The notes under the pieces are model-generated. The model did not search any database. It saw nothing but the letters and a program-made list of their open reading frames with translations, and was not told the DNA's origin. Shown in pieces: positions 1-64,000 of a stretch of DNA of 64,000 nucleotides. The DNA is from an uncultured Pseudomonadota bacterium (GTDB lineage Bacteria > Pseudomonadota > Alphaproteobacteria > JACZXZ01), in assembly GCA_963749075.1 (NCBI GenBank), contig CAVVLJ010000021.1, positions 480,001 through 544,000 of the forward strand, read 5' to 3'. The position numbers and the translations under genes were made by a program. Numbering within the stretch: position 1 is the stretch's first letter; every line of letters begins with the position of its first letter.

Positions 1-171
1 ATCAGAAGCATTTTGTGTACTCTGAGCAGTAGCAATCTCAATTCCGCGTTGGATGTTCTCTAAGGCGACTGCATCCTGTCCTAGGAGGTGCGACGCCCAT
101 CCAAGGTCGTCGACGAGAACCCGTGCTCTGTCCAACGCGGCCTCTGTGTCGACCGCGGCAACAAGCGCCAT
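1..171 (-). CDS. Partial helical/TPR-like hypothetical protein running off the window; either a separate gene from ATG 171 or the frameshifted continuation of 177..809
   Basis: Manual translation MALVAAVDTEAALDRARVLVDDLGWASHLLGQDAVALENIQRGIEIA..., open to base 1. Confidence 0.45.
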   Translation of the reverse strand, partial: MALVAAVDTEAALDRARVLVDDLGWASHLLGQDAVALENIQRGIEIATAQSTQNASD

Positions 172-176
172 TTCAC

Positions 177-809
177 CTAATTTGACTTCTCGTTTGATTC
201 TCCACCGATTAGGTGCAACAGATGAGACATACTTTCGCGAATATGTAGCACAGTGGTCATCTTACCTTGTTGTACAAGCATAGCAACATATTCCGTGAGG
301 GCCTTAACAAATGCAGCTTGACAGTCATTCACGGAAGCATTTTCACGTGGCAACGCTGCGCGTCGAAGAATGGCATTTTGATGCCCTCGGATAAGCGACT
401 CATAGTAGGTCTCGAGCTGTCGGATCCTATCAGATGCGATCTTCTGCCATTGCGCTTCGTCTGGGGCCTTCGGTTTCGTGGCATACGCTTCCCACGCCGA
501 CCCTCGCACCTTCTTCTCAACGCCCTTGGTTCTATAATGGGGGTGAGTCCCACTGTAGCTAAGAGTTGCCAGAAGTTCCGCAGTAACATTAATCTGTCTT
601 GACGACGCGTTCTTGCCCTTCCAAATCGCGCGCTTCCAGTTCGAAAGATCGCTTTGGGACAAACCTAAACTCTTACGAAAATCGCCAGAGTGGTCCCGAC
701 CTTCCGAAAAGGCTGCCGCCACCCAGCTGAAGAAACTCTCAATCGAAGCGATTAAGGTCGGTTCCGGAGGTGGAACCTCCGAGACCTCGTACGTTTCAGG
801 GTCCCCCAT
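177..809 (-). CDS. Hypothetical protein with possible N-terminal XRE-like HTH
   Basis: ORF with GGAGG RBS before ATG 809; FRKSLGLSQSDLSNWKR resembles an HTH. Confidence 0.5.
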   Translation of the reverse strand: MGDPETYEVSEVPPPEPTLIASIESFFSWVAAAFSEGRDHSGDFRKSLGLSQSDLSNWKRAIWKGKNASSRQINVTAELLATLSYSGTHPHYRTKGVEKKVRGSAWEAYATKPKAPDEAQWQKIASDRIRQLETYYESLIRGHQNAILRRAALPRENASVNDCQAAFVKALTEYVAMLVQQGKMTTVLHIRESMSHLLHLIGGESNEKSN

Positions 810-1311
810 GACGCCCTCCGAGGTACACATATCATAAATCGGAGAGGCGTCGCAAGTTGGGCGCTAATTTGCCCAAGATGACGCCCAAGCCCGCGGCCAA
901 ATTTTCCAGAAAATAGGTCCAACTGGGCTACATAAATTGCGCGACGGTACCAAGCTACATTGGTCCTGACGCGTTCGCATGCCAGACCATAATCCCTCAC
1001 TGATGCTCGCGCCACTTCATTAGGAGGGTCCAATGGATCACTTCGTCTTAGCGGCCCATGCGATCGTCTTGGCGATCGCCGCCACCCGCGAGTGGGCCTC
1101 AAGATGCGATGGAACTCATGCGATCGACGAACAATTCGCGATGCACGTCGCTGCGGCAGTCGCCATCTTCGAGTGGCTCAGGGTTATTAGCCTTTTTTGG
1201 GCGTGACAGGGTCGCCGCCGGGACGCCGGCGGCGGTTACTCGCCCGCCTTTGACCTGCCGGTGCTGAGCCCTGCGTTGCCACCTGCGGAACGAGAAACAA
1301 CGGAGAAAAAC

Positions 1312-1783
1312 ATGAGCTACGTTAAACATGAGCTTTTGGCTAACGAAAAGATCATCTTCCAGGGGAGGCTTCACTGGATCATCTTTTGGAAAGCCTTGAC
1401 GTTTGCCATTTGTGGTACTGGAATGCTGCCTCTCGGATACGCGCTTGGTGAAAGCCATGTGGTTATTCTTACGATTTCCGCATTCGCGTATTTTATTGCA
1501 GCTTGTCTGTTCGTGCCCGCTTGGTTTATTCGGTGGACTACGGAGTTCGCGGTCACAAATTTGAGGGTGATACACAAGACCGGATTTGTCTCCCGCCATA
1601 CCGAGGAAATGAATATTGGTAGGATTGAGTTTGTGGACGTTGATCAAACGATCCTCGGAAGAATTTTCGATTACGGTACGATTTCATGTGCTGGGAACCG
1701 GGCACGGTATTGAACACCTTCACTGTATCGCTGAGCCAATTAGGATTAGGAACGCAATTGTTGAAAGAGAGCATAGCTCATAG
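1312..1783 (+). pseudogene. Bacterial PH (bPH_2) domain membrane protein, 1-nt frameshift near 1684
   Basis: Two TM segments, TTEFAVTNLRVIHKTG, VDQTILGRIFDYGTI; family-like tail HVLGTGHGIEHLHCIAEPIRIRNAI continues in another frame to TAG 1783. Confidence 0.7.
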
Positions 1784-1803
1784 TGTCTTGCTCTTCTGCT
1801 GTT

Positions 1804-1900
1804 GGGAACCCTTCTTCGCAACACGTAGAAGATCGCGTTGACGATCTCGCGCCATGTCCAATCACGCGGCCTACTGAGCCGCTCCGGCGGCGGCGGAAGT
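1804..1900 (-). mobile_element. IS5-family transposase N-terminal remnant
   Basis: Translates LPPPPERLSRPRDWTWREIVNAIFYVLRRRVP. Confidence 0.6.
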
Positions 1901-2032
1901 CTAGTGTCTTATTGATGAACCCACGCGGCTACTCGCGCGCTGGAACGGATAACATGGTGCGGTATTGACAGAGCCTAAGTCGAATCCCGATTACAAACGG
2001 GAAGAACGGACGCTCACCGTTACAAAGGACTT

Positions 2033-2674
2033 TCAATCTTCCCAAAAGGACTTGAATCGCTCCGGCGAGAGCTCGGTGTAGCGTACCGTGTGCTGGATAT
2101 TCTTGTGTCCGAGATAGTGCTGTACAGCACGCGTGTCCTGTCCGTCGTTCGCGAGTTTGTACCCGCAGGCGTGCCGGAGCATGTGCGGGTGAATCGGAAA
2201 CGGAAATTTCGCGGTCCCCCCTATCCGTGCAAGCATCTTACGAAATCCCGCGGGCGTCATCGGCGCCCGGCGCTCGGTGTTGAACACGTAGCGCGATTGC
2301 GGCTCCTCGCGCTTGAGCCTGCGAAGTGATCGGATTTCGTTCCCGCCCATCGGATGCACGCTCGGCGTTCCGTTCTTGAGGCGCCGGACGTGGAGCAGAT
2401 CATTTCCCAGATCGACCTGATCCCATCTTAGCACGCAGAGCTCTCCAGGCCGAAGCCCGTGGCGGTACGCCGTGAGGATCATCGTCGCATTGCGATGCCC
2501 GTAGCGCCCCCGCTCCCGAGCGGTGCCCATGAGCAGTCCGACTTCCTTGAGCGTGAGATATTCCCGCGGCCGGCGCGTGCTGTTGCCTACTCGGCGCGGG
2601 GGTACTGTCCCATTTATAGTGCTTGGCGGTCTCCGCCGCCGGATGTTTTTGGCCTTTGTTTTCCCTGTCGCCAT
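2033..2674 (-). CDS. Tyrosine recombinase, FimB/FimE-like, catalytic domain only
   Basis: REYLT, YRHGLR, HPHMLRHACGY, HYLGHKNIQHTVRY (R-H-R-H-Y residues). Confidence 0.9.
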   Translation of the reverse strand: MATGKTKAKNIRRRRPPSTINGTVPPRRVGNSTRRPREYLTLKEVGLLMGTARERGRYGHRNATMILTAYRHGLRPGELCVLRWDQVDLGNDLLHVRRLKNGTPSVHPMGGNEIRSLRRLKREEPQSRYVFNTERRAPMTPAGFRKMLARIGGTAKFPFPIHPHMLRHACGYKLANDGQDTRAVQHYLGHKNIQHTVRYTELSPERFKSFWED

Positions 2675-2681
2675 ATCGTCT

Positions 2682-2713
2682 ACTGTCCCGTTCATGCCTC
2701 TTTTCGGGACAGT
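2682..2713. promoter_or_regulatory. Putative recombinase core/binding site (13-6-13 inverted repeat)
   Basis: ACTGTCCCGTTCA-TGCCTC-TTTTCGGGACAGT; extra half-site ACTGTCCCATTTA at 2604-2616. Confidence 0.5.
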
Positions 2714-3000
2714 TCAACTTTACCACACCCTGGCAGCTCCAAGCATGAACGCTTCTGAACTCGACTCTCCCATTCTCTTCCCTTAACTCGCCACCTCGAA
2801 ATCGATTTCCCTCGAACCGCTATGTCGGCAGGCCACGCTTGCCTGACCTAGGGATACCTTGATGAACGACCTCCTTTTGCGAGCGCCTGCTCAATGCTAT
2901 TCTAAGCGCGCGAGCACCACGATGGTCGACGTCTGGAAAAACGTCGGAGACGATCGGTCTGCGACGCCCCATTCGATAACCCTATTAATCGGAGCGACAC

Positions 3001-4011
3001 TTGCCAGATAGTTCGATAAGGCCGAAAACTAAGCGCCGCAATGGAGCGGTCACACGTGCATATCGCACGAAGCTCGGTAAGATGATCAATGGAACCATCG
3101 AAGATGCCCTTAGTCACCACGAACTAGCTCGAGCTCGAGGCAAGGTCAATCTCATTCTAACTTCGCCACCCTTTCCATTAGTCAGAAAGAAGCGTTACGG
3201 AAACAAGTCAGGAAAAACATATGTCGCTTGGCTTAAGGGCCTCGCGCCCCGGCTCGCCGAGTTGCTCGCGCCGAACGGATCAATTGTGATCGAGGTGGGC
3301 AACGCATGGGTAGAGGGATCGCCTGCCATGTCGACGTTGCCCATTGAAGCGCTTCTTGCATTCAAGAGAGCGGCAAAGCTCCACCTCTGCCAGCATATAA
3401 TTTGCCACAACCCGGCGCGGCTTCCGAGTCCGGCCGAGTGGGTAAATGTCCGACGCATCCGCTTGAAAGACTCGTTCACCCATGTATGGTGGATGTCTCG
3501 ATCCGAGTTACCGAAAGCCGATAATCGAAATGTCCTCACGCCATACGGCAAACAAATGAGGAAGCTTTTGAAAACAAAAAAATATAACTCCGGTAGGCGC
3601 CCGTCTGGCCACGTGATTTCGAAAACGGGATTTCTAAAGGACCGCCAGGGCGCAATCTCGGCCAACGTTATTGACTTTGCTCCCGAAGACCCCAAGTTAC
3701 CCCGCTCCCTTCTAAAATTCTCGGGCACTTCGTGGGACATAAATTACCGCAAATACTGTGAAAAGAAGAAAACAGCCGTTCACCCAGCGCGCATGCAAAT
3801 GGATTTGGCCGCGTTTTTAATACAATTTCTAACTGATCTAGGAGATTTAGTCTTAGACCCTTTTGCGGGATCAAATACAACCGGAGCCGCCGCAGAAGAG
3901 CTTGGCCGCCGCTGGATAAGTGTTGAGGCAATATCCGGATACGTCAAAGGGTCGAAAGGGCGCTTCAATCAGTTCGCGAAGCGTCGGAAGGCGAGCACCA
4001 AAAACCGATAA
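3001..4011 (+). CDS. Beta-class N4-cytosine DNA methyltransferase (M.PvuII-like)
   Basis: TSPPF catalytic motif, NPARLPSPAEWVN, HPAR, C-terminal DPFAGSNTTG SAM-binding motif. Confidence 0.9.
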   Translation: MPDSSIRPKTKRRNGAVTRAYRTKLGKMINGTIEDALSHHELARARGKVNLILTSPPFPLVRKKRYGNKSGKTYVAWLKGLAPRLAELLAPNGSIVIEVGNAWVEGSPAMSTLPIEALLAFKRAAKLHLCQHIICHNPARLPSPAEWVNVRRIRLKDSFTHVWWMSRSELPKADNRNVLTPYGKQMRKLLKTKKYNSGRRPSGHVISKTGFLKDRQGAISANVIDFAPEDPKLPRSLLKFSGTSWDINYRKYCEKKKTAVHPARMQMDLAAFLIQFLTDLGDLVLDPFAGSNTTGAAAEELGRRWISVEAISGYVKGSKGRFNQFAKRRKASTKNR

Positions 4012-4019
4012 GTATCGGA

Positions 4020-5609
4020 ATGGAGGAGGCAATGACCTCTGACAAGATTGAAACCGAGCTCACTATAGGTCCGGAGGCTATCGACGCATATAGCCGGCTC
4101 AATTATACAATGTGGCACGCCCTCGCTGAGTTTATCGATAACTCGACGCAGTCAAGGGTGAACTATGAGCCGATCATTGATGACGTGCTAAAAAGTGAGG
4201 GGCAGCCTCTCACTGTCGAGATTAACCACAACCGCCTACGCAAGGAGATAACCGTTAAAGACAATTCGATTGGAATGACGAGAGACGACCTGATCCAAGC
4301 CCTCCGCATCGCTCATCGAACCAAGGACAGCAAGGGACGTTCGAAGTACGGCATGGGAATGAAGACAGCTGCATGTTGGATAGGTCGCACTTGGAAGGTT
4401 GTGACATGCGAGTGGAGCAGCGGCGAGGAATGGACGGCAGAGATCGATGTCAAAGCGATCGCACATGATAATAAGAAGATTTCGCTGAGTATGCGCCCTG
4501 TAAGTAGGGATGAGCATTACACACAAATAGTCATATCTGACCTCCATCGAAACATCCAGGCGCGCACCGAGGAAACTATCAAAGGGTACCTTGGATCGAT
4601 GTATCGGGTCGATCTCCTCGCGGGCAACCTCAAGATTTTGTACAACGGCGACGAAGTGAAGGCACCGGAAGAATACGACATCGATACAGACCCCTCGGGT
4701 AATCAGTATAAGCGGGAGTTGCCCGAGACTAAGATCAACGGCAAGATTGTAAAAGGCTGGATTGCCGTGCTTCGAAAAGGTGGCCGCAAGTTTGGCGGGT
4801 TTTCGTTGTTCCAAAACAATAGACAAATTCAGGGATTTCCCCACGCATGGAAACCGAGAAGTATTTACGGCGGTGTGGACGATGAAGGGGCCAATAATCT
4901 GATCTCCCAACGCCTCGTGGGGGTTTTCGATTTGGACGGTTTCGAAGTGTCGCATACGAAGGACGCCATTCTCTTCGAGGATGACGAAGAAGAACAGATT
5001 GAACGCCTGCTTTTTGGGTTTACAAAAGACTATCGAGACTACGCGCAAAGGCGTCGTGGCCCGCGCGGAACGCCGTGGTCCCGGGACAAGGTTCGTGACT
5101 TAATCGAGAGCATGAAGAAAGAGTTTGTTACTCCCGAAATGAAGGACGCAATAAACAATTCGCTGCTTCCTCCGATCGACACGATTATCGGAAACAACGA
5201 GCAGCGACGCGACGCGCTAACCGACGCAGAAAAGCTGGCAACGATCGAAGTCCTACCAGAGCTTCGCGTCGTCGTCTCGCTTCAGGAAAAGAGCGAGCAT
5301 GAGCCGCATCTGACGATCGTAGCTGGCGCTACAGCAGGTACTATTCACGTAATTATAAACGGACTGCATCCCTACTACTGCGCCTTAGATTCCAGCGACG
5401 CAGTGGACGAGTGCATTCGTCAATATCTCTATGATGCCATCTCGGAATATCGGGTATCCAAACTCACTGGGGGAATTAATCCCAACAGCATTCGTCGACT
5501 TAAAAACGATCTCCTTCGGGTCGATGCGGTACGGATAGAGGATGCAGCCAAGGCCGTCCAAGATGGAGAGTTTGAGGCAATTATCCGCGGCGAGGCCTCA
5601 AAAGCATAA
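4020..5609 (+). CDS. MORC-like GHKL (HATPase_c) ATPase
   Basis: ALAEFIDNS, KDNSIGM, GRSKYGMGMKTA Bergerat motifs; start may be ATG 4032. Confidence 0.85.
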   Translation: MEEAMTSDKIETELTIGPEAIDAYSRLNYTMWHALAEFIDNSTQSRVNYEPIIDDVLKSEGQPLTVEINHNRLRKEITVKDNSIGMTRDDLIQALRIAHRTKDSKGRSKYGMGMKTAACWIGRTWKVVTCEWSSGEEWTAEIDVKAIAHDNKKISLSMRPVSRDEHYTQIVISDLHRNIQARTEETIKGYLGSMYRVDLLAGNLKILYNGDEVKAPEEYDIDTDPSGNQYKRELPETKINGKIVKGWIAVLRKGGRKFGGFSLFQNNRQIQGFPHAWKPRSIYGGVDDEGANNLISQRLVGVFDLDGFEVSHTKDAILFEDDEEEQIERLLFGFTKDYRDYAQRRRGPRGTPWSRDKVRDLIESMKKEFVTPEMKDAINNSLLPPIDTIIGNNEQRRDALTDAEKLATIEVLPELRVVVSLQEKSEHEPHLTIVAGATAGTIHVIINGLHPYYCALDSSDAVDECIRQYLYDAISEYRVSKLTGGINPNSIRRLKNDLLRVDAVRIEDAAKAVQDGEFEAIIRGEASKA

Positions 5610-5613
5610 CCAC

Positions 5614-6771
5614 GTGGTGCCAAAATTGGAACTCCGAAACTGGCAAAACGAGGCGTTGGCTCGATGGGAGGAGAATAGCCACCGCGGCATAATCGAAGTC
5701 GTTACCGGAGGAGGTAAGACCATATTTGCACTGTCGTGCATCGATAAGCTAAATCCCGATACGTCGCTGGTAGTAGTTCCGACCATTGCGCTATTGGATC
5801 AATGGTGGGAGGAAGCAGCAAGTTTTTTTGGCATCGAGATCGATGAGGTTCATGTCATCACCGGACGGCAGAAGGTCAGAGTTGGCACGATTAATCTTGC
5901 GGTGCTCAACACTGCATCGAAGCTCCATGAACAAGCCCGAAGTCAGCGTTGCTTCCTAATTGTCGATGAATGCCATAAGGCAGCGAGCGAACAATTTCGG
6001 GCCGTCTTGAATATTCCTACGGTTGCGACCCTCGGTTTATCGGCGACACCAGAACGTCCTTACGATGATGGGCTTCGCGCAATTCTTGTTCCTGCCCTTG
6101 GCCCCGTAATTTATACATACAGCTATAGAGACGCCCTTCGTGATGGCGTGATAGTCCCATTCGCCCTTCGCAACATACTATTTGAGCTCGAGGAGGACCG
6201 GCAAAAAGAATATAGCAAGCTTACCAAAGCAATCGCCCGTACCATTGACCTGTATGGTGTTGACGCACAAGAGACGGTCAAGCTGTTTTTACGCCGCGCC
6301 CGAGTGCTAAATCTTAGTCTCAATCGCGTTCGTTTGGCCCTGAAAATTGTTGCCGCCCATAAAGGTCAGCGAGTGTTGATTTTTCACGAGGACATCGAAG
6401 CATGCAATTTGATTCACCAGATTCTTGCGGAAAACAAAGTGCGGGTTGGAATATATCACTCGAAGATGTTGCTTCGTGACCGTGTTGACATGCTGTCGGC
6501 ATATCGCAGGGGCGTCGTGGATGTGCTCGTCACCTGTCGGGCGCTTGATGAAGGGTTCAATGTGCCTGAGACTGAGATCGGTATTATAGCCGCGAGCACG
6601 GCAACGAGGCGTCAGCGCATCCAGCGTCTGGGGCGAGTCCTCCGCCCCTCTATGGGCAAGGGCAGAGCCATTGTATATACCCTCGTTGCAACCGAGCCGG
6701 AAATTGGGCGGTTGCAAGCGGAAGAAACGGACCTTGAGGGTGTCGCTGATGTGACGTGGGGGCACGCGTGA
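5614..6771 (+). CDS. SF2 DExH helicase (ResIII/XPB-like)
   Basis: LRNWQ, TGGGKT, DECH, LGLSAT, LDEGFNVP, QRLGRVLR. Confidence 0.9.
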   Translation: MVPKLELRNWQNEALARWEENSHRGIIEVVTGGGKTIFALSCIDKLNPDTSLVVVPTIALLDQWWEEAASFFGIEIDEVHVITGRQKVRVGTINLAVLNTASKLHEQARSQRCFLIVDECHKAASEQFRAVLNIPTVATLGLSATPERPYDDGLRAILVPALGPVIYTYSYRDALRDGVIVPFALRNILFELEEDRQKEYSKLTKAIARTIDLYGVDAQETVKLFLRRARVLNLSLNRVRLALKIVAAHKGQRVLIFHEDIEACNLIHQILAENKVRVGIYHSKMLLRDRVDMLSAYRRGVVDVLVTCRALDEGFNVPETEIGIIAASTATRRQRIQRLGRVLRPSMGKGRAIVYTLVATEPEIGRLQAEETDLEGVADVTWGHA

Positions 6772-6945
6772 GAACGATTTTTGTTGGTGAATGCGCCCCG
6801 GACAAGATTCTTCACGTGTCCGACCCTGACGCTCCGAACGAAACCCAATTCGAGTTTATGGTGGTTAGAGCGTTATCATGCGTCTACCCTGACTATTTAT
6901 GCTTCATTTTTGGTGGATCGTTTCGTTACGATGACAAACTTTGCC
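6768..6945 (+). pseudogene. 5' fragment of fourth operon gene (possible PD-(D/E)XK nuclease), cut by IS3
   Basis: GTG overlaps helicase stop (GTGA); 59 codons ending FRYDDKLC at the IS left end. Confidence 0.6.
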
Positions 6946-7013
6946 TGAGCTGGTCCTGGAAAATCGGACAGGGTGATAAGGTGTATTCCGCCGGATAACG
7001 GAGGGATACGACG

Positions 7014-7295
7014 ATGACGACGAGACGGCGGTTTACGGGCGATTTCAAGGCCCGGGTAGCCCTGGAAGCGTTGCGGGGCGACAAGACGGTTCAGGAGATC
7101 GCGGCCAAGCACAAGGTGCATCCGAACCAGGTGAGCACGTGGAAGCGCCAAGCGATCGACGGCTTGGGCGAGGTGTTCTCGAGCGGGGTGGACCGCGAGC
7201 GCCAGGATCACGAGAGCGAGGTTCGCGATCTCCACGCCAAGATCGGGCAGTTGACGGTGGAACGGGATTTTTTGGCCAGAGGGCTCAAGCGATGA
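7014..7295 (+). CDS. IS3 OrfA (HTH)
   Basis: RRRFTGDFKARVALEAL...VHPNQVSTWK; T6 run at 7268-7273. Confidence 0.9.
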   Translation: MTTRRRFTGDFKARVALEALRGDKTVQEIAAKHKVHPNQVSTWKRQAIDGLGEVFSSGVDRERQDHESEVRDLHAKIGQLTVERDFLARGLKR

Positions 7296-8248
7296 GCCGG
7301 GGGGAACGCAAGGCGATGATCACGCCCGGCCACCCCGACTTGAGCTTGAGCCGCCAATGCCGGCTTCTCTCGATCAGCCGCTCCTCGTTCTATTACGCCC
7401 CCAGGGGCGAGAGCCCGGAGAACCTGGCGCTGATGCGCCGCATCGACGAGCTGTTTCTGCGCTGCCCCTTCTACGGCAGCCGGCAAATGGTGCGCCAGTT
7501 GCGACGGGAGGATATCTCGGTCGGCCGCCACCGGGTTCGGCGGCTGATGCGCCTCATGGGCCTGGAGGCGATCTACCAGGCGCCGAGAACCAGCACGCCG
7601 CACCCGGCGCACCGGGTCTATCCCTATCTGCTGCGGGATGTGGCGGTGGACCGCCCCGATCATGTCTGGTGCGCCGACATCACCTACATCCCGGTGCGGC
7701 GCGGCTTCCTCTATCTGGTCGCGATCATGGACTGGGCGACGCGCCATGTCCTGGCGTGGCGGCTGTCGAACACCATGGATGCCAGGTTCTGCATCGAGGC
7801 GCTGAACGAGGCGCTGGCCGAATACGGCCGGCCCGAGATCTTCAACACCGACCAGGGCAGCCAGTTCACCAGCCTCGACTTCACCGGCGTGCTCAAGGAC
7901 GCGGCGATCGCGATCTCGATGGACGGGCGGGGGCGGTGCCTGGACAACATCTTCATCGAGCGCCTCTGGCGGTCGCTGAAATACGAGGCCGTCTACCTGC
8001 ACGAGATGACGGATGGCTTCGCGGCCGAGCGTGTCATCGGCGAGTGGATCGCGTTCTACAACACCGAGCGGCCGCACTCGGCGCTTGACGGCAGGACGCC
8101 CGCGGAAGCCTACTCGACCGGGCGGCCTGTGGATATGATGGACAAGGCTGGCGCCTTGCCCACATCTCCACAGGCCCAACAGCAACAAAAAGCGTTCAAC
8201 ATGATTCGAAGTCTTGGCAGCGTGATCAGCATCCGGAATACACCTTAA
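7292..8248 (+). CDS. IS3 OrfB DDE transposase
   Basis: WCADITY, FNTDQGSQF, DNIFIERLWRSLKYE. Confidence 0.92.
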   Translation: MSRGERKAMITPGHPDLSLSRQCRLLSISRSSFYYAPRGESPENLALMRRIDELFLRCPFYGSRQMVRQLRREDISVGRHRVRRLMRLMGLEAIYQAPRTSTPHPAHRVYPYLLRDVAVDRPDHVWCADITYIPVRRGFLYLVAIMDWATRHVLAWRLSNTMDARFCIEALNEALAEYGRPEIFNTDQGSQFTSLDFTGVLKDAAIAISMDGRGRCLDNIFIERLWRSLKYEAVYLHEMTDGFAAERVIGEWIAFYNTERPHSALDGRTPAEAYSTGRPVDMMDKAGALPTSPQAQQQQKAFNMIRSLGSVISIRNTP

Positions 8249-8599
8249 ATCCGCTGCCACCTGTCCAAACAACCAGGACCAGCTCAAACATCCGGGATGG
8301 CTCTTACGTGCAGCTCATCCGAACGATCGATCGCAGGCTTTCACTTCGTCATTCGTTCCCATTGCCGTAAGTGCGCCGTTCGACCCGATCGGCCAGTATC
8401 CTTAGCACCAGTCCCTCAGCTCTCACCACCGCCTCGGCGCGGGCGCCCTGCCATGCCCGGCCTATGAGCCTTCTAACAGCAGCGCTGCCGTGCTAAAACC
8501 TCGCAGCTTACCGTGAAATTTTTAAACGACATTCAGTGAGAGCCTATAGCGAGCCTAAGCATTTGACCTTGAGACGTAACTTATTGACAATATTAAGAA

Positions 8600-8676
8600 G
8601 TCCCCGTAGCTCAGCAGGATAGAGCGACAGATTCCTAATCTGTAGGCCGTGGGTTCGAATCCCGCCGGGGACGCCA
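8600..8676 (+). tRNA. tRNA-Arg(CCT)
   Basis: Acceptor stem GTCCCCG/CGGGGAC, anticodon loop TTCCTAA, GGTTCGAATC T-arm, encoded CCA. Confidence 0.95.
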
Positions 8677-8780
8677 AACTGCCCGAGCGACGCTCGGAGC
8701 ACGTGGACCGCAGAGACGGAGTCTGGCCCGTCGGCGATCCCGCCGAGCGGCCGCGTGCCGCGGCGGAACGGAGTGGGCAA

Positions 8781-9785
8781 ATGCAACATCGCCAGCTTGG
8801 CGCGGCGGGTCCGCGCGTCTCGGCTCTCGGCCTCGGCTGCATGGGCATGTCGGGCATGTACGGGCCGGCCGACCGGGCTGAGAGCATCGCCACCATCCAC
8901 GCCGCCCTCGAGGCCGGGGTGACGCTCCTCGACACGGGCGACTTCTACGGCATGGGCCACAACGAGATGCTGATCGGCGAGGCGCTCAAGGGTGCCAAGC
9001 GCATGGAAGCGCTCGTCAGCGTCAAGTTCGGTGCGCTGCGCGATCCCGCCGGAGGATGGCTCGGCTACGACGCCAGGCCGGCGGCGGTGAAGAACTTCCT
9101 TGCCCACTCGCTGCAGCGCCTCGGGCTCGCTCACATCGACATCTACCGCCCGGCGCGCCTCGATCCTGAGGTGCCGATCGAGGAGACGGTCGGTGCCGTC
9201 GCCGAGATGGTGCGGGCGGGCTACGTGCGCTACATCGGCCTCTCCGAAGTCGGCCCCAAGACCATTCGCAGGGCCGCCGCCGTGCATCCGATCGCCGATC
9301 TCCAGATCGAATATTCGCTGATCTCGCGCGGCATCGAGGACGGCATCCTCGCTGCCTGCCGCGAGCTCGGCATTGGTATTACGGCCTATGGCGTGCTCTC
9401 GCGCGGCCTGATCGGCGGGCATTGGCGGAAAGCGGGCGCCGGTCGCGGCGATTTCCGCACGCAGAGCCCGCGCTTCCAGGATGGCAACGTGGAGCGCAAC
9501 TTGGCCCTCGTCGAGGCGCTGCGCGGAATCGCGGGCGCCAAGGGCTTGAGCGTCGCCCAGATGGCCATCGCCTGGGTGGCGGCGCAAGGCGAGGACATCG
9601 TGCCCCTCGTGGGCGCCCGTCGCCGCGACCGGCTCGAGGAGGCGCTTGGCGCGCTCAATACCGCACTGACGCCCGCGGATCTGGCCAAGATCGAGAGGGC
9701 GGTGCCCAAGGGTGCCGCCGCCGGCGAGCGCTATGCGCCGCTCCAGATGGCGCATCTCGACAGCGAGGCGGCGCGTCATGGGTGA
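8781..9785 (+). CDS. Aldo/keto reductase
   Basis: LGLGCMGMS, LDTGDFYG, IGLSE, QIEYSL. Confidence 0.92.
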   Translation: MQHRQLGAAGPRVSALGLGCMGMSGMYGPADRAESIATIHAALEAGVTLLDTGDFYGMGHNEMLIGEALKGAKRMEALVSVKFGALRDPAGGWLGYDARPAAVKNFLAHSLQRLGLAHIDIYRPARLDPEVPIEETVGAVAEMVRAGYVRYIGLSEVGPKTIRRAAAVHPIADLQIEYSLISRGIEDGILAACRELGIGITAYGVLSRGLIGGHWRKAGAGRGDFRTQSPRFQDGNVERNLALVEALRGIAGAKGLSVAQMAIAWVAAQGEDIVPLVGARRRDRLEEALGALNTALTPADLAKIERAVPKGAAAGERYAPLQMAHLDSEAARHG

Positions 9786-9862
9786 CAGGATCGTCATCGT
9801 GACCGGCGGGGCTTGCGCGTTAGAATGGCGACAACCGCGCCGCTTGAGCCCGAGGTCGAGCG

Positions 9863-10282
9863 ATGGCAACCGATCCGGACATATTTGCCGCCGCCGAGCA
9901 AGATGACCCGGCCGCTCTCCTCGAGAGGATTCCGGACAGTAAATCTCCCTTCGAGCTGTGCGACCGCGACGGCATCTCGCTCGTCCTGTTCTGCCTCTAC
10001 CGGGGCTTGAGAAAAAACCTCGCCGCCTGCGCGGGACGGGTCGAGAAGGCGGACGCGCTACGGCTGTTGATCGCCGCCACCTCCGACATCGACGCGCGCC
10101 AGGGCGGCGGCTGGACGCCGCTCATGCCGGCGAGCGTCAACGGCATGGCGGAGGCGGCCGCGGCACTGCTCGAGGCCGGCGCCGACGCCGCACTCGCCAG
10201 CGACAAAGGGAAGGCCGCGGCCGATCTGGCGCGCGAGCAGGGTCATCTCCTGATCGTCGAGCGGCGCGCCAAAGCCGGCTGA
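9863..10282 (+). CDS. Ankyrin-repeat protein, apparently internally deleted
   Basis: GGWTPLMPASVNG...LLEAGAD...GKAAADLA. Confidence 0.65.
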   Translation: MATDPDIFAAAEQDDPAALLERIPDSKSPFELCDRDGISLVLFCLYRGLRKNLAACAGRVEKADALRLLIAATSDIDARQGGGWTPLMPASVNGMAEAAAALLEAGADAALASDKGKAAADLAREQGHLLIVERRAKAG

Positions 10283-10400
10283 GCCGACGCGGCGGCTCCG
10301 AGCGCGCTTGACATCGGCCCATGGGCGCTCATATAGGCGCATATACGCGTATTTCGCGCGAAGAGCCCGCCTGCCGGCCCGGGAAGGAGAGGCGCCTGCC

Positions 10401-11507
10401 GTGACCAGCGTCGCCGTCGAGCGCAAAACGAGCTCGCCCCCGGCAAGGAGCAGGCCGAGACCGGCGCAGAGGAGACTCGCGCTCTTCGGCCTGGCTCTCG
10501 CGCTCGGGCTTGGTGCGGCCTGGTACGGCTACGACTGGTGGACGGCCGGGCGCTTCATGGAGAGCACCGACGATGCCTATGTCGGCGGCGACGTGACCGC
10601 CATCTCGCCGCACGTGGCGGGCTTCGTCTCGCAGATCCTGGTCACGGACAACCAGCATGTGCAGGCGGGACAGCTCCTCATCCGCCTCGACGATCGGGAT
10701 TTTCAGGCGGCCCTCGACCGCGCGGACGCGGTCGTGCGGCAGCGGGCCGCCGCACTTGCCGGCATGCAGGAAAAATACGTGCTCCAGCAATCCGTCATCC
10801 GCCAGGCAGCAGCAGGACTTGCGGCGAATGCGGCGAAGGCCGGTTTCGCGGGCGAGGACGCCGTGCGCTACAGCAGCATGGCGCGCACGGGCGCCGGGTC
10901 GCAGCAGAATGCCGAAAGGGCCGTCGCGGTCGATCGGGAAACGCGCTCCACCGTCCTCTCGTCGCAGGCGGCGCTCGACTCCGCGAGGCAACAGCTCGCC
11001 GTCTTGGACGCGGAGATCGGCGAAGCCCGCGCCGCCCTGGCGGAGGCCGAGGCCGCCCTCCGCACCGCCCGCCTCAATCTCGGCTACGCAGAGGTCCGCT
11101 CGCCGATCGAGGGCTACGTCGGCAATCGCTCCGCCCAGGCCGGCGCCTACGTCTCCGAAGGCGCCTATCTGCTGACGGTCATTCCGGCGCACGGCCTGTG
11201 GGTCGATGCGAACTTCAAGGAGGACCAGCTGCGGCGGTTGGCCCCGGGGCAGTCCGCGACGGTCGTCGCGGACGTCATGCCGGGGCACGCCTTTCGCGGC
11301 CGCGTCGAGAGCCTTGCCCCGGGCACGGGCGCCATCTTCAGCGTCATCCCGCCGGAGAACGCGACCGGCAATTTCACCAAGATCGTCCAGCGCGTCCCCG
11401 TCCGCATCGAGCTCGATGCCCGCGATGCGGTGCTCGGCAGGCTCCGGCCTGGGCTGTCGACGACCGTGAGCGTGGACACGCGGTCCGAGCCTAGGGGCGG
11501 ACGGTGA
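10401..11507 (+). CDS. HlyD/EmrA-family efflux adaptor
   Basis: STDDAYV, PPENATGNFTKIVQRVPVRI. Confidence 0.92.
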   Translation: MTSVAVERKTSSPPARSRPRPAQRRLALFGLALALGLGAAWYGYDWWTAGRFMESTDDAYVGGDVTAISPHVAGFVSQILVTDNQHVQAGQLLIRLDDRDFQAALDRADAVVRQRAAALAGMQEKYVLQQSVIRQAAAGLAANAAKAGFAGEDAVRYSSMARTGAGSQQNAERAVAVDRETRSTVLSSQAALDSARQQLAVLDAEIGEARAALAEAEAALRTARLNLGYAEVRSPIEGYVGNRSAQAGAYVSEGAYLLTVIPAHGLWVDANFKEDQLRRLAPGQSATVVADVMPGHAFRGRVESLAPGTGAIFSVIPPENATGNFTKIVQRVPVRIELDARDAVLGRLRPGLSTTVSVDTRSEPRGGR

Positions 11508-13069
11508 CGGGCGAGCCGCAGTCCGCGGGCTGGGCGAGGAGCATCCTCCCCTTCGTGGTCATGTGCGTCGGCATGTTCATCGCACTGCTGGACATCCAGA
11601 TCGTCGCCTCGTCGCTCCAGGACATCGGCGGCGGGCTCTCCGCGGCCCAGGACCAGATCAGCTGGGTACAGACCGCGTATCTCATCGCCGAGATCATCGT
11701 GATCCCGCTCTCGGGCTGGCTGACGCGCGTCTTCTCCACGCGCTGGCTGTTCACCGCCTCCGCCGCCGGCTTCACCGTGGCGAGCATGCTCTGCGGGCTG
11801 GCCTGGAACATCGAGAGCATGATCCTCTTCCGCGCCCTTCAGGGGCTCCTCGGCGCCTCCATGATCCCGACCGTCTTCACCTCCTCGTTCCACTATTTCC
11901 AGGGTCAGTACCGCGTCTATTCCGCGGCCGTGATCGGCACCATCGCGTCGGTCGCCCCGACCTTGGGGCCCGTGATCGGCGGCTGGATCACCGATACGCT
12001 CGACTGGCATTGGCTCTTCTACATCAATCTCGCTCCGGGTCTCGCCATCACGGTCCTCGTCCCGCTTCTCGTCAAGATCGACGAGGCGGATCTCTCGCTC
12101 CTCAAGGAGGCGGACTATCCCGGCATCGTCCTCATGGCCATCGCCCTCGGCAATCTCGAATATGTGCTGGAGGAGGGCGCGCGGTGGAACTGGCTCGACG
12201 ACGAGGTCATCAGGACGTCAGCACTCGTAGCCGCCATCGCCGGCATCCTCTTCGTGCTCCGCAGCCTGACCTTCGCGCGACCCGTCGTCGACCTCCGCGC
12301 GCTCGGGAACCGCAACTTCGCGCTGGGCTGCGTGCTCTCCTTCATCACCGGGATCGGCATCTTCTCGACCATCTACCTGACGCCGCTCTTTCTCGGCTAT
12401 GTGCGCGGCTTCAGCGCCTGGCAGACCGGCATCGCGATCTTCTCGACGGGTGCCGCCTCGCTGGCGGGCGTCCCCGTCTACATCGTGCTCGCCCGCAAGT
12501 TCGACATGCGCTGGCTCATGATGTTCGGGCTCGCCTCCTTCGGGCTCTCGATGTGGAGCTTCAGCTTCATAACCCACGACTGGGGCGCTTGGGAGCTCCT
12601 TCTGCCGCAGGTCTTCCGGGGTTTCCCTCAGGTCTTCGCCGTGGCGCCGAGCGTCAATCTCGGCCTCGGCAGCCTGCCGCCCGAGCGGCTCAAATACGCG
12701 AGCGGCCTCTTCAACATGATGCGCAATCTCGGCGGTGCCGTCGGCATCGCGGTCTCCGGCGCCATCCTCAACGACCGGACCAATTTCCACTTCCTCGCCA
12801 TCGCCTCCCGCCTGACGCCGGCCAACGGTGCCATGGAGAGGCTGCTGGACGGCATGGCGCAGCGTCACGGCGCCATCCTCGGCGGCGCTTCGGCAGGGCA
12901 TGCCGCGGCTCTCAAGCAGCTCTGGCAGCTCGCCTACCGCGAGGCGTCGACGATGGCTTATGCCGATGCCTTCCGCGCCATCCTCATCGCCTTTATCGTC
13001 GCCACCATCCTGGTGCCGCTCTTGCGCAACGTCGCGGCGTCCAAAACGCCGGCGGCGAACGCCCACTGA
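11504..13069 (+). CDS. DHA2/EmrB-family MFS efflux transporter
   Basis: LDIQIV, WVQTAYL, many TM segments, FNMMRNLGG. Confidence 0.92.
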   Translation: MTGEPQSAGWARSILPFVVMCVGMFIALLDIQIVASSLQDIGGGLSAAQDQISWVQTAYLIAEIIVIPLSGWLTRVFSTRWLFTASAAGFTVASMLCGLAWNIESMILFRALQGLLGASMIPTVFTSSFHYFQGQYRVYSAAVIGTIASVAPTLGPVIGGWITDTLDWHWLFYINLAPGLAITVLVPLLVKIDEADLSLLKEADYPGIVLMAIALGNLEYVLEEGARWNWLDDEVIRTSALVAAIAGILFVLRSLTFARPVVDLRALGNRNFALGCVLSFITGIGIFSTIYLTPLFLGYVRGFSAWQTGIAIFSTGAASLAGVPVYIVLARKFDMRWLMMFGLASFGLSMWSFSFITHDWGAWELLLPQVFRGFPQVFAVAPSVNLGLGSLPPERLKYASGLFNMMRNLGGAVGIAVSGAILNDRTNFHFLAIASRLTPANGAMERLLDGMAQRHGAILGGASAGHAAALKQLWQLAYREASTMAYADAFRAILIAFIVATILVPLLRNVAASKTPAANAH

Positions 13070-13110
13070 CGGGGCGGGCTCGTTCGCCAGGCAGCCTCGA
13101 GGAGATCGCC

Positions 13111-13813
13111 ATGACCGCCATTCCCTACCGCACCGCCCTCATCATCGGAACCGGGCCGGGCATCAGCGCATCCGTGGCGCGCGCGCTCGCCTCAGCCGGT
13201 CTCAAGCTCGGATTGGCGGCGCGCAACGCGGCCAAGCTGGCGCCGCTTGCCGCCGAGACCGGCGCCGAGACGTTCGCCGTGGACGCCGCCGATCCCGCCG
13301 CGGTCAAGCGCCTCTTCGAGGAGGCGGACGAGGCGGCTCGGGGAGCCCGATGTCGTGCTCTACAACGCGAGCGCCCGCGCGCCCGGTCCCTTGGCCGAGC
13401 TCGACCCGGAAGCCGTGCGGGCCGCCATCGCGGTCTCGGCCTACGGCGGCTTCCTCGCCGTCCAGCAGGCGGCGCGGAGAATGACGCCGCATGGCCGGGG
13501 CGCCATCCTCTTGACCGGTGCCAGCGCCAGCGTGAAGGGCTTTGCCCTCTCGGCCGCCTTTGCCATGGGGAAGTTCGCCTTGCGCGGCCTCGCCCAGAGC
13601 GCTGCGCGCGAGCTTGGCCCGCAGGGCATCCATGTCGCGCATTTCGTCATCGACGGCGGGGTGCGCAGCGCGCGGCGCCCCGATCCGGCGGAGCGGCCGG
13701 ACAGCACGCTCGATCCCGACGCCATCGCGGAGAGCTATCTCGCCGTCCTGCGGCAGCCGCGCAGCGCCTGGTCGCTGGAGGTCGAGCTCAGGCCCTGGGT
13801 CGAGCGGTTCTGA
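13111..13813 (+). pseudogene. SDR oxidoreductase with 1-nt frameshift near 13330
   Basis: N-half IGTGPGIS in one frame; C-half VLYNAS...TGASAS...FAMGKF...RPWVERF in another. Confidence 0.75.
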
Positions 13814-13837
13814 TGGCCGGCGCGTAGGCAGCGCCCG

Positions 13838-14467
13838 TCACGGAAAAGGCTCTTTGCGCAGGTTGAAGGCGATGGAGATGCGCGGCTGGTCGCCGCGGTG
13901 GGCAAAGACCATGTGGGGCACGTAGCTCGGGAAGAGGACCATCATGCCGGGAACGGGATGGACGTAGACGCTGGTGCGGATGAGCCCTGGGAAAAAGGTG
14001 CTGTCGCGCGAGAGGAACGGATCGATGATCTGGAGCGGCGTCGCGGGGCCGCTCTCGCCCGTCGGATTGCCGGCGTCGACATAGTAGGTGCCCGACCAGG
14101 TGGCGCCGGGATGGGTGTGGGTCTTGTTGAAATCGCCGGCGCGGTTGACGTTGGCCCAGGCCTGGAACGTCCAGGCGAACTCCGCGGGCTGGCGGCCATA
14201 GGCTACGAGAAGCTGCGTCGTGGCATGGTTGGCCATCTTGACGAAGCGCTCGACGAGGCTCTGGCCGGGCGGCCCCAGCCACTCGAGCGTCCCGGTCTCG
14301 GAATGCCAGCCGCCGATGTTGCTCTTGGAGCGGCCGTGGCTGTCCTGCTCTTGCGCGAGGATGCGGCGGCAGAGCTCGCTGTTGAGCTCGCCCACGTCCG
14401 GCCACACGAAGCACATGACGGGTGTCGGGAAGCAGTAATCGAGACAGGCGCCTTCCAGTTCGGCCAT
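13838..14467 (-). CDS. Putative 2OG-Fe(II) oxygenase (TIGR02466-like)
   Basis: SNIGGWHS, WANVN, HTHP, WSGTYY, FPSYVPHMV, RISIAFN. Confidence 0.8.
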   Translation of the reverse strand: MAELEGACLDYCFPTPVMCFVWPDVGELNSELCRRILAQEQDSHGRSKSNIGGWHSETGTLEWLGPPGQSLVERFVKMANHATTQLLVAYGRQPAEFAWTFQAWANVNRAGDFNKTHTHPGATWSGTYYVDAGNPTGESGPATPLQIIDPFLSRDSTFFPGLIRTSVYVHPVPGMMVLFPSYVPHMVFAHRGDQPRISIAFNLRKEPFP

Positions 14468-14475
14468 CGCGGCGG

Positions 14476-14511
14476 CTCCAAAATCCTCTCCAAAATCCTC
14501 TCCAAAATCCT
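14476..14511. repeat. 12-bp tandem repeat x3
   Basis: (CTCCAAAATCCT)x3, perfect. Confidence 0.9.
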
Positions 14512-14838
14512 CCGGCGCCGCATCATGCGGCCTCGGGTGCTCCGGCGGAAGAGGGATGACGATCGAGGGCGAGGCGGGATCGCCCGAGGCCGGCGGGCAT
14601 GGACGGCGCCGCCGTCCGCGCTCCTTGCCTCGCCGCGAGGACGCGCCTAAGATGTCGAAGCCGCCAGGACTGCAACTTCGCAGAGTCTGGTCCTGGCGGC
14701 TTCGAGCACTCTGAGGTAGGATGTTGACACGATTGAGCGCAGAGGCGCGGTCCACCTTCTCGCGTGAGGTTGGGAAAATCATAGCAGACTGCGGCTTTCC
14801 GCGCGACCCCCAATCGGCCTCCCAGGCGGCTTGGCGCT

Positions 14839-15495
14839 CTAGTCGCCGCGGATCTCGCGCGCGGCGCGCCTCAGGATCTCGGCGATGCGGCGCTGCTCCT
14901 CGGCCGGCCCGTCGAGCCTCTCGGCGAGCGTCGCCCGGAGCTCGCGGCGCGCTTGGCGCAGCTCCGCGGCGGTCGCGTGGCGGCCGTCCTCGGCCTCCTC
15001 GGCACTACCGTCCGGTGCCGTCTCGTCGCCGGCAAAGGCACGGCGCACGCGCTCCATGCGGCGGCCGATCCAGGCGAGCTGGCCCAGCATCGACTGGGCG
15101 ATCTCACGGTTCTCCTCGAGATGGGCGCGCCCGCTCTCGGTGATGCGGTAGAGCTTCTTGGCGCCCTCGGCCTCGACGGTGGCGTGGCCGATCTCCTCGA
15201 GATAGGTGAGGGCGGGATAGACCATGCCCGGGCTCGGGCTGTAGAAGCCGCCCGAGCGCTCCTCGAGCGCCTTGATGAGCTCGTAGCCGTGCCGCGGCTC
15301 CTCGGCCAGGAGTGCCAGGATGACGAGCTGCAGGTCGCCCGAGGCGAGCTTGCGCCCGGCGCCGAAGCCGCGCGCGCCCCGCCCCACCCCGCCGGCGAAG
15401 CCGCCGATGAAGCGGCCGAAGCCGCGCTCGCCGCGATGGCGCCCCATGCAGCCGCGCTCGCCGTGATCGCGCCCGTGTTCGTGGTGACGATGCAT
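14839..15495 (-). CDS. PadR-family regulator with His-rich N-terminus (YqjI-like)
   Basis: GDLQLVILALL, HGYELIK, YSPSPGMVYPAL. Confidence 0.9.
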   Translation of the reverse strand: MHRHHEHGRDHGERGCMGRHRGERGFGRFIGGFAGGVGRGARGFGAGRKLASGDLQLVILALLAEEPRHGYELIKALEERSGGFYSPSPGMVYPALTYLEEIGHATVEAEGAKKLYRITESGRAHLEENREIAQSMLGQLAWIGRRMERVRRAFAGDETAPDGSAEEAEDGRHATAAELRQARRELRATLAERLDGPAEEQRRIAEILRRAAREIRGD

Positions 15496-15523
15496 GATAT
15501 CCTCTCTGATGTGATCGTTAAAC

Positions 15524-15561
15524 ATATCGTACGATATAGTGTAAGATATCTAGTTGTCAAG
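15524..15561 (-). promoter_or_regulatory. padR promoter and palindromic operator
   Basis: CTTGAC-N16-CTATAT on minus strand; perfect palindrome ATATCGTACGATAT 15524-15537. Confidence 0.6.
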
Positions 15562-15660
15562 AAAAAAGATCGAGGGGATTGCAGCTCGCGCGGGACTTGT
15601 CGCCGTGAGTGGGATCGGTGATCTTGAGCAGCCAGCGCAGCACCTCTCGCGGGAGGTTTC

Positions 15661-16146
15661 ATGAAGGCGGCTGATTTCATCGCTCGGCACTGGAAGATTT
15701 GGGGCGGGCTCGGGCTTTACGCCAAGTTCGAGCATGTCGTGGCTGCCGTCCTTGTCGTCATGATCTCGGCGCTCATCGTCGCCGCGATGCTGAGTCTGGC
15801 CCTCGATGTCGCCCGCCTTCTTGCCGGCGGGCTCGATGCGCTCAAGGACGCCGGCATCGAGGAGATCTTCGGCCGCATCATGACGGTGCTCATCGCCCTC
15901 GAGTTCAACCTCTCGATCGCGCAAGTGCTGGAGCATCACGGCCACCTGGTGCAGGTGCGCACCGTCGTGCTCGTCGCCATCCTCGCCGTCGCGCGCAAGT
16001 TCATCATCATCGATCTGGAGGCGATGAGCTGGGAAGCGCTCATCGCACTCGCGGTCGTTATTGCCGCACTGGGCGCCACCTATTGGGTGCTCGCCGCAAC
16101 GGTGCGCAAGCAGCAAGCCGGCCCCGGCCGCCATGGTGAGAATTAG
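15661..16146 (+). CDS. PsiE-family membrane protein
   Basis: IMTVLIALEF, AILAVARKFIIID; GGAGG RBS. Confidence 0.8.
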   Translation: MKAADFIARHWKIWGGLGLYAKFEHVVAAVLVVMISALIVAAMLSLALDVARLLAGGLDALKDAGIEEIFGRIMTVLIALEFNLSIAQVLEHHGHLVQVRTVVLVAILAVARKFIIIDLEAMSWEALIALAVVIAALGATYWVLAATVRKQQAGPGRHGEN

Positions 16147-16182
16147 CGCCGGCCGCGGGAGGCGGATTGAAGAGCCGCCGCC

Positions 16183-17106
16183 ATGAGCGTCGCCAAGAGC
16201 GTACTCGTCAGCATCGTCATGCCCGCCTTCCAGGCGCGCGCGACCATTGCCGCCGCCGCAGCCAGCGTCGTGGCGCAGAGCCATCGCGAGTGGGAGCTCC
16301 TCATCGTCGCCGACGACGGCAGCGATTATGCGCACGTGCTGCGGCAGGCCGGCATCGCCGACGCGCGCCTGCGCTTTTTCGCGAGCCCGGCTCCCGGCAG
16401 CGGCCCGGCGGCGGCGCGCAATTTAGCACAGCGCCACGCGGCGGGCGCCCTCGTGACGCGTCTCGATGCCGACGACCTCTATGAGCCGGAGCGCCTAAAA
16501 GTCCTGGTGCCGCTTGCGCTGCGCCACGGCGTTGCCGCCGACAATGGCGTGGCATTCGAGGACGGCGGGCGGGAGCTCGGCACGCTGCTGCCGCGCGGCG
16601 AGGGCAGCGCGGCCGTGGGCCCCCTCGAGCTCATGGTCTCGCCCTTTTCCTGGTGTCTCGTCTTCCGCCGCGAGCTCTTGCCGGCGTGGGACGAGGACGT
16701 GCCCTTCGCCGAGGACGTCCTCTTCAACGCGCGCGCCTTCGAGGAGTGCCAGGCACTCCCCGTCGATCGCCGCGTGCTGTGGCGCTATCGCGTGGCGGCG
16801 CGCTCGCTCTCCCACGGTGCAGGTGCTGCCGAGCGCGCCGAGGCGGGCTATGCCCGCCTGCTGGCCGAGTGCGCCGCCGGGGCGCCGCGCTTCGAGAAGC
16901 CGGCGCTGCAGGAGACCTGGTGCCGGGCGCTGGCGGAGAAGCGCGCGCTCAACCGCAAATTCGCCGCCGTCTTCGCGGCCGGACAAGCGGCGAGCTTCCA
17001 GGAATGGGCATTCGCGCGCACCGCTGCCGCCGCCGCCGGTCCTCGAGGCGGGGCAGAGGGGCGCGCGCTCAATCGAACTCGAAGGCCACGTCGCGCGGGC
17101 GCTTGA
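16183..17106 (+). CDS. Glycosyltransferase family 2
   Basis: VSIVMPAF, ADDGS, GPAAARN, LDADD. Confidence 0.85.
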   Translation: MSVAKSVLVSIVMPAFQARATIAAAAASVVAQSHREWELLIVADDGSDYAHVLRQAGIADARLRFFASPAPGSGPAAARNLAQRHAAGALVTRLDADDLYEPERLKVLVPLALRHGVAADNGVAFEDGGRELGTLLPRGEGSAAVGPLELMVSPFSWCLVFRRELLPAWDEDVPFAEDVLFNARAFEECQALPVDRRVLWRYRVAARSLSHGAGAAERAEAGYARLLAECAAGAPRFEKPALQETWCRALAEKRALNRKFAAVFAAGQAASFQEWAFARTAAAAAGPRGGAEGRALNRTRRPRRAGA

Positions 17107-17830
17107 TCAGGCTCTCTCCGCCGTCGAGATAGAGGATGTTGCCGGTCATCGACGGCGTCGCCAGGATGAAGCGCAGCGCCAGCACGATGTCCTCGGTCGT
17201 GCTGCTGCGGCCGAGCGGCGTTGCGCGCCAGGCGCGCGCGAACTGCTCCTCGCTCTGCTCGCCGCTCGGAAGCGTAATGCCCGGCGCTATGCCGCATACC
17301 CGGATCGCCGGCGCCAGCGCCACCGCCAGCGTCTCGGTGAGGCCGAGGAGGCCGAGCTTGCTGATCGTGTAGGAGAAGTAGTCCGGATTGAGGTTGCGGA
17401 TCTTCTGGTCGAGCATGTTGACGATGACGTTGTCGCCGCCGCCCTCGGCATGCGCGGCGAAGGACTTGGCGAGGAAGGCGGGCGCCGCCAGGTTCGGCCC
17501 CAGGTGCCGCGCCCAGCTCTCGGCCGAGACGCTGGCGACGGTGTCGCGCTCGAAGGTCGAGGCGTTGTTGACGAGGCAGCGGAGCGGGCGCCCGTGGGCG
17601 AGGCAGCGGGGCACCAGCTTCTCCGCCTCCTCGATGCTGCCGAGATCGGCCTTGAGCGGGATGCAGTCGCCGCCCGCCAGCACCACCTCCTCCGCGAGCT
17701 CGGCCGCGGCGCGCTCGGAGCGGCGATAATGGACGAAGACCAGCCGGCCGTCGGCGGCGAGTGCCTTCACGATGGCGGCACCCACGCGCCGCGCCCCGCC
17801 GGTCACCAGTGCCGCGTCGCCCGTGCCCAC
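17069..17830 (-). CDS. SDR, pteridine-reductase-like
   Basis: TGGARRVG, VNNAS, MLDQK, YTISK. Confidence 0.85.
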   Translation of the reverse strand: MGTGDAALVTGGARRVGAAIVKALAADGRLVFVHYRRSERAAAELAEEVVLAGGDCIPLKADLGSIEEAEKLVPRCLAHGRPLRCLVNNASTFERDTVASVSAESWARHLGPNLAAPAFLAKSFAAHAEGGGDNVIVNMLDQKIRNLNPDYFSYTISKLGLLGLTETLAVALAPAIRVCGIAPGITLPSGEQSEEQFARAWRATPLGRSSTTEDIVLALRFILATPSMTGNILYLDGGESLIKRPRDVAFEFD

Positions 17831-17834
17831 GCGC

Positions 17835-18287
17835 CTATCGCCCGGCGGCCTTGCGCGCGCGGCGCAGGCGGTAGAGCTCGACGCCGGCGCCGGCCGCCTC
17901 GTTGAAGATGTCCGGCTTCATGAGCGAGACCCGGCAGGCCTCCACCTGCGGGTTGCGGAAGGCGAGGCGGATGAGCTCCTCGGCCAAGGCCTCGAGCAGC
18001 GGCACGTGGCGCCGGCGCCGCCATTTCTTGAGCTCGGCGCGGATCTCGTCGTAGTCGATCGCGGGCTTGGCGGAGCGCCTGCCGCGGCTCCCGGCCGGCA
18101 GATGGGCGAAGAGCTCGACGTTGACGATGAGCCTCGCCGGCCGCTCCGGATGGCGCTCCCAGGGATGCAGGCCCACCTGCACCTCCACCTCGACGTCGCG
18201 GAGGATTACGCGCGTGTAGTCCTTGGCGCCGTCCCAGAGGGCGCCCTCGTCGGACCGCCGCGCGCTCGCCGCATCGCTCTTCGCCAT
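17835..18287 (-). CDS. folB: Dihydroneopterin aldolase family
   Basis: VGLHPWE, IDYD, HVPLLEALAE, KPDIF. Confidence 0.8.
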   Translation of the reverse strand: MAKSDAASARRSDEGALWDGAKDYTRVILRDVEVEVQVGLHPWERHPERPARLIVNVELFAHLPAGSRGRRSAKPAIDYDEIRAELKKWRRRRHVPLLEALAEELIRLAFRNPQVEACRVSLMKPDIFNEAAGAGVELYRLRRARKAAGR

Positions 18288-18299
18288 GACTCCTGCAAT

Positions 18300-18446
18300 C
18301 CCCCTCTCCTCCTTTAGGAGGAGAGGGTGGGGGTGAGGAGGTGATCTGGCAAGGCATTTCGCCACCCGCGTAAGCACGCAAGCGCCGAGCCAGCTCAGGC
18401 TCCCGCCCTCTCGTCCTCTCCTCCTGAAGGAGGAGAGGAATGAGGG
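18300..18446. repeat. Pair of REP-like hairpins
   Basis: CCTCTCCTCCTTTAGGAGGAGAGG and CCTCTCCTCCTGAAGGAGGAGAGG. Confidence 0.7.
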
Positions 18447-18449
18447 AGC

Positions 18450-19595
18450 CTATTCCTGGTTGAGGAGCGGCTCGACGATGAGGGCGCCCGTCTTAAATCG
18501 GCGCGGACTGAGCTGGCTGAGGATGGGGTCGTTGGTGTCGCCGTCGAGCACGAGGGCCGCCATCATGCGCCCGACCGCCGGCGAGGTCATGAAGCCGCGA
18601 TAGGAGGAGACCGCGACGAAGACGCCCTCGACCTCCGTCTCGCCGAGGATGGGCTGCATGTCGGGCGTCACGCTGGAGACGCCGCCCCAGGTGCGCAAGA
18701 CCGGCACGGCGGCGAGGCCGGGCAGGAGGTCCACGATCTTTGGCGCCGCATAGGCGAGGAAATCCGGCGTGGAGGCGATGTCGTGCCCCTCGCGCGCGCG
18801 CGCCACGATGAAGATGATGGAGCCTCGCCCGACCTGGTTGACCGAGATGTGGTGCTCGAGCGAGACGATGATCGGCCGCACCATCGGCTTGCAGGGGGTC
18901 GTCACGATGCCTTCCTTGGGCAGGCTCGCGACCGGGAGCTCGGCGCCGAGGGGCGCCAGGAGCTCGGGCACCGCCCAATCGGTGCAGAGCAGCACCTTCT
19001 TGGCCTCGATGCGCTCGGCGCCGAGCTGCGCCGAGAAGCCTCGGCCGGAGCGCTCGAGGCGCTCGACGCGCGTGCCGTAGCGCACCTCTACCCCCTCGCG
19101 CCGGCACGCCTTGAGGAGGGCGTCGAGCCAGAGAAAGGGCGAGGCGGTGCCGTCCTTGTTGCAGAAGGAGCCGCCCACGAGGTGCTGCCGTCCGAGGGAC
19201 GGCACCATCTTGATACAGTCGTCGGCATCGAGGAGCGTGCTCGGCACGCCGAGCTCGTGCTGCTTGGGCAAGACCGAGCCGAGCGTCGCGAAGGCCTTCT
19301 CGCTGTGCGCCAGCACGAGATAGCCGTCCTGCTTGAGCTCGAAGCCGCGCGGATAGTCGAGCTCCTCCTCGGCCCTCTCGAAGAAGGCAATGCCCTCCTG
19401 GCAGAGGCGGATGTTGAGCTCGAGGCCCCACTGCATGCGGAAGCCGGCGCCGTTGCGCCCGGAGGCGCCGCTCGCGAACTCGCCCTCGTCGACCACCAGG
19501 ATGCGGGCACCGCTCCGCCGCCGCGCCATCCACCAGGCGCAGGAGAGGCCATAGGCGCCGGCGCCGACAACGAGCACGTCAACGCCGCCGTTCAT
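18450..19595 (-). CDS. DAO-family FAD oxidoreductase (HcnC/OoxB-like)
   Basis: VVGAGAYG, GASGRNGAG, RTWGG...TPDMQPILG. Confidence 0.85.
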   Translation of the reverse strand: MNGGVDVLVVGAGAYGLSCAWWMARRRSGARILVVDEGEFASGASGRNGAGFRMQWGLELNIRLCQEGIAFFERAEEELDYPRGFELKQDGYLVLAHSEKAFATLGSVLPKQHELGVPSTLLDADDCIKMVPSLGRQHLVGGSFCNKDGTASPFLWLDALLKACRREGVEVRYGTRVERLERSGRGFSAQLGAERIEAKKVLLCTDWAVPELLAPLGAELPVASLPKEGIVTTPCKPMVRPIIVSLEHHISVNQVGRGSIIFIVARAREGHDIASTPDFLAYAAPKIVDLLPGLAAVPVLRTWGGVSSVTPDMQPILGETEVEGVFVAVSSYRGFMTSPAVGRMMAALVLDGDTNDPILSQLSPRRFKTGALIVEPLLNQE

Positions 19596-20995
19596 CACGC
19601 AGCACCTGCCTTCTTCTGGTTGGCGAGCGCCGCGAAGGAGACCGGGCGGACGAGCGGACGCGGCGTCATCATCTCCTCGGCGAGCGCAGCACCGTGGAGC
19701 TCGGCGAGGCTCGCGACCGCATGGAGGCAGGTCCTGCCGCCGCACCAGCCCATGCCGGAGCGCACGTTGCGCTTGACCGCGTTGAGCGTGCGGTGCCCGC
19801 CTGCGAAGGTGCTACGCAACTCGCCGAGCGTCACGTTCTCGCAGCGGCACACCGTGGTGTCGTCGGCGGCGAGCGACCAGATGCCGCGCGGCAGTACCAG
19901 CGTCTCGCGGAGTGCGAGCTGGAAGGAGAGCTGCCTCCGCCGCTGCAAGAGCGTCTCGCCGAGCGTGGAGCTGAGTTCCGCGCCATCGTGCCCGGCGCCC
20001 GCCGCCGCCGCGGCGCCCACGATGCGGCCGTCGAGCTCGGCCACCAACGCGCCGCGCAAGGCCGCCCCGTCGCCCGCCACGAAGAGGCCGGGCACCGAGG
20101 TCCGCCCGAACTCGTCGCACCTCGGCAGCCAGCCGCCCGCGAGCGGATCGTGCCGCATCTCGGCGCCGGCCATGGCGGCGAGCTCGCTATTGGCGAGGAA
20201 GCCGTAATTGACGGCAAGGAGATCGCAGGCGATCTCCCGCTCGCTGCCGGCGGCGATGCGGCCGTCGCTGGCGAGGCGTCCTAGGACCACGGCCTCGACG
20301 CGCTCGCGCCCGATGACGCGCAGCGGTACGTAGCCGGTGAGCCGCGGCGCTCCGCTGCGCACGACGGTCCAGGCATAGCGCAGGCCCTCGCCGACGATCT
20401 CGCGGCCGTGCCACAGGCCGCCCGCGTGGCGCAGCATGCGGCTCAAGGGATGCAGCGGGGCGAGCGCCTTGAGCGCCCCGCCCGCGCGCAGGATCTGCGC
20501 CGCCACCACGATCGGCAAGGCGCCGCAGCCGGCGACGACGGCCTGGCGCCCGGGCAGCACGTGCTGCGCCTTGAGCACGGCCTGGGCGCCGCCCGCGAAC
20601 ATGACGCCCGGCGTGGTCCAGCCGGGGAAGGGGACCGCGAGCTCGCGCACGCCGGTCGCCAGCACCACGGCGTCGGCGCGCAGCACCTCGCTCGCATCGC
20701 CCTCGGCCACATGCAGCTCGCCCGAGGGGAAGAGGGCGAAGACGGTGGCGCCCGGACGATAGTCGATGCGCCCGCCGATCTCGGCAAAGCCGTCGAGCAG
20801 CCGGCGCTTGCGCGCGAGCTCGCCTGTCTCGGCGAGCTCGCTCGTGCCGAGCGCCGGATGGCCCTGCCGGTAGATCTGCCCGCCCGGACGCGGGGACTCG
20901 TCGATCAGCGTCACCCGGCAGCCCCGGCCCACGGCCTCGATCGCGGCCGCCATGCCGGCAGGTCCTGCGCCGACGATGACGAGCGTGCGCGCCAT
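19595..20995 (-). CDS. FAD/NAD(P) oxidoreductase with BFD-like 2Fe-2S (HcnB/OoxA-like)
   Basis: GAGPAG, GGQIYR, PFPGWTTPGV, VCRCENV, GMGWCGGRTC. Confidence 0.85.
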   Translation of the reverse strand: MARTLVIVGAGPAGMAAAIEAVGRGCRVTLIDESPRPGGQIYRQGHPALGTSELAETGELARKRRLLDGFAEIGGRIDYRPGATVFALFPSGELHVAEGDASEVLRADAVVLATGVRELAVPFPGWTTPGVMFAGGAQAVLKAQHVLPGRQAVVAGCGALPIVVAAQILRAGGALKALAPLHPLSRMLRHAGGLWHGREIVGEGLRYAWTVVRSGAPRLTGYVPLRVIGRERVEAVVLGRLASDGRIAAGSEREIACDLLAVNYGFLANSELAAMAGAEMRHDPLAGGWLPRCDEFGRTSVPGLFVAGDGAALRGALVAELDGRIVGAAAAAGAGHDGAELSSTLGETLLQRRRQLSFQLALRETLVLPRGIWSLAADDTTVCRCENVTLGELRSTFAGGHRTLNAVKRNVRSGMGWCGGRTCLHAVASLAELHGAALAEEMMTPRPLVRPVSFAALANQKKAGAA

Positions 20996-21252
20996 CAGAC
21001 GAGGCCCTCCTGGCGCCGCACCAACATGCCCGGCCTCGCCTCGGTCATGCAGGCGCGGGTGTCGGCGCTGCCGTCGACGCTCAAGCGGCACTCCCAGCAG
21101 AAGCCGATGCCGCAGACCGCACCCTTGGGGTTGCCCGCCTCGTCCGTGCGCAGCCAGCGCTCTCCGGCAGCGATCAGCGCCGCCGCGACGCTCTGGCCCT
21201 GGCGCGCGGTCACCGCCCGGCCCTCGAAGGAGAATTGGAACGTGCTGGACAT
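20995..21252 (-). CDS. 2Fe-2S subunit (HcnA-like)
   Basis: SVAAAL, CGIGFCWEC, RAC. Confidence 0.85.
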   Translation of the reverse strand: MSSTFQFSFEGRAVTARQGQSVAAALIAAGERWLRTDEAGNPKGAVCGIGFCWECRLSVDGSADTRACMTEARPGMLVRRQEGLV

Positions 21253-21348
21253 GAGTCCCTTGCCGCTGCCCGCCGCCCGCACTCGCGCCAGCGCGTGAGC
21301 GGGGCGCTGCGGGCAGCCATGACGTTCTCGATGCCGGTGCTGGTTCTA

Positions 21349-21380
21349 TTCCTGAGAGGATAACCTGTTCTTGACAGGAA
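21349..21380. promoter_or_regulatory. Tandem operator copy 1, overlapping TTGACA
   Basis: TTCCTGAGAGGAT and TTCTTGACAGGAA, 19 bp apart. Confidence 0.65.
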
Positions 21381-21482
21381 TTTCACCTCTATGCGACTGT
21401 CTTGTCAATCGCTGATTGCCGCGCGGCCGTGTTGCCTGCCGCGGCAAGACAAGCAGGAACGGGACTGCAACAGGAGGGCATC

Positions 21483-22310
21483 ATGCGTCTTGGCTTTGTC
21501 GCGGCGGTCTTGGCCGCCGTTGTCGGTCTCCATTGCGCGGGCGCCTCGGCCGCTGAGGCGCCCTCCATCTGGAGCGACGTCATGGCGGCGAAGAAGCTCG
21601 TCGCCTGCGTCGTGCCGGCCTATCAGCCCTACTCCTGGAAGGACAAGGATGGAGCTTGGCAGGGTTTCGCCGTCGAGATGGCGAGGGACGTGGCGAAGGA
21701 CCTGCACGTCGAGCCGGTCTTCATCGAGACCAGCTTCAAGACCGTCGTGCTCGACCTGCAGAGCGCCAAGTGCCATGTCTTCTTCGGCTTCAATGCCACG
21801 CCGGAGCGGGCACTTGCCATCGACTTCGCGGGTCCCCTCTACACGCTCGGCTTCCTCGCCCTCGACCGCAAGGGCTGGAAGGCGCCGGGCAACGGCTGGG
21901 CCGACCTCAACAAGCCGGATGACCGCGTCTGCTACTCCATGGGCAACAGCTCGGAGCAGCAGATCAAACGCTTCGCGCCCAAGTCGACGCAAGTGGCGCT
22001 CGGCCAATCGGACGACTGCGTGCTCGCCATCCTCTCCGGCCGGGTCGACACCTACATCGACGGCGTCATGGGCATCCTCGGCGCCAAGCAGAAGAACCCC
22101 GACTTGGGCCAGGTCCGCATGCTGACGCCGCAATATGCGCTGCCGTCCTATGCCGGCATGCGGCTCGACTCCGACGGACGCTTCCAGAAGTTCCTGCAGC
22201 GCTGGTCGGAGTACAACCGGGCCAACGGCAACATCACCCAGTGGCTGCTGCATTCCATGGCGAGCGTCGGCATCGATGTGAGCACGCTTCCTCCGGAGAT
22301 CCAGTTCTGA
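21483..22310 (+). CDS. Amino-acid ABC substrate-binding protein (family 3)
   Basis: Signal peptide; NATPERALAIDF; paralog of 30727..31554. Confidence 0.85.
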   Translation: MRLGFVAAVLAAVVGLHCAGASAAEAPSIWSDVMAAKKLVACVVPAYQPYSWKDKDGAWQGFAVEMARDVAKDLHVEPVFIETSFKTVVLDLQSAKCHVFFGFNATPERALAIDFAGPLYTLGFLALDRKGWKAPGNGWADLNKPDDRVCYSMGNSSEQQIKRFAPKSTQVALGQSDDCVLAILSGRVDTYIDGVMGILGAKQKNPDLGQVRMLTPQYALPSYAGMRLDSDGRFQKFLQRWSEYNRANGNITQWLLHSMASVGIDVSTLPPEIQF

Positions 22311-22418
22311 GGGGGGTGCCTTTGCCGCCCGGCACGGGTCTTTGAGGGGATTGCTTTTGCTTCGGCCGATACGGCCGACGGCCTGGGATTTGATGCGGCC
22401 AGTTGATAGAATGATCTT

Positions 22419-22682
22419 ATGGAGCCGGCCCGGTTACGCCTCGCACTCCTGCTGATCGTCATGGCCCCTGCGGCGGCGTCCGGTGGACGGTTCCGCGGCG
22501 GAAGGAAGAAGAGACGAGACCGATGGTTTGGGCTCGAGGATCGTCCTGATTTTCGTGATTTCAGGATTTGGTGGCACCGGTATGGAAAAGACAAGAACGG
22601 CGGCAGAGATATTGAAAGCCGAGAGGAAGGCGAACGGCTCATTGACGAATGGCTCAAGGCGGGAGCGCCGAGACGGAAGTGA
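22419..22682 (+). CDS. Small protein resembling a polymorphic-toxin C-terminal tip, with signal-like N-terminus
   Basis: FRGGRKKRRDRWFG...FRIWWHRYGK...GRDI...EW..AG.P pattern recalled from toxin tips. Confidence 0.5.
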   Translation: MEPARLRLALLLIVMAPAAASGGRFRGGRKKRRDRWFGLEDRPDFRDFRIWWHRYGKDKNGGRDIESREEGERLIDEWLKAGAPRRK

Positions 22683-22701
22683 GAAGCAAGGCAAAGTGGC
22701 T

Positions 22702-23205
22702 ATGCGACGCACGCAAATGGACGAGGCGATCGATTCCGGAGACGAGGGGCGCGTGATCGAGGCTCTTCGGAGCGTAAAGCGCGCTCAAATGAGCGATGAA
22801 GCGATCAGCCGGATCAAGAGCCTGCTGACCAAGACTCGCTCGCCAAGGGTGCGCAACGCCGCGGCGCTCGCGCTTGCCGATTCCCGCATTGCGGGGACAG
22901 ATAAGCTGCTGATCGAATTGCTAAAGCGTCCAAGCACGAAAGGCGCGCGCGGGACATTGCTCTATGCGCTCGAAGAACTGAAGGCGAAAGTTCCGTTGGC
23001 GGTTCTGACAAAAATTATCGCAGACGACACATATGAGGCCCGCGAGGAGGCCCTGGATTTGCTATCCACGCAGGGGAAATTTCCCCATCGCCAGATCGAG
23101 AAGGCCTTGGCCGTCCTGCAGCCGATGACGAGGTCGCAAAAAACGGAAAGGGCCAATGCGGCAAAAGCCGCCATCGAGCTGTTGACGGAAAATACTGGAG
23201 CCTGA
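22702..23205 (+). CDS. HEAT-repeat protein (candidate immunity)
   Basis: VRNAAALALAD, GTLLYALEEL, YEAREEAL. Confidence 0.7.
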   Translation: MRRTQMDEAIDSGDEGRVIEALRSVKRAQMSDEAISRIKSLLTKTRSPRVRNAAALALADSRIAGTDKLLIELLKRPSTKGARGTLLYALEELKAKVPLAVLTKIIADDTYEAREEALDLLSTQGKFPHRQIEKALAVLQPMTRSQKTERANAAKAAIELLTENTGA

Positions 23206-23297
23206 GCGTCTCGCTCCTTGCGCCGTCGGAAAGGTCCGCGCGATCCTTTATTTCGTAGCCTCTGAACCATGCCGCAGATACGGCGCATTTTGCCGCT

Positions 23298-23951
23298 CTA
23301 CCCCCCCATGCCGCCGAGGAAGCAGAGCACCGAGATATAGCGCACGGGCGTCTTGAGGAGCTCTTCGGGGCCGTGCGGGACGTCGGCCTGGAAGAGCAGC
23401 GAATCGCCGGGCGACATGCGATAGGTCCGCGTGCCGTGGCGGTAGCTGAGCTCGCCCTCGAGCACGTAGATGAACTGCGTCCCGGCGCGGTGGAGGAAGG
23501 GCAGCACCTGCGAGCTGTCGGTGTAGGTCATGAGGTAGGGCTCGACCGCGATGCCCTTGGCGGTCGTCTGGCCGAGCACCCAGTACTCGTGCTCGATGCT
23601 CATGCCGCTGCGGTGCACGCGGGTACCTTCGCCGGCGCGCACGAAGGCCGCATCGCTCACGTCGTCGAATTCCCGGAAGAGCGTGGTGACGGGCACCTGC
23701 AAGGCGCGCGAGACGGCGCGGATGCTGGCGAGCGAGGGCGAGATGGCGCCGTTCTCGATCTTCGACACCATGCCCGGCGAGAGGCCGGCGCGGCGCGCCA
23801 GCTCCGAGATGCCGACGCCGGTGCGCTTGCGGAACTCGCGCACCACCTGGCCGAGCGAGGCCTCGAGCTGATTGTCGCGCGGCGCGCGGCGCTGGGCGCG
23901 TCCGCTCCGCCCTCGGACGGTCCCGGCTTGGCTCTTTCGCGGCTTGGGCAT
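23298..23951 (-). CDS. XRE-family HTH plus cupin regulator
   Basis: LARRAGLSPGMVSKIENG; YVLEG...GDSLLF...PHGP. Confidence 0.9.
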   Translation of the reverse strand: MPKPRKSQAGTVRGRSGRAQRRAPRDNQLEASLGQVVREFRKRTGVGISELARRAGLSPGMVSKIENGAISPSLASIRAVSRALQVPVTTLFREFDDVSDAAFVRAGEGTRVHRSGMSIEHEYWVLGQTTAKGIAVEPYLMTYTDSSQVLPFLHRAGTQFIYVLEGELSYRHGTRTYRMSPGDSLLFQADVPHGPEELLKTPVRYISVLCFLGGMGG

Positions 23952-23982
23952 GTTTCCTCGATGGCGGCCTTGGAGCGGCTAT

Positions 23983-24014
23983 TTCCTGACAAGATAGTTT
24001 GTTCTTGACAGAAA
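23983..24014. promoter_or_regulatory. Tandem operator copy 2, overlapping TTGACA
   Basis: TTCCTGACAAGAT and TTCTTGACAGAAA, 19 bp apart. Confidence 0.65.
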
Positions 24015-24143
24015 AGCCATGCGCCGCGCTATCTTGCCGACGGCGGATGGAGCGAAGCGCGATTTTCGATCACCGGAGCGGCCGCTAGCAAGTGCCATTC
24101 CCTCGGCGCAGCGCGCCGCCGGCAGCAGAGGGCCAGGCATGAA

Positions 24144-24806
24144 ATGACCGGTTACCATTGGGACTTCACCGCGGTCGTCCTGCACCCGGCGATGTGGCTC
24201 ACGGGGCTCGTGGTCACCATCGTCTATTCGATCGGGACCATCTTCGGCGGCCTCGTCATCGGCGTCGTCTGCGGCATGCTGCTGCTCAACCGCCATCGCC
24301 TCTTGGTGGCGCCCGTCGACGGCTACGTGCAGCTCTTCCGCTGCACGCCGCTCCTCATCCAGATCGTATGGTTCTACTACGCGCTTCCCGTCGTCATCAA
24401 CGTGGCGATCCCGGCCTGGCTGGCGGCCGGCCTCGGGCTCACCTTCTACATGGGAGCCTTCTCGGCGGAGATCTTCCGCGGCGGCATCATGTCGATCGAC
24501 CGCGGGCAATGGCAGGCGGCACGCGCCATCGGCATGCTGCCGTGGCAGGTGATGTGGCGGGTGATCCTGCCCCAGGCGACGCGGCGGATGCTGCCGCCCT
24601 TCGTCAACCAGTCGGTGCTGCAGCTCAAGAACACCTCGCTCCTCTCGGTCGTGGCCGTGCCCGACCTCATGTACAACGCCTCCCTCATCGTCTCGGAGAC
24701 CTTCCGGCCGCTGGAGGTCTATACCAGCCTGGCCGCCGCCTATTTCGTCATCCTCTATCCGCTGCAAAAGCTCGCCAAGCGATTGGAGCGCCGCGATGAC
24801 CTTTGA
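24144..24806 (+). CDS. Polar amino-acid ABC permease
   Basis: FRCTPLLIQ, AEIFRGGI, LKNTSL. Confidence 0.92.
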   Translation: MTGYHWDFTAVVLHPAMWLTGLVVTIVYSIGTIFGGLVIGVVCGMLLLNRHRLLVAPVDGYVQLFRCTPLLIQIVWFYYALPVVINVAIPAWLAAGLGLTFYMGAFSAEIFRGGIMSIDRGQWQAARAIGMLPWQVMWRVILPQATRRMLPPFVNQSVLQLKNTSLLSVVAVPDLMYNASLIVSETFRPLEVYTSLAAAYFVILYPLQKLAKRLERRDDL

Positions 24807-25590
24807 GGCGGCATCGCCCTCGGCCGGTACCGGCGAGCCGCCGATGATCGAGATCGAGGGGCTGCACAAATGCTACGGCAAGCTCGAGGCGGTGAAGGGT
24901 GCCTCGCTCCGCGTCGGGCGCGGCGAGGCGCGCTTCGTCATAGGTCCTAGCGGCTGCGGCAAATCGACCTTGCTCCGCTGCATCAACCTCCTCGAGGAGC
25001 CGACGCACGGACGCATGCGGGTCGGCAAGACGAGCATCGAGTTCGGCGAGCGGCAGACGCGCATGTCGCTGCGCCAGCAGGCCCGCTTCCGCGCCAACGT
25101 CGGCATGGTGTTCCAGCAGTTCCATCTCTTCCCGCACATGACGGCGCTCGAGAACGTCATGGAGGGGCCGCGCACCGTGAAGCGCCTGCCGCGCGCCGAG
25201 GCCCGCGAGATCGGCGAGGCGCTCCTCGCCAAGGTCGGGCTCGCGGAGAAGCGGGACGCCTATCCGCCCCAGCTCTCGGGCGGCCAGGCGCAGCGCGTGG
25301 CGATTGCGCGGGCGCTCGCCATGTCGCCCGAGGTCGTGCTCTTCGACGAGGTCACCTCGGCGCTCGATCCCGAGCTCGTGGGCGAGGTGCTCGAGGTCAT
25401 CCGCCAGCTCACCGAGGAAGGCATGACGATGGTCGTCGTCACCCACGAGATGGGTTTCGCACGCGAGGTCGCCTGCAACGTGACCTTCATGGACGCCGGT
25501 GCGGTGGTCGAGGAAGGCAGTGCCGAGGAGGTGCTCGACCACGCGACGAACCCGCGGCTCCAGCTCTTCCTCCGCCGCTTCAGGCGCTGA
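24796..25590 (+). CDS. Polar amino-acid ABC ATPase
   Basis: GPSGCGKS, LSGGQ, DEVTSALDPE. Confidence 0.92.
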   Translation: MTFEAASPSAGTGEPPMIEIEGLHKCYGKLEAVKGASLRVGRGEARFVIGPSGCGKSTLLRCINLLEEPTHGRMRVGKTSIEFGERQTRMSLRQQARFRANVGMVFQQFHLFPHMTALENVMEGPRTVKRLPRAEAREIGEALLAKVGLAEKRDAYPPQLSGGQAQRVAIARALAMSPEVVLFDEVTSALDPELVGEVLEVIRQLTEEGMTMVVVTHEMGFAREVACNVTFMDAGAVVEEGSAEEVLDHATNPRLQLFLRRFRR

Positions 25591-25609
25591 AGCGGCGACG
25601 GCGGCGGCG

Positions 25610-26866
25610 ATGCGGCGCTACTCGATCTTCAGCCTCTTGCGCAACGCGGTGAGCTATCACCGGGACTGGCCCGCGGCCTGGCGCAGCCCCGATCCCAAGC
25701 CCTCCTACGACGTGATCATCATCGGCGGCGGCGGGCACGGCCTCGCGAGCGCCTATTACCTCGCCAAGGAGCACGGCATCACAGAGGTGGCCGTGCTGGA
25801 GAAGGGCTGGATCGGCGGCGGCAACACCGGGCGCAACACCACCAACGTGCGCTCCAACTACATCCTGGCAGAGAACTCCCACTTCTACGAGTTCTCCTTG
25901 AAGCTGTGGGAGCAGCTCAGCGCCGATCTCAACTTCAACGTCATGTTCAGCCAGCGCGGCGTGCTCATCACCGCGCACTTCGACGCCCAGACCCAGGCGC
26001 TCCTCAGGCGCGGCAACGGCATGCGGGTGCACGGCATCGACGCCGTCTTCCTCTCCCGCGAGGAGATGCGGCGGAAGGTGCCGATCCTCGACTTCTCGGC
26101 AAGCGCGCGCTTCCCGGTGACGGGCGGCCTCTTGCAGCCGCGCGCGGGCACGGCGCGCCACGACGCGGTCGCCTGGGGCTTCGCGCGCGCGGCCGACGCG
26201 CGCGGCGTCGACATCATCCAGAATTGCGAGGTGACCGGCATCCGCACGGCGGCCGGACGCGTGGCAGGCGTCGAGACCACGCGCGGCTTCATCGCCGCGC
26301 GCAAGGTCGGCATCGCGGTCGCCGGCCATTCGAGCCAGGTGGCAGCGCTCGCGGGCCTGCGCCTTCCCATCGAGTCCCATCTCCTCCAGGCCATGGTCAC
26401 CGAGCCGGTCAAGCCGCTCCTCAACGTCTCGCTCTCCTTCGGCGCGGGGCACTTCTACACGAGCCAGACCGACAAGGGCGAGCTCGTGATGGGCGGCGAT
26501 CTCGACGGCTACAACTCCTACGCCCAGCGCGGCAACCTGCCGATGGTCGAGCACGTCGCCGCCGCCGCGGTCACCGCCTGCCCGTGCTTGAGCCGGCTGC
26601 GCATCATGCGCCACTGGGCCGGCATCATGGACATGACGATGGACGGCAGCCCGATCATCGCCAAGACGGCGGTCGAGGGCCTCTATCTCAACGGCGGCTG
26701 GTGCTACGGCGGCTTCAAGGCGACGCCCGGCTCGGGCTGGGTCTTCGCCCATACGATCGCGCAAGACCGGCCGCACGCGCTGAATGCGCCCTACAACCTC
26801 GAGCGCTTCGCGCGCGGCTATACGATCGACGAGCGCGGCGCCGGGCCTTACCCGGCGCTCCATTGA
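25610..26866 (+). CDS. soxB: Heterotetrameric sarcosine-oxidase-family beta subunit
   Basis: GGGGHG, GGGNTGRNTT, GTARHDAVAWG, GGFKATPGSG. Confidence 0.9.
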   Translation: MRRYSIFSLLRNAVSYHRDWPAAWRSPDPKPSYDVIIIGGGGHGLASAYYLAKEHGITEVAVLEKGWIGGGNTGRNTTNVRSNYILAENSHFYEFSLKLWEQLSADLNFNVMFSQRGVLITAHFDAQTQALLRRGNGMRVHGIDAVFLSREEMRRKVPILDFSASARFPVTGGLLQPRAGTARHDAVAWGFARAADARGVDIIQNCEVTGIRTAAGRVAGVETTRGFIAARKVGIAVAGHSSQVAALAGLRLPIESHLLQAMVTEPVKPLLNVSLSFGAGHFYTSQTDKGELVMGGDLDGYNSYAQRGNLPMVEHVAAAAVTACPCLSRLRIMRHWAGIMDMTMDGSPIIAKTAVEGLYLNGGWCYGGFKATPGSGWVFAHTIAQDRPHALNAPYNLERFARGYTIDERGAGPYPALH

Positions 26867-26883
26867 GTAGGGTCTCTCAAGCG

Positions 26884-27159
26884 ATGCTGATCCCCTGCCC
26901 CCACTGCGGCCTGAGACCCCACGCGGAGTTCGTCTACGGCGGCGACGGCGGGCTCGTGCGACCCGCCGACCCGGCCGCCGCGACGGACGCGGCCTGGCAC
27001 GACTATCTCTACGTCCGCGCCAATCCCTGCGGCGTCCACCGCGAGCACTGGCATCACAGCTTCGGCTGCGAGCAGTGGATCGCGGTCGAGCGCGACACGC
27101 TCTCGCACCGCATCGCCGCCACGGCACCGCTTCCGGCACGGGAGCGCCCGCAGCGATGA
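26884..27159 (+). CDS. soxD: Sarcosine-oxidase-family delta subunit
   Basis: IPCPHCG.R...EF, W.H..GC..W. Confidence 0.9.
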   Translation: MLIPCPHCGLRPHAEFVYGGDGGLVRPADPAAATDAAWHDYLYVRANPCGVHREHWHHSFGCEQWIAVERDTLSHRIAATAPLPARERPQR

Positions 27160-30137
27160 CGCGCCAGCCCTTCCGCAACGCCACGGGCGGCGTGGTCGAC
27201 CGCGCACGGCCGCTCCGCTTCGCCTTCAACGGCCGCGTTTGCGAGGGCTATGCCGGCGACACGCTCGCCTCAGCCCTCCTCGCCAACGGCGTCCGCCTCG
27301 TCGGGCGCAGCTTCAAATATCACCGCCCGCGCGGCGTCTTCGGCCTGGGGGCGGAGGAGCCGAACGCCCTCGTCCAGCTCGGCCAAGGTGCGGCGAGCGA
27401 GCCCAACAGCAAGGCGACCGAGATCGAGCTCAAGGACGGCCTCGTGGCCGCGAGCCAGAACTGCTGGCCCTCGGTCGCTTTCGACGTGGGTGCCTCGCTT
27501 GGCCTCTTTGCCCCGCTCCTGCCGGCCGGCTTCTACTACAAGACCTTCATGTGGCCGCGGCGCTGGTGGCTCGCCTACGAGCGGCCGATCCGGCGCATGG
27601 CGGGCATGGGCCGGGCACCCACGCTCCCCGATCCCGACCGCTACGAGCATCGCCACGCCCATTGCGACGCGCTCGTCGTCGGCGCCGGGCCGGCTGGCCT
27701 TGCTGCGGCATTGGCGGCGGGGCGCGCCGGCGCACGCCTTATCCTCGTCGACGAGGCGAGCGCCGCGGGCGGCTCGCTCCGCGGCGGCACGGCGACGATC
27801 GGCGGCAGGCCTGCGGGCGAGTGGGTCGCGCGCACTTACGCCGAGCTCGCCCAGCTGCCCGACGCCTTGCTGCTGAGCCGCGCCGTGGCGTTCGGCTATT
27901 ACGACCACAACCAGATCGCCGTCCTCGAGCGCGTGGCCGACCACCGCGGCGTGCGGCCGGGGGAGCCGCGCCAGCGCGTCTGGCACATCGCCGCACGGCA
28001 GGTGGTGCTGGCGGCGGGGGCGCACGAGCGCCCGCTCGTCTTCGGCAACAACGACCTGCCGGGCGTCATGCTGGCCTCGGCCGCGCGCGGCTACGTCAAC
28101 CGCTACGCCGTGCGGCCGGGCAGCACTGCCGTGGTCTTCACCAACAACGATTCCGCTTATGCCGCAGCACTCGATCTCGCCGCGGGCGGCGTCGCCGTCA
28201 AGGCGGTCGTGGATTGCCGCGCGCGTGCGCCCGAGGCGCTCATCGCGGCCCTCGCCGCCGCCGGCATCGAGCATGCGCCCGGCTCGGTCGTGCTCCATGC
28301 CACGGGCGGCCGCGCGCTGCGGCGCGTGATGCTCGCCAAGCTCGACGGCGCCGGCACGTCGCGGCAGCGCGAGATCGCCTGCGATCTTCTCGCCGTCTCC
28401 GGCGGCTGGAACCCGGCCGTGCATCTTCACGCCCAGTCGCGCGGCCGGCCGCGCTACGACGCCGGGATCGCCGCCTTCGTGCCGGGCCCGCCGGTGCAGG
28501 CCGAGCGCTCGGCCGGTGCCGCGCGCGGCACCTTCTCGCTCGCCGGCTGCCTGGCCGAAGGCGTTGCGGCGGGCGCTGCCGCCGCCGAGGCGGCCGGTTT
28601 TGCCGCAGCGGTGCACCTCGATCTTGCCCCCATGCAGGGCGCCTTCGAGAGCACCATCGAGCCGCTCTGGCAGGTGCCGCCCGGTCGGGGAGGGCGGCAC
28701 AAGCGCTTCGTCGATCTGCAGGACGACGTGACCGCCGCCGACATCGCCCTTGCCGTGCGCGAGGGCTACCGCTCGGTCGAGCACGTCAAGCGCTACACCA
28801 CCCTCGGCATGGGCACCGACCAGGGCAAGACCAGCAATGCCATCGGCTTCGCCCATGTGGCGGCAGCGCTCGGCAGCGGGATATCCGCCGTCGGCACCAC
28901 CACCTACCGGCCGCCCTACGTGCCCGTCGCCCTGGGCGCCCTGGCCGGCGCCGAGGGCGGGCGGCACTTCATGCCCAACCGCTTGACGCCGATGCACGCC
29001 TGGCACCTCGCGGCGGGCGCCGTCATGATGCAATCGGGGCCCTGGCGGCGCCCGCAGTGCTATCCGCGCCCGGGCGAGAGCCTCGAGGCGGCGGCCCGGC
29101 GCGAGGCGCTCGCCGTGCGCGAGCGCGTCGGGCTCGTCGACGTCTCGACCCTCGGCAAGCTCGAGCTCTTCGGTCCCGACGCGGTGGAGTTCCTCGAGCG
29201 CGTCTACATCAACCGCTGGCGCACGCTCGCGGTCGGCCGCTGCCGCTACGGGGTCATGCTGCGCGAGGACGGCATCGTCTTCGACGACGGCACCACCACG
29301 CGGCTCGGCCCCGAGCGCTTCTTCATGACGACCACCACGGGCCAGGCAGCCCTCGTGGCGCGGCGGCTCGACTATTACCGCAAGGTGCTGTGGCCGGAGC
29401 TCGATTTGCGCATCGTGAACGTGAGCGAGCAATGGGCGGGCGTGGCACTCGCAGGTCCTGCGAGCCGGCGGGTGCTCGCGCGCGTCATCGAGGGCCTGGA
29501 TATTGGCCCCGCGGCGCTCCCCTACATGGCGGCCGGCACGGGCACTGTCGGCGGCGTCGAGGCTCGCGTGCTGCGCATCAGCTTCTCGGGCGACCTCGCC
29601 TTCGAGATCTACGTGCCGGCCGGCCACGGCACGATGCTGTGGCGGCGCCTGATCGCCGCGGGTGCCGAGGACGGTATTTCGCCCTACGGCATCGACGCCC
29701 TCAATGCCTTACGCATCGAGAAGGGCCACGTTGCGGGCGCCGAGCTCGACGGCCGCACGACCGCCGGCGATCTCGGCCTCGGCCGCATGATCAGGCCGCT
29801 GGGCGATTTCATCGGGCGCCGCTCGCTCTCGCGGCCGGGCCTCGCCGATCCCGCGCGCTGGCAGCTCGTCGGCCTCGAGCCGGCGGACGGGGCGCGCGCA
29901 CTCCCTCCCGGCGCCAAGATCCTGGGCGCGGAAGCGAACCGCTACATCGGCGAGCTCACCTCGACGAGCTGGAGCCCGCTCCTCGGCATGCCGATCGGGC
30001 TCGGGCTCGTGGCCGGCGGGCGGGCGCGCCACGGCGAGCGGCTCAGCGCCGTCTCTCCTCTCGCCGGCGAGAGCGTGCCGGTGGTGGTGCGGAGCCCCAT
30101 GTTCGTCGATCCGCAGGGAGAGCGCCTCCATGCCTAG
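27156..30137 (+). CDS. soxA: Sarcosine-oxidase-family alpha subunit
   Basis: GRSFKYHRPRG, KRYTTLGMGTDQGK, GcvT-like C-terminus. Confidence 0.9.
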   Translation: MTRQPFRNATGGVVDRARPLRFAFNGRVCEGYAGDTLASALLANGVRLVGRSFKYHRPRGVFGLGAEEPNALVQLGQGAASEPNSKATEIELKDGLVAASQNCWPSVAFDVGASLGLFAPLLPAGFYYKTFMWPRRWWLAYERPIRRMAGMGRAPTLPDPDRYEHRHAHCDALVVGAGPAGLAAALAAGRAGARLILVDEASAAGGSLRGGTATIGGRPAGEWVARTYAELAQLPDALLLSRAVAFGYYDHNQIAVLERVADHRGVRPGEPRQRVWHIAARQVVLAAGAHERPLVFGNNDLPGVMLASAARGYVNRYAVRPGSTAVVFTNNDSAYAAALDLAAGGVAVKAVVDCRARAPEALIAALAAAGIEHAPGSVVLHATGGRALRRVMLAKLDGAGTSRQREIACDLLAVSGGWNPAVHLHAQSRGRPRYDAGIAAFVPGPPVQAERSAGAARGTFSLAGCLAEGVAAGAAAAEAAGFAAAVHLDLAPMQGAFESTIEPLWQVPPGRGGRHKRFVDLQDDVTAADIALAVREGYRSVEHVKRYTTLGMGTDQGKTSNAIGFAHVAAALGSGISAVGTTTYRPPYVPVALGALAGAEGGRHFMPNRLTPMHAWHLAAGAVMMQSGPWRRPQCYPRPGESLEAAARREALAVRERVGLVDVSTLGKLELFGPDAVEFLERVYINRWRTLAVGRCRYGVMLREDGIVFDDGTTTRLGPERFFMTTTTGQAALVARRLDYYRKVLWPELDLRIVNVSEQWAGVALAGPASRRVLARVIEGLDIGPAALPYMAAGTGTVGGVEARVLRISFSGDLAFEIYVPAGHGTMLWRRLIAAGAEDGISPYGIDALNALRIEKGHVAGAELDGRTTAGDLGLGRMIRPLGDFIGRRSLSRPGLADPARWQLVGLEPADGARALPPGAKILGAEANRYIGELTSTSWSPLLGMPIGLGLVAGGRARHGERLSAVSPLAGESVPVVVRSPMFVDPQGERLHA

Positions 30138-30696
30138 CGGCGCCTCCGGGATCGAGCTCGAGGCATGCGAGGCGGGGACGATCGCGCATCTCGAGGGTCC
30201 GCTCGAGGGCGAGGCGCTGGCCGCGATCCTGGCGCAGCTCGGCCTCGGCAGCCTGCCGCCGGCTGGAAAGAGCGGCGGCTCCGCGGGACGCCGCCTTCTT
30301 TCTATCGGCCCGGCCATCTGGCTCCTCGTCGAGAGCGCTGCGGCGCCGCCGGCGCCCGATTTGCGCGGCCTGCTCGCGCGCGCCTTCGAGGTGGCGCTCG
30401 ACGCGAGCCACGGCTGGCTGCGCCTCAGGGTCGGCGGGCGGCGCTGCCGCGAGCTTCTCGCCAAGGGCTGTGCGCTCGATCTCCATCCGCGCGAGTTCCC
30501 GCCGGGAGCCTGCGCCGCGACCGCCTTCGCGCGCATGCGCACGATCGTCTGGCGCTCGCCCGAGGCGTCCGGCTTCGAGCTCTTCGTCGGGCGCAGCTAT
30601 GGCGCGTCGCTTATGCACTGGCTCGTCGAGGCGGCCGAGGAATACGGCCTCGAGCCGCAACGGGAATTGCGCAACGCGGCAACGCCGGGCGCGTGA
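30130..30696 (+). CDS. soxG: Sarcosine-oxidase-family gamma subunit
   Basis: LAKGCALDLHP; operon position. Confidence 0.8.
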   Translation: MPSGASGIELEACEAGTIAHLEGPLEGEALAAILAQLGLGSLPPAGKSGGSAGRRLLSIGPAIWLLVESAAAPPAPDLRGLLARAFEVALDASHGWLRLRVGGRRCRELLAKGCALDLHPREFPPGACAATAFARMRTIVWRSPEASGFELFVGRSYGASLMHWLVEAAEEYGLEPQRELRNAATPGA

Positions 30697-30726
30697 GGCT
30701 CGGCCAAAACAGAGGAGGTACAGCAC

Positions 30727-31554
30727 ATGCTCAAGAGATTCGTTCCGGCACTCCTTGCCGCCGCCTTGGCCGTCTCGGCCGGAGCGGCGCACGCGGCGGA
30801 GGCACCCTCCGTGTGGGCGGACATCATGGCCAAGAAGAAGCTGCTGCTCTGCGTCATCCCCTCCTACCAGCCCTATGCCTGGAAGGACGAGAACGGCACC
30901 TGGCAGGGCTTCGCGCCCGAGATGGGCCGCGACGTGGCGAAGGACCTCCACGTCGACATCGAGTTCGTCGAGACCACGCAGGGGACCATCGTCCTCGACC
31001 TGCAGAGCGGCAAGTGCCACACCTACTTCGCCTTCAACGCCACGCCCGAGCGCGCGCTTGCCATCGACTTTGCCGGGCCGATCTACACGCTCGGCTTCAT
31101 CTTCATCGACCGCAAGGGCTGGAAGCCGCCGGGCAGCCGCTGGGCCGACTTCAACGATCCCGCCATCCGCATCTGCTACGTGATCGGCGCCAGCCAGGAG
31201 CAGCAGATCAAGCGCTATACGCCCAAGGCGACGCCGGTCGGCCTCGCCAAGGTCGACGACTGCCTGCTCTCCGTGCAGAGCGGGCGCGCCGACACTTATC
31301 TCGCCGCCACGCTCGACGGCCTGGTGACCAAGCAGAAGAACCCGGAGGTGGGCGACCTCGTCTTCCCGGTGCCGCCCAACGCGCTCCCCTCCTATGCCGG
31401 GATGCGCATCGATTCCGACGGCCGCTTCCAGAAGTTCATGCAGCGCTGGGCCGAGTATAATCGGGCCAACGGCAACGTGGCGGAGTGGCTAATCGGCGCC
31501 TTGGGGAAGTACGGCGTCAGCCGCAGCACGATTCCGTCGGACATCCAGTTCTGA
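30727..31554 (+). CDS. Amino-acid ABC substrate-binding protein (family 3)
   Basis: Signal peptide; collinear with 21483..22310. Confidence 0.88.
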   Translation: MLKRFVPALLAAALAVSAGAAHAAEAPSVWADIMAKKKLLLCVIPSYQPYAWKDENGTWQGFAPEMGRDVAKDLHVDIEFVETTQGTIVLDLQSGKCHTYFAFNATPERALAIDFAGPIYTLGFIFIDRKGWKPPGSRWADFNDPAIRICYVIGASQEQQIKRYTPKATPVGLAKVDDCLLSVQSGRADTYLAATLDGLVTKQKNPEVGDLVFPVPPNALPSYAGMRIDSDGRFQKFMQRWAEYNRANGNVAEWLIGALGKYGVSRSTIPSDIQF

Positions 31555-31619
31555 CTGCCTGTGGCTCGCTCGGGCAGGGCAACCCCCGGCCCGAGCGAGC
31601 CAGCTTCGCGAGGTACGCC

Positions 31620-32588
31620 ATGCTTCCGCCGAAAGAGCGCTTGACGATCTGCTTCGCCCATATCGCCTATCAGTTCCAGGCGCGCTTCGCCGCGCGCGCG
31701 ACCGGCATCGCGAGCTTCGAGGTGCGCGAGAAGGGCGAGCTCGAGCGCCGCATTCCCGAGGCCGACGTGCTGCTGGTCTCCGGCATGTGGCAGAACGACC
31801 TCGCCGCGCGGGCGGCGAAGCTCGGCTTCATCCAGTCGATCAGCGCCGGGGTCGACCAATATTCGCGCGACACGCTCGCCCAGCACGGCATCCGCCTCGC
31901 GAGCGCGCAAGGGGTCAACGCGCGCGCCGTCTCCGAGCATGCCATCGCCCTCATCCTCGCCCTTGCCCGGCGTCTGCCCGAGGCCGGCCGGAACCAGATG
32001 AGGCGCGTCTGGCGCGGCATGATCGGCGACCTCTCCCAGCGCGAGGACGAGCTCGGCGGCAAGACGCTCGTCCTCGTCGGGCTCGGGCACATCGGAGGAC
32101 GCCTGGCCGAGCTCGCCAAGGCCTTCGACATGCGCGTCATCGGCATCCGCCGCAATCCCGCGGCCGGCAGCGGCGGCGCCGACGAGGTGCACGGCACGGC
32201 CGAGCTCAAGAGGCTCCTCCCGGAGGCCGACTTCGTGGCGCTCACCTGCGCGCTCACCAAGGAGACGGAGAAGCTGATCGACGCCGAGGCGCTCGCGCGC
32301 ATGAAGCCCTCGGCCTTTCTCGTCAACGTGGCGCGCGGGCGCTGCGTCGACGAGCCGGCGCTCGTGAAGGCGCTTCAGGAGCGCCGCATCGCGGGCGCCG
32401 GCATCGACGTGACGGTGGAGGAGCCGCTCCCCCCCGCCTCGCCGCTCTGGGGCCTCGAGAACGCCTTCATCACGCCGCACACCGCCGGCGAAACGCGGCG
32501 CTACGAGGACAACGTCCTCGATCTCCTCATGGAGAACCTGGGCCGGTTGTGGCGCGGCGAGACGAGCTTGCGTAATCAGATCGTCTAG
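31620..32588 (+). CDS. D-2-hydroxyacid dehydrogenase
   Basis: GLGHIG, NVARG, EEPLP, ITPH. Confidence 0.9.
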   Translation: MLPPKERLTICFAHIAYQFQARFAARATGIASFEVREKGELERRIPEADVLLVSGMWQNDLAARAAKLGFIQSISAGVDQYSRDTLAQHGIRLASAQGVNARAVSEHAIALILALARRLPEAGRNQMRRVWRGMIGDLSQREDELGGKTLVLVGLGHIGGRLAELAKAFDMRVIGIRRNPAAGSGGADEVHGTAELKRLLPEADFVALTCALTKETEKLIDAEALARMKPSAFLVNVARGRCVDEPALVKALQERRIAGAGIDVTVEEPLPPASPLWGLENAFITPHTAGETRRYEDNVLDLLMENLGRLWRGETSLRNQIV

Positions 32589-32752
32589 GGCCCGAAGCTC
32601 TCCAGCAGGTCGCGCCACGGCGCGCCCGATCGCAAGAGCCAAAGGGCGCCGTTGAGAATGCGCCTGTCATCCACACGGGGAATACCGCGTGGCTTGTTTG
32701 GCAGCTTCGGCTTGATGGCACGCCAGTTATAGTCGGCGGGTTCGTGCCGCAT
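32585..32752 (-). mobile_element. IS5-family transposase remnant
   Basis: MRHEPADYNWRAIKPKLPNKPRGIPRVDDRRILNGALWLLRSGAPWRDL. Confidence 0.75.
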
Positions 32753-32817
32753 GAGTCGATGCTCCTCCTTGGGAGCTTGAATCGCGGCCGGTGCGAAGCG
32801 ATCAACAGCGAACCAGC

Positions 32818-32891
32818 ATCTCCGAAGTCACCCGCTAACCGGACATGAGGCGGACATTGGCGAATCGACGCGAATGACCCCAATGAGACAT
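32818..32891 (+). repeat. Partial copy (E) of structured repeat family
   Basis: Ends TGACCCCAATGAGACAT like the other copies. Confidence 0.5.
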
Positions 32892-33017
32892 TAGGCCGCA
32901 CACGCTATCCGTACCCAAATAGACGGCTTCAAAACTCTTCAGATGTGCTAATTTTCGATTTGGTCGGGGTTTTGTCCTGACCTGAGAACAAACAATTTGT
33001 TGCAATGGAGGTTCCAA

Positions 33018-33305
33018 ATGCCCGTCGTCGTCGTTGTTCATCGTCTCAAAAATTTTGATGAGTGGATTAAGATATTCAAGGCCGACCCCCCACCAAAAAT
33101 TGGCCGTTGGCGACTGTTACGCGGAAGCGACGATCGCAACCGAGTTCACGTTGTCGGGGACGTGGCAGCGTCGGAAGTTGAGGCCGTTAAGGATTTTCTT
33201 GGGTCGCAACACATGCAAAATGTGTTTAAGCGTGTTAACGCAATGTCGACGGCGCCGCTCGAATTCATCTGGCTCGAAGAGCTAGGGTCTGGACTCACAA
33301 TTTGA
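33018..33305 (+). CDS. Small hypothetical protein; last codons replaced by IS5
   Basis: GGAGG RBS; pre-insertion end reconstructs as WLEELAL*. Confidence 0.75.
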   Translation: MPVVVVVHRLKNFDEWIKIFKADPPPKIGRWRLLRGSDDRNRVHVVGDVAASEVEAVKDFLGSQHMQNVFKRVNAMSTAPLEFIWLEELGSGLTI

Positions 33306-34108
33306 TCCAGTAGAGTGCGCCGACGAGGGCTGCGGCGGCAAGGAAGTTTCTGGCCAGCTTGTCGTATCGGGTTGCGATGCGCCGCCAATCCTTGATGCGG
33401 CAGAAGTAATTTTCGATCTTGTGCCGCCTGCGATAGATGCGCTTGGGACAATAGGCTTTCTTGGTGGCATTGCTGCGGCTGGGGATGACGGGCAAGGCAC
33501 CTTCGTCCCTGATCTGCTGGCGGACCTTTTGGCTGTCATAAGCCTTGTCGGCCGCGACGGCGAGGGGCGGCTTGGGCGTGTCCAGTACCGCTTCGACGAC
33601 TTGGCTGTCATGGACCTGTGCGCCCGTGACGATGAAGTTCAGCGGGCGGCCTTTGCCGTCGACGACCGCATGGATCTTCGTGCTGCGCCCGCCCCGGCTA
33701 ATACCGATCGCCTGATTTTTCTCCCCCCTTTTGCGCCGCTCGCCGCGCGATGCGCTTTCACGATGGTGCTGTCGATCAGATAGAGGCTATCGTGCGATGT
33801 CGCGGCCAGCGCGTCGAAAATCCGCTTCCAGATGCCGCGGCGAGACCAGCGGTTGAAGCGATTGTAGACCGTCGTGTAAGGCCCATAGCGCTCCGGCAAA
33901 TCTCGCCACGGCATGCCGGTGCGCAGCACGTAGAAGATGCCATTCATGATCCGGCGATCATCCTCTCGCGCCTTCTTGCGAAGGCCCGGCATCAACGGCT
34001 CCAGCACAGCCCATTCCTCGTCGCTCAAATCAAACCGCATGATCCACCTCCAACCACGGTGAATCACATTCGGACAACTTTTTCAAGACATTATGCGGGT
34101 ACAGACCC
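33285..34108 (-). mobile_element. IS5-family (IS427-group-like) element, two-ORF transposase (34040-33295)
   Basis: Ends GGGTCTGGAC / GTACAGACCC, TA duplication within CTAG; IDSTIVKAH, IENYFCRIKDWRRIATRYDK. Confidence 0.92.
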
Positions 34109-34238
34109 TAGCACTCTAGTTAGCTAGCGATACGAGGGGCATTATCTGCCCCGTATCACGCCGACGTGGACGGTAAGTTCACGCCGCGCGGCAGCGTTTA
34201 GACCTGGATAGAACGCGCGCAGAGGTGCCAGCAAGTCG

Positions 34239-34357
34239 ATGTTGCTTCTTGGCACCTTGCGGCGGTGCCGGCAGCATGCGGGCGCTTCCGGAGCTGAAGG
34301 AATAGCTGCCGCGCCACTGACATGGGCGGATGACTCAGGCTGACCCGAAGGCGACAT
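34239..34357 (+). repeat. 119-bp structured repeat, copy A
   Basis: ATGTTGCTTCTTGGCACCTTGCGGCGGTGCCGGCAGC...GAAGGAATAGCTGCCGCGCC...TGACCCGAAGGCGACAT. Confidence 0.9.
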
Positions 34358-34656
34358 TCAGTACTGCTGTCAATGGTACGTAACCAGAGGGGAAAGCCTA
34401 GTAGGTACTCACCGGGTTTAGCCCCGCGCCCCTCTATTCAATCAAGATCGGCGCAAGCTGCTTCCCTGGCTTGAGAGCCGCGGCGCGTGTCATGGCAGGG
34501 CAGAATAAGGCGCGCGATAGATGAAGCAGAGTAGTCCGCGCAATGGCCTGTTGCTTCCGCACGTCGCAAGGCGTATCAACCCAAATGGCTCCAATCGCCG
34601 CTGGATGAAACTTCAGTGGCATGTCAACTTGATCAGACAAATCAGCGTCAGGGAAG

Positions 34657-34881
34657 ATGATCGCCAGCGACGATAAGAAGGTTAAAACTAACCCCGCTCA
34701 AAAAAATGAGGCCCCTCCGAAGAGCAAGGGCACTTCAGGTGTAGACCTATCCAAGGCTAAGGGCGGCGAGATAGCTGCCGACTTACCCTCCGGCTATAGC
34801 AGGGGCGAGAGCCAGAAACCGGTTTCCCAAGCTTATAAAGATAACTGGAACGTGATTTTCGCGAAGAAAAGAAAGCGATAA
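34657..34881 (+). CDS. Small basic hypothetical protein
   Basis: C-terminal YSRGESQKPVSQAYKDNWNVIFAKK looks like a conserved motif. Confidence 0.6.
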   Translation: MIASDDKKVKTNPAQKNEAPPKSKGTSGVDLSKAKGGEIAADLPSGYSRGESQKPVSQAYKDNWNVIFAKKRKR

Positions 34882-34939
34882 TTCGCGTAATGGAGCAGGT
34901 GTAGCCGGTGTAGCAGTAGCTCGGCGCAGTCAAGCGCTC

Positions 34940-35047
34940 GGCCGCTTCTCCTCGTTCGCTGCGATGCATCAACACGGCCGCTATCGAAGGGTAACCCGAC
35001 GGTCTGCGTAAATTGCGGCACCGCGGCCCATGACCCAAAGCAGATAT
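34940..35047 (+). repeat. Diverged/partial copy (D) of structured repeat family
   Basis: Central GAAGGGTA and terminal TGACCCAAAGCAGATAT. Confidence 0.55.
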
Positions 35048-35220
35048 TCTCCATCATGGCCCATATCTGAGTCAGCGCTGCCCAGGCCCGCGCTGGCGAC
35101 AGGTTCAGTTGGAATTTCTAAGGCGGCGCGGTGCGGATCAGCTCTCGCCAGCGCCGGTCTCGCGCGAAACATGCTCCGTCTGGACTACGCGGTACTGTAG
35201 GTCGATTTGCTCTGCTCGAG

Positions 35221-35703
35221 CTAACGCGGACCGACCTGCAACGGCGCAGGCAAGCTATCGGGGAGCTTGCCCAGCATCTGCAACGCCGCTTGCATACCGA
35301 TGATGTAGCCGTAATTCCCAAGTCCGCAGATGACCGCTCTAACGGCCGACGACAGTTTGGAATGCCGGTGCAGCTCATCGCGTGCGTGAATGTTCGATAT
35401 GTGGACCTCAATGATAGGACCTTCAAAAATCTTGAAGGCATCCAGCATCGCGATTGAGGTGAAAGAATATCCCGCTGGGTTGATGATGATCGCATCGGCG
35501 TCCTGGCGTGCAGATTGAATCAGGTCGACTAATACGCCCTCGTGGTTCGACTGATGAAACGCCAGGCGAGCGCCGGCGAATTTGGCGAATTCCTCGCAGC
35601 TTGCCTTGACGGTCTCGAGTGTCGTCCTGCCGTAAATGTCCGGCTCGCGGGTGCCAAGAAGGTTGAGGTTAGGCCCATTCAGAACCATCAGGCGTGCGGT
35701 CAT
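35221..35703 (-). CDS. aroQ: Type II 3-dehydroquinate dehydratase
   Basis: LNGPNLNLLGTREPDIYG, QSNHEG, IINPA, EVHISNIHAR. Confidence 0.92.
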   Translation of the reverse strand: MTARLMVLNGPNLNLLGTREPDIYGRTTLETVKASCEEFAKFAGARLAFHQSNHEGVLVDLIQSARQDADAIIINPAGYSFTSIAMLDAFKIFEGPIIEVHISNIHARDELHRHSKLSSAVRAVICGLGNYGYIIGMQAALQMLGKLPDSLPAPLQVGPR

Positions 35704-35751
35704 GGCTTTTCCTTTCGGGCCTTCAGTTTCTGGATTGTGAGACGGTCTAGC

Positions 35752-36065
35752 TTATTTTCCGTCATGGAACAGCGTCGCGAGCGCCTCGGTGGTCCGCACA
35801 AGGATGCCCGCGTCGACACCAACGGCCGTAAAGGTCGTGCCAAGTTCGATGCAACGAGCCGCAAATGCGGCGGCGGGTGTCAAGATGCCAGCGGGCTTGC
35901 CGCACGTGCGAATTCGCCTGATGGCATCTTCGATGATCATCTTGACCTTCGGATGGCCAGGTTCGCCAACGTGGCCGAGGCTCGCCGCCAGATCGGTCGG
36001 GCCGATGAACACACCATTGACACCGTCGATTGACGCAATCTGCTCCAGGCGATCGAGCGCCTCAG
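35752..36065 (-). pseudogene. 3' fragment of HpcH/HpaI aldolase
   Basis: GVFIGPTDLAASLG...GKPAGIL...GVD; N-terminal half absent. Confidence 0.8.
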
Positions 36066-36190
36066 CTACTGACGATCACCGCCCGATGATAGCACTCCGA
36101 AGGTACTCGAAGCCTCGATATCTTGCGCGCTGGCACGCCGAGGGTGCGACTTTCCATATCGGAATGACTGTCTGCCGGCGCCTATCGTGA

Positions 36191-36309
36191 AAGTCTGTTC
36201 GTGGCACCTTGCGGCGGTGCCGGCAGCGTGCGGGCGTGTCCGGGGTTGAAGGAATAACTGCCGCGCCGCCGACGTGGGCGCATGGCCCAGGATGACCCGA
36301 ACCAGACAG
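36191..36309 (+). repeat. 119-bp structured repeat, copy B
   Basis: AAGTCTGTTCGTGGCACCTTGCGGCGGTGCCGGCAGC...TGACCCGAACCAGACAG. Confidence 0.9.
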
Positions 36310-36462
36310 CCGCGATGATCCAGACCCGCACCGGCATCGTGGGTGCTTGCCCGACGTATCGAAACGGGGCAGATTTCCGTCCGGGCCAGAGAGCATCTGG
36401 GGCATGTAGGTCGCAAGGGGCCTCCGAGAGGATAGGTTTGGCCGAACGCACAGGAGCGAGCC

Positions 36463-36942
36463 ATGAGACAGGCAGGAAGAATTGCGGCGACGGCTGTTGG
36501 CGTCTTGCTCGCGCTGACTGCGGCGGCGCTACCGGCACGGGCTCAAGTCCCATGCTCGACCGTTTGCAGTAGGTACGATCAAGGTCAATGCGTTCAGTAC
36601 ACGCACTACGGCTGCGAGGGCGCGGCCCCGTCCGCCCCCGCCAACAGCTACGGCGCTATTGCCTTCGGCTCCAAGAGCAGGGCCTGGGGCGTGTCCTATC
36701 ATTGGGGCAGCGAGGCGAAAGCGGAGAGCGTTGCCATGCAAAGCTGCAAGCAGCACGGCGACGATTGCGAAGTGATGGTGTGGTTCGACCGCAAATGCGG
36801 AGCGGTGGTGGCGGCCGACGGTGCCGCCGCCTTTTGGGGGCTTGGCGACAGCGAAGCCGAGGCGCGCGCGGACGCCCAAACCAAATGCGAGCAAGGCGGC
36901 GGCAAGGGTTGCAAGGTGTGGGCTTATCAGTGTTCGAAGTGA
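36463..36942 (+). CDS. Secreted Cys-rich DUF4189-like protein
   Basis: Signal peptide; YGAIA, A...C...G.DC.V..W...CGAV, terminal C..W..QCS. Confidence 0.8.
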   Translation: MRQAGRIAATAVGVLLALTAAALPARAQVPCSTVCSRYDQGQCVQYTHYGCEGAAPSAPANSYGAIAFGSKSRAWGVSYHWGSEAKAESVAMQSCKQHGDDCEVMVWFDRKCGAVVAADGAAAFWGLGDSEAEARADAQTKCEQGGGKGCKVWAYQCSK

Positions 36943-37322
36943 GGGTTTGGAAGTCTGACCGCGGGCGAGTGAGGGTGCCTCTCATCGTCAGCCTCCTCCT
37001 AATTTTCCTTCGTCCCGCAATCGCCGACTGTGTGACCGGCGAACATTTCGCCTGTGTGACGCTGGATGGATTTGACGAGGTGGCAGCGGCGCTGAAAGCG
37101 GGCAATCCAAACGTCATTCACACGCCGGGTTGCGATTATACGGAGCCGGGTCACAAAGTCGAAGTAATAGGACCGATGGCCGCTCTCGCCGAACCCATTG
37201 CCATATTCTATGGCGATTCGGCAGTCACCAGAGCGAGCGGCGTGCCCGATGTATTTCGATCATTGGCGCAGTCAGGATGGATCCACGTCTGGACGATCAA
37301 GGAGAACGTTGTATGCAATTGA
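36939..37322 (+). CDS. Secreted hypothetical protein
   Basis: GTGA overlap; LIVSLLLIFLRPAIA signal; 4 Cys. Confidence 0.55.
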   Translation: MRVWKSDRGRVRVPLIVSLLLIFLRPAIADCVTGEHFACVTLDGFDEVAAALKAGNPNVIHTPGCDYTEPGHKVEVIGPMAALAEPIAIFYGDSAVTRASGVPDVFRSLAQSGWIHVWTIKENVVCN

Positions 37323-37446
37323 AGCACTATCCCTCTTTCGGCGGGGTTGCCGCGCTGTCGCTCTCTGGCTTAGTCACGATTTCTCTTGTTGCGTGCATGG
37401 GTTGCCTTCGATCGTTCAGATGAAGTCCGGTGTGCGGTCCGGCGCG

Positions 37447-37562
37447 ATGTCTGCTTATGGCACCTTGCGGCGGTGCCGGCAGCGTGCAGGCGTGTCCGGG
37501 GTTGAAGGAATAGCTGCCGCGCCGCTGACGTGGTCGGATGGCCCAGGATCTCGAGCGGACGC
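37447..37562 (+). repeat. Structured repeat, copy C (small 3' deletion)
   Basis: ATGTCTGCTTATGGCACCTTGCGGCGGTGCCGGCAGC...GAGCGGACGC. Confidence 0.88.
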
Positions 37563-37755
37563 CGGCATTCGTGCATCGTTTAGCGCGTGTACCTTCCTCG
37601 AAATTCATACGACGGCGCAATCGCCGCTTGCCGCACGGGCGTCGACACCATAACGAGCCGAACCGCGGGCCTGTTCAGGGCAAAGCGTTGCTCGCGACCG
37701 TGGTGCCGATGGCCTGAATCGGCAGCCCGCAAGACCGATCGTCGTGCCTCTTGAT

Positions 37756-38256
37756 CTATTTTGCGGCCCCGAAGAACTGATAGGTCGCGGAGTAGCGCAT
37801 TCGGGCCTGCTCGCCCAAGTGGCTTGCGTCGCAGCCGGTTGCAGGTGCCGCACCCCCCTTGGTGTCGGCCCGGCGGATCGTCGTGACCGCGGCGAGGCTC
37901 CCCGAACCCTCGTGGGTCTTGACCTCGAGGAGGAGCCAGGGAACAGCGCCAGGTTGAGGCGCCTCCGCCTTCGCGAAGATCGCGCCGGTGACCTCGGAGC
38001 CGTCGGCGAGCTTCCAGCCGGGGCCCGCGAAGTGGGTTCCGATCTGCCTTCCCTTAGCGTCGAAGAGATTGGCCTCGGGCGCCTTGAATACCCACTCCGG
38101 TCCCTTGTCCTTGGCCTCGCAGGAATAGATCTGAACTCCATCGGCCTCAGCCTCGGCCAGGAGCGGCGCACCCGCTGGCGGGGCCACCGCGGCCTGGCCG
38201 GCGAGCGCGGGCACTGTGCAGAGGATGAGCAAGGCGCCGGCGACACGAATGATCAT
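37756..38256 (-). CDS. DUF3455-like secreted protein
   Basis: GVQIYSC, PEANL, GTHFAGPGW, VPWLLL, T.GG.AP. Confidence 0.8.
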   Translation of the reverse strand: MIIRVAGALLILCTVPALAGQAAVAPPAGAPLLAEAEADGVQIYSCEAKDKGPEWVFKAPEANLFDAKGRQIGTHFAGPGWKLADGSEVTGAIFAKAEAPQPGAVPWLLLEVKTHEGSGSLAAVTTIRRADTKGGAAPATGCDASHLGEQARMRYSATYQFFGAAK

Positions 38257-38432
38257 GGCATTCTCTTCCCCGCGACCGCCCCGGGCGATCGCCGTCGTGG
38301 TTGCAGTTCCGGTCAATGCGTCATACCGGACGTTGACGAGCCGCTGCCGACCAACCTCGATTTATCAGTTCTCGCCCTAGCCTCCTCGTATCGTCTCCGG
38401 GTGCCTTGAGGCCGCCGCCGCCCCGCGCCGCC

Positions 38433-39257
38433 TCAATGCCCCTGCAGCACCAGCACCTCCGGCCTGCCGCGCGGCAGGGTGTCGCGCGAGACTTCGGCCG
38501 TGGCGCTCTCGCTGATCACGATGCTGTGCGTCTCGCGCATGCGCTCGAGGAAGCGCTCGAGCGTCGCCTCTGTGAAGAAGTGCATGGGGATGACGAGCGG
38601 GGCCGCGATCTCGCGCACCACCTCGATCATGTCGGGCTGGCTCATGGTATAGACGCCGTCCACGGGAACGAGGAGCACGTCGATCTGGCCGAGCTCGCTC
38701 AGATGCACGTCGGTCAGCGTATGGTGCAAATGGCCGAGGTGCGCCACGCAGAGATTGGCCGTCTCGAAGACGAAGATCGAGTTGCCGTTAAATCGCGTGC
38801 CGCCCTCGTCGCGCACGTTGGTCGGCACGTTGCGCACGCGCATGTCCTTGTAGAGGATGTTGTAGCGCGCGAGGCGGCCCGGCTCGTCCCAGCCGCGCAG
38901 CACGTATTTGATCTCGGGCTCGGGCGTGTCCGTATAGTGCATGGAATGCGCGTTGTTCATGGTCACGATGTCGGGAATATGCGGCGGCTTTATGATGCCG
39001 TTGTAGTCGGTCACCGCCGTCACGCCTTCGGGCGATTCGATGAGGAAGCTCGCGTGGCCGAGGTAGGTGAGCGAGACCGTGCCGGGTGCCAAGGCGAGCC
39101 GCGGGGCGACGCTCGCCGGCTGGAGGAGCCCGTGGCTCCCTTCGGCGATCGGCAGGCAGGCGGCCGCCGCGAGCGCCGGGAGTGCGAGGAGGGCGGCGAG
39201 CGCCAGCGCCGCAGCCTTAAGCCGAGGTGGCGCGCCCGAAGGCAGAGCCGGGACCAT
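38433..39257 (-). CDS. MBL-fold metallo-hydrolase
   Basis: YLGHASFLI, HSMH, HLGHLHH, IPMH. Confidence 0.8.
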   Translation of the reverse strand: MVPALPSGAPPRLKAAALALAALLALPALAAAACLPIAEGSHGLLQPASVAPRLALAPGTVSLTYLGHASFLIESPEGVTAVTDYNGIIKPPHIPDIVTMNNAHSMHYTDTPEPEIKYVLRGWDEPGRLARYNILYKDMRVRNVPTNVRDEGGTRFNGNSIFVFETANLCVAHLGHLHHTLTDVHLSELGQIDVLLVPVDGVYTMSQPDMIEVVREIAAPLVIPMHFFTEATLERFLERMRETHSIVISESATAEVSRDTLPRGRPEVLVLQGH

Positions 39258-39396
39258 GACCGTCTCTCCAATCTGCAGGCACCGCCATCATAGCACGGCT
39301 GCGCCGACCTGCGAGCAATTCCCCTGTCAATCCCCGCTGCCGGCGATAAGCTCGAGGCCGGCGCGGGAAGGGCCGCGCAAGCGGAAGGAGTAGGCC

Positions 39397-40257
39397 ATGT
39401 CTGCGGTATCGAAGTTCCGCGCGCTCCTCGACGGGCCCGGCATCGTGGTGGCACCCGGCGTCTACGACGGCCTCTCGGCCAAGCTCGTCGAGCGCGCCGG
39501 CTTTGCCGCCGTCTATGCAAGCGGCGGCGCCATCGCGCGCAGCACGGGCGTTCCCGACCTCGGCCTCCTCGGCGCCGCCGAGATGGCGGCGCGCATCGCC
39601 GAGATCGCCGCGGCCACGCGGCTTCCCGTCATCGCCGACGCGGACACCGGCTACGGCAACGCGCTCAACGTGCAGCGCACGGTGCGCCAATACGCGCGCG
39701 CCGGGGCCGCCGCCCTCCATCTCGAGGATCAGCTCTTTCCCAAGCGCTGCGGCCATTACGAGGACAAGGCGCTGGAGCCGGCCGAGACCATGGTGCAGAA
39801 GATCCGCGCCGCGCGCGAGGCGGCCCAAGAGTCGGGCCTCGTCATCATCGCGCGCACCGACGCCATCGCGGTCGAGGGGCTCGAGGCGGCCCTCGCGCGC
39901 GCCCGCCGCTATGGCGAGGCGGGAGCCGACGTGCTCTTCGTCGAGGCGCCGCGCTCGCTCGCGGAGATCGGGCAAATCGCGGCGGCACTGCCGCAGCTCA
40001 AGCTCATCAACATGTTCCAGGGCGGCAAGACGCCGCTCGTCCCGATCGAGCGCTTGCACGAGCTCGGCTACAAGATCGTCATCATCCCCTCGGACCTGCA
40101 GCGCGCCGCCATCCATGCCATCGAGGAGACGCTCGCCGCGATCAAGACGCAGGGCAGCAGTGCTGCCGTGGCGGAGCGCCTCGCCTCCTTCGCGGCGCGC
40201 GAGGCGCTCGTCGGCCTCGGCGACTATGTGGCGCTCGAGAAACGCTTCGCCGGCTGA
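39397..40257 (+). CDS. Isocitrate lyase/PEP mutase family (PrpB-like)
   Basis: DADTGYG, LEDQLFPKRCGH, IARTDA. Confidence 0.9.
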   Translation: MSAVSKFRALLDGPGIVVAPGVYDGLSAKLVERAGFAAVYASGGAIARSTGVPDLGLLGAAEMAARIAEIAAATRLPVIADADTGYGNALNVQRTVRQYARAGAAALHLEDQLFPKRCGHYEDKALEPAETMVQKIRAAREAAQESGLVIIARTDAIAVEGLEAALARARRYGEAGADVLFVEAPRSLAEIGQIAAALPQLKLINMFQGGKTPLVPIERLHELGYKIVIIPSDLQRAAIHAIEETLAAIKTQGSSAAVAERLASFAAREALVGLGDYVALEKRFAG

Positions 40258-40275
40258 GCGCCGGGGGCTTGCGCG

Positions 40276-41343
40276 TCAGGCCGCCGCCTTCTTCCGGTTC
40301 GCATCGAGCCGCGCATCGACCAGGGCGACGATGGCGTCGATGACCGGATGGCTCAGGCCCTTCTCTTTGGCGATGAGCTGCACCAGCTTGTCGGCGCGCT
40401 CGATATTGGGCGCGCCGTTTTGCAGGGCGCGGGCGGCCGAAGCCGGACGCGTCAGGCTTTGAGCCGCGGCGGCGTATTTCTCGAACGGCACCAGGTCGCC
40501 CGGATCGGCGCCGAGCTTGACGCAGAGATCGTTGACGAAATTGTACACCGAGCGCGCGGTCTCGATGTCGCCGTGCACCGCCTCTTGCGCGGTGCGCATG
40601 CCGTCCTTGGTGACGCAGCGATAGTTGCCGGCGAGCAGCATCGCCCATTTGGCCAGCGGCACGAAGATCGAGTCGTGCACGCGCAGCTTCACGGGCAATT
40701 CGATCTCGCCTTCCGGCGTGGCGAAGCGCACCGCGTCGATGTCCTTTTCCAGCCGGCGCAGGATCGCGGTGCTGGCGTCGGAATCGAAACGCGCGACCTT
40801 GAAGTTGGTGGGCAGCGTCACTTGCAGCACGTTGACCTTCTCCTCCGGCGGGCGGATCGCCTGCGGGTCGGGGCTGCACAAGGTCAGGCAGCCGGGAGCG
40901 AAATTGTCCCACACGCTCGGGTCGGTATAGGCGGGCTTGAGCGTGTCCGCCTTCAGCCCCGGAATACGCTTCATGTAGGGCAGCGGCGGCATGTTCATGA
41001 TCGACATGCAGGGCTTCAGCGACCTGGCCACCGCGTCGAGCAGCTCGCGCACGCCGGGCGAGCGGTATTGCGGCTCCTGCATGGCGAGGCCGATGAGATC
41101 GAATTCCTTCGGATCGAAATCCTTGGTGCCGCCGGCGGAGACCTTGCCCGGCAGCTTCTGCGAATCGATCTCGATCGGCTCCTTGCGGCCCTTGACCGGC
41201 ATGCGCACGCGGAAGCCCTCGGCGTTGATCAGCTCGGCCTCCGCCGGCAGGCAGACGAGCTTCACGTTGTGCCCGCCGAACATCATCTTGGAGGCGAGCA
41301 GCGATCCGTAGGACGCGCCCATGATCAGGATGTTGTACGCCAT
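40276..41343 (-). CDS. Conserved hypothetical, ketopantoate-reductase-like
   Basis: ILIMGASYGSLL Rossmann start; strongly biased codon usage. Confidence 0.7.
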   Translation of the reverse strand: MAYNILIMGASYGSLLASKMMFGGHNVKLVCLPAEAELINAEGFRVRMPVKGRKEPIEIDSQKLPGKVSAGGTKDFDPKEFDLIGLAMQEPQYRSPGVRELLDAVARSLKPCMSIMNMPPLPYMKRIPGLKADTLKPAYTDPSVWDNFAPGCLTLCSPDPQAIRPPEEKVNVLQVTLPTNFKVARFDSDASTAILRRLEKDIDAVRFATPEGEIELPVKLRVHDSIFVPLAKWAMLLAGNYRCVTKDGMRTAQEAVHGDIETARSVYNFVNDLCVKLGADPGDLVPFEKYAAAAQSLTRPASAARALQNGAPNIERADKLVQLIAKEKGLSHPVIDAIVALVDARLDANRKKAAA

Positions 41344-41542
41344 GGCCATCGACTCCCTTGTCGCTTCTGCGCAGACCTCGAGAAGGGCCGCTTTGTGCTC
41401 GGCCGTCGTCTTGTCGTCCACATAGACGGGCGCGCCCGAATTTCCCCTCCCACGGTTGCGCACGGACCGCGCGCCGTCGAGCGCCGGCCGCACTGCCAAC
41501 CCTACGCCGTTCGCTGGTTTGTGAACAGGCCCGCTCGAAAGG

Positions 41543-41578
41543 AAAAAGAAAACGGGCCGGGTGTCGCCACCCGGCCCG
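41543..41578 (-). terminator. Rho-independent terminator
   Basis: 11-bp stem CGGGCCGGGTG/CACCCGGCCCG plus T-tract on minus strand. Confidence 0.8.
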
Positions 41579-41600
41579 CGCGTCTCGCCGTATCGGCTGC

Positions 41601-42863
41601 TCAGCTCGCGGGCGCCTGCGGTGCTACGCCGATGTACTTGTACTGGTGGATGATGTCGTCGTCCTTATACTTCGGGTCGTGCCTGATCTGGAAGACGCTG
41701 ACCACCCGGCTGTTGATGTCGCCGTTCTGGTCGAACGAGATCTCGCCTTGGAGGGTCTTGACCTTGGAGGCCTGGATCGCGTCGCGGACGTTGGCGTGGG
41801 TCATCGGCTTGCCGCTTTCCGCCACGTGCTTGATGGCGTCGAGCACCACGGTCGCGGCGTCATAGGCCGTGATCGCGTAGTCGTCGGGCTGCGTGCCGTA
41901 CTTCTTGGCGAAGCGCTCCACCCAGCTCTGGACCGCGGGATCCTCGGTCACGTGCGGCGAGGCTTGCGTCGCGTAGAGACCCTCCGCCGCCGGGAAGCCG
42001 ACGGCCTTGAGATACTCGGGACCGAAGACCCCGTCACCGCCGGCCCGGATCATCTTCGGCATCACGTCGTAGGACTGCTTGACGAACTTGACCCCGGCAC
42101 CCGCGACGCCGCCGTAGTAGATGGCGTCCGGGTTCAGCGCCTTGATCTTGGTCAGCACCGTCGTGTAGTCCGCCTCCTTCGGGTTGAGCTGGTCGTGGCC
42201 CAGCACCTTGATGCCGATCTTCTTCGCCTGCCCCTCGAAGGCGTTGGCGATGCCGACCCCGTAGGCGCCCGAATCGTCCAGGATGTAGATCGTCTTCACA
42301 TGCAGCGCGTCGCGCATGTAGTTGGCCATGTTGGGGCCCTGGAAGGCGTCCGTCGTCACCGTGCGGAAATAGACCGCCTTGCCGGCCGGCCGGAACTGAC
42401 CGGCGAACTTCGGGTCGGTGATGTCCGGGTTGGTCGAGGACGGCGTCACCGTCGCCAGGTCGGCGGCGGAGAGGATCGGCGACATCGCCTTGCCCGAGCC
42501 GCTCATCTCCGGCCCCACGATCGCCACGACCTTCGGATCGGAGGCGAACTTCTTGGCATTCGTCGCGGCCTGGGCCGGATCGTACTGCCCCGCCGTCGCC
42601 GTGCCGTTGTCGAGCGTCATCATGTCGATCTTGTAGCCCGCCACGCCGCCCTTGGCATTGGCCTCGTCGATCGCCATCTCGGCGCCGTACTTGATGCGCG
42701 TCGCACCCTCCGCGTCGGCACCCGTGAGCGGCAGTGCGATGCCGATGGTGAGGCTCTTCTCCGCCGCTTGCGAGGGAACCGACCCCCCAAGCGCCGCCAT
42801 GGCCGCAAACAGGCCGGTGGCAACGGACGTTGCCATGAGCCTGCGACGATTTACGTGATGCAT
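41601..42863 (-). CDS. Branched-chain-type ABC substrate-binding protein (possible Tat signal)
   Basis: NRRRLM, LPLTG, YFRTV..D..QG, YGVG. Confidence 0.88.
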   Translation of the reverse strand: MHHVNRRRLMATSVATGLFAAMAALGGSVPSQAAEKSLTIGIALPLTGADAEGATRIKYGAEMAIDEANAKGGVAGYKIDMMTLDNGTATAGQYDPAQAATNAKKFASDPKVVAIVGPEMSGSGKAMSPILSAADLATVTPSSTNPDITDPKFAGQFRPAGKAVYFRTVTTDAFQGPNMANYMRDALHVKTIYILDDSGAYGVGIANAFEGQAKKIGIKVLGHDQLNPKEADYTTVLTKIKALNPDAIYYGGVAGAGVKFVKQSYDVMPKMIRAGGDGVFGPEYLKAVGFPAAEGLYATQASPHVTEDPAVQSWVERFAKKYGTQPDDYAITAYDAATVVLDAIKHVAESGKPMTHANVRDAIQASKVKTLQGEISFDQNGDINSRVVSVFQIRHDPKYKDDDIIHQYKYIGVAPQAPAS

Positions 42864-43020
42864 GCTTGCTCCTCCCTCGCGAAAATCGATGATCGGTCGT
42901 TGCATTCCACTCGGGCCGCCCAAGGACGCGCGTCGGCATGCCCCTCGGCCGCCCGTTGCCGCCCATTCTGGCCAGGACGGAGGCGAGAGTCCAGCGCGGG
43001 TTGGCGGTTAGCCGGACTTC

Positions 43021-44010
43021 CTAGAGCCTGAAGATGCGCTCCGCATTGGCGCCCGCCACCGCCTTGCGCTGGCCCGCCGGCAGCGAGTTGACGCGGCCGA
43101 GGCAGCCCTTCATGTCGCCGATGTTGTGCGGCCAGTCGGAGCCGTACATGACGTTCGCCTCGCCGCCCACGTTGAGGCACATCGCGAGCGCCTCCTGCCG
43201 GTACACCACCGCATCGTAGTAGATGCGCGTCAGATACTCGCGCGGCGGCTCCGCGATCTTCTCGCGCACGGCGACCATGTTGTCGAAGCAGATGTCGAGG
43301 CGGCCCGCAAGATAGGGCAGCGCCGCACCGCCGTGCGACGCGATGATCTTGAGGGCGGGGTAGCGGTCGAGAAAGCCGTCGTAGATCATGCGCGCGATGG
43401 CGAGCGAGGTGTCGAACATGAAGCCGATCTGCGCCACCAGGTTGAAGCGCCGCATGTCGAGATGCTTGACGCCGGGAGGTGCCGTCGGATGCACCAGTAC
43501 GGGGAGCGCCCGGCGGTCGATCTCCTCCCAGATGGGGGCGAAGAGCGGGTCGGTCAGCGAGCGCTCGGCCACGTTGGCCAGCACGATCACGCCGACGGCA
43601 CCCTTGCGGCAGGCGCGCGTGAGCTCCCTGAGCGCCAGCTTCGGGTGCTCCCAGGGGAGCGAGGCGAGCCAGCGGATGCGCGCCGGATAGGCGGCTTGCG
43701 CCGCGGCCATGTCGTCGTTCACGAGCTGGGCCGCCTTGAGGCTGGTCTCGGCGTCGCCCCAATAGCAGTTGGGTGCGGTGAGCGAGACGATCGCCAGATC
43801 GACGCGCGCCGCGTCCATCTCCCTGATGCGCAGCTCGTAGTCGAAATGGCCGGGCTGCGGCGTCATGAAGGGCGCCCCGTCGGAATGGATGCCGAGGGGT
43901 GCCGGATAGTCCTTGCTGCGCTTCACCTCGAAGCGGGGCGCTCCCTTGGCCTTGATGAGCTCGAACCATGCCTGGCTCAGCATATGGGTGTGGACGTCGA
44001 TGACGCTCAT
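43021..44010 (-). CDS. Amidohydrolase_2 (ACMSD-like decarboxylase/hydratase)
   Basis: IDVHTH, VLVHP, SHGGAALP, YGSDWPH. Confidence 0.88.
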   Translation of the reverse strand: MSVIDVHTHMLSQAWFELIKAKGAPRFEVKRSKDYPAPLGIHSDGAPFMTPQPGHFDYELRIREMDAARVDLAIVSLTAPNCYWGDAETSLKAAQLVNDDMAAAQAAYPARIRWLASLPWEHPKLALRELTRACRKGAVGVIVLANVAERSLTDPLFAPIWEEIDRRALPVLVHPTAPPGVKHLDMRRFNLVAQIGFMFDTSLAIARMIYDGFLDRYPALKIIASHGGAALPYLAGRLDICFDNMVAVREKIAEPPREYLTRIYYDAVVYRQEALAMCLNVGGEANVMYGSDWPHNIGDMKGCLGRVNSLPAGQRKAVAGANAERIFRL

Positions 44011-44188
44011 GCGCTTCCTTCCCCTACGGCTTCGCGGCCGTTTCTTCCGGCCGGCGCCCGGCGCCGGCCTCACGGGCCGCAATTGTGGATGGCGGCAGCA
44101 TATCGCCCCGGCCCCGGCGCGGACAATCGCGATCGGCCGCAGCCCGGGCCGTGCTAAGCTCGAACGGGGGAGGGCGGAGGCGAGGCGG

Positions 44189-45208
44189 ATGCGGATTTGC
44201 GTCGTGGGGGCGGGCGCCATCGGCGGGGTGCTCGCGGTGCGCCTGGCGCTTGCCGGCGAGGAGGTGACGCTCCTCGTGCGCGGCGAAGCGCAGCGCAGCG
44301 CCATCTCCGAGGGCGGCCTCGCCCTCATCGAGGCCGACGGCAGCCGCCGCCTCGCCCGCGGCCTCGGCACCACGTGCGAGGCCGCAGAGGCGGGTCCCCA
44401 GGACGCCGTCATCCTCGCCGTCAAGGCGCATCACGTGGCTGCACTCGTCCCCGGCATCAGCAGCCTCTTCCACGCGGAGACCGTGGTGGTGACATTGCAG
44501 AACGGCATTCCCTGGTGGTATTTCCAGCGCTTGGACGGGCCGCACGCGGGCCTCAGGCTCGCCTCCCTCGACCCCGACGGCGCCATCGCCGCCGCGATCC
44601 CGCCCGAGCGCATCCTGGGTGCGGTGAGCTATATCGCGGCCGAGCGCCTGGAGCCGGCCTTAGTACGCCATGGCGGCGGCAACCGCCTTCCGCTCGGCGA
44701 GCTCGACGGCAGCCGAAGCGCGCGCGCCGAGCGCCTCGCGGCCACGCTCGCGCGCGCCGGCATCGCGGCACCGATCCTGCCCGACATTCGCGCCGAGCTC
44801 TGGCGCAAGCTGTGGGGCAACGCCTGCTTCAATCCGCTCGCGGCTCTTACCCATGCCACGATCGGGGGCATCACCAGCCATCCCGCGAGCCGGGCGCTCG
44901 TCGTCGCCATGATGGAGGAGCTCAGCACCCTTGCCGCCGGCCTTGGCGTCGATCTCGGCCAAACTGCCGCCGAACGCGTGGCGTCGGCCCTCGAGCGGGT
45001 GGCGCAGCACAAGCCCTCGATGCTGCAGGACGTGGAGGCCGGACGCGCGCTCGAGGTGGACGCCATCGCGGGCGCCGTCGTCGAGCTCGCCCATCTGACC
45101 GGCACGCCGCTGCCCCATTTCGCCGCCGTGCACGCCTGCGCGAAGCTGCTCGACGCCACCATTGCGGCGGAGCGCTGCGGCTTCGCACCGGTAGCTAGGA
45201 GCCATTGA
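44189..45208 (+). CDS. 2-dehydropantoate 2-reductase family
   Basis: GAGAIGG, LQNG, WRKLWGN, SMLQD. Confidence 0.88.
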   Translation: MRICVVGAGAIGGVLAVRLALAGEEVTLLVRGEAQRSAISEGGLALIEADGSRRLARGLGTTCEAAEAGPQDAVILAVKAHHVAALVPGISSLFHAETVVVTLQNGIPWWYFQRLDGPHAGLRLASLDPDGAIAAAIPPERILGAVSYIAAERLEPALVRHGGGNRLPLGELDGSRSARAERLAATLARAGIAAPILPDIRAELWRKLWGNACFNPLAALTHATIGGITSHPASRALVVAMMEELSTLAAGLGVDLGQTAAERVASALERVAQHKPSMLQDVEAGRALEVDAIAGAVVELAHLTGTPLPHFAAVHACAKLLDATIAAERCGFAPVARSH

Positions 45209-45217
45209 TGCGTAGCC

Positions 45218-45319
45218 CACCCCCCTCCCTAACCCTTCCCCTCAAGGGGGGAGGGGAAGTGCATAACATTGCCACAAGCTTCCCCCTCCCCCTCGAAGGG
45301 GGAGGGTGGGGAGGGGGTG
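45218..45319. repeat. Inverted pair of REP-like hairpins
   Basis: CCCTTCCCCTCAAGGGGGGAGGG and CCCTCCCCCTCGAAGGGGGAGGG. Confidence 0.75.
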
Positions 45320-45443
45320 ACGCGCGCTTCACCGATGCTGAGCACTGCCCTGTGACTAGGCTCGCCTTAGGCCCGCCTTGAGATGGGACGGCAGGTGGCG
45401 GCCGATGCCGCCGGAGGGACGCGCCACGCGGATCGCGGGGGCC

Positions 45444-46124
45444 TCAGCTCTCGCTGCGCTCGCCCGCCTCGAAGAGCGAGAAGCGCACCGGGAGGACGGC
45501 GCGCATGCTGAGCTTGCCCTTGTCGTCCTTGGTGACGAGGGTGAGCTGCTGTGAATCGGCCATGCCCGCCGGAATCACCATGCGCCCGCCCGGCTTGAGC
45601 TGGGAGAGGAGCGGCGGCGGCACGAGCTCGGGTGCCGCGGTCACGATGATGCGCGAGAAGGGGCCGTGCTCCGGCCAGCCGTAATAGCCGTCGCCCAGCT
45701 TGAACTCGACGTTCCTGTAGCCGAGCCGCGCCAGGCGCGCGCGCGCCTCGCGCGCCAGCTCCTCGACGATCTCGACGGTATAGACGCGCTCGGCGAGCTC
45801 GGCCAGGACCGCCGCCTGGTAGCCGAGCCCGCTGCCGATCTCCAGCACCTTGTCGCCGCGCTGGACCTCGAGGAGATCGGTCATCAGCGCCACGATGAAG
45901 GGCTGCGAGATGGTCTTGCCATAGCCGATCGGGAGCGGCGAGTCGGCATAGGCGTATTGGCGCAGCTCGAGCGGCACGAAGTCGTGGCGCGGCACGCGGC
46001 CGAGCGCCGCCATCACCGCCGCATCGAGCGTCTCCTTGCCGATCTGCTCGCGGGCGAACTGGGCATGGGCCAGGATCTCCTGCACCATGACGGTCCGAAG
46101 GGCGTCGAATTGCGCATCGCTCAT
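45444..46124 (-). CDS. pcm: Protein-L-isoaspartate O-methyltransferase
   Basis: VPRHDFV, TISQPFIV, LEIGSGLGYQ, GDGYYGW. Confidence 0.9.
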   Translation of the reverse strand: MSDAQFDALRTVMVQEILAHAQFAREQIGKETLDAAVMAALGRVPRHDFVPLELRQYAYADSPLPIGYGKTISQPFIVALMTDLLEVQRGDKVLEIGSGLGYQAAVLAELAERVYTVEIVEELAREARARLARLGYRNVEFKLGDGYYGWPEHGPFSRIIVTAAPELVPPPLLSQLKPGGRMVIPAGMADSQQLTLVTKDDKGKLSMRAVLPVRFSLFEAGERSES

Positions 46125-46369
46125 GGGGACGGCCCTACCGCAGTCCGCGGCGCTCGTGCGCGCCGCACGCGCCGAGAGTTTAGGACGCCCGGCCATCGCT
46201 TTGCATCAGGAAAGCGCGGCCTCTCGGCGCGCGCCAAAGCGCCGCTCCCGCGCGATTGGGGCTTGAATTCCGCACGAGCTGCTTCCTACAAGTAGGCGAG
46301 GGCCCGAAGCCGATCCGACCTTGCCGCCCACTGGCGGCGATCCCGATGCACGCGCGGAAGGATGCGTGG

Positions 46370-49300
46370 ATGAGCGGTCTCAAGCTGGCGCACGGGATTA
46401 CCTTCGAGGCGCTCTACGCGCGCGAGGGCTGTCTTGCCCTCGACGAGCTCTTTTGCCGCCGGCTCGAGGCGGCCGATTTGACGCTTTTCAATCGGCTCAT
46501 GGCCGCGCGCGCGGCACCCGATGCGCTGGGCGACAAGGCCGAGGGCGATCTCGCGATCGCGCTGGCGCCGGAGCTCGAGGATTTCATCGCCGAGCTCTTC
46601 GGCATCGAGGCCGAACTGGCCCGCCTCGAGGCGGAGCATGAGCGCCTTGCCCCCCTCTATACCTGCAAGCGCCTCTTCGTGCAGCGCGACGCCGTGCGCG
46701 CCCACGGCGAGGCCCAGGCGGCGGCCTTCGACGGCGCCTCCTTGCGCGCCTCCCTCGACGCCCTCATCGGTTCCGGCTGGGACGAGCTCGTCTTTGCCAA
46801 AGCCGTGATGGCCTGGCGCGAGGACGAGACGGCCAACGCGGCACGTCTCGGCCTCGCGCGCCGCTATGCCGCCTGGGCGGTCTTCAGCGCCGAAGGCAAG
46901 GAGCGCTACCGAACGGGCGTCCTCTTCAAGGTGCCGCACAAGCTCGATTTCAACCGTCTCGTGCCGGTCGTGACCGAGAAACGCGACGGCTACGAGGCCA
47001 TGCGCGTCGATCTCCGCCACGCGCCGCGCCGCGAGGGCTTCGATCTCACGGACCATGGCGCCGACCTGACCCTCGGCCTCGACGACGCCAACTACTGCAT
47101 CTGGTGCCACAACCAGGGCAAGGACTCCTGCTCCAAGGGCCTCAAGGAGAAGCAGGGGCAAGGCTTCCGCAAGAGCGTCTTCGGCGTGACGCTGGCCGGC
47201 TGCCCGCTCGAGGAGAAGATCTCCGAGATGCACCTGCTCAAGGCGGAGGGCCATCCCTTGGGCGCCCTCGCCGTGGTCTGCGTCGACAACCCGCTCTGCG
47301 CGCTCACCGGCCACCGCGTGTGCAACGACTGCATGAAGTCCTGCGTCTACCAGCGCCAGGAGCCCGTGAACATTCCGCGCAGCGAGAGCCGCATCCTGGC
47401 CAACGTCCTGGCGTTGCCCTGGGGTGTGGAGATCTACGGCCTCCTCGGGCGCTGGAATCCGCTCGACCTGCGCCGGCCGGTGCCGAGGCCGGCAAGCGGC
47501 AAGAAGGTCCTCGTCGTCGGCCTGGGACCGGCGGGCTGCAACCTGGCGCACCATCTCATGAACGAGGGCCATACCGTCGCCGCCGTCGACGGGCTCAAGA
47601 TCGAGCCGCTCGAGCCGGCGCTTTCGGGCATCACGCAGGAAGGCGCGCGCGTGCCCTTTCAACCCGTCGAGCGCTTCGCCCAAATCCGCGAGCGCCTCGA
47701 CGAGCGCATCATGGCGGGCTTCGGCGGCCTCTCCGAGTACGGCATCACCGTGCGCTGGGACAAGAACTACCTCAAGGTCGCGCGCCTCCTCCTCGAGCGC
47801 CGCGCCGCCTTCCGCGCCTTCGGCGCCGTGCGCTTCGGCGGCACTCTCTCGGTCGGCGCGGCCTGGGCGCTCGGCTTCGACCACATAGCCCTCTGCGTCG
47901 GCGCCGGCCGGCCCACCATGCTCGAGGTGCCGAACGGCCTCGCGCGCGGCGTGCGCGCCGCCAACGACTTCCTCATGGGCCTGCAGCTCGGCGGGGCGGC
48001 GAAGCGGAACTCGCTCGCGGACCTCCAGCTCCGCCTCCCCGTGGTGGTGATCGGCGCCGGCCTCACCGCCGGCGACACGGCGACCGAATCGTTGGCCTAC
48101 TATCCGATCCAGGTGGAGAAGTTCCTCGCCCGCTACGAGGCGCTCTCGGCCGAAAGCGGCGAGGCGGCGCTCGCCGCCGCCTGGAGCGAGGAGGAGCGCG
48201 AGATCGCCCAAGAGTTCATGGCGCACGCGCGCGCCATCCGCGCCGAGCGCGAGGCGGCCGGGGTCGAGGGCCGGCCGGCGCGCATCCGCGAGCTTCTCGA
48301 CGCCTGGGGCGGCGTCACCATCGCCTACCGCCGCCGCCTCATCGATTCGCCGAGCTACACGCTCAACCACGAGGAGATCGAGAAGGCGCTCGAGGAGGGC
48401 GTCGCCTTCGCCGAATGCCTCCTGCCGCGCGCCGTCGAGCTCGACCGCCACGGCCACGCCAAGTCGATCCGCATGATGCGCATGGCGGCAGCCGCGGACG
48501 GCAAGCTCGCCGAGACGGGCGAGGAGGTGACGCTTCCTGCCAAGAGCATCCTCGTCGCCGCCGGGACCCGCCCCAACATCATGCTCGCCCACGAGGACGC
48601 CGCGCACTTCAAGCTCGACGGCCGCTATTTCCAGGCTCTCGACGAGGAGGGCCGGCCGGTCACCCCTGAGCGCGTCGCCAAGCCCGCGGTGGCGCAGGTG
48701 CTCGTGCACCTCGCCTCTGACGGCCGCGCCGTCAGCGCCTACGGCGACCTCCACGCCTCCTTCGCCGGCAACGTGGTGAAGGCGATGGCGAGCGCCAAGC
48801 GCGCCTATCCGCTCATCTCGCGCCTCCTCGCCAAGCGCCCGCCGTCCCGGATCGCCGAGGCGGATTTTTTCGCGCGGCTGAGCGAGGCCCTGCGCCAGCG
48901 CGTGGCAAGCGTGAGCCGGCTCGCCCCCGGCCTCGTCGAGCTCACCCTCGAGACACCCCTTGCGGCGCGAGCCTGGCGGCCGGGCCAGTTCTTCCGCCTG
49001 CAGAACTACGAGACGCTGGCACCACGGGCCGGAGAAACGCGCCTTGCCATGGAGGGCGTCGCGGCCTTTCCCTCGGCGGTCGACAAGGAGCGCGGCCTCG
49101 TCTCGCTCGTGCTCGCGACCGAGGGCGGCTCGAGCGTGCTCGCCGCCCTCCTCGAGCCGGCAGCACCCGTGGCCCTCATGGGCCCCAACGGCGCTCCGCT
49201 CGACCTGCCCGAGCGCGGCGCGGTGCTCCTCGCGGGAAGCGGCTTCGGCACGGCGGCCGTGATCCCGCTCGCGCGCGCCGCCAAGGAGCGCGGGCTCTCG

Positions 49301-49849
49301 ACGCTCGTCTTCGCGGGCTACGCCAGCGCCGATGGGCGCTTCATGGAGGCAGCGCTCGAGGCCCATGCCGATGCTGTGGTGTGGTGCAGCGAGAGCGGGC
49401 CGGCGGCACTACCCGGGCGCCCGTCGGACAAGAGCTTCGCGGGCGGCGTCGTCGACGCGATCCGCGCTTACGGCGAGGGCGTCCTCGGTGCCGCGGCACC
49501 GGCGCTCGGCGATATCGACCGCCTCATCGCACTTGGACCGGCAGCACTCTCGGCCTCCCTTGCCGCGGCGCGCGAGGGCGCTCTCGCTTCGCACTTCAAG
49601 CCCGACGCCATCCTCGTCGGCAGCATCGTCTCGCCCATGCAGTGCATGATGAAGGAGGTCTGCGGGCGCTGCCTGCAGCCGGTCAAGGACGCGGCGACGG
49701 GGGCGACGAGCCTCGTCTTCGCCTGCGTCGATGCCAACCTGCCGCTCGCACGCGTCGACACCGCCGCACTTGCCGAGCGGCTCGCCCAGAACGGCGTTGC
49801 GGAGAAGCTGACGCGGCGCTGGATCGCGCATTGCCTCGCGGCACCATGA
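46370..49849 (+). CDS. Large Fe-S flavoprotein: GltD-like N-terminal part fused to PyrK/NfnA-like C-terminal part
   Basis: YCIWCH..KDSCSKG, GCPL, GHRVCNDCMKSC, GLGPAG, GAGLT, RPGQFFRL, MQCMMKEVCGRC. Confidence 0.8.
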   Translation: MSGLKLAHGITFEALYAREGCLALDELFCRRLEAADLTLFNRLMAARAAPDALGDKAEGDLAIALAPELEDFIAELFGIEAELARLEAEHERLAPLYTCKRLFVQRDAVRAHGEAQAAAFDGASLRASLDALIGSGWDELVFAKAVMAWREDETANAARLGLARRYAAWAVFSAEGKERYRTGVLFKVPHKLDFNRLVPVVTEKRDGYEAMRVDLRHAPRREGFDLTDHGADLTLGLDDANYCIWCHNQGKDSCSKGLKEKQGQGFRKSVFGVTLAGCPLEEKISEMHLLKAEGHPLGALAVVCVDNPLCALTGHRVCNDCMKSCVYQRQEPVNIPRSESRILANVLALPWGVEIYGLLGRWNPLDLRRPVPRPASGKKVLVVGLGPAGCNLAHHLMNEGHTVAAVDGLKIEPLEPALSGITQEGARVPFQPVERFAQIRERLDERIMAGFGGLSEYGITVRWDKNYLKVARLLLERRAAFRAFGAVRFGGTLSVGAAWALGFDHIALCVGAGRPTMLEVPNGLARGVRAANDFLMGLQLGGAAKRNSLADLQLRLPVVVIGAGLTAGDTATESLAYYPIQVEKFLARYEALSAESGEAALAAAWSEEEREIAQEFMAHARAIRAEREAAGVEGRPARIRELLDAWGGVTIAYRRRLIDSPSYTLNHEEIEKALEEGVAFAECLLPRAVELDRHGHAKSIRMMRMAAAADGKLAETGEEVTLPAKSILVAAGTRPNIMLAHEDAAHFKLDGRYFQALDEEGRPVTPERVAKPAVAQVLVHLASDGRAVSAYGDLHASFAGNVVKAMASAKRAYPLISRLLAKRPPSRIAEADFFARLSEALRQRVASVSRLAPGLVELTLETPLAARAWRPGQFFRLQNYETLAPRAGETRLAMEGVAAFPSAVDKERGLVSLVLATEGGSSVLAALLEPAAPVALMGPNGAPLDLPERGAVLLAGSGFGTAAVIPLARAAKERGLSTLVFAGYASADGRFMEAALEAHADAVVWCSESGPAALPGRPSDKSFAGGVVDAIRAYGEGVLGAAAPALGDIDRLIALGPAALSASLAAAREGALASHFKPDAILVGSIVSPMQCMMKEVCGRCLQPVKDAATGATSLVFACVDANLPLARVDTAALAERLAQNGVAEKLTRRWIAHCLAAP

Positions 49850-50703
49850 CTGCCCTCGCCCGACCGGCCATCGACGGCGACACGCTGATCTTCGCCACGC
49901 CCGGAGATCCGGTTTCCCAGCTGCGCCTCCCCCTCGTCATGGGCCCGGTCTTTGCGGCACTCGCCATCAACGCGGTCTGGCTGCCGCTTCACGTCGACCG
50001 CGCCGGCTTGGCACTCGTGCTGCAAGCGCTGCGCGCGGTGCGCAACTTCAAGGGCATCACCGTCGCCATCCCCTATAAGACGGCGATCGCGGGCATGGTC
50101 GACCGGCTCTCCAGCCGCGCCCGGGCGGCGGGAACGGTGAACCTCGTGCGGCTCGAGGCGGACGGCGGACTTTACGGCGACATGACGGACGGCGCCGGTT
50201 TCGTGCGCGGCCTCGACATCCAAGGCTATGCGCCGCGCGGGGCCAAGGCGTGGGTCGTCGGCGCCGGCGGGGCCGGGGCTGCCATCGCCTCGGCGCTCGC
50301 CGCGGCCGGGGTCGATCGGCTCTATCTCACCGAGGTCGACCCGGCGCGCGGTGCCGCCGTCGTCGAGCGCCTCGGCGCGCACCACCCCGGCGTGCCGGTC
50401 GCCCTTGTCGCGGCACCCCCCGAGCCCGTCGATCTCGCCGTCAATGCCACACCTTGCGGCCTCAAGGCGGACGATCCCCTGCCCTTCGACCCGGCAGCAC
50501 TCCCCGTCGAGGCGATGGTGTGCGACATCGTCATGAAGCCCAAGGAGACGGCCCTCTTGAGAGCGGCCAGGGCGCTCGGCCTCCGCATCCATCACGGCCA
50601 CCACACCCTCGACAGCCAGATTCCCATGTACCTGAGCTTTTTCGGCTTTCCCGTCGCGGACGAGCACGCCATGATCGCTCTCGCAAGCCGCATTGCGGCA
50701 TAG
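49846..50703 (+). CDS. Shikimate dehydrogenase family (AroE-like)
   Basis: VAIPYK, GDMTDG, GAGGAG, NATP. Confidence 0.85.
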   Translation: MTALARPAIDGDTLIFATPGDPVSQLRLPLVMGPVFAALAINAVWLPLHVDRAGLALVLQALRAVRNFKGITVAIPYKTAIAGMVDRLSSRARAAGTVNLVRLEADGGLYGDMTDGAGFVRGLDIQGYAPRGAKAWVVGAGGAGAAIASALAAAGVDRLYLTEVDPARGAAVVERLGAHHPGVPVALVAAPPEPVDLAVNATPCGLKADDPLPFDPAALPVEAMVCDIVMKPKETALLRAARALGLRIHHGHHTLDSQIPMYLSFFGFPVADEHAMIALASRIAA

Positions 50704-50774
50704 CGAGCGGGCGGCAGCCGGGCGCCGGCCGACGGGTACCAAGAGAATCCGGCGGGGAGGACTGCGACGGCGCC

Positions 50775-51653
50775 ATGGCCGGCCTGCTGCAATTGCTGAT
50801 CTCCGGCCTTGCCTCGGGCGCCATCTACGCGCTCGTGGCGATCGGCTTCACGCTCCTCTGGCAGACCTCCCAGACCATCAACTTCGCCCAGGGCGAGTTC
50901 GTCATGCTGCCGGCCTTCTTCGTGCTCGCCGCCATGAGGTTCCTCGGTCTCGGCCTGTGGACGGCGCTCGCCTTCGGGCTCGTCGTCTCGCTCGTCCTCC
51001 TCGGCGCCATCTTCAAGAAGCTCCTCGTCGACCCGCTCCTGCGCCACGGCGTGCTGCCGCTCGTCATCGCCACCATCGGCCTCTCGATCTTCTCCAAGGA
51101 GGCGGTCAAGACCTTCTACAGCGGCGAGGCGCAGCGCTTCCCCGAGCTCGTCTCGGCCGGCACGATGCACTTGGGCGGCGCCGTGCTCTCGCTGCAGGAC
51201 ATCCTGGTGCTAGCGGTCGCGGTCGCCGCCGTGATTTCCCTGCAGCTCTTCCTCGCGCGCACCGAGACCGGCCGCGCCATGCAGGCGACGGCGCAGAACC
51301 GCACCGTTGCCGCCATCCTCGGCATCGCGGTCGAGCGCATGATCCTCTATACCTTCCTCCTCAACGCAGCACTGGTCTTCCTGGCCTCGGTCCTCATCAG
51401 CCCGATCTATCTCGCGAAGTTCGACAACGGCGACACGCTCGGCCTCGTCGCCTTCACCGCGGCCATCATCGGCGGCTTCAACCAGGTGCGCGGCGCCATC
51501 GCCGGCGGCTTCATCATCGGCATCGCCGACAATCTCACGGCGGCCTACATCTCGACCCAGTACCGCACCGCGGTACCGCTCCTTCTCCTCGTCGCGGTGA
51601 TCATTTTGAGGCCGCGCGGCATCTTGGGCCGCGTCGAGGAGCGCGCGGCATGA
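50775..51653 (+). CDS. Liv-type ABC permease (LivH-like)
   Basis: GAIYALVAIG, INFAQGEF. Confidence 0.9.
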   Translation: MAGLLQLLISGLASGAIYALVAIGFTLLWQTSQTINFAQGEFVMLPAFFVLAAMRFLGLGLWTALAFGLVVSLVLLGAIFKKLLVDPLLRHGVLPLVIATIGLSIFSKEAVKTFYSGEAQRFPELVSAGTMHLGGAVLSLQDILVLAVAVAAVISLQLFLARTETGRAMQATAQNRTVAAILGIAVERMILYTFLLNAALVFLASVLISPIYLAKFDNGDTLGLVAFTAAIIGGFNQVRGAIAGGFIIGIADNLTAAYISTQYRTAVPLLLLVAVIILRPRGILGRVEERAA

Positions 51654-52642
51654 GCGGCCGCCGCCGCCTCTGGGCCGGCGCCGCGGGAGCGGCGGCGCTC
51701 GTCTTTCTCGTAGCGCTGCCCCACGCGCTCAAGCCTTACGGCATCTATCTCCTGAGCCGCTGGGCCGTGCTCGCCATCGCGGCGATCGGCCTCAACCTGA
51801 CGCTCGGCTATGCCGGCCAGGTGTCGCTCGCGCAAGGAGCCTTCGTCGGCATCGGCGCCTATACGACGGCGCTTCTCGTGACCCACGGCTGGCCCTTCTG
51901 GTCGGCGCTTGCCGCCTCGAGCGGCCTTGCCTTCGCCGTCGGCTGGGCGCTCGGCTACCCCGCGCTGCGCGTGCAGCACCATTATCTCGCCTTCGTGACG
52001 CTCGCCTTCACGACGCTCGCCTTCCTCGTCTTCCGCAACGAGAGCTGGCTCACCGGCGGCGTCTACGGCATCAGCCGCATCCCGCGGCCGAGCCTCTTAG
52101 GCTCGCCTCTGGACGCGCCGATCGCTTATTTCTATTTCTGCCTCGCGGCCCTTCTCGCCGTGCTTGCCGGCACCTGGTGGATGATCCGCTCGCCCTGGGG
52201 CCGCGCCTTCATCGCACTCCGGGAGAACGCGCGGCGGGCGATCAGCCTCGGCGTCGACACGCGCGCCTATACGCTGCTCTCCTTCGCCCTCGGTGCCGCC
52301 TTGGGCGGCGTCGCCGGCGCCTTCTATGCGCCGCTCGTGCAATTCATCGATCCCGCCTCCTTCACGCTTCAGCAGTCGCTCGAGCTTCTGCTGATGGTCG
52401 TGGTCGGCGGCTCCGGCTATTTCTTCGGCCCGCTCGTGGGCGCCATGGTCGCTGTCCTCTTGCCCGAATGGCTGCGCATCGCCGACAGCTACTATCTCAT
52501 GGCCTATGCCGGGCTCGTGATGCTCCTCATGGTGTTCTGCCCCTCCGGCATCCTCGGGCTCTTCGAGCGCGCGCTCCGCACCCTCGGCGGCGGCTTGCCC
52601 CCGGCCGGCGCCGCGGCGCTTCGAGGGGAGCCGCAGCCGTGA
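51650..52642 (+). CDS. Liv-type ABC permease (LivM-like)
   Basis: GYAGQVSLAQGAF, GRAFIALREN. Confidence 0.9.
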   Translation: MSGRRRLWAGAAGAAALVFLVALPHALKPYGIYLLSRWAVLAIAAIGLNLTLGYAGQVSLAQGAFVGIGAYTTALLVTHGWPFWSALAASSGLAFAVGWALGYPALRVQHHYLAFVTLAFTTLAFLVFRNESWLTGGVYGISRIPRPSLLGSPLDAPIAYFYFCLAALLAVLAGTWWMIRSPWGRAFIALRENARRAISLGVDTRAYTLLSFALGAALGGVAGAFYAPLVQFIDPASFTLQQSLELLLMVVVGGSGYFFGPLVGAMVAVLLPEWLRIADSYYLMAYAGLVMLLMVFCPSGILGLFERALRTLGGGLPPAGAAALRGEPQP

Positions 52643-53382
52643 GCGCCGTCCTCGAGGTCAGGGGCTTGCGCAAGCGCTTCGGCGGAATTGCCGCCGTCGA
52701 CGGCGTCTCGCTCAGGGTCGAGGAGGGCGAGATCGTCGGCGTCATCGGGCCCAACGGCAGTGGCAAATCGACGCTCTTCGACTGCATCCTCGGCCAATTG
52801 AGCCCAAGTGAGGGCGAGGTGCGCATCGACGACCGCGACGTGACGGGCATGCGGCCCTGCGAGCTCAACCGCCTCGGCGTCAGCCGCACCTTCCAGATGC
52901 TGCAGGTCTTCCCGCAGCTGAGCGTGCGCGAGAACCTCATCCTCGCAGGGCAGGAGCACCGCGGCACCATGCTCTCGCGCCTGATCGGCGCGCGCGACGC
53001 GGGGCTCGGCGAGGCGGCCCAACGCATGATCGAATTCTTCCGCCTGGAGCGCGTCGCCCGCAACTTCGCAGGCGAGCTCAGCTACGGGCAGCAGAAGCTG
53101 CTCGACGTGGCCATGGCCTTCATGTCGGGGCCGCGGCTCGTGCTGCTCGACGAGCCGGCGAGCGGCGTCAACCTCACCATGCTGTCCGAAATGCGCGAGC
53201 GCCTCGGCGAGATCAACCGCGAGCGCCGCGCCACCTTCGTGGTGATCGAGCACAACATGGAGTTCGTCATGTCGCTCTGCTCGCGCCTCTTGGTATTGGC
53301 CGAGGGGCGCATCATCGCCGAGGGCGAGCCCGCCGCCATCCACGCGAACCCGCAGGTCATCGAGGCCTATCTTGGCCACTGA
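52639..53382 (+). CDS. Liv-type ABC ATPase (LivG-like)
   Basis: GPNGSGKST, LSYGQ, IEHNM. Confidence 0.9.
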   Translation: MSAVLEVRGLRKRFGGIAAVDGVSLRVEEGEIVGVIGPNGSGKSTLFDCILGQLSPSEGEVRIDDRDVTGMRPCELNRLGVSRTFQMLQVFPQLSVRENLILAGQEHRGTMLSRLIGARDAGLGEAAQRMIEFFRLERVARNFAGELSYGQQKLLDVAMAFMSGPRLVLLDEPASGVNLTMLSEMRERLGEINRERRATFVVIEHNMEFVMSLCSRLLVLAEGRIIAEGEPAAIHANPQVIEAYLGH

Positions 53383-54115
53383 CGCCATCCTCGAGTTGGC
53401 CGGCGTGGTCGCCGGCTACGGCCAGATGACGGTGCTCAACGGCACCTCGTTCCGCGTGCGGCGCGGGGCGATCACCACCATCATCGGCCCCAACGGCGCC
53501 GGCAAGTCGACGGTGTTCAAGGCGGTGTTCGGCCTGCTCAAGGTGGCAAGCGGCCGCGTCGCCTTCGCCGGCCGCGATATCACGAACAAGCGGCCGCGCG
53601 AGCTCCTCGGCCTCGGCATCGCCTACGTGCCGCAGGGTCGCAACATCTTCCCCGAGCTCTCGGTGCGCCACAACCTCGAGCTCGGCGGCGTCATGGCGCG
53701 CGACCGCACCAAGCTCCGCGCCCGCATCGAAGCGGCGCTCGAGCGCTTCCCGATGCTGCGCCGCAAGGCGGCCGCCCAGGCCTCGACCTTGAGCGGCGGC
53801 GAGCAGAAGCTCCTCGAGATCGCGCGCGGCCTCCTCCTCGAGCCCCAGCTCGTCCTCATCGACGAACCCTCGATCGGCCTCTCGCCCAAGCTCGTGGGCG
53901 AGGTGCTCGGCATCGTGCGGGACTTGCGCCGCTCCGGCGTCACCATCCTCATGGTCGAGCAGAACGCCAAGAGCGCCCTCGAGATCTCCGACGACGGCAT
54001 CGTGCTCGAGCTCGGCCGCGTCCGCCTCGAGGACGGCGCACGCGCCATCCTCCATGACCCGCGCATCGTCGACCTCTTCCTCGGCGGCACCACGCGCGAG
54101 GCGGGGGTGGGGTGA
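53372..54115 (+). CDS. Liv-type ABC ATPase (LivF-like)
   Basis: GPNGAGKST, LSGGE, DEPSIGL, VEQN. Confidence 0.9.
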   Translation: MATDAILELAGVVAGYGQMTVLNGTSFRVRRGAITTIIGPNGAGKSTVFKAVFGLLKVASGRVAFAGRDITNKRPRELLGLGIAYVPQGRNIFPELSVRHNLELGGVMARDRTKLRARIEAALERFPMLRRKAAAQASTLSGGEQKLLEIARGLLLEPQLVLIDEPSIGLSPKLVGEVLGIVRDLRRSGVTILMVEQNAKSALEISDDGIVLELGRVRLEDGARAILHDPRIVDLFLGGTTREAGVG

Positions 54116-54142
54116 GCGGGAGCCGGCCACGAGGTTGCGGCC

Positions 54143-54179
54143 TTGACGTTGCGGCAGTCGTACGGATATAGTCCGTACG
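54143..54179 (+). promoter_or_regulatory. TA promoter and operator
   Basis: TTGACG-N18-TATAGT; IR CGTACGGA-tatag-TCCGTACG. Confidence 0.65.
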
Positions 54180-54204
54180 CGCACACAGGATTACGGAGCC
54201 GGCC

Positions 54205-54483
54205 ATGTCGGTGACGGATGCGGCCCGCGGCGACCGGATCGAGTTGCGGGCGACGAAGGAGGAAAAGCGGATTCTGGCGGCGGCCGCAGCTTATGAGCGG
54301 CTGGATATGACCAGCTTCATCATGCGGAACGTGCTCCCTGCCGCGCGCGACGTGGTGGACCGTGCCGAGCGCATCGTGCTCTCGGCGCGCGACACGGCGC
54401 GCGTGCTGGCGTTGCTCGAGAATCCGCCCAAGCCGCCGCCTGCTCTCATGGCTGCCGCGCGCCGGCGTCACGCCCGGGGGTGA
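54205..54483 (+). CDS. DUF1778 RHH antitoxin (AtaR/TacA-like)
   Basis: RIELRAT.EEK, FI...A..V, LLENPPKP. Confidence 0.88.
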   Translation: MSVTDAARGDRIELRATKEEKRILAAAAAYERLDMTSFIMRNVLPAARDVVDRAERIVLSARDTARVLALLENPPKPPPALMAAARRRHARG

Positions 54484-55016
54484 TCTCCCTGCCGCCTTGG
54501 CGGGAGGAGCCCATCGCGCGGCATCATGACCGCAAGGCCTTCGATTGCGGCTCGCGCGAGCTCAATGACTATCTCGAGCGCTATGCCCGGCAGAATCACG
54601 AGTTCGGCGGCGCCAAGACCTTTGTAGCGGCGTCCGCGGCCGAGCCGTCTCGCATCCTCGGCTTCTATTCGATCAGCCCCGGCGCCGTCGAGTTTGCCCG
54701 CGTGCCGGCGAAACTGACCAGGAAGCTCGGCCGCTACGATGTGCCGGTCTTTCGCCTCGCACGGCTGGCGATCGATCTGGCCGTACAGGGCCGCGGGCTT
54801 GGCGGCGATCTGCTGCTGGCGGCCGGCGAGCGGGCATTGGCCGTCTCGGCCGAGGTCGGCGGCATCGCACTTGCCATCGACGCGAAGGACGGCAATGCCG
54901 TACGCTGGTACGAGCGCTTCGGCGCTCTCCCGCTTCTGGACGACCCGCTCAAGCTGATCCTTCCGCTCGGCATCATCGCCGATGCGATCAGGACGGCCGG
55001 GAAGCGGCAACGCTGA
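54480..55016 (+). CDS. GNAT toxin (AtaT/TacT-like)
   Basis: HDRKAFDCG, RLARLAID..VQGRGLG, IDAK. Confidence 0.88.
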   Translation: MISLPPWREEPIARHHDRKAFDCGSRELNDYLERYARQNHEFGGAKTFVAASAAEPSRILGFYSISPGAVEFARVPAKLTRKLGRYDVPVFRLARLAIDLAVQGRGLGGDLLLAAGERALAVSAEVGGIALAIDAKDGNAVRWYERFGALPLLDDPLKLILPLGIIADAIRTAGKRQR

Positions 55017-55049
55017 AGCGATGGCTCCTTGGCGCGCTGCCTCGCCGTT

Positions 55050-56198
55050 TCACTTGATCGGCCCGGAGAGCGGCGGCAGCGTGCGGAAGATCACCTGCTT
55101 GCCGCCCTTGACCTCGACCATGTAGCTCTCGCGGTCGACGTCGCCGTTCTGGTCGTAGGCGGTGTCGACGAGGAGGCCGGGATAGGTCTTGGTCGAGAGC
55201 CGCGCGCCGCGCAGCGTCGCGGCGAAGAGCTTGCGGTCGAACTTGCCCATCTTCTCGGTGATGACCTTGATGAGCTGGATCGCGTAATAGCCCTTGATGC
55301 CGTTGTGGTCGGTCTCGAAGCCGTATTCCTTCTTGAATTTCGCGGCAAAGGCTTTGATCAGCGGGTTCGGCACGTCGGCGCTGAGCCCGACATGTCCGAT
55401 GGCGCCCTCGGCCGCCGGTCCCGCGAGCTGGATCACCTTGGCGCTGATCAGCACGGTCTCGCCGAAGCGCGGCTTGTCGTAGCCCTGCTTCTTGAGCTCG
55501 GTCAGGAGGCGCGCCAATTCCTCCTCGTTGAGGTAGGAGAAGACCGCGTCGGCGCCCGACTTGATGACCGCGAGGGCCACGTTCGAGAAGTCGAGCTGGC
55601 CCTGCTCGGTCGAGATGTCGGCAAGCACCTTGATGCCGTCCTTGGCGAGTGCCGGAAGCATGATGTCCTGGCTGTCGCGGCCGTAGTCGTTGTTGACCCA
55701 CACGACCGCGATGGTCTTGAGCTTCACGTCCTTGGCGAAATAGGCGGCGAGCGGGGGCAGGCCCGCGGCCTGGCTGAGCGAGGTGCGGAAGGTATAATGA
55801 TAGCCCTGCTTGGTGAGCGGCGCCGCCTCCCCGCCCATGATCTGCGGGATCTGGGCCTGCTCGACCTCGGGCATGGTCACCATCACGTCGCCCGAGAAGA
55901 TCGGCCCGATGATCGCGTAGGGATCCTCGTCGATGGCCTTGGCGACCACGGCCTTGGCGACGCCGGCGTTGCTCTGGTTGTCGATGTGGGTGAGGTTGAT
56001 CTTGCGGCCGAGGATGCCGCCCTGGGCGTTGATCTCGGCCACCGCCATATCGGCGCCCTTCTGCCAGTTGAGGCCGGAGGCAGCGCCGGGGCCCGAGAGC
56101 TCGACGGTATCGATGATCTTGACCTCTTGCTGGGCAAGAGCAGGCGCCGCCGCGGCGGCGAGGGCAGCCGCAACGAGGAAAGCCAGGCTACGGTTCAT
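55050..56198 (-). CDS. Branched-chain-type ABC substrate-binding protein
   Basis: Signal peptide, ELSGPGA, EINAQGGILGR, NDYG. Confidence 0.88.
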   Translation of the reverse strand: MNRSLAFLVAAALAAAAAPALAQQEVKIIDTVELSGPGAASGLNWQKGADMAVAEINAQGGILGRKINLTHIDNQSNAGVAKAVVAKAIDEDPYAIIGPIFSGDVMVTMPEVEQAQIPQIMGGEAAPLTKQGYHYTFRTSLSQAAGLPPLAAYFAKDVKLKTIAVVWVNNDYGRDSQDIMLPALAKDGIKVLADISTEQGQLDFSNVALAVIKSGADAVFSYLNEEELARLLTELKKQGYDKPRFGETVLISAKVIQLAGPAAEGAIGHVGLSADVPNPLIKAFAAKFKKEYGFETDHNGIKGYYAIQLIKVITEKMGKFDRKLFAATLRGARLSTKTYPGLLVDTAYDQNGDVDRESYMVEVKGGKQVIFRTLPPLSGPIK

Positions 56199-56344
56199 CG
56201 CATCCTCCCGATGTGGAGCGAGGCTGCCCCGGAATCGGCGGAGACGCCCGTCGCTCTTTTGGCGAGCCCTTCGCGGCTCGCATTCATTCAAGCCTAGCAC
56301 CTGTGATCCGCTTTCGGAAGGTGCCCTACGCCGACACTCCTGCG

Positions 56345-56791
56345 TCACGTGTGCCCGCCACCGATCAGCGGGTTCACCACCGCGAGCCCCGAAAAACGGC
56401 TGAAGTCTCGATCTGCAGACCATAGCTCGCGCACGCCATGCTGCCGGCAGAGCGCCGCAACCCGCGCGTCATGGACCTGTGCTCCGGCAACGCGGCCGCC
56501 CATGAGCAGCGCGCGCAACGTCGTCCAGTGCGCCGTCGACTCGGCCAAGAGCGCCAGCGTCGGCGATTCAAGCCATGCTTCCACCTGGTCCAGGGCCTTG
56601 GCCAGCGGTGTGGGCGGCGCGTAAATGCGTGGATGCGTCACAATGGCGAGGAACTCATGCAGGCACGGCCAGGGAATGGCCCAGCTCGCCGGCCCTTCGG
56701 CAAGCTCCGCCACGCGCCGGAAGGCCACGTCGTGGAACGGCGAATCTTCGCGATGCGCGTAGACGAGAACGTTGGTGTCGACGGCGATCAC
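56345..56791 (-). CDS. vapC: VapC PIN-domain toxin
   Basis: VDTNVLVYA, LHEF, VHDA, SADRDF. Confidence 0.9.
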   Translation of the reverse strand: MIAVDTNVLVYAHREDSPFHDVAFRRVAELAEGPASWAIPWPCLHEFLAIVTHPRIYAPPTPLAKALDQVEAWLESPTLALLAESTAHWTTLRALLMGGRVAGAQVHDARVAALCRQHGVRELWSADRDFSRFSGLAVVNPLIGGGHT

Positions 56792-57033
56792 GCGCCGCGG
56801 CCCTCGTAGGCAAGCTCGCGCACCTTCTCCCATGACGCCTCGCCGAGAGCCGCCTGCCGCCCCTTGCCCTTGAAGCTGGCCCGGCGCAGCTTGAACGGCG
56901 GGCCGCGCTTCGTCTCGGCGACGACCCGATGAAGCCCGCGTTCCACCAGCGTGCGCAGCGTAACGCCTTCGCGGGCCGCGATCTTGCGGGCCTCGCGCAA
57001 CAGCGAATCGGAAATCTCCACGGTTGTCTTCAC
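56788..57033 (-). CDS. vapB: VapB-like antitoxin
   Basis: KTTVEISDSLL; GTGA overlap with vapC. Confidence 0.8.
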   Translation of the reverse strand: MKTTVEISDSLLREARKIAAREGVTLRTLVERGLHRVVAETKRGPPFKLRRASFKGKGRQAALGEASWEKVRELAYEGRGA

Positions 57034-57109
57034 GGGACCCATCCTTATGGGAGCCTGAATACGGCTCCCCATATATAAATCGGAAACCGCTGCAGGACAA
57101 GCCCAAACG

Positions 57110-57542
57110 GCCGCGCGCCGCGCCTGGGAAAAATCTCGAGTGCCATGCAGGCGGCCTCGATCCGGTCGATCTAGGCTCCGGCAGCCTCGCCGCCCGCTTG
57201 CCCTGCGATATAGCGATAGAGCTCGAAGAGATCGGCTTCCGCGAGCGGACGAAAGCTAACGTTGAACCTCTTCACTCGGCCGACTCTTCGTCCGTTCCGC
57301 ATGATGCTTGCGCAAACGCTTGAAGACATCGCGGGCGGGCACATTCGGCCGGGGGCGGCGAAAGCTTCATCGACGCGGCGTCGCCGCGACTCGTTCAGCG
57401 CCGCCTCCTCGCGCTCAAGCGCGCGTACCGCCGCGCGCATGACCTCGCTTGTCGAGGTGTAAGCGCCGGACTTCACGCGGGCCTCCACGCGCTCCTGGAG
57501 GTCGCCGAGGGTGACGGTGATCGGGCGGCTCGTGCGAGGCAT
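57110..57542 (-). pseudogene. Decayed ParD/ParE-type TA pair
   Basis: RHH antitoxin (VKSGAYTSTSEVMR) frameshifted near 57350; toxin from GTG 57275 (AEADLFELYRYIA) has an in-frame TAG and a 3' truncation. Confidence 0.75.
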
Positions 57543-57794
57543 GGGGCGCGTCCTTCCGGTTGGCGCGGGAGACGATATGACAGTGTTATACAAGCGTTCC
57601 CGGGCACGCTCGGCAAGGGCGCCGCTTGTGGCGTGTCTATGCTAAGAGGATCACCGCCTCCCAAGGATTCTGGCTCAACTTCCCGTGGGGCCGCCGCTCC
57701 CGCGCAAGCTGTAGACACCGAATCCCGCCGTTGCTGCGCTTGATGCGGCGACCAGCGTACAACGCCGTTCGCTTTTCGAACGGATGAAGCGAAT

Positions 57795-58154
57795 TCACAC
57801 CGACCGCAGGGAGCGAGAACGGAACCGAGACTCTTCGACGACCGTATAGCGTCCAAAGAGGCTGTCGCCGAAGCGCTCAATGGCGGCCAGCAGTCGCGCC
57901 CCTTTGCGCGAGCGTAGCACCGGGTCGATGCGCAGAAGCACGATGCCGGGAATCGTCCTTGCTTGCCGGAAGACCAGGTCGCCGAAGTCCTTGTCTTCCG
58001 TCAGCAGCAGCCGGCCTTCGTCGTCAGCGCGCTTCAGGACCTCCACGTCGGTGGCGCGCGGCGCGATGTCCGACATGTAGACAACATCGTGCCCGGCCTC
58101 GCGTAGCCGCGCGGCCAGCGCCGCATCCACGCATTCATCAATCAGCCATCGCAC
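57795..58154 (-). CDS. DUF5615 PIN-like toxin
   Basis: LIDECV, GHDV, LLTEDKDFG. Confidence 0.85.
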   Translation of the reverse strand: MRWLIDECVDAALAARLREAGHDVVYMSDIAPRATDVEVLKRADDEGRLLLTEDKDFGDLVFRQARTIPGIVLLRIDPVLRSRKGARLLAAIERFGDSLFGRYTVVEESRFRSRSLRSV

Positions 58155-58160
58155 GCTGCT

Positions 58161-58382
58161 TCAGCCATAGACGACAGCTTCATCGGCCAGATAGTCCGCG
58201 GCGAAGGCTTGCGCTGCGCGAATGTCGTCGAGCGTCAGCCGCGGATGCTCGCCGACGATCGCATCGGGGGCCATGCCGGCTCCGAGTTTGCGCAGAATGG
58301 TCTCGACCGGCACGCGCGTTCCACGGATCACCGGCTTGCCGCCCATGATCTCGGGATTTATCTCGATCCGCTCGTGCGTCAT
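58161..58382 (-). CDS. DUF433 antitoxin
   Basis: PEIMGGKPVIRGTRVPV. Confidence 0.9.
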   Translation of the reverse strand: MTHERIEINPEIMGGKPVIRGTRVPVETILRKLGAGMAPDAIVGEHPRLTLDDIRAAQAFAADYLADEAVVYG

Positions 58383-58491
58383 GGCTGGCTCCATCGCATG
58401 TCCCGCCGACGTGAAATGCGCGACCCGCTCTGAAACTAGGCAGGCTACGCCCCGCGGGTCCGTCGTTCAAGTCCGCCGCTGCAGCGCCTTC

Positions 58492-59718
58492 TCAAGCGCC
58501 CTCGAACTGCAGGATGTTGAGCCCCGCGTTGGTGTCGGTCACGTACATGATGCCGTTCTTGTCGACGTAGCAGTCGCAGGACTGGATGACCTGCGGCCGG
58601 TTGGGCCGCGGGTCCATCATGCGCGCGGGCTTCTCCGGCACGTAATAGGCGACCTCGCGCGGCTGGAACGGGTTCTCGATGTCGTAGACGCGCACGCCCG
58701 CGTTGTAGTAGGTGGCGAAGATGTAGCGCGAGCTCTGGAACGCGCCGGGGCGGTTCTCGTGCAGATTATGCGGGCCGAAATTGCCGCCCTTGGCGCAGTA
58801 GTCGGCCTCCGACGGCTGCGGCATGGTGGCGAAGCTCACGGGATTGCCGGGCTCGCGCACGTCGAAGAGCCAGATGTAGCGCAGTCCCTGGCTGCAATTG
58901 GCGAAGGTGGCCTCGTCCGCCAGCACGAGGAGGTTGCGCTCGGGAAGCGGCAGCGGCGAATGGGTGCCGCCGCCGAAGGGCGGGTCGAGATTGCGGTGGC
59001 AGAGGAGTTTCGGTGCCGCCGGGTCGCTCACGTCGTGCACGGTCAAGCCGCCGTCGCGCCAGGCGCCATAGGCGAGGTTGCCGGCCACGAGCGCGTGGTG
59101 GAGGGCAAAGCGCCGGCCCTTGCGCCAAGTCGGCGTCTCGCCGCCGGCCCGCCACATGCCCGGCAGCCACCATTTACCGGCGACCGCGGGCTTCGTCGGA
59201 TCCTTGAGATCGACGGTGGCGAGGATATGGTCCGTGAAGTCGGCGAAGTGGGCGGAGATGTAGGCGTAGCGGCCGCCCGCGTACCAGATGCGATGGGGGC
59301 CGATGCCGTCGATCGGCATGAAGGAGATCTCGCGCGGCTCGGCGGGCTTGGAGATGTCGTAGAGGCGGAGGCCCGCGGTGAAGTCCCCGGCGCGCTCGCG
59401 GAGCTTGTCGGCGGGCGAGCTCGAGAAATAGTCCTGCTCGCTCAGCGCCTGCATGGTCCACACGCTGGGTAGGTTGGTGGCGATCAGGAGATCGTCGTGG
59501 GTTTGGAGGTGGATCGGCCGCGTGTTGGGCGGGCAGGGGAGGAAATTGACCGCCTTCGGACGCTTGGGGTCGCGCACGTCGAGCACGGTGATGCCCATGC
59601 TGAAGGAATTGCCGATGTAGGCGTAGCCGCGGTGGACCATGATCTGCACGCCATCGGCGCGCCCGCCCTGGTCCGAGTGGCTGATGAACTTGATGTTGCG
59701 CTGCGCGTCGGCGGCCAT
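58492..59718 (-). CDS. LVIVD-repeat beta-propeller protein
   Basis: Repeated LDVRDP/YDISKP/VDLKDP/HDVSDP/FDVREP/YDIENP. Confidence 0.8.
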   Translation of the reverse strand: MAADAQRNIKFISHSDQGGRADGVQIMVHRGYAYIGNSFSMGITVLDVRDPKRPKAVNFLPCPPNTRPIHLQTHDDLLIATNLPSVWTMQALSEQDYFSSSPADKLRERAGDFTAGLRLYDISKPAEPREISFMPIDGIGPHRIWYAGGRYAYISAHFADFTDHILATVDLKDPTKPAVAGKWWLPGMWRAGGETPTWRKGRRFALHHALVAGNLAYGAWRDGGLTVHDVSDPAAPKLLCHRNLDPPFGGGTHSPLPLPERNLLVLADEATFANCSQGLRYIWLFDVREPGNPVSFATMPQPSEADYCAKGGNFGPHNLHENRPGAFQSSRYIFATYYNAGVRVYDIENPFQPREVAYYVPEKPARMMDPRPNRPQVIQSCDCYVDKNGIMYVTDTNAGLNILQFEGA

Positions 59719-59824
59719 TCTGCGTTTCCTCCACCTGCGGTTCATGCGTCCGGCCGTCCCGGATCGGCGCCGGATCGGCGCCGGATCGCGGCGGATGATA
59801 GCGGCTCGCCCGCCGGCCGGGAAG

Positions 59825-60610
59825 CTAGCGCGGCGCGTAGCGCCGGCGCATGTGCCGTCCCGCCATCGCGACGACGATTGCGCGCGGCGAGCGCTGGGCG
59901 AGGAAGGCGCCGAGGCGGTTGAGCGCGCCGACCACATGGACCGGCTTCTTCCCGAGCGCGGCCAGCCCCTCGCGCGCCACGCGCTCAGGCGAGGCGGCAT
60001 GGCCGGGCAGCTCGCCGCGGAAGCCGGCGCGCCCGAGGAATGACGTCGCGGTGACGCCGGGGCAGAGCGCCAGCACGTCGACCGGCTCGCCCTTGAGCTC
60101 GCCCGCGAGCGCCTCGGCGTAGAAGAGATCGAAGGCCTTGGTGGCGCAATAGGTGGCGAGATAGGGCACCGGCTGGAAGGAGGCGGTGCTGCCCACGATG
60201 ACGATGCCGGCGCGCCTGCCGTCCGCCGCGGCGCGCGCCAGCATGGCGGGCAGCAGTGCTCTGGTGAGCGTCACCACCGCCACCACGTTGACCTCCACCA
60301 TCTCGCGCTCGCGCTCTTCCGGGCCGTCGACGACGCGGCCGAAGTGCCCGAGCCCGGCATTGTTGACGAGAAGGTCGAGCGGAAGTGCCGCGGCAGCCGC
60401 AAGGAAATCGCGCCGCCCGCCCTCGCTCGCGAGGTCCGCCGCGACCGTCTCGACGCGCCGGCCGCCCGAGCCGAGCTCGGCCTTGGCCGCGGCGAGCTTG
60501 CCCTGGTCGCGCCCGCTGAGCAGGAGACTCGTCTCGCGCGGCAGGGCACGGGCGAAGGCGGCGCCGATGCCGCTCGTGGCACCGGTGATCGCGGCGAACT
60601 GGTAGGCCAT
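59825..60610 (-). CDS. SDR oxidoreductase
   Basis: TGATSGIG, VNNAG, YCATK. Confidence 0.9.
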   Translation of the reverse strand: MAYQFAAITGATSGIGAAFARALPRETSLLLSGRDQGKLAAAKAELGSGGRRVETVAADLASEGGRRDFLAAAAALPLDLLVNNAGLGHFGRVVDGPEEREREMVEVNVVAVVTLTRALLPAMLARAAADGRRAGIVIVGSTASFQPVPYLATYCATKAFDLFYAEALAGELKGEPVDVLALCPGVTATSFLGRAGFRGELPGHAASPERVAREGLAALGKKPVHVVGALNRLGAFLAQRSPRAIVVAMAGRHMRRRYAPR

Positions 60611-60670
60611 GATGCAACGCCTCCTCGGGCGGGACGGAGAGCGCGAGTATAACCGCTCTTGCGGCATGTG

Positions 60671-60770
60671 CCCCCCACCCCAACCCTCCCCCTCAAGGGG
60701 GGAGGGGGAAGTTTTCGTGGCACCTTGCGCACTTGCCCTCCCCCCTTGAGGGGGAGGGTAGGGTGGGGGG
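60671..60770. repeat. Inverted pair of REP-like hairpins
   Basis: CCCTCCCCCTCAAGGGGGGAGGG and its reverse complement. Confidence 0.8.
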
Positions 60771-60827
60771 TATAACCGCAGCTCGACCATGGCGCGGCGT
60801 TAGCCTGCCGATAACGAGAAGGCGATC

Positions 60828-62036
60828 ATGACCGCATTCCCGACCCTCGACGATCTCGACGTGCGCGGCAGGCGCGTGCTGCTGCGCGCCGATCTCAATG
60901 TGCCGATGCAGGACGGCAAGGTGAGCGACGCGACGCGGCTCGAACGGCTGGCGCCCACCATCGCCGAGCTCGCGTCTAAGGGCGCGCGCGTGATCGTCCT
61001 CTCCCATTTCGGCCGCCCCAAAGGCAGGCCCGATCCGGCCTACTCGCTCGCAGCCATAGCCGAGCCGCTCGGCAAGGCGCTCGGCGGACGACGGGTGCGT
61101 TTTGCCGCCGATTGCGTCGGTCCGGCGGCGAAGGCGGCCGCCGCCTCGCTCAAGGACGGCGAGGTGGCGCTCCTCGAGAACCTGCGCTTCGATCCCCGCG
61201 AGGAGGCGAACGACGCCGGCTTCGCGAAAGAACTCGCGGCCCTGGGCGAGCTCTACGTGGACGACGCCTTCTCGTGCGCGCACCGCGCCCATGCCTCGGT
61301 CGAGGCGCTGGCGCATCTCCTGCCGGCCGCGGCCGGGCGGCTCATGGAGGCGGAGCTCAGCCATCTCGAGCGCGCGCTCGAGAAGCCGCGGCACCCGCTT
61401 GCCGCACTCGTCGGCGGCGCCAAGGTGTCGAGCAAGCTCGCCCTTCTCGGCAACCTGGTCGCCAAGGTGGACCTCCTCGTCATCGGCGGCGGCATGGCCA
61501 ATAGCTTCCTCGCCGCCAAGGGCATCGCGGTCGGCAAATCCATTTGCGAGCATGAGCTCGGCGATGTCGCCCGCGGCATCCTCGCCAAGGCGGCGGCGCG
61601 CAAATGCGCCGTCCTCCTGCCGGAGGACGTGGTCATAGCAGCCAGGCTTGCGGCCGGCGTCGCGTCCCGTGCCGTCGAGGTGGATGCCGTGCCGGCCGGT
61701 GCCATGATCCTCGACATCGGCCCGAGGACGGCCGCAGCGCTCGCCAAGCGCCTCGCCGGCTGCCGCACGCTCCTGTGGAACGGGCCGCTCGGCGCCTTCG
61801 AGACGCCGCCCTTCGATGCCGGCACCAACGAGGTGGCACGAGCGGCGGCGGCGCTCACCAGGTCGGGCAGCCTCGTCAGCATCGCGGGCGGCGGCGACAC
61901 GGTCGCGGCCCTTAATCACGCGGGCGTCGCTGGCGATTTCACCTATGTCTCGACCGCGGGTGGTGCCTTTCTCGAGTGGCTGGAGGGAAAGGAGCTGCCC
62001 GGCTTAGCCGCCCTCAAGGCCGCGGCCAAGGGCTGA
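60828..62036 (+). CDS. pgk: Phosphoglycerate kinase
   Basis: RADLNVP, SHFGRP, LLENLRF, WNGPLG, GGGDT, STAGGAFLE. Confidence 0.97.
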   Translation: MTAFPTLDDLDVRGRRVLLRADLNVPMQDGKVSDATRLERLAPTIAELASKGARVIVLSHFGRPKGRPDPAYSLAAIAEPLGKALGGRRVRFAADCVGPAAKAAAASLKDGEVALLENLRFDPREEANDAGFAKELAALGELYVDDAFSCAHRAHASVEALAHLLPAAAGRLMEAELSHLERALEKPRHPLAALVGGAKVSSKLALLGNLVAKVDLLVIGGGMANSFLAAKGIAVGKSICEHELGDVARGILAKAAARKCAVLLPEDVVIAARLAAGVASRAVEVDAVPAGAMILDIGPRTAAALAKRLAGCRTLLWNGPLGAFETPPFDAGTNEVARAAAALTRSGSLVSIAGGGDTVAALNHAGVAGDFTYVSTAGGAFLEWLEGKELPGLAALKAAAKG

Positions 62037-62139
62037 GACCAAGGTCTGAGGCCTGCGATGTGCTATCGCCGGGGCTGGTCCGGCAGGGCGGCGCGCGCCA
62101 TATAATCGGGCACGCTCTTGCCCTCTTCACAGGCCCAGC

Positions 62140-63369
62140 ATGCGTCACCCCCTTGCAACGATCGCCGTCCTCGCTTCAGCACTTTCCCTTGCCGCCGGTG
62201 CCGCCCATGCCATCGAGGAGGTCGGCCAAAGCAACCAGGTCTCGCCTGCCCAGCTGCCGCCGCCCTATGCGACGCCCGCGGTCGCCAATCCGCCGCGCGT
62301 GGTGCGCCGCGCGCCCGACCAGCTGCCCCAGGTCCCGCCCGGCTTTCACGCCGCGCTCTTCGCGGGCGGGCTCAGCCACGCGCGCTGGCTCGCCGTGGCG
62401 CAGAACGGCAACGTCTTCCTGGCCGAGCCGGACGCGGGCAAAGTGACGCTGCTGCGCGACGAGCGCGGCGAGGGCAAGGCGAGCCTCGTCACCACCTTTG
62501 CCCAAGGCTTCGACCGGCCGCACGGCATGGCCTTCCACGGTGGTTATCTCTATGTCGCGGACGTGCGCCGCGTCTGGCGCATCCCCTATCGCGACGGCGA
62601 CAGCAAGGCGGCAGGCCCGCCCGAGCCGGTGACCGCACCCGGCGCCATCGGCACCGGCTCCGGCCACTGGACGCGCAACATCGTCTTCAGCCCGGACGGC
62701 GCCCGCTTCTTCGTCACCGTGGGCTCTGCCGACAATATCGGCGAGGACCCGCTGCCGCGCGCCAGCATCCAGGAGTTCAATGCCGACGGCAGCGGCCAGC
62801 GCACCTACGCCTCGGGCCTGCGCAACGCGGTCGGCATCGAGTTCCGTCCGGGCACGGGCGAGCTCTTCGTGGTGGTGAACGAGCGCGACGGCATGGGCGA
62901 CGAGCTGCCGCCCGACTATCTCACCCACCTCGTCGAGGGCGGCTTCTACGGCTGGCCCTATGCCTATCTCGGCCGCCATCCCCAACCGGGCTACGGCGAC
63001 AAGCGGCCCGATCTCGTGGCCAGGACCATCGCCCCCGATCTCCTTATTCGCACCCACTCGGCACCCTTGGGCCTCGCCTTCTATACGGGGAGCCAGTTCC
63101 CCGCACGCTATCGCGGCGGCGCCTTCGTGGCGCTTCACGGCTCGTGGAACGCGGCACGTCCGCGCGGCTACGAGGTCGTGCATGTGCCGTTCAAGGACGG
63201 CCGTCCGACCGGCGCTTACGAGAACTTCGCGGCCGGCTTCTGGTTCGCAGGGACCGAGCGCGCGGAAGTGTGGGGCCGCCCCGTCGGCCTCGCCATCGCC
63301 AAGGACGGCAGCCTGCTTATAGCCGACGACATGAGCCAGTCGGTGTGGCGGGTGAGCTACAAGCCCTGA
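62140..63369 (+). CDS. PQQ-dependent sugar/L-sorbosone dehydrogenase family
   Basis: Signal peptide; GLRNAVG, NERD, FYGWPY, HGSWN. Confidence 0.88.
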   Translation: MRHPLATIAVLASALSLAAGAAHAIEEVGQSNQVSPAQLPPPYATPAVANPPRVVRRAPDQLPQVPPGFHAALFAGGLSHARWLAVAQNGNVFLAEPDAGKVTLLRDERGEGKASLVTTFAQGFDRPHGMAFHGGYLYVADVRRVWRIPYRDGDSKAAGPPEPVTAPGAIGTGSGHWTRNIVFSPDGARFFVTVGSADNIGEDPLPRASIQEFNADGSGQRTYASGLRNAVGIEFRPGTGELFVVVNERDGMGDELPPDYLTHLVEGGFYGWPYAYLGRHPQPGYGDKRPDLVARTIAPDLLIRTHSAPLGLAFYTGSQFPARYRGGAFVALHGSWNAARPRGYEVVHVPFKDGRPTGAYENFAAGFWFAGTERAEVWGRPVGLAIAKDGSLLIADDMSQSVWRVSYKP

Positions 63370-63461
63370 GTGCGGCGCGGGCCGGCCTCGCGTGACCGGG
63401 ATCACTGTATCGCCGGCGGGTTTGCTTGTAAGATCGAGGAGCGAATGATCGGGAGGCAACC

Positions 63462-64000
63462 ATGTGGTTGCATCGCTTGATCGGTCCTCGATTGCCACAA
63501 CCGCCTGGAGAGGCGGGACCGGCAGCGGCCGGGAGCGCATCCCGGCTGCGAGCGGGCGCTGCGGTTGCCGCCGCAGCTGCGGCATCTCCGCTCGTCGCCC
63601 TCGCGGTCGCGCTCCTGGTCTCTTTGCCGTCGGGCGGCCCATCCGTTGCCGCTACGCCGGAGCGGCGCATCGCGCTTGTCATCGGCAACAGCCAATATGT
63701 CAACGTGCCGCGGCTCGCCAACACGGCGAACGATGCGCGGCTTATCGGCGAGACTTTGCAGGGCCTCGGCTTTACGCTGGTGGGCGGCAAGGTGCTCGTC
63801 GACCTCGACCGGGCCGGCTTCCAGAAGGCCATCCGCAGCTTCGGCGACCAGCTCAGCAGTGCTGCGGTCGGTCTCTTCTATTACGGCGGTCACGGCCTGC
63901 AGGTGGACGGGGTCAACTATCTCGTCCCGGTCGAGGCCAACCCGTCGAAATCGTCTGATGTCGACTTCGAGCTGATCGATGCCAACCTCGTTCTCAAGGT
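63462..64000 (+). CDS. Caspase-like peptidase C14 protein (partial)
   Basis: Manual translation RRIALVIGNSQY...NDA...LGF...FYYGGHG..NYLVPV; open to window end. Confidence 0.85.
   Translation, partial: MWLHRLIGPRLPQPPGEAGPAAAGSASRLRAGAAVAAAAAASPLVALAVALLVSLPSGGPSVAATPERRIALVIGNSQYVNVPRLANTANDARLIGETLQGLGFTLVGGKVLVDLDRAGFQKAIRSFGDQLSSAAVGLFYYGGHGLQVDGVNYLVPVEANPSKSSDVDFELIDANLVLK

Follow-up and report, generated by a model that had tools for sequence, protein, structure and literature searches.

The ~120-bp repeats in a low-GC island of the window (the whole 64,000-nucleotide stretch of DNA analyzed here) are best explained as recombination sites that bound mobile gene cassettes, with exchange at the hexamer TGACCC by a putative enzyme acting in trans, a reading we hold with slightly better than even confidence. 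In seven of eight informative junctions between related contigs, homology switches on or off within TGACCC, near the 3′ end of the repeat. All evidence derives from metagenome-assembled genomes (MAGs) and metagenome contigs.

Three copies lie in the window, all co-oriented on the + strand: A (34239–34357), B (36190–36309), and C (37447–37549). The three near-identical copies predicted at 34239, 36191, and 37447 are thus real (B starts at 36190 or 36191), with 78–85% pairwise identity (ungapped, 111 nt) and 82% mean column identity over 154 columns, flanks counted. Copy A, a full copy (nhmmer E 6e-34), comprises a 5′ arm (34239–34249), a core (34250–34340), TGACCC (34341–34346), and a 3′ arm (34347–34357). 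Copy B, likewise full and matched by nhmmer, has the same order (36190–36201, 36202–36292, 36293–36298, and 36299–36309). In copy C, arm and core run to 37549, the family-profile match ends at model position 108, and CTCGAGCGGACGCC (37550–37563) stands in place of TGACCC and the usual arm, which takes the feature to 37563. The alignment bears out the predicted conserved core and a terminal TGACCC present in A and B and absent from C. We propose that C is the end of the array, with a non-cognate right half. A search of the window with nhmmer --max at E ≤ 1 returns A, B, and C only; of the diverged or partial copies predicted at ~32818 and ~34940, short right-end pieces exist, but they are not full copies and are invisible to the family profile.

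The repeat family is restricted to one genus of uncultured soil alphaproteobacteria, with 5–10 copies per genome. Genome G000 contains five full copies and one partial copy. An order-wide profile search of 11 genomes is positive in five, all of genus g1 (G000 and four of five others), and in none of the five genomes from the order's other four genera. BLAST finds the repeat in four of five congeners and, among 55 further genomes, one weak 33-nt match. Pattern scans yielded nine stretches from four same-genus MAGs and 22 metagenome contigs, and the family collected from such MAGs and contigs amounts to 55 profile hits, or 51 distinct copies. The repeat is non-coding (substitutions by codon phase 53/51/52).

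The island spans 32600–37600, with a GC content of 50–66% compared with 66–78% in the surroundings. At its left edge, an N-terminal fragment of an IS4/IS5-family transposase (32585–32752, − strand; PF13340 DUF4096, E 1.6e-13) begins at the stop codon of a 2-hydroxyacid dehydrogenase gene (31485–32588). Two right-end motifs follow in tandem, a remnant spanning 32828–32891. The first (32828–32846, + strand; TCACCC, 6 nt, CGGACAT), read from the sequence, has no core in front and belongs to a ~75-nt stretch that recurs at G000 C22:60951. The second (32875–32891, + strand; TGACCC, CAAT, GAGACAT) is a solo right end, lying 1364 nt before copy A in the same orientation, which we propose is the left junction of the first cassette. 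Cassette 1 carries a small ORF (32997–33305, + strand; 102 aa, GC3 0.55) whose 3′ end reads into an IS5-family insertion sequence (33282–34107, − strand) with inverted repeat arms at 33278–33299 and 34094–34115 and a 142-aa ORF (33639–34067, − strand). This insertion is polymorphic: contigs from runs X1 and X3 lack 826 nt and pass directly from 33281 to 34108, with four shared letters.

Cassette 2, downstream of A, carries another small ORF (34657–34881, + strand; 74 aa), and neither this ORF nor that at 32997–33305 belongs to a Pfam or NCBIfam family. Next comes a reduced copy (35001–35047, + strand), composed of a GTCTG arm with a ~20-nt core relic (35001–35030, ~30 nt in all; the relic was judged by eye), TGACCC (35031–35036), and a 3′ arm (35037–35047). 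It is a genuine site, because metagenome contig L045 has a full copy at the orthologous place, with homology starting exactly at 35031. Cassette 3 (35037–36298, unstranded) contains aroQ (35221–35703, − strand; PF01220) and an HpcH/HpaI C-terminal fragment (35752–36012, − strand; Pfam), and closes with copy B's arm, core, and TGACCC. The cargo of cassette 4 (36463–37322, + strand) is a DUF4189 gene (36463–36942, + strand; PF13827, E 2.7e-18) and an ORF without family (36963–37322, + strand). Pfam hits and the GC profile agree with the prediction that unrelated lower-GC cargo (small ORFs, aroQ with the hpcH fragment, DUF4189) lies between the copies. Short-read Logan contigs (unitigs) break inside the repeats, so the cassette order of the window rests on the assembler. 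No circular or excised form appears among these short contigs, which could not reveal one for the same reason.

The junctions fall at a fixed position in the repeat. In four pairs of contigs that share the 5′ side only, similarity extends from the 5′ flank (85–98%) through the 5′ arm (12–13/13), the core (85–98%), and TGACCC (5–6/6), and then falls to 4–9/14 in the 3′ arm and to random level in the 3′ flank. Three pairs share the 3′ side only (3′ flank 77–100%, 3′ arm 10–14/14), with the core at paralogue level (77–91%) and the 5′ arm at 7/13. Repeat-bounded units also vary between genomes. The block of aroQ and the hpcH fragment, window 35031–36298, equals L045:2239–3506 at 95.4% identity over 1268 nt; the match begins with the first letter of one TGACCC and stops at the last letter of the following one, and the neighbors on both sides are unrelated, which places one cassette in two contexts. 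Likewise, over 3040 bp of TRAP-transporter genes, G003 contig C28 matches contig L059 at 99.1% identity, and beyond them the first cassettes differ: one contains malic enzyme, the other a PAS-cyclase. This last pair is the one exception among the eight junctions, as it splits 160–195 nt upstream of the first copy, where TGACCC is absent.

Arrays occur in independent assemblies, namely 11 multi-copy metagenome contigs, G002, G003, and the window, and the copies sit in low-GC islands whose cargo has a GC3 of 0.55–0.80 compared with 0.85–0.93 in flanking genes. All 19 adjacent same-locus copy pairs (three duplicate loci dropped) are co-oriented, with a spacing of 0.67–5.1 kb. More solo right ends occur than expected, with eight in 207 kb of repeat-bearing loci and 1.57 ± 1.33 (maximum 7) in 200 Markov-1 controls. 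Each of the eight lies upstream of the nearest full copy and in the same orientation. Several bracket one gene tightly, as at L026:15469 (ORF 15526–16203, copy 16209) and L045:1033 (ORF 1150–2127, copy 2139). Counting against the cassette reading, the cargo includes multi-gene blocks with genes in both orientations, which sets it apart from compact promoterless cassettes.

Contigs mis-joined at the repeat could also mimic one-sided pairs and arrays. The exclusive use of MAG and metagenome sequence and the breakage of unitigs within repeats speak for such an artefact, but the arrays were assembled independently, the 35031 junction has only the hexamer in common with a full copy, which is too short for a chimera, and the members of the 3′-sharing pairs differ by 10–20% right up to the hexamer. 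We therefore give this explanation hardly any credence.

A selfish or neutral MITE, REP, or BIME repeat that accumulates in accessory regions, with exchanges produced by homologous recombination or by transposase-driven adjacent rearrangements at one active end, is an unlikely alternative. Like these elements and REPINs, the repeat is a short intergenic sequence, non-coding and specific to one lineage, that bears a short inverted motif at its ends (GTCYG/CRGAC); its confinement to one genus at 5–10 copies per genome, the IS elements around the repeats in the window, and the failure to find a dedicated recombinase also fit. However, homologous recombination predicts crossovers in the best-conserved middle of the core rather than in the last hexamer, and hardly any core is available at the 35031 junction. 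Moreover, flanking direct repeats are not longer than in cross-copy controls, target duplications are absent, and G000 has no RAYT. The low copy number, the strict co-orientation of clustered copies, the exchange of flanking DNA at a fixed point, and the side and orientation rule of the solo right ends are further departures from such elements.

Alternatively, the repeat could be a cis-regulatory or protein-binding element of expanding paralogous families (PF04392, cyclase-TPR, DUF4189) that are segmentally duplicated, which would make the cassettes a by-product. PF04392 genes lie beside copies in L026, L029, L050, and L051, and cyclase domains occur in six of nine large neighbor ORFs of one set, plus one more ORF. 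In at least eight copies, a PF04392-like gene has its 3′ end (“…DEVIE”, then stop) ~11–14 nt past the 3′ arm. The core, moreover, is kept as primary sequence without structural covariation. We nevertheless regard this explanation as quite improbable. The neighbors include the unrelated aroQ, malic enzyme, amidohydrolase, acyl-CoA dehydrogenase, CHAT, and a methyltransferase-like ORF, and they lie on either strand and either side of the repeat. Duplication end-points would not be expected on the same hexamer in seven independent comparisons, and one-sided pairs at 99–100% identity reflect recent events rather than old paralogy.

The original prediction held that the termini differ between copies yet stay complementary within each. 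This is true of A, B, and C, whose own-arm duplexes rank 1, 3, and 2 of 18, but not of the family: own and cross-copy arms have duplex energies of −8.75 versus −7.94 kcal/mol in 18 copies (permutation p = 0.09) and of −7.42 versus −7.02 in 41 copies (permutation p = 0.15; leaving out 7 that lack anchor motifs and 7 that are duplicate or truncated). The shared inverted end motif is only short (GTCYG in 27 and [CG]RGAC in 22 of 45 copies, aligned columns). The proposed internal stems GGCACC/GGTGCC and GGCAGC/GCTGCC are able to pair in 88–92% of cells, but they covary only as much as shuffles do (score 0.097 versus 0.096; 236 of 500 shuffles as high), and the same applies to all three helices put forward in the prediction. 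RNAalifold detects compensatory change in 0 of 24 pairs. Fold z-scores of A, B, and C as ssDNA and RNA on both strands range from −1.54 to +0.95, no more stable than shuffled sequence. Single-strand-folded recombination sites, as originally proposed, thus find no support here, and the data favor double-stranded sequence recognition over a folded single strand. By eye, no inverted pair of binding sites is evident around TGACCC in the alignment, and the site is therefore unlike a canonical core site.

The same data make it very unlikely that the repeat is a structured RNA with a variable closing stem and a conserved core, whether as a small RNA gene or as part of a UTR. A terminal stem with G-U pairs can close A, B, and C, and 6 of 45 copies have G-C in place of C-G at one pair near the loop. 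Against this, RNA fold z-scores lie between −1.54 and +0.35, foreign arms pair as well as own arms, and the repeats match no Rfam family, whether the gathering cut-off or E ≤ 10 is applied. Further, no conserved promoter or terminator is seen by eye inside the element, its flanks differ, and its orientation relative to neighbor genes is mixed.

The search for an enzyme returns no linked candidate, which weighs against the cassette reading. As predicted, integron hallmarks are absent: the family alignment has no RYYYAAC/GTTRRRY attC boxes, and the integron integrase model TIGR02249 exceeds its cut-off in none of five genomes. The suggested check for a linked tyrosine recombinase or HUH transposase is negative too. 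A Pfam scan of 59 ORFs adjoining copies (the IS5 element's own ORFs excluded) contains no recombinase, its sole mobility match being the IS fragment, and G000, which is 96% complete, has no Y1 HUH or RAYT transposase. Copy-bearing G001 and G005 yield only the XerC and XerD orthologues as tyrosine recombinases, no serine recombinase is found in G001 and G002, and no resolvase is common to the repeat-bearing genomes. The absences in G001, G002, and G005 are weak evidence because these MAGs are fragmented.

The repeat family, its confinement to one genus, the co-orientation, the fixed junction, the cassette present in two contexts, and the rule for solo ends are shown by the data. Beyond these, the recombination-site reading infers an enzymatic, site-specific exchange, circular or other mobile intermediates, and an enzyme gene located elsewhere. 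The repeat would form the downstream end of a mobile cassette that extends from just past one TGACCC through the next. Such a cassette would consist, in order, of a short, loosely conserved arm (usually with CRGACAT), 0.5–5 kb of cargo in either orientation, a second arm with the inverse motif ATGTCYG, and the ~95-bp conserved core. Strand exchange inside TGACCC or at its edge would leave the 5′ arm and core with the upstream DNA, while the 3′ arm would travel with the downstream DNA. Co-oriented arrays may then be built by insertion beside an existing site, and insertion at a short TGACCC-plus-arm sequence would produce a solo at the left and a full site at the right. In several cases, a PF04392 substrate-binding-protein gene ends directly before such a sequence, its stop codon adjoining it. 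The window would accordingly read: solo(s), cassette 1 (small ORF, later hit by the IS5-family element), A, cassette 2, the reduced site, cassette 3 (aroQ and hpcH fragment), B, cassette 4 (DUF4189 and ORF), and C.

Sedentary chromosomal integrons contain homogeneous ~120-bp attC repeats, and integrase-less attC clusters are termed CALIN. Exchange at attC always takes place at the same point, close to the 3′ end, and the last few bases go with the next cassette. The arrays described here similarly consist of co-oriented ~120-bp sites between unrelated, compositionally foreign genes, with one fixed exchange point near the 3′ end, because of which the last few bases of the site travel with the next cassette. 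Single cassettes have a short site at the left and a full site at the right, and some are compact with one gene. In contrast to attC, the repeats lack the consensus boxes as well as excess single-strand stability and structural covariation, their center is conserved and their ends are loose, the five genomes lack IntI, and the cargo reaches 5 kb and can be multi-gene and in both orientations.

CIMEs, IMEs, satellite-like islands, and SCC-type composite cassettes have direct att repeats, a recombinase encoded elsewhere, and tandem accretion. Here, too, each module is bounded by direct repeats of an att-like site, the junctions are asymmetric (the solo attL-like and short, the full copy attR-like and long), and the enzyme would lie outside the module, with arrays growing by insertion beside an existing site. 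However, the repeated stretch does not coincide with the 3′ end of a conserved gene such as a tRNA, the 0.5–5-kb modules contain no mobilization or excision genes, and no element with an integrase for this site turned up. Resolvase res sites are ~120 bp long, cross over near one end, and act in direct repeat, as would the site described here, the remainder of which could hold accessory sites; they differ in that the repeat-bearing genomes share no resolvase. The Xer/dif modules (pdif, IMEX) resemble the system in that a host enzyme would act in trans on site-bounded modules, but pdif sites measure 28 bp and switch orientation from one to the next, whereas the present repeats are co-oriented, and the genome's own dif-like site (C16:1180756) does not resemble the TGACCC region.

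Of the predicted integron-analogous capture system, the single-strand mechanism is not supported, and the part that stands is that the repeats behave as borders of exchangeable gene blocks. In these soil bacteria, small blocks of genes would be swapped between genomes at one spot in a repeat, much as integron cassettes are, but at a different site and with no known enzyme nearby.

A repeat search of the window recovers one family, with three 111-nt members at 34246, 36198, and 37454 that are 78-85% identical. Aligned with their flanks, the full copies of about 120 nt extend over 34239-34357 (copy A), 36190-36309 (copy B), and 37447-37549 plus a deviant tail (copy C), in agreement with the three full copies of the original prediction. 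A and B are each composed of a 5' arm, a core, the hexamer TGACCC, and a 3' arm, and C has its deviant tail in place of the hexamer and the usual 3' arm. The two "diverged or partial" copies proposed alongside them do not hold up as copies proper, as only A, B, and C match an 18-member profile in an unfiltered search of the window at E ≤ 1. By reading of the sequence, their sites are occupied by short right-end pieces, namely TGACCC with an arm (35031-35047), which follows a relic of ~30 nt, and a tandem of two right-end motifs (32828-32846 and 32875-32891).

All copies in the window lie within a low-GC island (32600-37600; GC 50-66% vs. 66-78% in the surroundings) whose left edge coincides with the stop codon that ends a 2-hydroxyacid dehydrogenase gene and carries an IS4/IS5 transposase fragment (32585-32752). 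Pfam identifies the cargo genes as originally described, with a class II dehydroquinase (aroQ, 35221-35703, minus strand), an HpcH/HpaI C-terminal fragment (35752-36012, minus strand), and a DUF4189 protein (36463-36942, plus strand), while the small ORFs of the window have no family match. Cargo genes display a GC3 of 0.55-0.80 compared to 0.85-0.93 in flanking genes, and the arrays of the congener G003 likewise reside within low-GC stretches. The island also harbors a complete IS5-family element (33282-34107, inverted repeat I14), the ends of which are unrelated to the repeat. This element is polymorphic, as contigs of the sequencing runs X1 and X3 join 33281 to 34108 and skip 826 nt; four shared letters at the joint fit a target duplication of 4 bp. 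Because the small ORF at 32997-33305 terminates within the element, the insertion altered the C-terminus of this ORF. In the DUF4189 gene, the 3' two-thirds (36629-36945) are 94% identical to contig C285 of the congener G005 (L069:1501-1817), whereas conserved flanking genes of the two species are only about 82% identical, which hints that part of the cargo was recently transferred or gene-converted irrespective of cassette borders.

In the genome to which the window belongs (G000; 5.49 Mb, 23 contigs, 68% GC), full copies number five, with three in the window and one each at C4:167228 and C16:332046, and contig C22 carries a 40-nt repeat fragment. By BLAST, the repeat is present in four of the five other species of the genus, and 55 other genomes yield one weak 33-nt match. 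The family profile recovers the same four congeners and none of five genomes from the order's four other genera. Pattern scans find only MAGs of the same genus, labelled "Alphaproteobacteria bacterium", when each species is represented by one genome, and 22 contigs in JGI metagenomes. In total, the profile has 55 matches, 51 of them distinct, and 45 near-full copies were aligned. In G003, the duplication of one copy includes ~160 nt upstream of it at 85% identity (C28:11148-11425 and C2:6470-6724; L026 and L028), such that the repeated unit here reaches past the 5' arm.

Several identities for the repeat can be set aside. The plus strand reads ATG...TGA over the core, yet substitutions are distributed 53/51/52 over the codon phases and thus lack codon periodicity; the repeat is not protein-coding. 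A known RNA family finds no support in Rfam 15 either: at the gathering threshold, a tRNA is the sole match in the window, and at E ≤ 10 the region 32700-37700 gives four chance-level matches, none of them on the repeat. The core element TGGCAC...TTGC resembles a sigma-54 promoter but was rejected as one, its spacing, judged by eye, being about 4 nt shorter than in the consensus. CAGGAT, the reverse of a MOB-P nick core, was rejected as a nick site, with the key base falling in a variable column of the 45-copy alignment and the junction lying 3' of the motif in the junction alignments. Keyword searches returned general work on integrons and IMEs with no description of the repeat, and an exact 25-nt core string is absent from the searched literature.

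The ends of the copies had been proposed to co-vary while staying complementary within each copy. Complementarity is found in A, B, and C but is not a property of the family, since own arms form a duplex of -8.75 kcal/mol vs. -7.94 kcal/mol for foreign arms among 18 copies (p = 0.09), and of -7.42 vs. -7.02 kcal/mol among 41 copies (p = 0.15). Pairing between the left-end and right-end arms of a cassette does not stand out from background either (-7.6 vs. -7.0 kcal/mol, n = 16), and co-varying arms thus fail both as a within-copy and as a cassette-end model. The copies have in common only an inverted motif of 5-7 nt, which reads ATGTCYG at the left end and CRGACAT at the right end. The internal stems of the original prediction can pair in 88-92% of cells, but their covariation is no higher than that of shuffled columns. 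RNAalifold identifies no compensatory pair, and an all-against-all scan of column covariation returns isolated pairs and no helix, the best pair being a C-G to G-C switch in six copies. This switch maps to columns 20-25 of the alignment (36208-36213 in copy B), where six copies carry CGAAGCCG or CGAAACCG and the others CCTTGCGG; the variant turns one possible C-G pair into G-C, alters the loop, and probably reflects a single event that defines a subfamily. Fold z-scores of A, B, and C range from -1.54 to +0.35 as RNA and from -1.49 to +0.95 as ssDNA on both strands. Neither strand folds better than shuffled sequence, and with structural covariation also absent, the proposed single-strand folding is not supported. 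Because excess folding is seen on neither strand, we regard the core as conserved in its primary sequence (mean pairwise identity 82-86%, compared to 41-45% in the arms). As a folded single strand finds no support, we prefer a model in which the site would be recognized as duplex sequence.

The arrangement of the copies is strictly ordered. Adjacent copies at the same locus are co-oriented in 19 of 19 pairs at a spacing of 0.67-5.1 kb, and co-oriented arrays occur on eleven multi-copy metagenome contigs, in the congeners G002 and G003, and in the window. The lone orientation exception seen is an opposite-facing copy on contig C28 of G003, 12.5 kb from an array. The junctions carry the most weight. 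Flanks of 250 nt were compared all-against-all to find pairs of copies that share one side only. In four pairs sharing the 5' side, identity is high across flank, 5' arm, and the whole core as far as TGACCC and then collapses. Three pairs sharing the 3' side (77-100%) retain identity over the flank and the 3' arm and fall to paralogue level directly upstream of TGACCC. The mismatches nearest to TGACCC confine the switch to the hexamer itself, and breakpoints at a fixed position of the repeat, as anticipated by the original prediction, are found in seven of eight junctions. The eighth, between G003 and the contig L059 (99.1% identical), precedes the first copy by 160-195 nt, does not contain TGACCC, and forms the outer edge of a variable region beside TRAP-transporter genes, at which these two near-identical strains differ in their first block (a malic enzyme or a PAS-cyclase).

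One block of the window recurs in a second context. The block of aroQ and the hpcH fragment (35031-36298) matches L045:2239-3506, a metagenome stretch, at 95.4%, and the match opens with the first base of one TGACCC and closes with the last base of the following one. On the upstream side lie a small-ORF block ending in a reduced site in the window and a PF04392-like gene and a full copy in L045; downstream, the DUF4189 block of the window is replaced in L045 by the tail of a PF04392-like gene. Moreover, in six or seven copies, including copy C and the C16 copy, similarity is lost at TGACCC and the usual arm is absent, which is the outcome expected of exchange with a non-cognate site. All sequences are metagenome assemblies, and the Logan contigs of the runs X1, X2, X3, and X5, being short, end within the repeats; they leave the joints from copy to copy ambiguous and speak neither for nor against the block order of the window.

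With moderate confidence, we consider recombination at TGACCC to be the mechanism behind these junctions. In the simplest account, strand exchange would occur site-specifically in or at the hexamer, within a recombination site that would comprise the ~95-bp core and its short flanking motifs, and the mobile unit would consist of 3' arm, cargo, 5' arm, and core. Integration beside a resident site would lead to co-oriented arrays, while integration at a short TGACCC site would generate the order solo, cargo, and full copy, where a solo is TGACCC with the right arm and without the core. Homologous recombination between copies, in contrast, fits poorly, since crossovers would be expected where conservation of the core peaks, in its middle, and at the 35031 junction of the window there would have been almost no core for pairing. 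Spread of the repeat as a simple MITE, or as a REP or REPIN element, is likewise disfavored. Direct repeats in the flanks (longest 3-6 nt) are distributed as in cross-copy controls, which gives no indication of target-site duplications, and G000 has neither a RAYT nor a Y1 HUH transposase (PF01797, 0 matches). By these tests, the repeat is neither a REP/RAYT nor a MITE family, and the strict clustering, the co-orientation, and the one-sided sharing of flanks further argue against a simple MITE.

Right ends outside full copies are consistent with recombination at TGACCC. In 207 kb of non-redundant repeat-bearing loci, TGACCC-N3-6-[CG]RGAC occurs eight times outside full copies, compared to 1.57 ± 1.33 (maximum 7) in 200 runs of Markov-1 controls. 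All eight solos are on the same strand as, and upstream of, the nearest full copy; therefore, each pair of solo and full copy brackets a block, which often is a single gene with 6-120 nt to spare. Cargo beside copies is rich in two expanded families (metagenome contigs L046, L049, L050, L052, and L059; L026, L029, L050, and L051). The first, with adenylate/guanylate cyclase domains in fusion with TPR, AAA, or PAS domains, accounts for six of nine large ORFs, plus one elsewhere, and the second family consists of PF04392 substrate-binding proteins, many of which end in "...DEVIE". Two solos (in G000 and L050) are positioned 10-14 nt behind the stop codon of such a PF04392 gene ending in "...DEVIE", and the same kind of gene tail is found after at least eight full copies, suggesting that PF04392 gene ends are a favored insertion point.

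A second, shorter type of repeat reads CGGACAT, then 21-28 nt, then TGACCC-N4-CRGACAT. It occurs in the window at 32820-32893 and elsewhere in G000 at C22:60951 (-), C16:689702 (-), C17:807843 (-), and C4:163539 (+), the window stretch having GCTAACCGGACATG in common with the C22 site. These shorter repeats may represent empty sites in tandem, or else the same recombination site reduced to a minimum.

No enzyme for this exchange was found. The absence of intI, as originally stated, is borne out by the integron integrase model TIGR02249, for which none of five genomes (G000, G001, G002, G003, and G005) exceeds the 265-bit cut-off (best 96.7 bits). The nine PF00589 matches of G000 all lie at least 30 kb from a copy. 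The tyrosine recombinase nearest to the array, 30 kb off at 2033-2695 (minus strand), is a small invertase-like protein of ~220 aa that best matches FimB/FimE-type DNA invertase models with 143.7 bits, below their 221-bit cut-off. It sits in a separate low-GC island (1-7000, 50-53% GC) adjoined by a tRNA gene (8600-8673, plus strand), and no link to the repeat array was found. Among 59 ORFs beside copies, Pfam identifies no recombinase. IS91-type transposases (PF04986) have no match, but neither do they in the control genomes, which makes this negative uninformative. Nor do Pfam scans of the copy-holding contigs, which stem from fragmented MAGs, reveal an integrase-bearing parent element using the same site. 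Since fragmented MAGs tend to lose mobile elements, these absences are weak evidence. Copy number tracks the recombinase load, being highest in G003, followed by G000 and G002 and then by G001 and G005, with none in G004, a trend that would hold for any mobile DNA.

The two tyrosine recombinases common to all members of the genus are XerC (C21:601.9-603.3 kb in G000) and XerD (C17:1134.5-1135.5 kb). An AT-rich, palindrome-like 28-bp sequence at C16:1180756 is a candidate chromosomal dif site, located via a dif motif, and is unlike anything around TGACCC. Xer/dif modules (IMEX, pdif) are bounded by such a 28-bp dif-like XerC/XerD site, which has no counterpart here, and the repeat does not mark a dif module. 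Serine recombinases number two in G000, eight matches in G003, and one in G005, with none found in G001, G002, and G004, and the small G000 resolvase is not conserved, being without orthologues in G001, G002, and G005. A res-like reading would build on the size of ~120 bp, the proposed crossover near one end, and the resemblance of the short motif to half-sites of resolvases; around TGACCC as its center, the right end also permits a weak palindrome of 28 bp in which only 4-5 of 7 positions match. With no resolvase common to the repeat-bearing genomes, we keep this resemblance as a lead only.

In its behavior, the system is closest to integron cassettes, chiefly to the homogeneous attC sites of chromosomal integrons and to single cassettes at secondary sites, and it is also close to the accretion of integrase-less integrative modules. 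As in integron attC, sites are co-oriented, and seven of eight junctions place the proposed recombination at one fixed position of the 3' end. However, attC is an imperfect palindrome in which structure prevails over sequence, whereas the core described here is conserved in sequence and shows no excess of folding. As predicted, the attC boxes RYYYAAC/GTTRRRY are missing, the 45-copy alignment reading nnAnGTCnG... and ...CGGACAT at its ends. The repeat system is outside the integron family with respect to IntI, to the attC boxes, and to the structural character of attC. With the att sites of integrative elements (accretion, CIME), it shares direct repeats that bound modules and exchange at a short identical overlap.

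Integrons are the textbook means by which bacteria store and shuffle single genes. To our knowledge, few other systems, Xer/dif modules and SCC-type cassettes among them, move small gene blocks site-specifically with an enzyme acting in trans. Of the initial interpretation, cassette-like exchange at a fixed position of the repeat stands, while single-strand folding and co-varying ends do not. In a tentative, more far-reaching interpretation, to which we assign rather low confidence, the repeats may belong to an integron-independent cassette system with a sequence-conserved, double-stranded site of ~120 bp, exchange at TGACCC, and a recombinase encoded away from the arrays, possibly of a class new to cassette capture, that would assemble and reshuffle arrays of metabolic and signalling genes in uncultured soil alphaproteobacteria. 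The site differs, but the population-level signature is the same: co-oriented arrays, a fixed exchange point, and a block in different contexts, here seen without an integron integrase and in a lineage known only from metagenomes. If the repeats are relics of an ordinary family of integrase-borne islands, they would still illustrate cleanly how accretion can take place at a site other than a tRNA gene. If the cassette reading is true and the enzyme is found, the system would constitute a second, independent route to cassette-style genome plasticity, and the repeat would serve as a sequence handle for the accessory genes of this group in soil and peat metagenomes.
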